From assembly GCF_022045235.1 (NCBI RefSeq), contig NW_027266275.1:61070001-61134000 (forward strand): 64,000 nucleotides of DNA, written 5' to 3'. Numbering within the stretch: position 1 is the first letter of the stretch; every line of letters begins with the position of its first letter. The notes under the pieces were generated by a model that saw nothing but the letters and a program-made list of their open reading frames with translations, made no database searches and was not told the DNA's origin. Made by a program: the position numbers and the translations under genes. Shown piece after piece: positions 1-64,000 of the stretch. The stretch comes from Haliotis cracherodii. Its lineage: Eukaryota.

Positions 1-10959: not shown

Positions 10960-13612
10960 AATTAGTTTAAAAAGTACATTAATTAACCGACGCTCTACCA
11001 CTGGACCAAGAGCGCCATCACGTAAGAGGTGCTCGTTTAACCCGAACGCAGTTCAAAGAAGATTTGATACAAGAAAAAGAAAACTTGAATAAATATTATC
11101 TAATTTAGATTAGGAACACCGACACGCCGACACTATTTACAAATCGTATTAACGATATCGGTAACAATTATTATAGCAAAACCACCCAGAAAAAAACAGT
11201 GAAAATTTGTCAATACAGATTCTCTGAAGTGGTTTGATAAAGAATGTTATGAACAAAGGAAAGAATTTAGATTATCTAAAAAGTGCTTGAAACGTTCATC
11301 TAACAAACAGAGACAGAATATGTGCTACAGCGCAAGAGATTATATAAGAAGACAATATGGATAAAATTTGTGCATCATAACTTGGTCACTTGAAAAATAA
11401 ACACTCAAGAGAATTCTGGAAACTTATTTATAAAGATAAAAGGAAAAGACGCGATTGTGATCCTAATATATCAGATTTCTATGAACACTTCAAGGCTTTA
11501 CATTCAGATATAAACTTTATAAATGTGACTGTGGAGGAAGAATTATTGAAAAATGCCTCAACTGAGTGTTATGGTACTTTAAATTTTCCAATAACATTGG
11601 AGGAAATACATGTAGCTATTAAGCATATGAAAAAGAATGAATCACCTTGTATGGATAATTTTTGATTGAATATGAAAATTTCTGATTGAGGTTATGGGTA
11701 AAGATATCGTCAAATTATTTCATTCTTTATTGGACACAGGGTGTTTTCCATCAATATGGCCAGTTGGTGCTATTGTACACAAGAAGAATTCCTGAGAAGA
11801 CCCTAATAACTACAGGGGGGTCACTCTTCTAGAGCAGTTTTCGAAAACTCTTCACCAAGGTTATAAATTGTAGATTATGACGTATGTCAAATTTGTTTAA
11901 TTTAATATCTGATGCTCAATATGGATTTAAAGAAGGATGTGGTACCATAGATGCAAATTTTTATTTTGAATATTTTAAGGTAATATTAACATATATTTAA
12001 AGGTAAAGTATTTTGTGCATTCATGGAGTATCCAAAAGCATGTGATAGTATTTACCGAAATGGGTGGTGGCTTAAACTTAGTAAGATGGGAATTTAATCG
12101 GTGGTAAGTTTATAATTATGTCCACTGCGCCAAACATCCAATGTATCTTGTGTACACTGCCAGAGGCCAAATATGGCCTGAGTCTAAATAAAGTCTGTCT
12201 GTCTGCCGTTAACGGGTCATTTGCACCTCATTAACACGCATGCGCAGTTAAGCAAACAATGATTTGCGCATGTGGGTACTGACATCACATCCCCTATAAA
12301 CATTTGTCGATCAATGTATAATGATGTCATGTATTATCAGAGACCATATAATCTATTATATGGTCTCTGGTATCATGTATCAAAATATGTTTAGAGAAAT
12401 ATTCAGTTATAGTTCTGGACTTAGGCAGGTAGAAATCATGTCGCCACTTTTCTTTCTTTATTGAAGATTTAGAATTTAGTTTGCAAGAAAATTTACAATC
12501 TGGCATAGACATAAGTGATCTTATGTTTCTTTTATTACTCCTTGCTGATGCCATGGTCCTAATGAGTAAAACTGCTTCTGGTCTGCAGGGACATCTTGAT
12601 AAACTTGCCCATTACTGTAACAAATGGCGGTGGACTGTCAATATTGACAAAAATAAAGTTGTAATTTTCAGAAAATAATATCAACCATTAGACATACAGT
12701 TTTTAAATGAATCAGTTTCTGTAGAAATAGTAAAACAGTTTAATCATTTCGGATTTTTATTGGTGTCAAATAGTAATCTTACTCCAGCTATCAAAGCGTT
12801 ATCCGAAAAGGGATTAAAGGCATGTAATAATATTAATAACTGTGATAAAAAAATAAATTGATGTGAAATCTTCCTGTGAACTATTTGACACATGTGTGTT
12901 ACCAGTATTACATCATGGTTGTGAAGTATGGGGTTGGAAAAAAGCTTATTGTATTAAGAGAGTACATCGTAAAATTTGTAAATTGATTCTGGGTGCAAAA
13001 GATAGTACTACTAATGTGCAGGTATAAGGGGAGTTGGGGAAATTTCCATTAAATATCCAATGTCAAGTATGTATGGTTAAATATTCGTTTAAGGTCATGT
13101 CTTCTTGTCTACTACTTGTATAATAAAAGACATGTATACGACTATATGTAAAATCACACGAACAACTGGTATAGTAAAGTCTATATTTTTTGTCAGAGAA
13201 TGGCTATTACCATGTGTGGATTTAACCTTGTAACGTAAACGTTTCTTCCTTTTGTAAAGTACTGAGGCAGCGTCATAAGATAATTATATAACACCGTGGA
13301 ATCGAGAATTAAGAGAATTGTCATATCTTTTATATAAACAGTTTAAGCCAATCTTTGGCATAGAAAAGTATATTAGTAGTGTATTGATTTATAATCATAG
13401 AGTCGCACTTACTAGATTGAGATTATCATCTCATGCTCTCCGAACTGAAACTAGGGGACATGGTAGTAACAGGATTGCACGGGGGAGAGAAAATGTATCA
13501 AATGTAATATCAACGACGTGGAAGCTGAATGTCACTTTGTATTAATTTGTCCTTTCTATAGAAAAGTGAGATGTTTGTTTATTAAGAAATATTATTATGT
13601 AAAGTCATCAGT
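10960..13612 (+). mobile_element. Heavily decayed LINE B ORF2 (paralog near 35970-38745; remnants 53560-54570)
   Basis: Fragments KWFDKEC, ITLEEIHVAIK, GLRQGEILSPLFF, LLADAMVL, RLRLSSHAL and a Cys knuckle; many stops. Confidence 0.8.
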
Positions 13613-14171
13613 TACCTACCCTGATTGAGTAAGTCGTGTTGTCATTTGCTCTCATACTATTTTAAATATATCGATATAAAGGAACTTTTCTGAAGCTCTG
13701 TCGAAAATAGACACCCGACAATGAATCAAGACGCATCTACAAAGCGAAAATCCGGCGAAAACACCCCAGAATTAGTAAAACAGCAGAAGACGACGACCCA
13801 CGAGTTGGGCGATTGTGATTTTGTCAAGTGTGTAATGGCCGCTCCCGTCCCCACCCGGGTCGAGACAGAGACACTTCTCCATGCGTCCGCATGTGCCAAT
13901 TAACTCTTTAAAGTGCTATTTCTATGACAGAATGTGTAAAATGGAGGCACGAATGATGGAGCAAGTTATGATTGCATTCAGGACTGAGATTACTGCAGTG
14001 AGAGATGAGTTTCCGTCTCACATCGACAAACTTACTGATAGAGTCCTGGGGATTGAAAAGACTTATGCTTCTGTCGTAAAACAAGATTCTTCTCAATCTG
14101 CGACGTTTGTTGTGAAAAATCTTAAGTTTGATGAAAACGAGGATAGTGATGAAAACGTGACTGTAAACAAA

Positions 14172-17100
14172 GTGCAGTGTGTGGGGCGAGACGGACTCCA
14201 GCTCCGAGACGTGAAGGTGGTGAGTGCAGTGTGTGGTGCGAGACGGACTCCAGCTCCGAGACGTGAAGGTGGTGAGTGCAGTTTGTGGGGCGAGACGGAC
14301 TCCAGCTCCGAGACGTGAAGGTGGTGAGTGCAGTTTGTGGGGCGAGACGGACTCCAGCTCCGAGACGTGAAGGTGGTGAGTGCAGTGTATGGGGCGAGAC
14401 GGACTCCAGCTCCGAGACGTGAAGGTGGTGAGTGCAGTATGTGGGGCGAGACGGACTCCAGCTCCGAGACGTGAAGGTGGTGAGTGCAGTATGTGGGGCG
14501 AGACGGACTCCAGCTCCGAGACGTGAAGGTGGTGAGTGCAGTTTGTGGGGCGAGACGGACTCCAGCTCCGAGACGTGAAGGTGGTGAGTGCAGTGTATGG
14601 GGCGAGACGGACTCCAGCTCCGAGACGTGAAGGTGGTGAGTGCAGTTTGTGGGGCGAGACGGACTCCAGCTCCGAGACGTGAAGGTGGTGAGTGCAGTGT
14701 ATGGGGCGAGACGGACTCCAGCTCCGAGACGTGAAGGTGGTGAGTGCAGTATGTGGGGCGAGACGGACTCCAGCTCCGAGACGTGAAGGTGGTGAGTGCA
14801 GTATGTGGGGCGAGACGGACTCCAGCTCCGAGACGTGAAGGTGGTGAGTGCAGTGTGTGGGGCGAGACGGACTCCAGCTCCGAGACGTGAAGGTGGTGAG
14901 TGCAGTTTGTGGGGCGAGACGGACTCCAGCTCCGAGACGTGAAGGTGGTGAGTGCAGTGTATGGGGCGAGACGGACTCCAGCTCCGAGACGTGAAGGTGG
15001 TGAGTGCAGTATGTGGGGCGAGACGGACTCCAGCTCCGAGACGTGAAGGTGGTGAGTGCAGTATGTGGGGCGAGACGGACTCCAGCTCCGAGACGTGAAG
15101 GTGGTGAGTGCAGTGTGTGGGGCGAGACGGACTCCAGCTCCGAGACGTGAAGGTGGTGAGTGCAGTTTGTGGGGCGAGACGGACTCCAGCTCCGAGACGT
15201 GAAGGTGGTGAGTGCAGTGTGTGGGGCGAGACGGACTCCAGCTCCGAGACGTGAAGGTGGTGAGTGCAGTTTGTGGGGCGAGACGGACTCCAGCTCCGAG
15301 ACGTGAAGGTGGTGAGTGCAGTGTATGGGGCGAGACGGACTCCAGCTCCGAAACGTGAAGGTGGTGAGTGCAGTTTGTGGGGCGAGACGGACTCCAGCTC
15401 CGAGACGTGAAGGTGGTGAGTGCAGTGTATGGGGCGAGACGGACTCCAGCTCCGAGACGTGAAGGTGGTGAGTGCAGTATGTGGGGCGAGACGGACTCCA
15501 GCTCCGAGACGTGAAGGTGGTGAGTGCAGTATGTGGGGCGAGACGGACTCCAGCTCCGAGACGTGAAGGTGGTGAGTGCAGTATGTGGGGCGAGACGGAC
15601 TCCAGCTCCGAGACGTGAAGGTGGTGAGTGCAGTATGTGGGGCGAGACGGACTCCAGCTCCGAGACGTGAAGGTGGTGAGTGCAGTTTGTGGGGCGAGAC
15701 GGACTCCAGCTCCGAGACGTGAAGGTGGTGAGTGCAGTGTATGGGGCGAGACGGACTCCAGCTCCGAGACGTGAAGGTGGTGAGTGCAGTTTGTGGGGCG
15801 AGACGGACTCCAGCTCCGAGACGTGAAGGTGGTGAGTGCAGTGTATGGGGCGAGACGGACTCCAGCTCCGAGACGTGAAGGTGGTGAGTGCAGTATGTGG
15901 GGCGAGACGGACTCCAGCTCCGAGACGTGAAGGTGGTGAGTGCAGTATGTGGGGCGAGACGGACTCCAGCTCCGAGACGTGAAGGTGGTGAGTGCAGTGT
16001 GTGGGGCGAGACGGACTCCAGCTCCGAGACGTGAAGGTGGTGAGTGCAGTTTGTGGGGCGAGACGGACTCCAGCTCCGAGACGTGAAGGTGGTGAGTGCA
16101 GTGTATGGGGCGAGACGGACTCCAGCTCCGAGACGTGAAGGTGGTGAGTGCAGTATGTGGGGCGAGACGGACTCCAGCTCCGAGACGTGAAGGTGGTGAG
16201 TGCAGTATGTGGGGCGAGACGGACTCCAGCTCCGAGACGTGAAGGTGGTGAGTGCAGTTTGTGGGGCGAGACGGACTCCAGCTCCGAGACGTGAAGGTGG
16301 TGAGTGCAGTGTGTGGGGCGAGACGGACTCCAGCTCCGAGACGTGAAGGTGGTGAGTGCAGTTTGTGGGGCGAGACGGACTCCAGCTCCGAGACGTGAAG
16401 GTGGTGAGTGCAGTGTGTGGGGCGAGACGGACTCCAGCTCCGAGACGTGAAGGTGGTGAGTGCAGTTTGTGGGGCGAGACGGACTCCAGCTCCGAGACGT
16501 GAAGGTGGTGAGTGCAGTGTATGGGGCGAGACGGACTCCAGCTCCGAAACGTGAAGGTGGTGAGTGCAGTTTGTGGGGCGAGACGGACTCCAGCTCCGAG
16601 ACGTGAAGGTGGTGAGTGCAGTGTATGGGGCGAGACGGACTCCAGCTCCGAGACGTGAAGGTGGTGAGTGCAGTATGTGGGGCGAGACGGACTCCAGCTC
16701 CGAGACGTGAAGGTGGTGAGTGCAGTATGTGGGGCGAGACGGACTCCAGCTCCGAGACGTAAAGGTGGTGAGTGCAGTGTGTGGGGCGAGACGGACTCCA
16801 GCTCCGAGACGTGAAGGTGGTGAGTGCAGTTTGTGGGGCGAGACGGACTCCAGCTCCGAGACGTGAAGGTGGTGAGTGCAGTGTATGGGGCGAGACGGAC
16901 TCCAGCTCCGAGACGTGAAGGTGGTGAGTGCAGTTTGTGGGGCGAGACGGACTCCAGCTCCGAAATGTGAAGGTGGTGAGTGCAGTGTATGGGGCGAGAC
17001 GGACTCCAGCTCCGAGACGTGAAGGTGGTGAGTGCAGTTTGTGGGGCGAGACGGACTCCAGCTCCGAGACGTGAAGGTGGTGAGTGCAGTGTATGGGGCG

Positions 17101-18435
17101 AGACGGACTCCAGCTCCGAGACGTGAAGGTGGTGAGTGCAGTATGTGGGGCGAGACGGACTCCAGCTCCGAAACGTGAAGGTGGTGAGTGCAGTGTATGG
17201 GGCGAGACGGACTCCAGCTCCGAGACGTGAAGGTGGTGAGTGCAGTTTGTGGGGCGAGACGGACTCCAGCTCCGAAACGTGAAGGTGGTGAGTGCAGTGT
17301 ATGGGGCGAGACGGACTCCAGCTCCGAGACGTGAAGGTGGTGAGTGCAGTTTGTGGGGCGAGACGGACTCCAGCTCCGAGACGTGAAGGTGGTGAGTGCA
17401 GTGTATGGGGCGAGACGGACTCCAGCTCCGAGACGTGAAGGTGGTGAGTGCAGTTTGTGGGGCGAGACGGACTCCAGCTCCGAGACGTGAAGGTGGTGAG
17501 TGCAGTGTGTGGGGCGAGACGGACTCCAGCTCCGAGACGTGAAAGTGGTGAGTGCAGTTTGTGGGGCGAGACGGACTCCAGCTCCGAGACGTGAAGGTGG
17601 TGAGTGCAGTGTATGGGGCGAGACGGACTCCAGCTCCGAGACGTGAAGGTGGTGAGTGCAGTATGTGGGGCGAGACGGACTCCAGCTCCGAGACGTGAAG
17701 GTGGTGAGTGCAGTTTGTGGGGCGAGACGGACTCCAGCTCCGAGACGTGAAGGTGGTGAGTGCAGTGTATGGGGCGAGACGGACTCCAGCTCCGAGACGT
17801 GAAGGTGGTGAGTGCAGTTTGTGGGGCGAGACGGACTCCAGCTCCGAAACGTGAAGGTGGTGAGTGCAGTGTATGGGGCGAGACGGACTCCAGCTCCGAG
17901 ACGTGAAGGTGGTGAGTGCAGTTTGTGGGGCGAGACGGACTCCAGCTCCGAGACGTGAAGGTGGTGAGTGCAGTGTATGGGGCGAGACGGACTCCAGCTC
18001 CGAGACGTGAAGGTGGTGAGTGCAGTATGTGGGGCGAGACGGACTCCAGCTCCGAGACGTGAAGGTGGTGAGTGCAGTTTGTGGGGCGAGACGGACTCCA
18101 GCTCCGAGACGTGAAGGTGGTGAGTGCAGTGTATGGGGCGAGACGGACTCCAGCTCCGAGACGTGAAGGTGGTGAGTGCAGTTTGTGGGGCGAGACGGAC
18201 TCCAGCTCCGAGACGTGAAGGTGGTGAGTGCAGTGTGTGGGGCGAGACGGACTCCAGCTCCGAGACGTGAAGGTGGTGAGTGCAGTTTGTGGGGCGAGAC
18301 GGACTCCAGCTCCGAGACGTGAAGGTGGTGAGTGCAGTGTATGGGGCGAGACGGACTCCAGCTCCGAGACGTGAAGGTGGTGAGTGCAGTATGTGGGGCG
18401 AGACGGACTCCAGCTCCGAGACGTGAAGGTGGTGA
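14172..18435. repeat. 52-bp GC-rich minisatellite, 82 copies, within LINE C ORF1
   Basis: Unit gtgcagtNtNtggggcgagacggactccagctccgagacgtgaaggtggtga; (18384-14172)/52 = 81 intervals. Confidence 0.98.
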
Positions 18436-21400
18436 GTGTTGTGAGAAAGCAGGGCAGGGGATCTAGACCAGGGGTCATCGTCGCCAGGGTCCAGTCCGTT
18501 GAGCAGAAGATACAGATTTTGAAAAATAAAATAAAATTAAAAGACAATAGATCATTCCCGAATGTGTTTATTGAGAATGATTTACCATATGATGTTCGAA
18601 ACACTGAGGCATCTCTCCGTACCCTGTTGAGAGAGATGGGTAAGGACAGAGTACCATGTACGTGGTACCCGTCTCATCAGGAATGGGAGACAATAGGACA
18701 CCAGGCGTCTTAGACTGAGTTGTTAGAACTGTAGTGGGTGGTCTTTGAAAGACAATGATAATTCGAACTTTAGAAACGATGTCTTATTGTGAGGAAATTA
18801 TGATATTATAGGTTTGAGTGAGACTTTTTACGTGATGATGAGAAAATCACAGTTCATGTAGATGGCTACCAGTGGATAGGGCATAACAGAATGACATTCG
18901 ATAAACATGCTAAAAGGGGATCAGGTGGGGTTGGGTTTTTAGTTAAGGAAATACTTCTTGATTTTTATGACTGTTCTGTACTTAACAATGAATATGAAGG
19001 GATTCTGTGGATAAAGCTGAGCAATAAGAGTGCAACCTACATATACTGTGTGTGTTACCTACCCCCCTGCCTGCTCCTCTCGCTATGGGACTGACCCCTC
19101 AGCGTTCTTCTCTACACTGCGTCAGCATGTTTATACTTACCAGAACGATGGAGTGTTGTGTATATTTGGAGATTTCAATGCTCGGAGTGATGACAGTGAT
19201 TATATCGAAGGGGTAGACAGAGTACCGGCACGTTCTGTCATAGACCAAACATGTAATGTGCACGGACAGGAGATGATAGACTTTCTTGTAGACTGCAATA
19301 TGTGGATGTTAAATGGTCGCATCGGCAAGAACGATTTCACGTACGTATCGACGCGTGGTAAGTCTGTAATTGACTATGTGTTCGTGCCCCACGAACAATT
19401 ACCCCTGTATACTGATTTCTCTGTGGTGTGGATGAGTGATTTCATCTGAGAAAGGCAATTAGTAGTACCACATGCTATACCTGATCACTCCATCATTGAG
19501 TGGGTCACTGATGTACCTGTGTTCGCTCACAGTAGAGACAAGGACACTCAACCTGCAGGGGGAGAGCATATACGGCGCTTCAACGTGAAAGATATCCCAG
19601 GTGTTTTTCTGCAGGATGGGAACTCCGAGGCTGTTGTGGCTGCCATATAGCGTATAGAAGATAGTCTGTCTACACAGAGAAATATCAACTCAGCATACGA
19701 TGAATTTGTGTCTCTTATTACCAAGAGTCTTGATGTTTTCTGCTCCACGAACTCGAAATCACCTAATGCTACTACCCGACACAAACGCACCGGTAAACCG
19801 TATTGGAATCGGGAGTTACAACTCCAGTGGAATAAAGTGTGTCAATTGGAACGTCAGTGGCGACGAGCTAACAACCAGGGACAGAAACGGAACCTACGTA
19901 GACTATACTGTAGTCAGAGAACCCACTTTGACAAGTTGCATAGAAAGGTTAAAAAATCATACCAGCTAAAAGAACAGAGCAACTACAGTATTGTAATTCC
20001 TCAGTATTTTGGAAATCCTTTGGTAAAATTGAAATTGGAAACGATCGCAAAGTCCGTATTCCCATGGAAGTTGCTAACGATGATGGTACCGTAATAACCG
20101 ACCCTGAACTCGTCATGAAAAGATGGAGAGATGACTACGAAGTGCTCTACCACGACAACACCAACACAATGTCCTTTGATGATACACACCTGTCGTTTGT
20201 ACGTAACTCTTTGACGACGGATGACGTCACAACGGTCCGTGATGACATAACAGCCATCAACCGTGAGATAACTCGGGATGAAGCCAAGGCTGTTGTTTGA
20301 CTCTATACCAGCTGAAGCAATTAAGAACGATGTTTGTATTGACATTCTCCAAAGGTTGATCGAATACTGTTTCGAGAGCGGATGTGTTCCTGAGTCTTGG
20401 AAATCTGGAATTATCAACTTTATCGTTAAACCTGGCACCACTGATGTTCGGCAACCACTAACATACAGAGGTATTTGCTTGATTTCAGTCCCGTGCAAGG
20501 TATATTGTGACATTATCAGCCTCCATCGAAGATCATCACTTATTAGCTGAGGAGCAAAATGGCTTCAGGAAACAACGTAGCTGTATGGACCATATATACA
20601 GCCTGTATGAGATTATCAACAACAGGAGATGCTCTGACCAATCTACTTTCGCCTGTTTCATCGACATGAAAAAAGCGTTTGACAACGTAAACAGAGACTG
20701 CGTATGGTATAAATTGAAAATGTCAGGTATTGGAGGACCAATGTTGAAAGCAATTCAATCTCTATACGAAGGGGTCAATTGTGCTGCTCGGATAAACGAC
20801 TCTTTAGCTCCATGGTTTAAAGTACAAAATGGTGTTAAGCAAGGATGCCTTTTCTCACCAAGCCTTTTTGCCATTTATATTGATGACCTTGCTCGCAGCA
20901 TTAAGAACTTGAACTGTGGTGTTAAATGCGAATAAAAGTATTCCTCTCTATGCAGACGACATAGTGTTACTTGCACCGACATAAGAATATTTACAAATGA
21001 TGCTCGACAAAGTTCATGAATGGTGTTTTAAGTGGAGATTGGAGCTTAATAGTGAGAAGTCTCAAGTCGTTCACTTCAGACCAGGCAGGCGAGAATGCTC
21101 CAAAGTAACGTTTAAATGTGGTGATATTACATTGAAATACACGCAGTCCTACAAATACCTCGGCCTCTGGTTCTATGAACATTTGGACTTCAAGACAGCG
21201 ATCAACCAGTTGGCAAAATCGGCAGGCAGAGCTCTGAGTGCACTTTTCACCAAGTTTTGTGATGCAGGTGGAATCGCTATGAGGTATTTACTGCCCTCTA
21301 TAATTCTTTGATCCAGCCTGTTCTGACGTATGGGGCAGGTATTTGGGGACTCTATGAACACATATGCCTTAACACAATCCAAAACAGAGCGTGTCGCTTT

Positions 21401-22163
21401 TTCCTTGGAGCCATTTGTAAAACTTCGAAAATCGCTACGAGAGGAGTTATGGGTTGGACCTCTTGTGTAACCAAAAAGCGTCTTGAGGTCTTCAGATTGT
21501 GGATGAGAGTAGGACTTATGCACGAATCCAGACTACCTAACAAGATACATAAGTGGTCGCTCAACCGGAAGAGATCCTGGGAACACCGAGTGCAGAAGCT
21601 GAGTTAAGCCTTGGGACTTGAGCAATACTTAACCGCAGTTAATTCTAAATCCACTGTACAACTTATTCGCAAGCAGCTGAACATTCAGGGTGAACAGAAG
21701 TGGTGTACTGACCTAAAGGACGATAAAGGACAGTTAACAAACGGAAATAAACTTAGGACTTATCGCATGTTTAAGAAAGACCTGTGCCCAGAAGCTTATG
21801 TAACCAATACAATGTCTAGACACCACCGCAAGTCCTTCATACGACTGAGACCCTGCAGTCTGCCTCTGTGTGTAGAGACAGGCAGATATTCTAAGCCACC
21901 TATTCCACTTCATGACAGAATCTGTCCTCTCTGCCCCCTAGAAATCGAGGATGAAGCCCATTTAACCATCACCTGCCCACTCTACTCAGATATAATGTAC
22001 GATGTCTTCAAGTATGCCCTGAATGTAGACGATGAATTTACGCATAAAAACCCAACAGAAAAATATGTTTTTAATGCAAAATCCTAATTGCCAACTCTTA
22101 CTTGCTTCTAAGATTCATCGCATGGTCAGAAGAAGGAATACTATTTTATGATTTATGTAGTTA

Positions 22164-22327
22164 NNNNNNNNNNNNNNNNNNNNNNNNNNNNNNNNNNNNN
22201 NNNNNNNNNNNNNNNNNNNNNNNNNNNNNNNNNNNNNNNNNNNNNNNNNNNNNNNNNNNNNNNNNNNNNNNNNNNNNNNNNNNNNNNNNNNNNNNNNNNN
22301 NNNNNNNNNNNNNNNNNNNNNNNNNNN
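22164..22327. other. N gap in a (TG)n-type tract; other gaps near 25916-26122, 43407-43694 and 47133-47314
   Basis: N runs at paralogous microsatellite positions. Confidence 0.95.
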
Positions 22328-22887
22328 TGCATGTGTGTGTATGCGTGTATGTATGTGTGTGTATGCGTTCGACTGAATGCATGTTTGTGCGAGAATCTAT
22401 GTTGTTGATAGACCTGTATGATTGTTCTCATACAGGTTTATGTATAATTCATGTTTTAATTATATATTGAATGTATGTACTGTTTGTCATTTGTACTTTC
22501 TTAACTTATTGTTGTTCTGTTATATTTTAGATTATAGTGTCTCATAGGCCATATGGCCGGGTGCCTTTTATAATTCTATGAATGTACATTTTGTATTTTA
22601 TCATATGATATGCACGTGACACTTAAATATACATTTCCCTCTCTCGGTCTTGGATCGCCTGGGTGACGGTATAGCGAGACAGCGGTAGCGCTATAGCGTG
22701 GTAACTGAGCTGGAACTTCTTATTCTAGTCATAGCACACATGGCAATAAACGTTAGTCATATGCCGCAAAGGTTTAACCTCATAAAAATAACACCCCCCG
22801 ACGTTAGTTCATTCTACTACATCTTTTGGAGGCGATATCAAAGGCGCAGCCCAGCTGCCTGCTTGTGAGTGAGGTATCTATACATTG

Positions 22888-23115
22888 CTTTTGTTTTGTT
22901 TGTTTGTTGTTTAACGCCGCACTCAGGAATATTCCAGCGGCGGTCTGTAAATAATCGAGTCTGGACCAGACAATCATGTGATTGACATCATGAGCATCGA
23001 TCCACGCAATTGGGATCGATGACATGCATCAACCAAGTCAGCGAGCCTGACCACCCGATCCCGTTCGTCGCCTCCTACTACAAGCATAGTCGCCTTTTAC
23101 GGCACGCATGGGTTT
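22888..23115 (-). mobile_element. 5'-truncated SINE family A (paralog near 44255-44482)
   Basis: Reverse complement of the family A body and (CAAA)n tail. Confidence 0.88.
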
Positions 23116-23825
23116 TATCTGTACATAGAATGTTTGAGGGTACAACACAGAAGGCAAGCATTGGTTGTATTTGTGCATAGAATGTTTGAGGGTACAACAC
23201 AGAAGGCAAGCATGGGTTGTATCTGTACATAGAATGTTTGAGGGTACAACACAGAAGGCAAGCATGGGTTGTATCTGTTCATAGAATGTTTGAGGGTACA
23301 ACACAAAAGGCAAGCATGGGTTGTATCTGTACATAGAATGTTTGAGGGTACAACACAGAAGGCAAGCATGGGTTGTATCTGTACATAGAATGTTTGAGGG
23401 TACAACACAGAAGGCAAGCATTGGTTGTATCTGTTCATAGAATGTTTGAGGGTACAACACAGAAGGCAAGCATGGGTTGTATCTGTACATAGAATGTTTG
23501 AGGGTACAACACAGAAGGTACACATGGGTTGTATCTGTTCATAGAATGTTTGAGGGTACAACACAAAAGGCAAGCATGGGTTGTATCTGTACATAGAATG
23601 TTTGAGGGTACAACACAGAAGGCAAGCATGGGTTGTATCTGTACATAGAATGTTTGAGGGTACAACACAGAAGGCACACATGGGTTGTATCTGTACATAG
23701 TATGTTTGAGGGTACAACACAGAAGGCAAGCATGGGTTGTATCTGTACATAGAACGTTTGAGGGTACAACACAGAAGGAAAGCATGGGTTGTATCTGTAT
23801 ATAGAATGTTTGAGGGTACAACATA
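23108..23825. repeat. Second, unrelated 52-bp minisatellite, about 14 copies
   Basis: Unit atgggttgtatctgtacatagaatgtttgagggtacaacacagaaggcaagc. Confidence 0.95.
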
Positions 23826-26800
23826 GAAGTTGAATGTCTTTTCCTGAAACCGGTTTGGTAGTCGTAAAACAGCATCTGTACCGCCAACTGGGTAAAATGG
23901 TTTGCTTGTACCAAGGCCATCAAAAGTAAGGGGTTTTTTTTCAGTATATCGCCGCTATGAAATTGGTCTATACCGAAGTGTCCCAGGATGTTCTATGCCC
24001 ATTTCCGACATCGTCCATAATCCAATCTTCAAACGGTTTGCTTGAACCAACGCCGTCAAAAGCACCGCTCGCGGGACATCACCGCTATGAAACTGGCTTG
24101 TGTCGGAACGTCACCCATTTAAGACGTCGTCCATATTCGAGAAACTTCAAAGTACACCGGGAATCGCCTTCATGCGAATACCTAAAATTACCGTGCAGTG
24201 ACCCCAATACAACACGTGGCTGTGAAGGCCTTGGATAGCGTTAGCGCTTGGGGGACAAAATGGCGCCCTTGTGTCAAGCAATTCGGCAGTGAAGGAAAGC
24301 GAGCGCTCCGAATGGTTAAATGGCTCCCGGTCGGTACTATGTATTATAGATCAGATCGTCTTGAATTGGCACCGCCATTTTGTTTAAAACAATTGCAAGT
24401 GGTATGAGTGATTGAATCCACTCCTGTTAATCACACTGGCTTCGTCATCACATTGTTATCTTTGTACATTCATCCCACCATGTGTTGTGTAAACATATCA
24501 TGATAAACGTCCTCAGCATCACCTGATGAAGGAGCAAGAAGTAACTCTGAAACGCCGTGAACAAAGAATAAAAAAAGTTACTATCCATAAAAAAAAGTTT
24601 CATGTCATCATTTTCTTCTAACTTGTAAATGCCTTCAGTATGATACGCCTTTGTGTACAAATAAATAATGAAATAACTGGTCAGCGTATTTTGCTAAAAG
24701 CAAGGCACCGAACAGGAAATGTTATTTTGTTATTTCTATGTGCAAGTCTTTTGAAAACATACGAAATGAATGTAATATGCAATTTCCCATTCACCCGATA
24801 CAGGGAGATGCATCCAAACTGAAGCTGTTGCTTATTTAGCAAATTCCCGAATACTGCGCCCAACACCGAAGTTATCCATGAAATACCTGGGCCCACCTGC
24901 ACAAAGCGAACTTAGTACTGCGATTATCGTAAGTCTATGTTAAAGTATGGGAGTTACGATCATCTATCGCCAACATCGCTCTGCACACATCACTGATTGA
25001 ATACGCACTTATAAAATCTCAGTAGACAATTGAGGTCTGTTAGCGAGCGGAAGTTGTTTAAGTTCGACAGCTACTTAATTGCAATTACGCAGAAACTATG
25101 TAAGCCGATCATTCAAAGTGTGAACTTTAGATTGTGTGGGACTACTTTCACTGTTTATAAACCAACATGGCGTCGCCCTCGTCATTCGGCGATCGAGTCA
25201 GAATTAACCATCGTGAATCTGGATAAACTTCAGGGATAATTGCTATCATTATCAAAAGAACAGTCTAATATACTGAAAATCCGTGTTTAACTGTGACGTA
25301 TCTAAGGCATTTTATAAGTTTTGGCAACTTTGGAGATATAAATTTAGAAACATTTTTTGCGAGGGCACGAGGCCTAGCCGAGCGGGAACAATAGCCATAT
25401 CTGTGCTTGTAGACCTCTGCGGCTTGAAACCTTCTCCACAAATTAAAATGGTTTTATTTGGCTGAAATATATTTGAATTGTTACCTTGTTTCTTTTAGTC
25501 GCTGTGTGTACATCTGACTACACTTCTTGACATTATGACAGAGGGCAGTTACTCTAGCGGACAGACCGATGGATTGCCGCGAAAGGCAATTAAAAACAAT
25601 TGTTGTTTTGCGTATATGTTGCTTGGCACTGGATAAGAAACAGATTTTCGGTTGGAACTATATTGGCTACTGCCACTGTCCAACTGACATATCACTTACC
25701 CTATGACGTAATAAATATTAATGCGCCCATTCCAGGAAAACTCGCAATGTTTCGGTAATGTTTGTGAGATAGGGAAAGCGATTTTGAAGAACAGAATTAA
25801 AGAATGACATTATATGATAAAGAGGTTATCACGCTTGTGTGTTTGGTGATGGTAAATATCATGTATTAGGAATAAACACTATGCATTCCTAGAGGATATT
25901 TACCATCCCCAAACANNNNNNNNNNNNNNNNNNNNNNNNNNNNNNNNNNNNNNNNNNNNNNNNNNNNNNNNNNNNNNNNNNNNNNNNNNNNNNNNNNNNN
26001 NNNNNNNNNNNNNNNNNNNNNNNNNNNNNNNNNNNNNNNNNNNNNNNNNNNNNNNNNNNNNNNNNNNNNNNNNNNNNNNNNNNNNNNNNNNNNNNNNNNN
26101 NNNNNNNNNNNNNNNNNNNNNNNACTGAAGACATTAAATTACAAGACTTAATAAACCATAATTTAATGTATAAAATTACAAACACTAATGCGACACGACA
26201 TCACACATTCAGCCTGGAAATACATATCAACCACCCGATGCCCAATTCGTCTCTTTCGGCGAGAACAGAACCTGTTACGTTGATCCTGTATCGTCAGTGG
26301 GGTGGTGACAGGAGCAATGTTGCGAGAGTAGAGGAATCTGGATGGGTAGGAGGGATGTTGATAAGTACAAATGCGAGTGAGCTTATTTTCCACATCCTAA
26401 TTGGTGTAGAGTGAGTGAGTATAGTTTTACTCCGCTTTTAGCAATATTTCAGTAATATCACGGCGGGGGACACCAGAAATGGCCTTCACACATTGTACCC
26501 ATGTCGGGAATCGAACCCGGGCCTTCGGCCTGTCGTGCGAACGCTTTAACCATAAGGCTACACGAAAGCCACAAATGCGTCTAGAGATGGAGATAGTTAC
26601 AGACTCAAGATATCTCTACAGACTCCATATATTGATGCCTGTACGAACCATCAACTTCTTAACACTCAGCAATGTTTGTTTTACGCCACACCCATCCGAT
26701 GGATTGAGCTATGAGCTACGTCTCCCACTGTCAAGATAGTATGCCACACAATCAACCAAGTCACCGAGTCTGGGGTCCTATCCAAAATATTCTGAGAACT

Positions 26801-26952
26801 TCTCAGAGATCTTGCTCTCTAAGAATGTTTATGAATACCCACCTCGACCGCCAGATCCATTTAATCCAATCAAACGACGAACATAGATTGCCGGAAACCT
26901 ATAGCACATAGAATCCCACAAGTTGAAACACCTGATGAAAATAGCTCCCCGT

Positions 26953-27983
26953 TCATTCCATTCCAGTCCATTTGGGGTAAAAAAAACTTGAATAGTCACT
27001 ACTAAACAATTTTCGTAATACAGATCCTTCTCTTGCTGGGTATTTATAATACACAACAGTACCATTGTTTAGAAATCCAGACCACCATCCATACGTCCCG
27101 GTAGTTTGAATCAAATGATCACATCTCGCCATAATGGCCATATCTGCTATCGCTGTACCTCCAGTCACATGTATGACGCTACTGTCCTTCAGAAGATCCT
27201 TTAAGAAGTCAGGGGACTCAGTTGCAAGGACGAAAGTCACGTGACTGTACCTCGAGCGGAAGTACTCCATTGCACGTTTAATGTATTCCACTGGGGCAAG
27301 CTGATAACCAAAATCTTGGTAATATTTCGCGACTAAGTCCCCTCTTCTGTAATGGATGCCGACTAAGGTGGCACTCGCGTTGGCTGTCAATGACCTTTCC
27401 TCACGAATCTTATTAAGAATACCATCTGCCAATGCTTTTGTAGAATCTGAGAAAACAAATTGACTCCGGATTTTGTCCTCGACGTGAGGGAAGTATCGCC
27501 ATGACTGCAAATAACGTTCTATCCTGACATTTCTGTTTGAGTCGAACTTGGTCAATGCTTGGTCGAAGTCACACGGACGTTTTTCGACCAATTTCAAATG
27601 ACCGCTCAGTGACTGAATCTTCATAATTGTCGCGTCCAATTTGAAATGTTTCACCAGCGGGTTGCTTTCATCAATGGCAACACTCATATTCTTTCTCGAC
27701 GCAATACCATAAATAGATGCATAAGTAAACATCAGGTTTCCAAGGCGACCAGATTCCATACATATGATGAAATGTTTGTTTCGGTTTTCCGAAATACTGT
27801 TAGACGGGGTTTTATTCAGGTTTTGGCTCGGTGTTCCTATAGTTGTCTGCTGATTCTCCTCGCCGCCATCTTTGATGACGGACTTCGAAGGTTCTACGAC
27901 TGTTGGTAGATGACTTGACACGTGGAATCCGTACACCACTATGGAGGCAATACCAAGTAGAACCATATATATTAGTTTTCGAT
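26953..27983 (-). CDS. Alpha-1,2-fucosyltransferase (GT11), copy 2, main coding exon
   Basis: Same motifs and intact. About 40 aa differences from copy 1 and 4 from copy 3 (manual count). The ORF-track extension to 28092 is probably intron. Confidence 0.93.
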
Positions 27984-30900
27984 CTGAAACAAAAATATTA
28001 TTGAGTGAGATATTCGTCTTTTCTTCATGGTTTCTGCAATATGATCTCGGGGGACGCCATGGATGGACATAAATATATAGAGAATCGAACATGGGTTTTC
28101 AACTTGAGAACGAACTCGATGCTCAGTGCACGACTAATAAGCTAACCTGTTCTTGATGGGAACTGTAGTTAGTCGTCCGTCAATTGAACTACAGTAGTTT
28201 CGACAAAATTTGAACATGAAATCTGGTGGTTTTAGTGGGGCAGAAAGGTCCTGGCTCTATCGTACCATGCCCGATGTCCTATAAACTATATAAATATCGG
28301 ACTGTTGAAAAACAAATGGATTGTCTGTCACAAAAATTACATTGTCAAATAGTATATGAAATTGACGATCCCTAAATGGGGGCCCTTTAGGAGTAATTTA
28401 AAAAAAGCAATATATACAGTTGTCCGAAGAAATTACTTCTAAATGCATTTATACAGAAGACTGGTAGCCATGAAACTAATGTAGCAAATATATTTACCTC
28501 TTTTAAAAACATGCTTCCAGGTGACGTCCCGACAGACCATCTTGCAAACAGGATTCACGTCTACAGTTTTCCCAAACCTTTCCAGATGCACCTGTGGATC
28601 ATCACAAAACAACATAGTTTTAAAATCGGAGTTGAAAAGAATTGTACTAGCTAAAAGCGGCATAAAGCCATACTCAAACACTTTTACTAAGGCCATTATT
28701 TCGACTGCTGCTAATGCGCGATGTCGGGCAACAAACACTTACTGTTTTATACAAATTGTGTGAGTGGCGGGTGCTACCGGTAGGGCAGGTAATGCTTCCC
28801 CTTTTCGCGAACAGCTTGTGTCATCAGTGGTTTTCAGTGATCCAAGCATATAATTTTCACCACAATATGGCCCTCTACGATCAAATGAATATATTTTGTA
28901 GGATAATCGAGACTGGTTACTCTCTGGCGTTGATGTTCTATATCATCATTATCCATCTTCAGCCTTTATATCCATTATTCACATCTAACAGAATTTACTA
29001 TAATTAACTATTTAACTAAAAGTGGTGTATAGTATACACAAAACACACACTTTATATAACATAATATTATAATTTACTTTTCTTCCTTTATGTCCAATAT
29101 TCACATCTCACGTGCACATAATTTGTTTCTGTCGATTACGAATAATAATCTGTTGAGCCATACCAAGTAGATATTTTCATATTGACAAATGATTCTTTGC
29201 GGTAAATAATGATTGATTTAGTGTTGTTTTTAACCACCGCCAGACATATCCAACCTATCTCACTACGGCTTGTAAATAGTCCCGTCTGGCCCAGACAAAC
29301 CACTGGTGGATATTTTGAGAATATTTCATCGAGATACCACAAAAAATGGTATAACTCAGTACACTGATGTGGCGGGGCAGTTGGCCTGGGAGACATTTCA
29401 TCTATCTATCTATCTAGATATCTAGAGAGAATACAAAAGTTACTATTACTATAATTAAAATACAGCTACTATAATTAACTATTTAACTAATAGTGGAGCA
29501 TAGTATACACACAACGTGTTACATGTTTATATAACCACGCACTGTTACACGGGAATAAATATGAACAAATCTGTATATTACACGGCTGTTCTAGATGCCA
29601 GTGGCTTTTAAGTGTATAAATAAAATTTGATATTATGGGAAACTCTCCACACCCAATTGCAATGGACACGATGGTTTTCGTCCTTAACCCCTTGGATGCG
29701 AGAGTGACAACGCAGAATGAATTCTCGGACAAGTCTCAGCAATATCTTTTATCAAACCGGTTTAAATATTTGTAGTTAAACACAATCGGGTAGGAAATTT
29801 TATATTCTATATTTTTACGTAATTTTATAGCCGGGAGTAGATACAGTGCCGCGTGAGCGCAATTCTCGCATAACCCTCGACCCGTGAAGGTCCGGGGTAG
29901 AATAGGTCTTTAGCAACCTATGCTTGCCGTAAAAGGCGACTATGCATGTCGTAAGAGGCAACTAACGGGATCGGGTGGTCAGGCTCGCTGACTTGGTTGA
30001 TGCATGTCATCGATGCTCATGATATCAATCACTGGATTGTCTGGTCCAGACTCGATTATTTTCAGACCGCCGTCATGTAGCTGGAATATTGCTGAGTGTG
30101 GCGTTAAACAACAAACAAACAAAGCATAACCTTCACTTTTCAGGTCTTAGGAAAATGTGCGTCAGAAAAATTAACTTGGCATCCAGCGAGGGTTAACAAC
30201 AACAAATATGTGACGAATAGCGAGGGGTGCATTCTACTCCTGAAAATCCCCTCAGGTTTGCAACAAATGATTGAACATGGTTTTAACCGATATACCCAAA
30301 CGCCATGTTTCTCTCGCTTGACCTAACACGAATGCCCCCACGTCTGATTGACATTAATCCCTTGAAGACGCTTAGCTAATTATAAGGTTCACTTGGGGGC
30401 TAAATACAGTGACCACAGAACCCCGAACGATAATATGTCAAAATGATCTTCTGCATACTTTGTATGAACATATCTAATACCCTCAACCAGGTCACACCAC
30501 CATCAACTAGAGCCCCGATCATGGATACGACAGAAGGCCGCTATTCCACACGAACGCTCTTCGTCCGAGCCGTTGTTTGTTATGTAACGGATACAGTTAC
30601 TGGATGATGTGTTTCGCCAATCTGCTGGTTGATACAAAATATGCATGTGGTCAAATGGTTTTGTTGTGTGTGTTGCTATGGCACCGATCACCTGCATCTC
30701 AGTGTGTGCCATTCTTCACGTTGGAAATGAAAGATTAACCATCTAATGTGTATATGATCGATTGAGTGAATAGCATGAATATTTTCTGTACTAAAACAGG
30801 ATCCAGCACATAGTTAATACATAACATGAACAGACAGAGAAAAGATTTCCGCCAGTAAACCCTGCTTCACATTTTGTCTGGGTTAGGGCAACCTATCCAT

Positions 30901-30992
30901 AACACTAACACTAACCCGATCTCAACATAAATGATTTTTTTCAATACTTCTAGCCGGGGTTATGATGTTTCTAAATTTCGAGAAACATTTAC

Positions 30993-31008
30993 CTTGACAG
31001 TAGTACAT
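30993..31008 (-). CDS. Putative first coding micro-exon of FUT copy 2
   Basis: Identical ATGTACTACTGTCAAG|gtaaat. Confidence 0.5.
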
Positions 31009-34000
31009 ATGCTGACATAAACGAATTAACGGACGTCATAAACTGGTTGCGTAAAAACAAAACAAAACAAAACAAAAACGCCCAGTCTCTTTACGACTTT
31101 CGATCTGGATCAAAACTTCAGATCCAAATGGTCTACTGCTTCATTTGTATTGTATAGAAACCAATGTTGGGTAGAATAGTGTTGGCAGCAATATTCATTG
31201 TGTCAGCTGAACCAAAATAATCACTGTACGAATCGATTCTCCTCCTGTCAATGCAGTGTAACATAAAAGATAGTAACTCTCTTTCGCATAAGACTGTATA
31301 TAGTATCAAGCTTGACACATAAGCTATGAATAAAACTGTCCCTCAAAAATCAAGCTCGTCTTACCTCCTCCCTCACCCTTTACCGTCCTCAAGTGATGTC
31401 AATTGCAAAATGCCAATCAGTAACATTGAGCCCGCAGGTAGACTGGTGTCCGTGTCTGCGCATGTTCGGTTTATTACAGCCTGAGGCCGAATAAGCGATG
31501 CATTGTTATCGACACAATAGTAAGCTTATTACATAGACAATTGTTCCAAGACAAGCGCGACTTGATGCCTGCTTGTCAAGAGCCAAATACCAAGAATTAA
31601 TCTCATACCGCCAGAGAGTATGGATAATTAAAGAGTTTCTAATTAATTTGTACTGTACATCGACACAATATCTGATAATAATTATACAGTTTTTAGACCC
31701 TTAAAGGGACAAGACATCTATCAATCCATCATTATATCCTTGTTATCCTCTTTTATCATCCGGTCGTGTATACTTGTTCCCAAATTGAAATAAAAAAATC
31801 TAAAATGTCTTGTATTCCTGTTAGTACTTCCCTTCTTTATAGCAGATGAAAAACACATGAACGGACTGCGTAAGATGTGACGATGTGGCAAAGGTACTCG
31901 GCTTGCAGCAAGGAACCGTGGGTAGAAGAACGATTGGCTTCATACGACCGAGGCCTATATGGAGGTGAAGGGGTCGTTGTCGGCAACTCTACTTCTCAAC
32001 CGCCAACCGAAGAGATAATATTTTAACATACACGTCTAAGACACTCTCGCAGTTCCCCAAAACGCAGATCTCTTCAAAGTAAATTTATCTGATACTTTGT
32101 CCTGCTCTTGTGAAAATCCATGTGAAAAACAACATACACGTCTTTCTTGAATGTCTCAATTACACTATTCCCCAAAATGTCATGTTCGCTCACATTAATT
32201 AGAGCTGGAAGTTCACGTACAATGCAACATATTCTCTACGGTGATGATGTCCCTCGCCGTGATATTGCTGGAATAGTGATAAAAGCGGCGTAAAACCATA
32301 CTCACTCACTCACTCTACGGTGATGAATCTAAAGGTGAAGGTCACACTAACCTCATTTTCAACAGTGGTGGTATGGTGTCATGTAAATACGATAGACATG
32401 AATTATCAATAATACTGTAAATTGTACAAAGCTTTTTTCTTGTAAACTTGCAACTTGTAATTTGTATATGGAAGCATACCCACAGCATGAAAAACACTTG
32501 CTACTCGTCAGTCTACAACAACTCAAAACAGTCAAACACATTGTGTTATTCTATCCCCGGGAACCACTTGTGAATAGGCTAGTTGTTTAGAACAATATGC
32601 TTTTTATCAAGATCAATTTAAATTTGATTTCAGCGTTTTCTCTATACCCTTTTATGCATGTTTATGTTGCTTTATCTTATTGCTGATGTCAGTGTTCACA
32701 ATTCTCGTGTATCTTTATGATACACTTTAAAAATGTTTCTCCTTCCTAATCTAACGTTATAACACTTCAGATCATAACAATCATCTGATACACAGCAGAT
32801 GATGACTAGACATGTTGTATTTGGTTTTATTGTCCGTAAGGTCTTAAAATTGATTTTATTCGTCATTAAATCTTATGTCTAGTGCATATTTTCACAAACA
32901 GGACTGTTAGCTAATATAAGGAATCTAACATCCATTTGATCTTCCAGTTATCTTACTGACTGTTTTTTTTATCAAATAAGAGGATATACAACACACGTCA
33001 GACTAAGTAGAGACATTTTATGGATAACAATTTCTTTAGTTACATTTAGACATTAAGGTACAGATCCTTATACCGTTGTCAAACAAGGCAAGGATCTTTT
33101 CCGGAACATCCACCTTACAGTAAATATCGAAGTTGTTATCCATAAATTGTCTCTACTTTGTCATCCGGCGAAGAAATGCCTATCAAACATGTCATATGTC
33201 AGTCTGTTAACGAAGTTTTTTTCATATTTTGAAAAAGATAGTTGTGACAGGAAGGATTGTATGGTAACTGTAGCAGACAGATTGACAGACGTTATTGACG
33301 AGAGTTGCGTGTAACACCAGGTTATTTCAACGGCAGTGGCCTCGTAGAATGTTACTATACTTTAAGTGTTTCTGTGGGCAGTGACGGTCGTAATTCAAAC
33401 TCCTTGCACACTGACACCGCATCAACGTTATTTGTGCATCGCAACAACTTTTACTGACAGGGTGGGGAAGTTGGGTTGTGGTTCACGCGGAACGGACGAC
33501 ACTGTCTGTGTTTGCTGGGCTGCACCTTTGATATCGCCTCCAAAAATGTAATAGAATGACCCATTAAACGATGCTACACATCAAGAAAGCGTAGAAAGAA
33601 CAAGATTCGTTCGTTTGGTATATCAAGGCACCAATTCATCTTTCATAATTTTTTTACTTACTTACTTACTTACTTTGGAGATTTAACGTGCGCTTTCCGA
33701 CTGATGAGTATTTCGCACACGGGCCCAGCCAGGCCATTTAATGTGTTTCCGAAAGGGGCGAAAGTGGTCTGTGCATAATTTTTGTGTGTCTTCATGCCTT
33801 ATATATCCACAGTTAACGAAAACATGGACTACATGTATAAACATTATATATATATATATATATGTATATATACAGGCTAGGTATTTGCCCACAGCAACAC
33901 CTGCATAACTGTTTATTCACGCGTGGTGTGGCAGATTGTAATTAAACGATTAAACGAGAGCAGATATTGTAGACTCACCTGTAAATTGGGCCGACTCTGT

Positions 34001-37000
34001 AATTAGACACAACTTTGTCTGAGGCGAGTGACATTGTGCATTCAAGAGTAAACTGACCTAATTATAAGAAGAAAAGATTTTACTGAAGGTATTAGCCAAT
34101 TCGCATATTCAAAGAGACAGTTACAATGAATTGCGATTAGTGCGCTTTACTGGGCGCACTTCTTCAGATCCAATTAGCGTTGTGGGCGCTAATCAGTGCA
34201 TTAATTTGATTTGCTAAGCATTTTAGAAGCATTAGGTGTGGGTGTGTGTGTGTTGAAGATACTGTTATTAATGTCCTGGAGTACGCTGATGACCAAGCGC
34301 TACTCGCTGAAAATGAAAACGACCTAAACATGTTAGTAGACTGTCTGAATAGTGAGTGAGTGAGTGAGTTGGGTTTAACGCCGCTTTTAACAGTATTCCA
34401 GTTATATCGCGGCGTGTCAGCTTAATGTGGGAGGAAAGCCCGAAGTGATGCAGGTCTCAGACGTTTACCACTTCGGTGAAACCCACGAGCACGGTAATCG
34501 GGGCGAACCGGGATTCGAACCCACAATCATAGGTTTCTGGCGTGCCCAAGGGACGCAACTCTGCACAGCGAATCGCGGCGCCTTAGACGACTGGGCCACC
34601 CGTGCCCCCGACTGTCTGAATACCTTGTGCCATACCAACAATATGACCGTTAACAAGGCCAAATGGAAGATAATCCACTTCGGGCCTCCATCAATGAAAA
34701 AGACTAACGTTGCGTTTAAGTATGGTGACGAGACTTTAGAAACTGTTGACTCATATTCTTACTTGGGGATTCTACTAACGGAACACCTGGAGTATAAGCG
34801 TGTGGCGAGAGCAGCCGTCGGCTCTGCTAGTAGAGCACTGGGTTTACTCATGTCTAAGTACAAGATGCTGGGCGGGATGGAAGTTCGCACATTTATAACC
34901 CTCTACGACAAAATGGTGTGGTCAACTATAGAATACGGGCATGTATATGGGGCACATACAACATGTGATGTATCAACGCAGGAAAGAACAGAGCTATGAG
35001 GTTTTATCTTGGTCTTAGGAAGTATGCCCAAAAAACCCTGCTGTAAACGGTGATATGGCCTGGATTCCACCTGTTGTACGTCAGTGGTGCAGTACGGCAA
35101 GACTTTATAAAAGACTCTCTTATATAAAGCCGGACAGAATAACAGGCACGATTTATATGAGGTGAAATAGATGGGCTTCCAGAAGAAAACGAAATTTGAA
35201 CTTTAGAATACATCACAAGTTTAGTGAACTGGGCCTTGAACATTTTATTTCTTGTGAAAATAACTTTAATTCGCAATTCACTGTATCTGATGTCAAAAGC
35301 AAGGCTATGGATTTGTATGTGAAGAGTGGAAAGAGTCCATCAAGAAAGGGAGGTAATAAGTTGAGACTCTATTGTAAACTAGTAGGCAACAGCTGTCCAG
35401 CAACGTATGTTCTACTACCTGTGCCTCGTAGTCACAGAAGTGCAGAAGCCAAATTCAGATCTGGTACAGCCTCTTTACACATCGAGACAGGAAGATTTAA
35501 TAAAACACCAGTGAATGAAAGGTTTTGTTCTAATTGCCAAACTTTTATTGAAGATGAAATACATATTTTATTGAATTGTACTGTTTATAATGATGAGCGT
35601 CAACCTCTTTTAGCACAATGCTGTGATATGTTTCCTGGTTTTAATACTCTGAAATACTCTTGAAAAAGTGTCTTTTGTTTTATCAAATAATGTTATGTGT
35701 AATCTTAGTGCCAAAACCTGCCAAGCAATTTTACAAAAACATAAATCGGTTATTTATAACAAAGTGTGATATCTCTTTACTATTTCTATACGTTTGCTGT
35801 ACATAATCTTAAACGTTTTAGTCTCTCATAACACGTACTGTATTGAGCATTGTTGAGTGACCTAATTAATAATTTTATGTTGTTTTATATATGTTTGTAA
35901 ATTTTATACTGTATTACTCGGGTGAGACTTAAATGAACAATTGTCGGTCTGTCTGTCTGCATTAATTTAATTAGTTTAAATAGTACATTAATTAGCCGAG
36001 GCTCTACCACTGGACCAAGAGCGCCATCACGTAAGAGGTGCTCGTTTAACCCGAACGCAGTTCAAAGAAGATTTGATACAAGAAAAAGAAAACTTGAATA
36101 AATATTATCTAATTTAGATTAGGAACACCGACACGCCGACACTATTTACAAATCGTATTAACGATATCGGTACCAATTATTATAGCAAAACCACCCAGAA
36201 AAAGCAGGGAAAATTTGTCAATACAGATTCTCCGAAGTGGTTTGATAAAGAATGTTATGAACAAAGGAAAGAATTTAGATTATGTAAAAAGTGCTTTAAA
36301 AGTTCACCTTACAAACAAAAGAGACAGAATGTGCTACAGCGCCAGAGATTATATAAGAAGACAATAAGGATAAAATCATAACTTGGTCACTTGAAAAATA
36401 AACACTCAAGAGAATTCTGGAAACTTATTTATAAAGATAAAAGGAAAAGACGCGATTGTGATCTAAATATATCAGATTTCTATGAACACTTCAAGGCTTT
36501 ACATTCAGATATAAACTTTATAAATGTGACTGTGGAGGAAGAATTATTGAAAAATGCCTCAACTGAGTGTTATGGTACTTTAAATTCTCCAATAACATAG
36601 GAGGAAATAAATGTAGCTATTAAGCATATGAAAAAGACTTAATCACCTGGTATGGATAATTTTTGATTGAATATGCAAATTTCTGATTGAGGTTATGTGT
36701 AAAGATATCGTCAAATTATTTCATTCTTTATTGGACACGGGGTGTTTTCCATCAATATGGCCAGTTGGTGCTATTGTACACAAGAAGAATTCCCAAGAAG
36801 ACCCGAATAACTACAGGGGGGTCGCTCTTCTAGAGCAGTTTTCGAAAACTCTTCACCAAGGTTATAAATTGTAGATTATGACGTATTTCAAATTTGTTTA
36901 ATTTTATATCTGATGCTCAATATGGATTTAAAGAAGGATGTGGTACCATAGATTTTTATTTTGAATATTTTAATAGAACATATATTTAAAGATAAAGGTT

Positions 37001-38745
37001 AAGTATTTTGTGCATTCATGGAGTATACAAAAGCATTTGATAGTATTTACCGAAATGGGTGGTGGCTTAAACTCAATAAGATGGGAATCGGTGGTAAGTT
37101 TACAATTATGTCCACTGCGCCAAACATCCAATGTATCTTGTGTACACTGCCAGAGGCCAAATATGGCCGGAGTCTAAATAATGCCTGTCTGTCTGTCGTT
37201 AACGGGTCATTTGCACCTCATTAACACGCATGCGCAGTTAAGCAAACAATGATTTGCGCATGTGGGTACTGACATCACATCCCCTATAAACATTTGTCGA
37301 TCAATGTATAATGATGTTTAGTCATGTATTATGTATCAAAATATGTTTAGAGAAATGTTCAGTTACAGCTCTGGACTTAGGCAGGGTGAAACACGCATGC
37401 GCAGTTAAGTAAACAATGAATTGCGTATGTGTGTACTGACATCACATCCCCTGTAACCATTTGTCGATCAATGTATAAATTAAAGATATTTAGTGATGTG
37501 TTAAGTATCAAAATATGTATGGAGAAATATTTAGTTATAGTTCTGGACTTAGGCAGGGTGAAATCCTGTCGCCACTTTTCTTTTCTTTCTTTATTGAAGA
37601 TTTAGAATTTAGTTTGCAAGAAAATTTACAATCTGGCATAGACATAAGTGATCTTATGTTTCTTTTATTACTCCTTGCTGATGCCATGGTCCTAATGAGT
37701 AAAACTGCTTCTGGTCTGCAGGGACATCTTGATAAACTTGCCCATTACTGTAACAAATGGCGGTGGACTGTCAATATTGACAAAAATAAAGTTGTAATTT
37801 TCAGAAAATAATATCAACCATTAGACATACAGTTTTTAAATGAATCAGTTTCTGTAGAAATAGTAAAACAGTTTAATCATTTCGGATTTTTATTGGTGTC
37901 AAATGGTAATCTTACTCCAGCTATCAAAGTGTTATCCGAAAAGGGATTAAAGGCATGTAATAATATTAATAACTGTGATAAAAAAATAAATTGATGTGAA
38001 ATCTTCCTGTGAACTATTTGACACATGTGTGTTACCAGTATTACATCATGGTTGTGAAGTATGGGGTTGGAAAAAAGCTTATTGTATTAAGAGAGTACAT
38101 CGTAAAATTTGTAAATTGATTCTGGGTGCAAAAGATAGTACTACTAATGTGCAGGTATAAGGGGAGTTGGGGAAATTTCCATTAAATATCCAATGTCAAG
38201 TATGTATGGTTAAATATTCGTTTAAGGTCATGTCTTCTTGTCTACTACTTGTATAATAAAAGACATGTATACGACTGTATGTAAAATCACACGAACAACT
38301 GGTATAGTAAAGTCTATATTTTTTGTCAGAGAATGGCTATTACCATGTGTGGATTTAACCTTGTAACGTAAACGTTTCTTCCTTTTGTAAAGTACTGAGG
38401 CAGCGTCATAAGATAATTATATAACACCGTGGAATCGAGAATTAAGAGAATTGTCATATCTTTTATATAAACAGTTTAAGCCAATCTTTGGCATAGAAAA
38501 GTATATTAGTAGTGTATTGATTTATAATCATAGAGTCGCACTTACTAGATTGAGATTATCATCTCATGCTCTCCGAACTGAAACTAGGGGACATGGTAGT
38601 AACAGGATTGCACGGGGGAGAGAAAATGTATAAAATGTAATATCAACGACGTGGAAGCTGAATGTCACTTTGTATTAATTTGTCCTTTCTATAGAAAAGT
38701 GAGATGTTTGTTTATTAAGAAATATTATTATGTAAAGTCATCAGT

Positions 38746-41700
38746 TACCTACCCTGATTGAGTAAGTCGTGTTGTCATTTGCTCTCATACTATTTTAAAT
38801 ATATCGATATAAAGGAACTTTTCTGAAGCTCTGTCGAAAATAGACACCCGACAATGAATCAGGACGCATCTACAAAGCGAAAATCCGGCGAAAACACCCC
38901 AGAATTAGTAAAACAGCAGAAGACGCCGACCCACGAGTTGGGCGATTGTGATTTTGTCAAGTGTGTAATGGCCGCTCCCGTCCCCACCCGGGTCGAGACA
39001 GAGACGCTTCTCCATGCGTCCGCATGTGCCAATTAACTCTTTAAAGTGCTATTTCTATGACAGAATGTGTAAAATGGAGGCACGAATGATGGAGCAAGTT
39101 ATGATTGCATTCAGGACTGAGATTACTGCAGTGAGAGATGAGTTTCAGTCTCACATCGACAAACTTACTGATAGAGTCCTGGGGATTGAAAAGACTTATG
39201 CTTCTGTCGTAAAACAAGATTCTTCTCAATCTGCGACGTTTGTTGTGAAAAATCTTAAGTTTGATGAAAACGAAGATAGTGATGAAAACGTGACTGTAAA
39301 CAAAGTGCAGTGTGTGGGTCGAGACGGACTCCAGCTCCGAGACGTGAAGGTGGTGAGTGCAGTGTGTGGGGCGAGACGGACTCCAGCTCCGAGACGTGAA
39401 GGTGGTGAGTGCTGTGTGTGGGGCGAGACGGACTCCAGCTCCGAGACGTGAAGGTGGTGAGTGCAGTGTGTGGGGCGAGACGGACTCCAGCTCCGAGACG
39501 TGAAGGTGGTGAGTGCAGTGTGTGGGGCGAGACGGACTCCAGCTCCGAGACGTAAAGGTGGTGAGTGCAGTGTGTGGGTCGAGACGGACTCCAGCTCCGA
39601 GACGTGAAGGTGGTGAGTGCTGTGTGTGGGGCGAGACGGACTCCAGCTCCGAGACGTGAAGGTGGTGAGTGCAGTGTGTGGGGCGAGACGGACTCCAGCT
39701 CCGAGACGTGAAGGTGGTGAGTGCTGTGTGTGGGTCGAGACGGACTCCAGCTCCGAGACGTGAAGGTGGTGAGTGCAATGTGTGGGTCGAGACGGACTCC
39801 AGCTCCGAGACGTGAAGGTGGTGAGTGCAGTGTGTGGGGCGAGACGGACTCCAGCTCCGAGACGTGAAGGTGGTGAGTGCAGTGTGTGGGGCGAGACGGA
39901 CTCCAGCTCCGAGACGTGAAGGTGGTGAGTGCGGTGAGAAAGCAGGGCAGGGGATCTAGACCAGGGGTCATCGTCGCCAGGGTCCAGTCCGTCGAGCAGA
40001 AGATTCAGATTTTGAAAAATAAAATAAAATTAAAAGACAATAGATCATTCCCGAATGTGTTTATTGAGAATGATTTACCGTTTGATGTTCGAAACACTGA
40101 GGCATCTCTCCGTACCCTGTTCAGAGAGATGGGTAAGGACAAAGAGTACCATGTACGTGGTACCCGTCTCATCAGGAATGGGAGACAATAGGACACCAGG
40201 CGTCTTAGACTGAGTTGTTAGAACTGTAGTGGGTGGTCTTTGAAAGACAATGATAATTCGAACTTTAGAAACGATGTCTTATTGTTAGGAAATTATGATA
40301 TTATAGGTTTGAGTGAGACTTGTTACGTGATGATGAGAAAATCACAGCACATGTAGATGGCTACCAGTGGATAGGGCATAACAGAATGACATTCGATAAA
40401 CATGCTAAAAGGGGATCAGGTTGGGTTGGGTTTTTAGTTAAGGAAACACTTCTTGATTTTTATGACTGTTCTGTACTTAACAATGAATATGAAGGGATTC
40501 TGTGGATAAAGCTGAGCAATAAGAGTGCAACCTACATATACTGTGTGTGTTACCTACCCCCCTGCCTGCTCCTCTCGCTATGGGACTGACCCCTCAGCGT
40601 TCTTCTCTACACTGCGTCAGCATGTTTATACTTACCAGAACGATGGGGTGTTGTGGTGTGGATGAGTGATTTCATCTGTGAAAGGCAATTAGTAGTACCA
40701 CATGCTATACCTGATCACTCCATCATTGAGTGGGTCACTGATGTACCTGTGTTCGCTCACAGTAGAGACAAGGACACTCAACCTGCAGGGGGAGAGCATA
40801 TACGGCGCTTCAACGTGAAAGATATCCCAGGTGTTTTTCTACAGGATGGGAATTCCGAGGCTGTTGTGGCTGCCATACAGCGTATAGAAGATAGTCTGTC
40901 TACACAGAGAGAAATTAACTCAGCATACGATGAATTTGTGTTTTTTATTACGAAGAGTCTTGATGTTTTCTGCTCCACGAACTCGAAATCACCTAATGCT
41001 ACTACCCGACACAAACGCACCGGTAAACCGTATTGGAATCGGGAGTTACAACTCCAGTGGAATAAAGTGTGTCAATTGGAACGCCAGTGGCGACGAGCTA
41101 ACAACCAGGGACAGAAACGAAACCTACGTAGACTATACTGTAGTCAGAGAACCCACTTTGACAAGTTGCATAGAAAGGTTAAAAAATCATACCAGCTAAA
41201 AGAACAGAGTGTTTTACTGGATCAACTACAGTATTGTAATTCCTCAGTATTTTGGAAATCCTTTGGTAAAATTGGAATTGGAAACGATCGCAAAGTCCGT
41301 ATTCCCATGGAAGTTGCTAACGATGATGGTACCGTAATAACCGACCATGAACTCGTCATGAAAAGATGGAGAGATGACTACGAAGTGCTCTACAACGACA
41401 ATACCAACACAATGTCCTTTGATGATACACACCTGTCGCTTGTACGTAACTCTTTGACGACGGATGACGTCACAACGGTCCGTGATGACATAACAGCCAT
41501 CAACCGTGAGATAACTCGGGATGAAGCCAAGGCTGTTGTTTGACTCTATACCAGCTGAAGCAATTAAGAACGATGTTTGTATTGACATTCTCCAAAGGTT
41601 GATCGAATACTGTTTCGAGAGCGGATGTGTTCCTGAGTCTTGGAAATCTGGAATTATCAACTTTATCGTTAAACCTGGCACCACTGATGTTCGGCAACCA

Positions 41701-44012
41701 CTAACATACAGAGGTATTTGCTTGATTTCAGTCCCGTGCAAGGTATATTGTGACATTATCAGCCTTCATCGAAGATCATAACTTATTAGCTGAGGAGCAA
41801 AATGGCTTCAGGAAACAACGTAGCTGTATGGACCATATATACAGCCTGTATGAGATTATCAACAACAGGAGATGCTCTGACCAATCTACTTTCGCCTGTT
41901 TCATCGACATGAAAAAAGCGTTTGACAACGTAAACAGAGACTGCGTATGGTATAAATTGAAAATGTCAGGTATTGGAGGACCAATGTTGAAAGCAATTCA
42001 ATCTCTATACGAAGGGGTCAATTGTGCTGCTCGGATAAACGACTCTTTAGCTCCATGGTTTAAAGTACAAAATGGTGTTAAGCAAGGATGCCTTTTCTCA
42101 CCAAGCCTTTTTGCCATTTATATTGATGACCTTGCTCGCAGCATTAAGAACTTGAACTGTGGTGTTAAATGCGAATAAAAGTATTCCTCTCTATGCAGAC
42201 GACATAGTGTTACTTGCACCGACATAAGAATATTTACAAATGATGCTCGACAAAGTTCATGAATGGTGTTTTAAGTGGAGATTGGAGCTTAATAGTGAGA
42301 AGTCTCAAGTCGTTCACTTCAGACCAGGCAGGCGAGAATGCTCCAAAGTAACGTTTAAATGTGGTGATATTACATTGAAATACACGCAGTCCTACAAATA
42401 CCTCGGCCTCTGGTTCTATGAACATTTGGACTTCAAGACAGCGATCAACCAGTTGGCAAAATCGGCAGGCAGAGCTCTGAGTGCACTTTTCACCAAGTTT
42501 TGTGATGCAGGTGGAATCGCTATGAGGTATTTACTGCCCTCTATAATTCTTTGATCCAGCCTGTTCTGACGTATGGGGCAGGTATTTGGGGACTCTATGA
42601 ACACATATGCCTTAACACAATCCAAAACAGAGCGTGTCGCTTTTTCCTTGGAGCCATTTGTAAAACTTCGAAAATCGCTACGAGAGGAGTTATGGGTTGG
42701 ACCTCTTGTGTAACCAAAAAGCGTCTTGAGGTCTTCAGATTGTGGATGAGAGTAGGACTTATGCACGAATCCAGACTACCTAACAAGATACATAAGTGGT
42801 CGCTCAACCGGAAGAGATCCTGGGAACACCGAGTGCAGAAGCTGAGTTAAGCCTTGGGACTTGAGCAATACTTAACCGCAGTTAATTCTAAATCCACTGT
42901 ACAACTTATTCGCAAGCAGCTGAACATTCAGGGTGAACAGAAGTGGTGTACTGACCTAAAGGACGATAAAGGACAGTTAACAAACGGAAATAAACTTAGG
43001 ACTTATCGCATGTTTAAGAAAGACCTGTGCCCAGAAGCTTATGTAACCAATACAATGTCTAGACACCACCGCAAGTCCTTCATACGACTGAGACCCTGCA
43101 GTCTGCCTCTGTGTGTAGAGACAGGCAGATATTCTAAGCCACCTATTCCACTTCATGACAGAATCTGTCCTCTCTGCCCCCTAGAAATCGAGGATGAAGC
43201 CCATTTAACCATCACCTGCCCACTCTACTCAGATATAATGTACGATGTCTTCAAGTATGCCCTGAATGTAGACGATGAATTTACGCATAAAAACCCAACA
43301 GAAAAATATGTTTTTAATGCAAAATCCTAATTGCCAACTCTTACTTGCTTCTAAGATTCATCGCATGGTCAGAAGAAGGAATACTATTTTATGATTTATG
43401 TAGTTANNNNNNNNNNNNNNNNNNNNNNNNNNNNNNNNNNNNNNNNNNNNNNNNNNNNNNNNNNNNNNNNNNNNNNNNNNNNNNNNNNNNNNNNNNNNNN
43501 NNNNNNNNNNNNNNNNNNNNNNNNNNNNNNNNNNNNNNNNNNNNNNNNNNNNNNNNNNNNNNNNNNNNNNNNNNNNNNNNNNNNNNNNNNNNNNNNNNNN
43601 NNNNNNNNNNNNNNNNNNNNNNNNNNNNNNNNNNNNNNNNNNNNNNNNNNNNNNNNNNNNNNNNNNNNNNNNNNNNNNNNNNNNNNNNNNNNNNTGCATG
43701 TGTGTGTATGCGTGTATGTATGTGTGTGTATGCGTTCGACTGAATGCATGTTTGTGCGAGAATCTATGTTGTTGATAGACCTGTATGATTGTTCTCATAC
43801 AGGTTTATGTATAATTCATGTTTTAATTATATATTGAATGTATGTACTGTTTGTCATTTGTACTTTCTTAACTTATTGTTGTTCTGTTATATTTTAGATT
43901 ATAGTGTCTCATAGGCCATATGGCCGGGTGCCTTTTATAATTCTATGAATGTACATTTTGTATTTTATCATATGATATGCACGTGACACTTAAATATACA
44001 TTTCCCTCTCTC
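38746..44012 (+). mobile_element. LINE C, unit-2 copy
   Basis: Near-identical to 13613-22645, with a deletion of about 265 bp in the endonuclease at about 40655. Confidence 0.9.
39305..39928. repeat. Same 52-bp minisatellite, 12 copies
   Basis: (39877-39305)/52 = 11 intervals. Confidence 0.97.
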
Positions 44013-44474
44013 GGTCTTGGATCGCCTGGGTGACGGTATAGCGAGACAGCGGTAGCGCTATAGCGTGGTAACTGAGCTGGAACTTCTTATTCTAGTCATA
44101 GCACACATGGCAATAAACGTTAGTCATATGCCGCAAAGGTTTAACCTCATAAAAATAACACCCCCCGACGTTAGTTCATTCTACTACATCTTTTGGAGGC
44201 GATATCAAAGGCGCAGCCCAGCTGCCTGCTTGTGAGTGAGGTATCTATACATTGCTTTTGTTTTGTTTGTTTGTTGTTTAACGCCGCACTCAGGAATATT
44301 CCAGCGGCGGTCTGTAAATAATCGAGTCTGGACCAGACAATCATGTGATTGACATCAAGAGCATCGATCCACGCAATTGGGATCGATGACATGCATCAAC
44401 CAAGTCAGCCAGCCTGACCACCCGATCCCGTTCGTCGCCTCCTACTACAAGCATAGTCGCCTTTTACGGCACGC

Positions 44475-45036
44475 ATGGGTTTTATCTGTACATAGAATGT
44501 TTGAGGGTACAACACAAAAGGCAAGCATGGGTTGTATCTGTACATAGAATGTTTGAGGGTACAACACAGAAGGCAAGCATGGGTTGTATCTGTACATAGA
44601 ATGTTTGAGGGTACAACACAGAAGGCAAGCATTGGTTGTATCTGTTCATAGAATGTTTGAGGGTACAACACAGAAGGCAAGCATGCGTTGTATCTGTACA
44701 TAGAATGTTTGAGGGTACAACACAGAAGGTACACATGGGTTGTATCTGTTCATAGAATGTTTGAGGGTACAACACAAAAGGCAAGCATGGGTTGTATCTG
44801 TACATAGAATGTTTGAGGGTACAACACAGAAGGCAAGCATGGGTTGTATCTGTACATAGAATGTTTGAGGGTACAACACAGAAGGCACACATGGGTTGTA
44901 TCTGTACATAGTATGTTTGAGGGTACAACACAGAAGGCAAGCATGGGTTGTATCTGTACATAGAACGTTTGAGGGTACAACACAGAATGAAAGCATGGGT
45001 TGTATCTGTACATAGAATGTTTGAGGGTACAACATA
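44475..45036. repeat. Second 52-bp minisatellite, about 11 copies
   Basis: Same unit as 23108-23825. Confidence 0.95.
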
Positions 45037-48000
45037 GAAGTTGAATGTCTTTTCCTGAAACCGGTTTGGTAGTCGTAAAACAGCATCTGTACCGCCAACT
45101 GGGTAAAATGGTTTGCTTGTACCAAGGCCATCAAAAGTAAGGGGTTTTTTTGCAGTATATCGCCGCTATGAAATTGGTCTATACCGAAGTGTCCCAGGAT
45201 GTTCTATGCCCATTTCCGACATCGTCCATAATCCAATCTTCAAACGGTTTGCTTGAACCAACGCCGTCAAAAGCACCGCTCGCGGGACATCACCGCTATG
45301 AAACTGGCTTGTGTCGGAACGTCACCCATTTAAGACGTCGTCCATATTCGAGAAACTGCAAAGTACACCGGGAATCGCCTTCATGCGAATACCTAAAATT
45401 ACCGTGCAGTGACCCCTATACAACACGTGGCTTTGAAGGCCTTGGATAGCGTTAGCGCTCGGGGGACAAAATGGCGCCCTTGTGTCAAGCAATTCGGCAG
45501 TGAAGGAAAGCGAGCGCTCCGAATGGTTAAATGGCTCCCGGTCGGTACTATGTATTATAGATCAGATCGTCTTGAATTGGCACCGCCATTTTGTTTAAAA
45601 CAATTGCAAGTGGTATGAGTGATTGAATCCACTCCTGTTAATCACACTGGCTTCGTCATCACATTGTTATCTTTGTACATTCATCCCACCATGTGTTGTG
45701 TAAACATATCATGATAAACGTCCTCAGCATCACCTGATGAAGGAGCAAGAAGTAACTCTGAAACGCCGTGAACAAAGAATAAAAAAAGTTACTATCCATA
45801 TAAAAGTTTCATGTCATCATTTTCTTTCTAACTTCTAAATGCCTTCAGTATGATACGCCTTTGTGTACAAATAAATAATGAAATAACTGGTCAGCGTATT
45901 TTGCTAAAAAGCGAGGAACCGAACAGGAAATGTTATTTTGTTATTTCTTTGTGCAAGTCTTTTGAAAACATACGAAATGAATGTAATATGCAATTTCCCA
46001 TTCACCCGATACAGGGAGATGCATCCAAACTGAAGCTGTTGCTTATTTAGCAAATTCCCGAATACTGCGCCCAACACCGAAGTTATCCATGAAATACCTG
46101 GGCCCACCTGCACAAAGCGAACTTAGTAATACGATTATCGTAAGTCTTTGTTAAAGTATGGGAGTTACGATCATCTATCGCCAACATCGCTCTGCACACA
46201 TCACTGATTGAATACGCACTTATAAAATCTCAGTTGACAGTTGAGGTCTGTTAGCGAGCGGGTGTTGTTTAAATTCGACAGCTACTTAATTGCAATTACG
46301 CAGAAACTATATATGTAAGCCGATCATTCAAAGTGTGAACTTTAGATTGTGTGGGACTACTTTCACTGTTTATAAACCAACATGGCGTCGCCCTCGTCAT
46401 TCGGCGATCGAGTCAGAATTAACCATCGTGAATCTGGATAAACTTCAGGGATAATTGCTATCATTATCAAAAGAACAGTCTAATATACTGAAAATCCGTG
46501 TTTAACTGTGACGTATCTAAGGCATTTTATAAGTTTTGGCAACTTTGGAGATATAAATTTAGAAACAATTTTTGCGAGGGCGCGAGGCCTAGCCGAGCGG
46601 GAACAATAGCCATATCTGTGCTTGTAGACCTCTGCGGCTTGAAACCTTCTCCACAAATTAAAATAGTTTTATTTGGCCGAAATATATTTGAATTGTTACC
46701 TTGTTTCTTTTAGTCGCTGTGTGTACATCTGACTACACTTCTTGACATTATGACAGAGGGCAGTTACTCTAGCGGACAGACCGATGGATTGCCGCGAAAG
46801 GCAATTAAAAACAATTGTTGTTTTGCGTATATGTTGCTTGGCACTGGATAAGAAACAGATTTTCGGTTGGAACTATATTGGCTACTGCCACTGTCCAACT
46901 GACATATCACTTACCCTATGACGTAATAAATATTAATGCGCCCATTCCAGGAAAACTCGCGATGTTTCGGTAATGTTTGTGAGAGAGGGAAAGCGATTTT
47001 GAAGAACAGAATTAAAGAATGACATTATATGATAAAGAGGTTATCACGCTTGTGTGTTTGGTGATGGTAACTATCATGTATTAGGAATAAACACTATGCA
47101 TTCCTAGAGGATATTTACCATCCCCAAACACANNNNNNNNNNNNNNNNNNNNNNNNNNNNNNNNNNNNNNNNNNNNNNNNNNNNNNNNNNNNNNNNNNNN
47201 NNNNNNNNNNNNNNNNNNNNNNNNNNNNNNNNNNNNNNNNNNNNNNNNNNNNNNNNNNNNNNNNNNNNNNNNNNNNNNNNNNNNNNNNNNNNNNNNNNNN
47301 NNNNNNNNNNNNNNACTGAAGACATTAAATTACAAGACTTAATAAACCATAATTTAATGTATAAAATTACAAACACTAATGCGACACGACATCACACATT
47401 CAGCCTGGAAATGCATATCAACCACCCGATGCCCAATTCGTCTCTTTCGGCGAGAACAGAACCTGTTACGTTGATCCTGTATCGTCAGTGGGGTGGTGAC
47501 AGGAGCAATGTTGCGAGAGTAGAGGAATCTGGATGGGTAGGAGGGATTAGAGATGTTGATAAGTACAAATGCGAGTGAGCTTATTTTCCACATCCTAATT
47601 GGTGTAGAGTGAGTGAGTATAGTTTTACTCCGCTTTTAGCAATATTTCAGTAATGTCACGGCGGGGGACACCAGAAATGGCCTTCACACATTGTACCCAT
47701 GTCGGGAATCGAACCCGGGTCTTCGGCGTGTCGTGCGAACGCTTTAACCATAAGGCTACACGAAAGCCACAAATGCGTCTAGAGATGGAGATAGTTACAG
47801 ACTCAAGATATCTCTACAGACTCCATATATTGATGCCTGTACGAACCATCAACTTCTTAATACTCAGCAATGTTTGTTTTACGCCACACCCATCCGATGG
47901 ATTGAGCTATGAGCAACGTCTCCCACTGTCAAGATAGTATGCCACACAATCAACCAAGTCACCGAGTCTGGGGTCCTATCCAAAATATTCTGAGAACTTC

Positions 48001-48150
48001 TCAGAGATCTTGCTCTCTAAGAATGTTTATGAATACCCACCTCGACCGCCAGATCCATTTAATCCAATCAAACGACGAACATAGATTGCCGGAAACCTAT
48101 AGCACATAGAATCCCACAAGTTGAAACACCTGATGAAAATAGCTCCCCGT

Positions 48151-49181
48151 TCATTCAATTCCAGTCCATTTGGGGTAAAAAAAACTTGAATAGTCACTAC
48201 TAAACAATTTTCGTAATACAGATCCTTCTCTTGCTGGGTATTTATAATACACAACAGTACCATTGTTTAGAAATCCAGACCACCATCCATACGTCCCGGT
48301 AGTTTGAATCAAATGATCACATCTCGCCATAATGGCCATATCTGCTATCGCTGTACCTCCAGTCACATGTATGACGCTACCGTCCTTCAGAAGATCCTTT
48401 AAGAAGTCAGGGGACTCAGTTGCAAGGACGAAAGTCACGTGACTGTACCTCGAGCGGAAGTACTCCATTGCACGTTTAATGTATTCCACTGGGGCAAGCT
48501 GATAACCAAAATCTTGGTAATATTTCGCGACTAAGTCCCCTCTTCTGTAATGGATGCCGACTAAGGTGGCACTCGCGTTGGCTGTCAATGACCTTTCATC
48601 ACGAATCTTATTAAGAATACCATCTGCCAATGCTTTTGTAGAATCTGAGAAAACAAATTGACTCCGGATTTTGTCCTCGACGTGAGGGAAGTATCGCCAT
48701 GACTGCAAATAACGTTCTATCCTGACATTTCTATTTGAGTCGAACTTGGTCAATGCTTGGTCGAAGTCACACGGACGTTTTTCGACCAATTTCAAATGAC
48801 CGCTCAGTGACTGAATCTTCATAATTGTCGCGTCCAATGTGAAATGTTTCACCAGCGGGTTGCTTTCATCAATGGCAACACTCATATTCTTTCTCGACGC
48901 AATACCATAAATAGATGCATAAGTAAACATCAGGTTTCCAAGGCGACCAGATTCCATACATATGATGAAATGTTTGTTTCGGTTTTCCGAAATACTGTTA
49001 GACGGGGTTTTATTCAGGTTTTGGCTCGGCGTTCCTATAGTTGTCTGCTGATTCTCCTCGCCGCCATCTTTGATAACGGACTTCGAAGGTTCTACGACTG
49101 TTGGTAGATGACTTGACACGTGGAATCCGTACACCACTATGGAGGCAATACCAAGTAGAACCATATATATTAGTTTTCGAT
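48151..49181 (-). CDS. Alpha-1,2-fucosyltransferase (GT11), copy 3, main coding exon
   Basis: Same motifs, intact, with the acceptor ttttgtttcag conserved. Confidence 0.93.
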
Positions 49182-51711
49182 CTGAAACAAAAATATTATT
49201 GAGTGAGGTATTCGTCTTTTCTTCATGGTTTCTGCAATATGATCTCGGGGGACGCCATGGATGGACATATATATAAAGAGAATCGAACATGGGTTTTCAA
49301 CTTGATAACGCACTCGATGCTCAGTGCACGACTAATAAGCTAACCTGTTCTTGATGGGAACTGTAGTTAGTCGTCCGTCAATTGAACTACAGTAGTTTCG
49401 ACAAAATTTGAACTTGAAATCTGGTGGTTTTAGTGGGGCAGAAAGGTCCTGGCTCTATCGTACCATGCCCGATGTCCTATAAACTATATAAACTTGCTTC
49501 GGACTGTTGAAAAACAAATGGATTGTCTGTCACAAAAATTACATTGTCAAATAGTATATGAAATTGACGATCCCTAAATGGGGGCCCTTTAGGAGTAATT
49601 TAAAAAAAGCAATATATACAGTTGTCCGAAGAAATTACTTCTAAATGCATTTATACAGAAGACTGGTAGCCATGAAACTAATGTAGAAAATATATTTACC
49701 TCTTTTAAAAACATGCTTCCAGGTGACGTCCCGACAGACCATCTTGCAAACAGGATTCACGTCTACAGTTTTCCCAAACCTTTCCAGATGCACCTGTGGA
49801 TCATCATAAAACAATATAGTTTTAAAATCGGAGTTGAAAAGAATTGTACTAGCTAAAAGCGGCATAAAGCCATACTCAAACACTTTTACTAAGGCCATTA
49901 TTTCGACTGCTGCTAATGCGCGATGTCGGGCAACAAACACTTACTGTTTTATACAAATTGTGTGAGTGGCGGGTGCTACCGGGAGGGCAGGTAATGCTTA
50001 CCCTTTTCGCGAACAGCTTGTGTCATCAGTGGTTTTCAGTGATCCAAGCATATCATTTTCACTACAATATGGCCCTCTACGATCAAATGAATATATTTCG
50101 TAGGATAATCGAGACTGGTTACTCTCTGGCGTTGATGTTCTATATCATCATTATCCATCTTCAGCCTTTATATCCATTATTCACATCTAACAGAATTTAC
50201 TATAATTAACTATTTAACTAAAAGTGGTGTATAGTATACACAAAACACACACTTTATATAACATAATATTATAATTTACTTTTTTTCCTTTATGTCCAAT
50301 ATTCACATCTCACGTGCACATAATTTGTTTCTATCGATTACGAATAATAATGTGTTGAGCCATACCAAGTAGATATTTTCATATTGACAAATGATTCTTT
50401 GCGGTAAAAAATGATTGATTTAGTGTTGTTTTTAACCACCGCCAGACATATCCAACCTATCTCACTACGGCTTGTAAATAGTCCCGTCTGGCCCAGACAA
50501 ACCACTGGTGGATATTTTGAGAATATTTCATCGAGATACCACAAAAAATGGTATAACTCAGTACACTGATGTGGCGGGGCAGTTGGCCTGGGAGACATTT
50601 CATCTATCTATCTATCTATCTATCTAGATATCTAGAGAGAATACAAAAGTTACTATTACTATAATTAAAATACAGCTACTATAATTAACTATTTAACTAA
50701 TAGTGGAGCATAGTATACACACAACGTGTTACATGTTTATATAACCACGCACTGTTACACGGGAATAAATATGAACAAATCTGTATATTACACGGCTGTT
50801 CTAGATACCAGTGGCTTTTAAGTGTATAAATAAAATTTGATATTATGGGAAACTCTCCACACCCAATTGCAATGGACACGATAGCACGCCGTTTTCGTCC
50901 TTAACCCCTTGAATGCGAGAGTGACAACGCAGAATGAATCCTCGGACAAGTCTCAGCAGTATCTTTTATCAAACCAGTTTAAATATTTGTAGTTTAACAC
51001 CATTGGATAGGAAATTTTATATTTTATATTTTAAAGTTATTTTATAGCCGGGGATAGATACAGTGCCGCGTCAGCGCAATTCTCGCATAACCCTCGACCC
51101 GTGAAGGTCCGGGGTAGAATAGGTCTTCAGCAACCCATGCTTGCCGTAAAAGGCGACTATGCATGTTGGAAGAGGCAACTAACGGGATTGGGTGGTCAGA
51201 CTCGCTGACTTGGTTGATGCATGTCATCGATGCCTATGATTGTCTGGTCCAGACTCGATAAATAACAGACCGCCGTCATATAGCTGGAATATTGCTGAGT
51301 GTGGCGTTAAACAACAAACAAACAAAGCATAACCTTCACTTTTCAGGTCTTAGGAAAATGTGCGTCAGAAAAATTAACTTGGCATCCAGCGGGGGTTAAC
51401 AACAACAAAAATGTGACGAATAGCGAGGGGTGCATTCTACTCCTGAAAATCCCCTCAGGTTTGCAACAAATGATTGAACATGGTTTTAACCGATATACCC
51501 AAACGCCATGTTTCTCTCGCTTGACCTAACACGAATGCTCCCGCGTCTTATTGACATTAATCCCTTAACAGACGGAGGAAAGATTTCCGCCAGTAAACCC
51601 TGCTTCACATTTTGTCTGGGTTAGGGCAACCTATCCACAACACTAACACTAACCCGATCTCAATACTTCTAGCCGGGGTTATGATGTTTCTAAATTTCGA
51701 GAAACATTTAC

Positions 51712-51727
51712 CTTGACAGTAGTACAT
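51712..51727 (-). CDS. Putative first coding micro-exon of FUT copy 3
   Basis: Identical, and retained despite a nearby unit-3 deletion. Confidence 0.5.
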
Positions 51728-52751
51728 ATGCTGACATAAACGAATTAACGGACGTCATAAACTGGTTGCGTAAAAACAAAACAAAACAAAAACGCACAGT
51801 CTCTTTACCAATTTCGATCTGGATCTAAACTTCAGATCCAAACGGTTAACTTCTTCATTTGTATTGTATAGAAACCAATGTTGGGTAGAATAGTGTTGGC
51901 AGCAATATTCATTGTGTCAGCTGAACCAAAATAATCACTGTACGAATCGATTCCGCTCCTGTCAATGCAGTGTAACATAAAAGACAGTAACTCTCTTTCG
52001 CATAAGACTGTATATAGTATCAAGCTTGACATAAGCTATGAATAAAACTGTCCCTCAAAAATCAAGCTCGTCTTACCTCCTCCTTCACGCTTTACCGTCC
52101 TCAACTGATGTCAATTGCAAAATGCCAATCAGTAACATTGAGCACAGGTTGATTGGTGTCCGTGTCTGCGCATGTTCGGTTTATAGGCCGAATAGTCGAT
52201 GCATTGTTATCGACACAATAGTAAGCTTATTACATAGACAATTGTTCCAAGACAAGCGCGACTTGATCCCTGCTTGTCAAGAACCAAATACCAAGAATTA
52301 ATCTCATACCGCCAGAGACTATGGATAATGAAAGAGTTTCTAATTAATTTGTAACGTACATCGACACAATATCTGATAATAATTATGAGATGCAAAGTAT
52401 TTTTTTTATATATATTCAGGCTAGCTCAATAGAAACTTTGATACACGTTTATAGTATCCCCAAAATAAGTAGGAATAAACTGATATAGTAAAATGACATA
52501 AAACTAAATTACATTTGCTGTTTACATATGAAAGTTTGCTACATTGATAAAAAATGTAATATATAAATATACAATTGGCCAATTAAAACTGTTTAATCTC
52601 ACTCCACTTTATAATTAGTACTTTATTGTGCCAGAAAGTTAGAACCTCACTGTTCTTTCTCTCAACCCAACTCACTCACTCACACCTGTGCCTCGAAGTC
52701 ACAGAAGTGCACTAGTCAAATTCAGATCTGGTACAGCCTCTTCACACATCG

Positions 52752-53068
52752 GTGTTTAACGTCGCGTCCAAAATTTTTGCACTTATATAGCGACTGCATG
52801 TACGTGTGTGTGTTTGTGTGGCTGCTTGTACTAGTCCGGACTGATGCCGATTTGTAGTGCTAGCTCACTGAGATGCCATGCCGCAGTTCAGATACAGACA
52901 CAGTATACTGACTCCGAGCCGACCAGTCCTTGTTTTAGCCCCTTAATGTCGGAAAGGGTAACAACAAGTACCATCTTTTAACGTCTTTTGGTATGACGCA
53001 GTTGGGGATCGAACCCCGGACCTTCCGCTTTCCGGGCGGACGCTCTACCACTAGACCACGGAGGCGGT
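52752..53068 (-). mobile_element. tRNA-derived SINE family D, unit-3-specific
   Basis: Head ccgtggtctagtggtagagcg...ggttcgatccc; 14-bp TSD ctctt(c/t)acacatcg; empty sites near 10500 and 35472. Confidence 0.9.
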
Positions 53069-54570
53069 CTCTTTACACATCGAGACAGGAAGATTTAATA
53101 ATACACCAGTGAATGAAAGGTTTTGTTCTAATTGCCAAACTTTTATTGAAGATGAAATACATATTTTATTGAATTGTACTGTTTATAATGATGAGCGTCA
53201 ACCTCTTTTAGCACAATGCTGTGATGTGTATCCTGGTTTTAATACTCTGAAATACTCTTGAAAAAGTGTCTTTTGTTTTATCAAATAATGTTATGTGTAA
53301 TCTTAGTGCCAAAACCTGCCAAGCAATTTTACAAAAACATAAATCGGTTATTTATAACAAAGTGTGATATCTCTTTACTATTTCTATACGTTTGCTGTAC
53401 ATAATTTTAAACGTTTTAGTCTCTCATAACACGTACTGTATTGAGCATTGTTGAGTGGCCTAATTAATAATTTTATGTTGTTTTATATATGTTTGTAAAT
53501 TTTATACTGTATTACTCGGGTGAAACAATTATAGGTCTGTCTGTCTGCATTAATTTAATTAGTTTAAATAGTACATTAATTAGCCGACGCTCTACCACTG
53601 GACCAAGAGCGCAATCACGTAAATGGTGCTCGTTTAACCCGAACGCAGTTCAAAGAAGATTTGATACAAGAAAAAGAAAACTTGAATAAATATTATCTAA
53701 TTTAGATTAGGAACACCGACACGACGACACTATTTACAAATCGTATTAACGATATCGGTAACAATTATTATAGCAAAAACACCCAGAAAAGCAGGAAATA
53801 TTTGTCAGTACAGATTCTCCGAAGTGGTATGATAAAGAATGTTATGAACAGAGGAAAGAATTTAGATTATCTAAAAAGTGCTTGAAACGTTCATCTTCAT
53901 CTAACAAACAGAGACAGCATGTGCTACAGCGCCAGAGATTATATAAGAAGACAATAAGGATAAAATTTGTGCATCATAACTTGGTGACTTGAAAAATAAA
54001 TACTCAAGAGAATTCTGGAAAATTATTTATAAAGATAAAAGGAAAATACGCGATCGTGATCTAAATATATCAGATTTCTATGAACACTTCAAGGCTTTAC
54101 ATTCAGATATAAACTTTATAAATGTGACTGTGGAGGAAGAATTATTGAAAAATGCCTCAACTGAGTGTTATGGTACTTTAAATTCTCCAATAACGTTTAA
54201 GGTGTATACTTTAATATACTACTGGTATATTAAAAGACATGTATACGACTGTATGTAATCACACGAACAACTGGTATAGTAAAGTCTATATTGTCAGAGA
54301 ATGGCTATCACCATGTGTGGATTTAAACTTGTATCGTAAACGTTTCTTCCTTTTGTGAAGTACTGAGGCAGCGTCATAAGATAATTATATAACACCGTGG
54401 AATCGAGAATTAAGAGAATTGTCATATCTTTTATATAAACAGTTTAAGCCAATCTTTGGAATAGAAATTAAAGTATATAAGTAGTGTATTGATTTATAAT
54501 CATAGATTCGCACTTACTAGATTGAATTTATTATCTTATGCTCTCCTAACTGAAACTAGGGGACATGGTA

Positions 54571-55651
54571 GTGACGTAGTGCGTCTTTTTGGTGACGCAG
54601 ACGTCCTTTGGGTGTTACTACTTAATTGGGTGAATTAGCGGTAGTAGCGGTCACGACTGGCTATCACCTTGAAGAACAGAGAAGGCTGCTGAGTTGATGG
54701 CGTTTATTCGGAGGAAGCAGAGTCAAGAACATTTAATTATGATAACAAGATACTATGATACATGAAAACAAGTGTTCAGAGGTAGAGTTATATTCATATA
54801 ATCGTATACATATAATTATAATAATTCGATACAACACGTATGATCATAATAATAGTAGTATCGGCATACAAGAGATAATGACATGACTGTATAGATGTAC
54901 AATATATTGTATTTTAAGGTTTAAAAGATGGTTATAAAAAGGCATTTATTAAGAGAAAATATGTCTAGTAGAAAACAGTACACGGTCTCACGCTGTCATG
55001 CGTGGATATTTAACAACATACTGTTATAACAGACAATATAATATAATGTTGGCCGACTCAGTTTTCATTGCTACTAAGTTGCAGGCAAATCATTGTTATG
55101 AGTAAGTGTAACTGAATGTAGGAACGTACAAGTTATTGACATTGGTACACATACTCATATCGGGATGTTGCCGTGCAACTAGTATGCTAATATACAAAAA
55201 TATACGTTCGCGAGAGGAAGTATTGTCTGGATATTAAATCAATGATAATTTTCCCAACGCTAAGATATAGTCGAAATAGATCTAACCTACACCAATCATA
55301 TTAAGATCGTAGCTGACAGAATAAGTTAACAGTTAGGTCAATAATGTCTTACCTTGAAGAACAGAGAAGGCTGCTGAGTTGATGGCGTGGAAGTAGAGTG
55401 AAGTTTGCTACCACCGACCGCCGTATATATACAACTCAGGCCTTCATTACGCTACATAACTAAAGATCACAACATCCAAGGTGTCAGCGGTTGATCGGCT
55501 GTAACCATGGATGGTTGAGTCATTATTTAAGGATTTATTAAAGTAGCTTGTTATAGTGCCTAACTGACGGGATTACCTAAAAGTCGGGCCGGGCCGGGCC
55601 GGGCCAAAGTTTTATTGGCTAATTACTCCATTATCGGCGACCATACCTACA
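54571..55651 (-). mobile_element. Possible solo LTR or unidentified insertion
   Basis: On the minus strand: begins TGTAG, TATA-like tatatata near 55428, donor aag|gtaaga, AATAAA near 54705, and a 37-bp direct repeat. No TSD was found. Confidence 0.3.
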
Positions 55652-55814
55652 TATTATTGATGCAACATACACACATGACATTAATGAGCAATCAGAAACC
55701 AAAAACGTGCACCATATATAAGTGATTCGGAGTAAATCGCTTGAAAACCAGAAAGTGGAGCTGTGTGTAAGCATCGCTCATCGAACATGTTTGATAGGCA
55801 TTACTTTGAAGTTG

Positions 55815-56370
55815 GCGGATGACAAGTTAGACACAATTGTATGGATAACAACTTCTTTAATACTGTAAAAAGCGACGTTTCGGTATAGATCCTTATACCG
55901 TTGTCAAGCAAGACTGAATGAGGGACATAGTGCAGAATATATATAGCAAGTGGAGGATTAACAGTAGAGGATTAACAGTAACAACAAAGGCATACATGGG
56001 TGGGATAACATGGGTAGGTGTGACAACAAAGGATGGTGCTATCACAACACGATGGACAGAAAACACATAGCTACAAGCCAATGGGGCACGAAGCCAATAA
56101 ACAGGTGATTATTGTTTGATGAGTTCATAGTAGGCGGATGGGATGAAATAGCCTTGATCTCTGTTGATTGATGGCTTGTGGCGGCGAATGTGGACTGCTT
56201 CTGTTAGTTTTCTTTTGGTGAAATCATGGAGGTTTTTGGTGAGGATTTGGACGTTATCCCAGTTGATGTTGTGATTGGGACAGTTGATGATAGAATCAAA
56301 GAGCATAAAACCTCCACCATCAAATCCGACAGCAAATCAGCCATCTCGGACCATATCATCAACTGTCCCA
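55815..56370 (-). mobile_element. Penelope-like element 3' fragment (GIY-YIG C-terminus) with 5' inversion
   Basis: HNINWDNVQIL...RKLTEAVHIRRHKPSINRDQG on the minus strand; the preceding peptide RIKEHK...SAISDH is on the plus strand. Confidence 0.85.
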
Positions 56371-57284
56371 TCGTCTCACAATACGCTAATTTGATTATTC
56401 GATTACACTGAATTATACTGGAGAAACGTTTTTGCTTAACTTCAAGTCTTGTGTCTCATCAATCCTTCTCATAGCGTCCGTATATGCACGTTAAGTATGG
56501 AATTAATCCAAATTACACCTGTACTCAGCTTGCTTAATTGCCCCTTGTGTAATTGCAATCAAGTAGGTGTTGTGTAAATAATCAACCATTGGCCCTTAAT
56601 TAGCTGTCCCGAGCTTTTAGTGGTAGTTAATAGGGGGTGTTCTCACTTTGCCATGGCCAGTTCCTATTGTTCCAGGTTCCAGGTCACTGGAGCATGGTAA
56701 TCCCTTAAAACAACAGGTGCTACACCAAATTAGTTGCCCCCGATGGTTCCCTCCCTTAACGTAGACCTCCAAAATGCAGACCTCCCCAAAAGCAGTTAAA
56801 ATTAGCTCACTAATTAATTGGGCCATGCTGGTCACACCTAATTAATGAATGGACTGGTCCACTCCCCTGCTATGAGGAGTTATCAATATGTTGAGACAAT
56901 GAGCAGTAGTGGAAAACAACATTGTCTTACAAAAACTCCCCCTTTCTTTAATCTGCTCCCGGTACATCACAAATCTTATTCAAACATTACCTTTAAACAA
57001 GTTGTGGGATTTGTGTAAGAATATACCAAATGTTCTCAATCATATATTTGAACATGAGATTCAACCTCGTCCAATTAAGCTATGGCCGGACTTATGAAAG
57101 TTGAGTATGTCTTGTCCCAGAAAGGTGCCCCACATCACCATGTTCACCAGTATTAGACATACATGTTGACCAGTAATCACAGATAAATATGAATAGTGTT
57201 CATTTAATGAAATTAACAAACTAAACAATTTGAGTGAGTATGTATTCAAAGACGGATATAAAAAGGGAACTTTCATGTTGGAGT

Positions 57285-60200
57285 ATAACCTCGCCAACCA
57301 CTTTTCGGCAGTAAGCAGTAACAACAACTTTAGCCAAAAATTTCAAGATAAACTTAAAACAGAAAAGAAATCCACCAAAGAACCAAATAATGACAACCTA
57401 GAAATAAACCACCCTTACACAATTGAGGAGCTACTCTACGTCATCCAAAACAGGAAAAAGGACACAGCCCCAGGATTGGACCTAACTTCCAACCAAATAA
57501 TTAAAAAACTCCCCCCTAAACTACTCCAGGCACTACTTAAACTATACAATCTCATCTATCAAAACGGACAAGTACCTCCCCCCTGGAAACAGGCCTTAGT
57601 CATACCAATCCCTAAACCTAATAAACCAGCTAATCAGACTAACTCCTATAGACCAATCTCCTTAACTTCAAACTTATGTAAAGTAATGGAATCTATGGCT
57701 AAAAACAGACTACAACATTACCCAACTCAAAATAACATCGTAAACCCAGATCAAAGTGGTTTCACTCCTGGCCGCTCAACCTTAGATAACCTCGCCCTTT
57801 TAGAGCAGGACATTAAAACAGGACAATTCAGCAAACAATATACTACAGGCATCTTCATAGACTTCTCCAAAGCTTTCGACATGGTATGGCGCGACAGGCT
57901 AATACAAGAACTACAAAAAATAGGACTCAAAGGTCAAATAATAAACTACATCCAGGACTTCCTAAACAATCGTAAAATAACCGTGGGTATAGACCAAACG
58001 CTATCGGACCAATGTCCCCTAGAAAATGGCACTCCCCAGGGCAGTATCCTCAGCCCCACACTCTTCAATATAATGATAAATGATCTATTCGAGGGCCTAT
58101 CCCCTAAAATAAACATATCTAAATTTGCGGATGATGGAGCCCTCTGGATCCGCACAAAAAGCATTAAAATGGCCCAAAACCTACTTAAAAAATCTCTAAA
58201 CAAAATACAGCAATGAGCTGACAAATGGGGCTTCTCCCTCAACTCGGAAAAAACTACAGGAATAGTATTTAAACACAAAAACATGAAATCCGCCACCCCA
58301 AAACTCCAGCTAAACAACAAACCAATCCAATTCCTAAAACAAACCAAATTCTTAGGACTATTTTTCGATGAACATCACCCCGGACGCTCACATAAATAAT
58401 CTAATAACTAAATATAGCAAAGATCTAAACACGCTAAGATGCCTAACTGGCTCAAACTGGGGGGCCTCCAAAGACACCCTCCTCTCACTCTATATATCAC
58501 TAATTAGATCTAAAATAGACTACGGATGTGCCAATACGACACCCTAAACAAATCCCTAAGCCAAAAAACTAGACTCAATCCAATATCAGGCTCTAAAACT
58601 AATAACACGCACTCAACATGGTACCTCCTACACTTCACTCCAGGCCTTAACAGGAGAAATGCCACTAAATCTACGCAGGGAACAATTAACCCTAAATTTC
58701 TGGGCCGCGTCTCAATCCAACCCCCTAATCCAAAACCTAATAAACAAAAATATCAGCCACGAAAAACCAAGCCCTAGCTCGAAAACACCCTCTACTTACT
58801 CCAATATCCCAAAGAATAACCAATTACTTAAATGAACACCAAATAAACAATCTTAAACAAAACTGTAAAAAATCAAATATCTTCACCCCGAAACTTAAAA
58901 CACCCAAAATAGACACAACACTAGCTAGCACAATAAATAAACAAACAGACCCAAACATAGCAAAAACCACCACACTAGCATACATACATGAAAATTGGCC
59001 AAATTGGTGTCACATTTACACAGACGGATCCTCAGATCCGATCTCCAAACACACAGGTTTCGGAGTCCACATCACACAACCAACTAAAGCCACACAATCC
59101 TACCGACTCCCAAACAATCAATCAATATTCACGGCCAAACTAATGGGCATGGCCTCAGCCCTTCATAATCAACAATCTAAAAAACAACAAAAAATCCTAA
59201 TACTTACCGACTCGCTCAGTGGCCTACAAGCCCTCCAAAATAAAAACACCAAAAACCGCCCTGAACTAATAAATCAAATACTAAAAAGCTCAAAAGATTT
59301 AACTAATAGTATTCATTTGGATCCCCGCCCACGTAGGAATATACGGCAATGAAAACGCCGATAAAGCAGCTAAACTATCCCTTAAAAGGGGGCACGGGTG
59401 GCCCAGTCATCTAAGGCGCCGCGATTCGCTGTGCAGAGTTGCACCCCTTGGGCACGCCAGAAACCTATGATTGTGGGTTCGAATCCCGGTTCGCCCCGAT
59501 TATGTTTCTAGGTTTGTCAGCACCATACCCGTGATCGTGGGTTTCACCAAAGCGGTAAACGTCTGAGACCTGCATCACTTCGGGCTTTCCTCCCACATAA
59601 AGCTGACACGCCGTGATATGACTGGAATACTGTTAAAAGCGGCGTTAAACCCAACTCACTCACTCACTCACTCACTATCCCTTAAAATCCCAGAAACAAG
59701 CTTAAACTTACCCATCTCAAAATCAGAAATTAAAAGTGTCAACAAACATAAAATCACCAAAAATGGCATAACCTATATTAAAACTCAAATAGCCAAATCA
59801 AAAAGGTTCTAAAAAAACCCTAACCAAACCAAAAATTCTACATCCGTCCAAAAAAATCGACAGAGTAATCACTAAACTCCAAACAGGACATACCAACCTA
59901 AATAACCACCTCAAAATAATAAGAAAACACGCAACAGGAACCTGCCCACATTGCAAACAACAAGAAACCCCAGAACACGCACTCATACACTGCACCCAGT
60001 ACCTAACACGCCGAACTACACTACAAACCACCCTAAATCTAAATAAGGCTCTTACTCTAGAAGCAGTCCTAAACCCACAAAATAAAATAGAAAAATTCAA
60101 AGCCTTAGGCGTATACTTAATCAAAACAGGACTAATAAATCACATTTAAAACCCCCATAAACTACCAAAACCAAACCACATAATCAAACTAACAAACTTC

Positions 60201-60422
60201 CATACTCAGCTCCCTTAGTTCGCCCCCAAACCCTCTTGTCATTTTTTCCAAACCTCAAAATTTCCAAAATTCTATATAAGCAACCACTAAAACACCCCTA
60301 CTGGATTGCCAAACAACTTTTCCCCCTTTTCGGAAACACATTAAATGGCTTGGCCGGGCCCGTGTGCGAAATACGCTGCAGTCGGAAAGCGCACGTAAAA
60401 TCTCCAATATAAGTAAGTAAGT
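57285..60422 (+). mobile_element. 5'-truncated I/Nimb-group LINE (RT + RNase H + CCHC), decayed
   Basis: YRPISLTS, QSGF, DFSKAFD, GTPQGS, FADD; RNase H YTDGS, TDSLS, WIPAHVG; CPHC...HALIHC; (AAGT)n tail; 10-bp TSD atgttggagt (57275 / 60423). Confidence 0.92.
59388..59673 (+). mobile_element. SINE family C inside the I/Nimb LINE
   Basis: 14-bp TSD actatcccttaaaa; same family as 9380-9637. Confidence 0.93.
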
Positions 60423-60442
60423 ATGTTGGAGTTCATTGTAAA

Positions 60443-62025
60443 ATGGCCAATGCTCAGGTACAGCTGCAATTCATCCAAATTCGCGTGGTGGCCAGAGTTT
60501 AGTTTATGAAGGTCACAAGTTCAGAGTTAAGACAAGGAGACGCGAGACAGTTCACTGGAAGTGATGTAAGGCTGGATGTCCTGCAACGATCAACACCGCT
60601 GACAGCCTCATCACCATTTCAAGAATATCCACAACCATCTTCGAGATCCTGCTAGACTGAAAGTAGATACTTTCATTGCCAATATGAAGGACCTTGTCCG
60701 AACAGACTACAGACCAGTGCCTAGTATATTTCAAGAGGAACTTAACAGTAACTAATCAATTTAAATTTTCTTATTAAAATAATATGTTTGCATTCATAAA
60801 TCCTTGCCTTCAAGGCATAGCATAGCAGTGTTTTTCAATGTCAGGTTTATTTTATTTTTCAATGTCAGGTTTATTTGAATTTGTGACATTTTTCTCAGAT
60901 TTAGAGAATATTACTTAATGAGTAATATCTGTTATGCAGTGTTTTTTATTATTATATTGTTTTTTCAGAGCTGAGAACAACTGAGGCTGATGACATCCTG
61001 CAGACCGTTCCTACCCTCTACAGCGTTGGCGCCAGTCTATACCGTGCCAGAGCCAAGACACTTCCACCTTTGCCAAAACAACGACAGGATATCCAACTGC
61101 CTGACAGCTACCAGAGAACCGTCAGCAGCCAAGATTTCCTGCTTCACACCGAAGACGACAATAAGCTCATGATCTTTGCCACATCCCAGAATATTCGTCA
61201 TCTTTCAGCTTCCAATGTGTACTCCTGCGATGGAACATTCTGTATGTGCCCCAGCCGCTTCTACCAGATATACACCATCAATGCCTGTGTCCACAACAAG
61301 ATGGTCCCTCTGGTGTTTGCCCTGCTACCAGACAAGAAACAATCCACTTATCTACGTCTGTTTACCATCTTGAACCAGATGAACCTCCAGCTACAGCCCA
61401 ACTTCGTCTCCACTGACTTTGAAACCGCAGCCCAAAATGCCGCCAAGATAGAATTCCCATGCCAGATTAAGGGGTGTATGTTTCACTTCAGACAAGCAGT
61501 ATGGAAGAATGTGCAATGTTGTGGACTTCAGGTAGCATTTCAGAACAATCCATCAGTGAATCGTTTATCCGTCATGCAGCAGCACTTCCACTTCTCCGAC
61601 TTTGTGGCATCGAAGACTTCTGGCTCCATGCTTTGGAATCGGTTGATATGGACATCCCTGGTGTAAGGAACTTTGCTGACTATGTGACTGAGCAGTGGGT
61701 GGATGGTGGAGAGAGATTCATGTGGAATCATTTCGACACTGTAGGTCCAAGGACAACAAACCATGTAGAAGTATGGCATTCGAAGTTGTCCAAACTTGCT
61801 GCTTGTCACTCCAACATATTTAAGTTTGCGAACCTGATCAAGTCCGAACAGAACTCTGCAGAGTTGACGGTGATGCAGCTGAATGCAGGTGGAATTGTTA
61901 GACCCACGAAGAAGGTGTACCGCCAGCTAGAGGAAAGGTTAGAGCAGCAAAAGAGACTACTTGTGACAGGTGTCACAACCACCCTGATCTATGGAGACAA
62001 TGTCTCACATCTTGTCGGACTATAA
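60443..62025 (+). pseudogene. MULE/Mutator transposase with FLYWCH-like N-terminus, one intron (about 60748-60968), frameshifted
   Basis: RGGQSLVYEGHKF..HWK*CKAGCPATI; DGTF, TDFE, GCMFHFRQA and RTTNHVEVWH motifs. Confidence 0.85.
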
Positions 62026-62491
62026 ATTGGATGATATGTTTCATATGTTGTTTGACTTTGGAAGCTGTGTGAAATAAAAGATGAATGTAAAACTTTGTTT
62101 TTTGGTTTCTTTTTTTAGTTAATATAACATATTTATTGACTGTTGAATGTGTTGCAAATAATACTTGAACCTGACATTCTTTTAGTTAATAGCGTACCGT
62201 TTCGTTGATAACTTATGCATTTGTTGAGGCTAATTAACAAAACCCATTTATATTTACTTTTGAACTTCCGTTAACATGTCTGTCCTAAAATGCTTCCAGA
62301 ATACTTTTGTAAGCCATGATAGTGTCGTGTCCCTCACAAATACGAAATAAAGTTATAACATATCGCCATATTGGTATGAAAAATACTATTCCATAAATCA
62401 TCCTATCACTGGCCACTGACAAACATTAGCAGTATTAGAATAAGAAACTTAATTAAATACAGTATGACGTGATGATGTGTAAGCATACAGA

Positions 62492-63762
62492 AAGTCGGAC
62501 CCAACACAAGCCAAACACTTCTGATAGAGACTATGTTGAAAATGTAGAGGGAAAAGGGCTTCACTTTGAGCACCTTGTTTTCCATAAATACTGCGATCTG
62601 TGACATTATAAAGTGGTATATAGGTAGATATAACACTAATCTATAGATGTGAACACATTTGAAGATACATCTGTGTGTTTAAAGTTGATATTGACAGCCC
62701 GGGCCAAGTCGGACCCAACACAAGCCATTATAAAGTGGTATATAGGTAGATATAACACTAATCTATAGATGGAAACACATTTGATGATACATCTGTGAGG
62801 TTTAAGTTAATTTTGACAGCCCGGGCTAAGTTGGACCGAACACTTCTGACATAGATTTTCTTAAGAAAATACAGTAAAAGTGCTTGTCTTTAACGGACCA
62901 GTTTCCTATACACTGTGACATTATAAAGTGGTATATAGGTAGATATAATACTAATCTATAGATATGAACACATTTGAAGATACATCTGTGTGTTTAAAGT
63001 TGATTTTGACAGCCCGGGCTAAGTCGGACCCAACACAAGCCAAACACTTCTAATAGAGGCTATGTTGAGAATGTAGAGGGAAAAGGGCTTCACTTTGAGC
63101 ACCTTGTTTTTATCTAATACTGCGATCTGGGACATTATAAAGTGGTATATAGGTAGATATAACACTAATCCATAGATGTAAATACATTTGAAGATACATC
63201 TGTGTGTTTAAAGTTGATTTTGACAGCCCGGGCTAATTCGGACCCAACACAAGCCAAACACTTCTGATAGAGACTATGTTGGGAATGTAGAGGGAAAAAG
63301 GGCTTCACGTTGAGCCCCTTTTTTTCTTTTAAGTACAAGGATCTGAGACACTATAAAGTGGTATATAGATAGATATGATACTAGTCTATAGAGGTGAATC
63401 CATTTGATGATACATCTGTGAGGTTTAAGTTGATTTTGACAGCTCGGGCCAAGTTGTACCGAACACTTCTGACACTTCTGAAGAAAATAAAGTAAAACTA
63501 CTTGTCTTTAACGGACCAGTTTTCTTTAAATGCGATACACTGTGACATCATAAAGTGGTATATGGGTAGATATGATACTAATCTATATAGATGTAAACAC
63601 ATAAGAAGATACATCTGTGTGTTTAAAGTTGATTTTGACAGCCCGGGCCAAGTCGTACACAACACAAGCCAAATACTTCTGATAGAGACTATGTTGAGAA
63701 TTTAGAGGGAAAAAGGCTTCACTCTGAGCACCTTGTTTTCTTTAAGTACAGCGATCTGAGAC
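62492..63762. repeat. Complex tandem repeat of about 120-216 bp, about 6 units
   Basis: cattataaagtggtatataggtagat recurs near 62603, 62726, 62918, 63132, 63348 and 63545. Confidence 0.9.
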
Positions 63763-64000
63763 TAGTTTTGCTGATGTTAACCTCCATTTTCCATTGATGG
63801 CAGTATTTTTCAAAAATATTCAGAGCTTTTTGTAATTCATCTGGTGATTCAGCTAATAATACTGTGTCATCAGCATATAGTAAGATTAGTAGTTTAACGT
63901 AAGTATTTAACTGATTGCTGAACTCGTTACTGACTAGCTGCAGTCCTTGGAATTCTTTTTCTGCTAGAAATGCTTCTAAGTCATTCAGGTAAATAGAGAA
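63763..64000 (-). mobile_element. LINE reverse-transcriptase fragment (runs off the window)
   Basis: Manual translation: FSIYLNDLE...LLILLYADDTVLLAESPDELQKALN...WKMEVNISKT. Confidence 0.85.

What the first reader, a model, noticed from the sequence alone, without database searches (positions are those of the whole stretch)
29590..29830. Middle FUT copy is a chimera: copy-3-type coding exon behind copy-1-type upstream DNA
Seen: left of about 29670, unit 2 shares structural features with unit 3 (the gcactgttacacggg... block, intron blocks, a 4-aa-distant CDS, no 3' SINE). From about 29695 it matches unit 1 (ttggatgcg, attctcgg, cacaatcgggtagg...ccgggagtag) and keeps everything unit 3 has lost. 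Some scattered sites in the right half still match unit 3, which I read as unit-1-specific changes. Inference: the order A1-B1-A3'-B1'-A3-B3 is the expected product of unequal crossover between an older two-gene pair. The gene is on the minus strand and the switch falls in its intron, so a new enzyme/promoter combination would have been created. That is a way to re-wire which glycan-modifying variant is expressed where.
Basis: partly seen in the sequence, partly recalled or inferred. Interest (0 to 1): 0.8.

Follow-up and report, generated by a model that had tools for sequence, protein, structure and literature searches.

The report
Chimeric middle fucosyltransferase gene copy
The middle of three tandem fucosyltransferase genes is a hybrid, with the coding exon of one neighbour behind the upstream DNA of the other; this is the textbook product of an unequal crossover, so it is clear but ordinary.

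Summary
Three intact GT11 (alpha-1,2-fucosyltransferase-like) genes lie on the minus strand. Unit 2 is about 1% from unit 3 and about 5% from unit 1 up to base 29668. From 29673 onward it is about 1% from unit 1 and about 5% from unit 3. A maximum chi-square scan puts the break between 29668 and 29695 (chi2 86.9; largest of 10,000 permutations 23.7). A 7-bp deletion private to unit 2 sits exactly at the switch.

The pattern is one head-to-tail duplication, 4698-29672 matching 29673-50882. Its ends fall at homologous positions of two older paralogues.

The claim that the switch lies in the intron is plausible but unproven. A consensus acceptor sits 17 nt before the ATG. A locus-specific conserved block with TATA-like, initiator-like and donor motifs lies 1.7 kb beyond the switch. 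No RNA evidence was obtained.

Read evidence was uninformative, so a haplotype false duplication is unlikely but not excluded. Later conversion patches complicate the simple picture.

This is a new example of a well-known process. Any regulatory rewiring is untested.

The parts
2059..3072 (-). Unit 1 coding exon (337 aa, GT11)
   Evidence: Open reading frame. Pfam PF01531, E = 4e-30. Acceptor AG at 3091-3090.
26953..27966 (-). Unit 2 coding exon (337 aa from the conserved ATG). The open frame runs on to 28092, but that stretch is probably intronic.
   Evidence: It differs from unit 3 at 4 amino acids and from unit 1 at 40.
48151..49164 (-). Unit 3 coding exon (337 aa, GT11)
29669..29672 (.). 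Switch interval. The last unit-3-type marker is 29668 and the first unit-1-type marker is 29673. A conservative interval is 29598-29694.
   Evidence: Alignment; maximum chi-square scan; 200-bp windows.
29673..29674 (.). Site of a 7-bp deletion private to unit 2, exactly at the switch. Units 1 and 3 keep the 7 bases at 4699-4705 and 50884-50890.
4698..29672 (.). First copy of the recent tandem duplication: unit-1 upstream DNA, the 52-bp minisatellite, the spacer, and the unit-2 coding part.
   Evidence: Self-BLAST. Substitution divergence from the second copy is mostly 0-2%.
29673..50882 (.). Second copy of the recent tandem duplication: unit-2 upstream DNA, the short minisatellite, the spacer, and the unit-3 coding part.
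29516..29605 (.). Block shared by units 2 and 3 and not alignable to unit 1. It is the last structural marker of unit-3 type.
30371..30828 (.). Segment present in units 1 and 2 and absent from unit 3. It is the first structural marker of unit-1 type.
27984..27985 (-). Consensus splice acceptor (pyrimidine tract then AG), 17 nt before the ATG. It is conserved in unit 1 and partly in the fourth gene.
31200..31490 (-). Conserved block found only upstream of the four genes of this cluster. It is a candidate core promoter plus non-coding exon 1: a TATA-like element at 31476-31470, CAGT with its A at 31444, and donor-like sites at 31384|31383 and 31365|31364. In unit 2 it is of unit-1 type.
   Evidence: The motifs were read by eye, so this is an inference.
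29879..30126 (.). SINE shared by all three units, with thousands of copies in the genome. It lies 200 bp to the right of the switch, not at it.
35566..36000 (.). Second patch where unit 2 matches unit 3 against unit 1, including a 36-bp indel. It is probably a later conversion tract.
14171..18438 (.). 52-bp minisatellite inside the duplicated block (about 82 copies). Its partner at 39304-39936 has about 12 copies.

Best explanation
An older pair of GT11 fucosyltransferase units stood in tandem: the unit-1 type and the unit-3 type, about 5% apart. A misaligned homologous exchange (unequal crossover, NAHR) took place in their upstream DNA, between unit-1 position 4694-4697 and unit-3 position 50879-50882. 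It produced a chromosome with one extra unit. That extra middle unit carries the unit-3-type 3' flank, coding exon and proximal 1.7 kb. It is joined to unit-1-type distal upstream DNA, which includes the candidate promoter/exon-1 block. Both parental genes remain intact on either side, as in an anti-Lepore chromosome.

Shown here: the switch of nearest neighbour, the contiguity of the duplicated block, the intact reading frames, and the young age of both halves. Inferred: that the exchange was a meiotic unequal crossover, that the switch lies in the 5' intron, and that unit 2 is therefore transcribed under unit-1-type control to make a unit-3-type enzyme. Small conversion tracts later blurred the pattern.
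For: Self-BLAST shows 4698-29672 matching 29673-50882 head to tail.

Substitution divergence:
- u2-u3 left of the switch: 0.96%
- u1-u2 right of the switch: 1.3%
- spacers: 0.3-1.2%
- unit-1 type against unit-3 type: 5.0-5.5%

There is a single sharp break, with chi2 86.9, permutation p < 1e-4 and Fisher p 5e-18 (windows). The junction lies at aligned, homologous positions of the two parents.

Private changes are balanced between partners, 8 against 9 on the left and 4 against 4 on the right, as expected for sister copies. Unit 2 keeps more than 10 kb of unit-1-type DNA that unit 3 lacks, and the spacer S is duplicated as well.

The junction combines a unit-3 letter, a unit-1 letter 5 bp away and a private 7-bp deletion. 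That string cannot arise by threading shared k-mers.

The only four N runs sit at homologous places with TG/CA-rich flanks. No N runs occur in 188 kb of other loci from this genome. The window therefore looks gap-free.

The genome's size and sequence count match a published HiFi/hifiasm assembly (PMC9709981). This is a lead only.
Against: No read-level confirmation was obtained. The raw run gave less than 1x depth in unique bins, and the contigs collapse the paralogues.

The 1-1.6% divergence between the duplicates is about the same as allelic heterozygosity, if the genome is the published one (1.56%).

Divergence along the duplicates is strongly uneven: chi2 74 on 17 df, with 0 mismatches over about 1.5 kb in one place and 3-5% over about 2 kb in another.

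A private 7-bp deletion exactly at the switch, and one unit-1-like marker at 29597 left of it, are not what a clean exchange leaves. A second unit-3-like patch lies at 35566-36000.
Confidence: 0.8

Rival explanations
1. Heterotype false duplication. The animal has two units per haplotype, and the assembler placed the second haplotype of the 21-kb interval in series. The middle unit is then an artefact joining the allele of unit 3 to the allele of unit 1.
For: Copy divergence of 1-1.6% lies in the range of allelic heterozygosity. The uneven divergence, with stretches of zero, resembles allelic coalescence. Other notes on this genome report suspicious tandem duplications. Read depth could not be evaluated.
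Against: No molecule in a two-unit genome links unit-3-type DNA to unit-1-type DNA in this order. The junction string is unique, with markers 5 bp apart plus a private deletion. No true gaps are evident in or near the block. In-line false duplications usually sit at gaps or depth gaps (PMC9516828). The parents share only about 765 bp at 95% identity at the join, which long accurate reads would span.
Confidence: 0.08
2. Gene conversion in an older three-unit array. The middle unit was overwritten from unit 3 on its left and from unit 1 on its right, with no change in copy number.
For: Small conversion tracts clearly occur in this cluster: the patch at 35566-36000 and the u0-u1 tract in the coding sequence. 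Over about 35.6-37.5 kb unit 2 is 3-5% from unit 1, which could be an unconverted remnant.
Against: Two tracts totalling more than 20 kb would have to abut at one point. The spacers S and S' and the minisatellite are also about 99% alike, so the whole period is young. Outside the patchwork, unit 2 shows no stretch with a lineage of its own.
Confidence: 0.07
3. A replication-based or end-joining tandem duplication whose two ends happen to lie in the paralogous upstream regions, rather than a homologous exchange.
For: A 7-bp deletion sits exactly at the junction, flanked by only 1 bp of microhomology.
Against: The two ends are at exactly aligned positions of the paralogues, inside a 62-bp stretch identical in all three units. 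That is very unlikely without homology guiding the event.
Confidence: 0.05

Closest known systems
Haemoglobin anti-Lepore chromosomes and fixed HBB/HBD chimeric genes of mammals (PMC4041002)
   Same: An unequal crossover between two tandem paralogues. The hybrid gene has its 5' side from the downstream parent and its 3' side from the upstream parent, and both intact parents flank it. The promoter type and the coding type are recombined.
   Different: Here the switch lies in non-coding upstream DNA (probably the 5' intron), so the protein itself is not a hybrid. The family is a GT11 glycosyltransferase in an invertebrate. Expression consequences are unknown.
Human FUT2-SEC1P fusion allele se(fus) (PMC10000471; Koda et al. 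1996 as cited there)
   Same: The same enzyme family (GT11 alpha-1,2-fucosyltransferases) in a tandem cluster, rearranged by unequal crossover between paralogues.
   Different: se(fus) is the deletion (Lepore-type) product. Its breakpoint lies inside the coding region and it inactivates the enzyme. The case here is the duplication product, with all reading frames intact.
Heterotype false duplications in assemblies (PMC9516828)
   Same: Adjacent near-identical copies whose divergence is similar to heterozygosity.
   Different: No gap lies between the copies. The junction sequence is unique and chimeric, and no haplotype of a two-unit locus could supply it.

Membership tests
GT11 (Pfam PF01531) alpha-1,2-fucosyltransferase family | Profile match above the curated cut-off over nearly the whole domain | tested here: met
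   All three ORFs score 97-105 bits against a cut-off of 23.9 and cover profile positions about 30-298 of 298.
GT11 (Pfam PF01531) alpha-1,2-fucosyltransferase family | Conserved HxRRGD motif and C-terminal G-T-x-G-W-W motif (features recalled from knowledge of the family) | tested here: met
   IHYRRGD and GTYGWWSGF are present in all four translations.
GT11 (Pfam PF01531) alpha-1,2-fucosyltransferase family | Fucose transfer in alpha-1,2 linkage | not testable with these tools
   This needs an enzyme assay.
Anti-Lepore-type unequal-crossover duplication | A hybrid unit between both intact parental units, in the same orientation | tested here: met
Anti-Lepore-type unequal-crossover duplication | One switch of nearest neighbour at homologous positions of the parents | tested here: met
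   Break at 29669-29672, chi2 86.9, permutation p < 1e-4. A secondary patch exists at 35566-36000.
Anti-Lepore-type unequal-crossover duplication | Both halves equally young and much younger than the parental divergence | tested here: met
   0.96% and 1.3% against 5.0-5.5%. Local divergence is uneven, however.
Anti-Lepore-type unequal-crossover duplication | Physical confirmation: reads spanning the junction and one extra copy in read depth | tested here: inconclusive
   Unique bins of the raw run were below 1x, the contigs collapse the paralogues, and no listed piece crosses 29333-30101.
Anti-Lepore-type unequal-crossover duplication | The reciprocal deletion allele, or the two-unit ancestral allele, exists in the population | not tested
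   Contig depths in a second individual (X2) differ from those in X1, but they fit no model consistently.
Heterotype false duplication (assembly artefact) | A gap or depth gap between the copies, and haploid-level depth | tested here: inconclusive
   The N runs sit at homologous microsatellite-like places in both copies and nowhere else in about 250 kb, so they look like masks. Depth was not interpretable.
Interparalogue gene conversion | Short tract with no change in copy number | tested here: not met
   The unit-1-type stretch runs for more than 10 kb and includes DNA absent from unit 3. The spacer and minisatellite are duplicated too.

The most novel reading that the evidence does not exclude
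The extra unit may be a young copy-number variant that is still segregating. This GT11 cluster may diversify by repeated modular exchange between its members. Evidence for such exchange includes the promoter/exon-1 module of unit 1 joined to the catalytic exon of the unit-3 type, the 97-98% identical u0-u1 tract inside otherwise diverged genes, and the conversion patches. On this reading, recombination rather than point mutation sets which fucosyltransferase variant is made where.
Probability: 0.15. Interest if true: 0.5.

Novelty: new member of a known kind. Interest (0 to 1): 0.27.

Why it matters
This is a clean example of how a tandem gene family gains a member whose regulatory and coding parts come from different parents, resolved to within 4 bp. 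The two enzyme types differ at 40 of 337 residues. If the middle gene is expressed under unit-1-type control, the amount or location of the unit-3-type enzyme would change. The mechanism itself is textbook and no expression data exist. The practical value is mainly for annotation: three real genes, not two, and not an artefact. It also marks a candidate copy-number variant for population studies.

Tried and rejected
No independent assembly could be checked.
- The single read-laying run was dominated by the SINEs at 29.9-30.1 kb and 32.1-32.5 kb. The raw run was sampled at about 1 in 100. Contig depths (X1 36-60, X2 8-21) fit neither a 3:2:2 nor a 2:1:1 model consistently, so I draw no copy-number conclusion. 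Because the tool states that not all differences were counted, the absence of a '7 bases put in' row at 29673 is not evidence.
- No RNA run of the same species could be laid. The RNA-like run X17 comes from a related organism and covers only the 3' half of the coding exon.
- The fourth gene (u0) failed as an outgroup. It is 97-98% identical to unit 1 in mid-CDS and unalignable at its 5' end. The apparent excess of changes on the unit-3-type lineage (28 against 6) therefore cannot be polarised.
A smaller sample was used instead.
- The large protein searches were not run, because Pfam settles the family.

Full report
**What is in the window.** Three intact ORFs on the minus strand match Pfam PF01531 (glycosyl transferase family 11) over almost the whole profile. 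They are unit 1 at 2059-3072, unit 2 at 26953-27966 (its open frame runs on to 28092) and unit 3 at 48151-49164. The window is G000:C12:61070001-61134000 of a 1.18-Gb animal genome. The genome holds at least 37 GT11-like matches. A fourth cluster member (u0, 78% amino-acid identity) lies 9.5 kb to the left of the window.

**Repeat architecture.** Self-BLAST shows two layers.
- A young layer: 4698-29672 matches 29673-50882 head to tail. The period is 24,975 bp against 21,210 bp. The difference is mostly a 52-bp minisatellite with about 82 copies against about 12.
- An old layer: the unit-1 type against the unit-3 type.

Counting substitutions only:

| Comparison | Divergence |
|---|---|
| u2-u3 over 26124-29668 | 0.96% (34/3545) |
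| u1-u2 just right of the switch | 1.3% (9/696) |
| spacers | 0.3-1.2% |
| u1-u3 and u2-u3 right of the switch | 5.1% and 5.0% |
| u1 against u2/u3 in the coding part | 5.4-5.5% |

**The switch.** Unit 2 follows unit 3 up to 29668. This includes the 166-bp insertion at 29051-29216, the 29516-29605 block, and the lack of the SINE-like element that unit 1 has at 1560-1790. Unit 2 follows unit 1 from 29673.

Of 149 informative sites, the split is 111:8 (u2 with u3: u2 with u1) on the left and 4:26 on the right. The maximum chi-square is 86.9 between 29668 and 29695, against a largest value of 23.7 in 10,000 permutations; Fisher p = 5e-18. In 200-bp windows d(u2,u3) jumps from 1/200 to 16/200, and d(u2,u1) falls from 39/197 to 0/200. 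Private changes are balanced between partners, 8 against 9 on the left and 4 against 4 on the right, as expected for sister copies.

The two markers that bracket the switch are 5 bp apart. A 7-bp deletion private to unit 2 sits between 29673 and 29674. One unit-1-like letter at 29597 lies left of the switch. It may be a change private to unit 3, or patchy repair.

**Reading.** The young layer is one contiguous tandem duplication, and its single novel junction is the switch. The junction lies at exactly aligned positions of the two older paralogues, inside a 62-bp stretch identical in all three units. This points to a homology-guided unequal crossover between the upstream regions of the two older units.

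In the direction of transcription the gene order is u3, u2, u1. The hybrid has the 5' side of the downstream parent and the 3' side of the upstream parent, and both parents are intact. That is the anti-Lepore configuration (PMC4041002). The same enzyme family shows the reciprocal, deletion-type product in the human FUT2-SEC1P fusion allele (PMC10000471).

**Complications.**
- Divergence between the duplicates is far from uniform: chi2 74 on 17 df for 500-bp windows of the upstream part.
- There are no mismatches over 20709-22163 against its partner.
- Divergence is 3-5% over about 35.6-37.5 kb. Some of this reflects a local duplication of about 130 bp in unit 2.
- At 35566-36000 unit 2 again matches unit 3 against unit 1, including a 36-bp indel.
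- u0 and unit 1 are 97-98% identical in the middle of the coding exon but unalignable at its 5' end.

Small conversion events are therefore frequent in this cluster. They were superimposed on the crossover product.

**Gene structure (inferred).** On the minus strand a pyrimidine tract and an AG (27985-27984) lie 17 nt before the ATG at 27966. The same arrangement is present in unit 1. The coding exon is therefore very probably preceded by an intron. The extra 42 codons of the 379-aa ORF in units 2 and 3 are probably intronic, because unit 1 lacks about 100 bp there.

A 290-bp block at 31200-31490 is conserved upstream of all four cluster genes and occurs nowhere else in the genome. Read by eye, it holds a TATA-like element, a CAGT about 32 nt further on, and two donor-like sites (ACG|GTAAAG and GGAG|GTAAGA). 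If this is the promoter and exon 1, the switch lies in a 3.4-kb 5' intron. In unit 2 the block is of unit-1 type (23 sites against 9).

No transcript data for this species could be laid.

**Coding consequence.** Units 2 and 3 differ at 4 of 337 residues (K109T, E189D, S262G, M336I). Unit 1 differs from them at 40-42 residues. dN/dS is 0.37 and 0.6 respectively. All frames are intact.

**Real or artefact?** Twenty-four runs were listed. The single read-laying run was dominated by SINE reads. The raw run gave less than 1x depth in unique bins. Logan contigs collapse and mix the paralogues, and no listed piece crosses 29333-30101. Depths gave no consistent copy ratio. Read support is therefore undetermined.

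Several indirect arguments favour reality.
- The junction string is unique and could not be produced by threading shared words.
- No haplotype of a two-unit locus links unit-3-type DNA to unit-1-type DNA in this order.
- The only four N runs lie at pairwise homologous places with TG/CA-rich flanks, and none occurs in 188 kb of other loci. They look like masks rather than gaps. I did not try to fill them.
- The genome's size and sequence count (1,182,234,246 bases, 80 sequences) nearly equal those of a published HiFi/hifiasm abalone assembly (1,182,252,637 bp, 81 scaffolds, about 52 gaps per Gb, heterozygosity 1.56%; PMC9709981). This is a lead, not proof.

Against this, the 1-1.6% divergence between the copies equals that heterozygosity. 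A heterotype false duplication (PMC9516828) therefore cannot be excluded on divergence alone. If the unit is real, it is young enough to be polymorphic.

**Verdict.** The intron placement is plausible. The regulatory rewiring is untested. This is a new, well-resolved example of a known process, so interest is modest.

The large protein searches were not needed.

Noticed in passing
window -9559..-8570 (G000:C12:61060441-61061430) and window 2490-2790: The fourth GT11 gene (u0) is 97-98% identical to unit 1 over about 300 bp in mid-CDS. It is below 62% identity in the stem/5' end and in the 3' flank. This points to an older conversion or chimerism within the same cluster.
   Followed up: partly
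window 31200-31490; also 6230-6520, 51915-52200, and -2398..-2106: A conserved block specific to this locus lies upstream of all four genes. It carries TATA-like, CAGT and donor-like motifs and is a candidate promoter plus non-coding exon 1. Unit 3 has a 9-bp deletion at the TATA-like element.
   Followed up: partly
window 22164-22327, 25916-26123, 43407-43694, 47133-47314: The four N runs lie at pairwise homologous positions of the two duplicate copies, with TG/CA-rich flanks and different lengths. No N runs occur in 188 kb of other loci from this genome. They look like masked simple repeats rather than assembly gaps.
   Followed up: partly
window 20709-22163 vs 41950-43406: There are no mismatches over about 1.5 kb between duplicates that are 1-2% apart elsewhere. 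This suggests recent homogenisation, or shared ancestry of this segment.
   Followed up: no
window 35566-37500: A patchwork inside LINE-derived DNA. It includes a tract where unit 2 equals unit 3 with a 36-bp indel, a cluster of changes private to unit 2, and a local duplication of about 130 bp in unit 2 at about 37225-37480.
   Followed up: partly
window 26929-27519: An RNA-like run from a related organism (X17) has contigs with word depth of about 750-1400 on the 3' half of the coding exon, against less than 10 in the flanks. The contigs differ from the window by about 4%. This suggests a strongly expressed orthologue or paralogue.
   Followed up: no
window 28071-28172: Units 2 and 3 carry about 100 bp just upstream of the acceptor that unit 1 lacks. 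This creates the longer 379-aa open frame, which is probably not coding.
   Followed up: no
window 29869-30128: Contigs of two DNA runs join 29869 to 30128, skipping the SINE, but with only 26 letters on the shorter side. This could be a SINE-empty allele or a repeat artefact.
   Followed up: no
window 14171-18438 and 39304-39936: A 52-bp minisatellite has about 82 copies in one duplicate copy and about 12 in the other.
   Followed up: no
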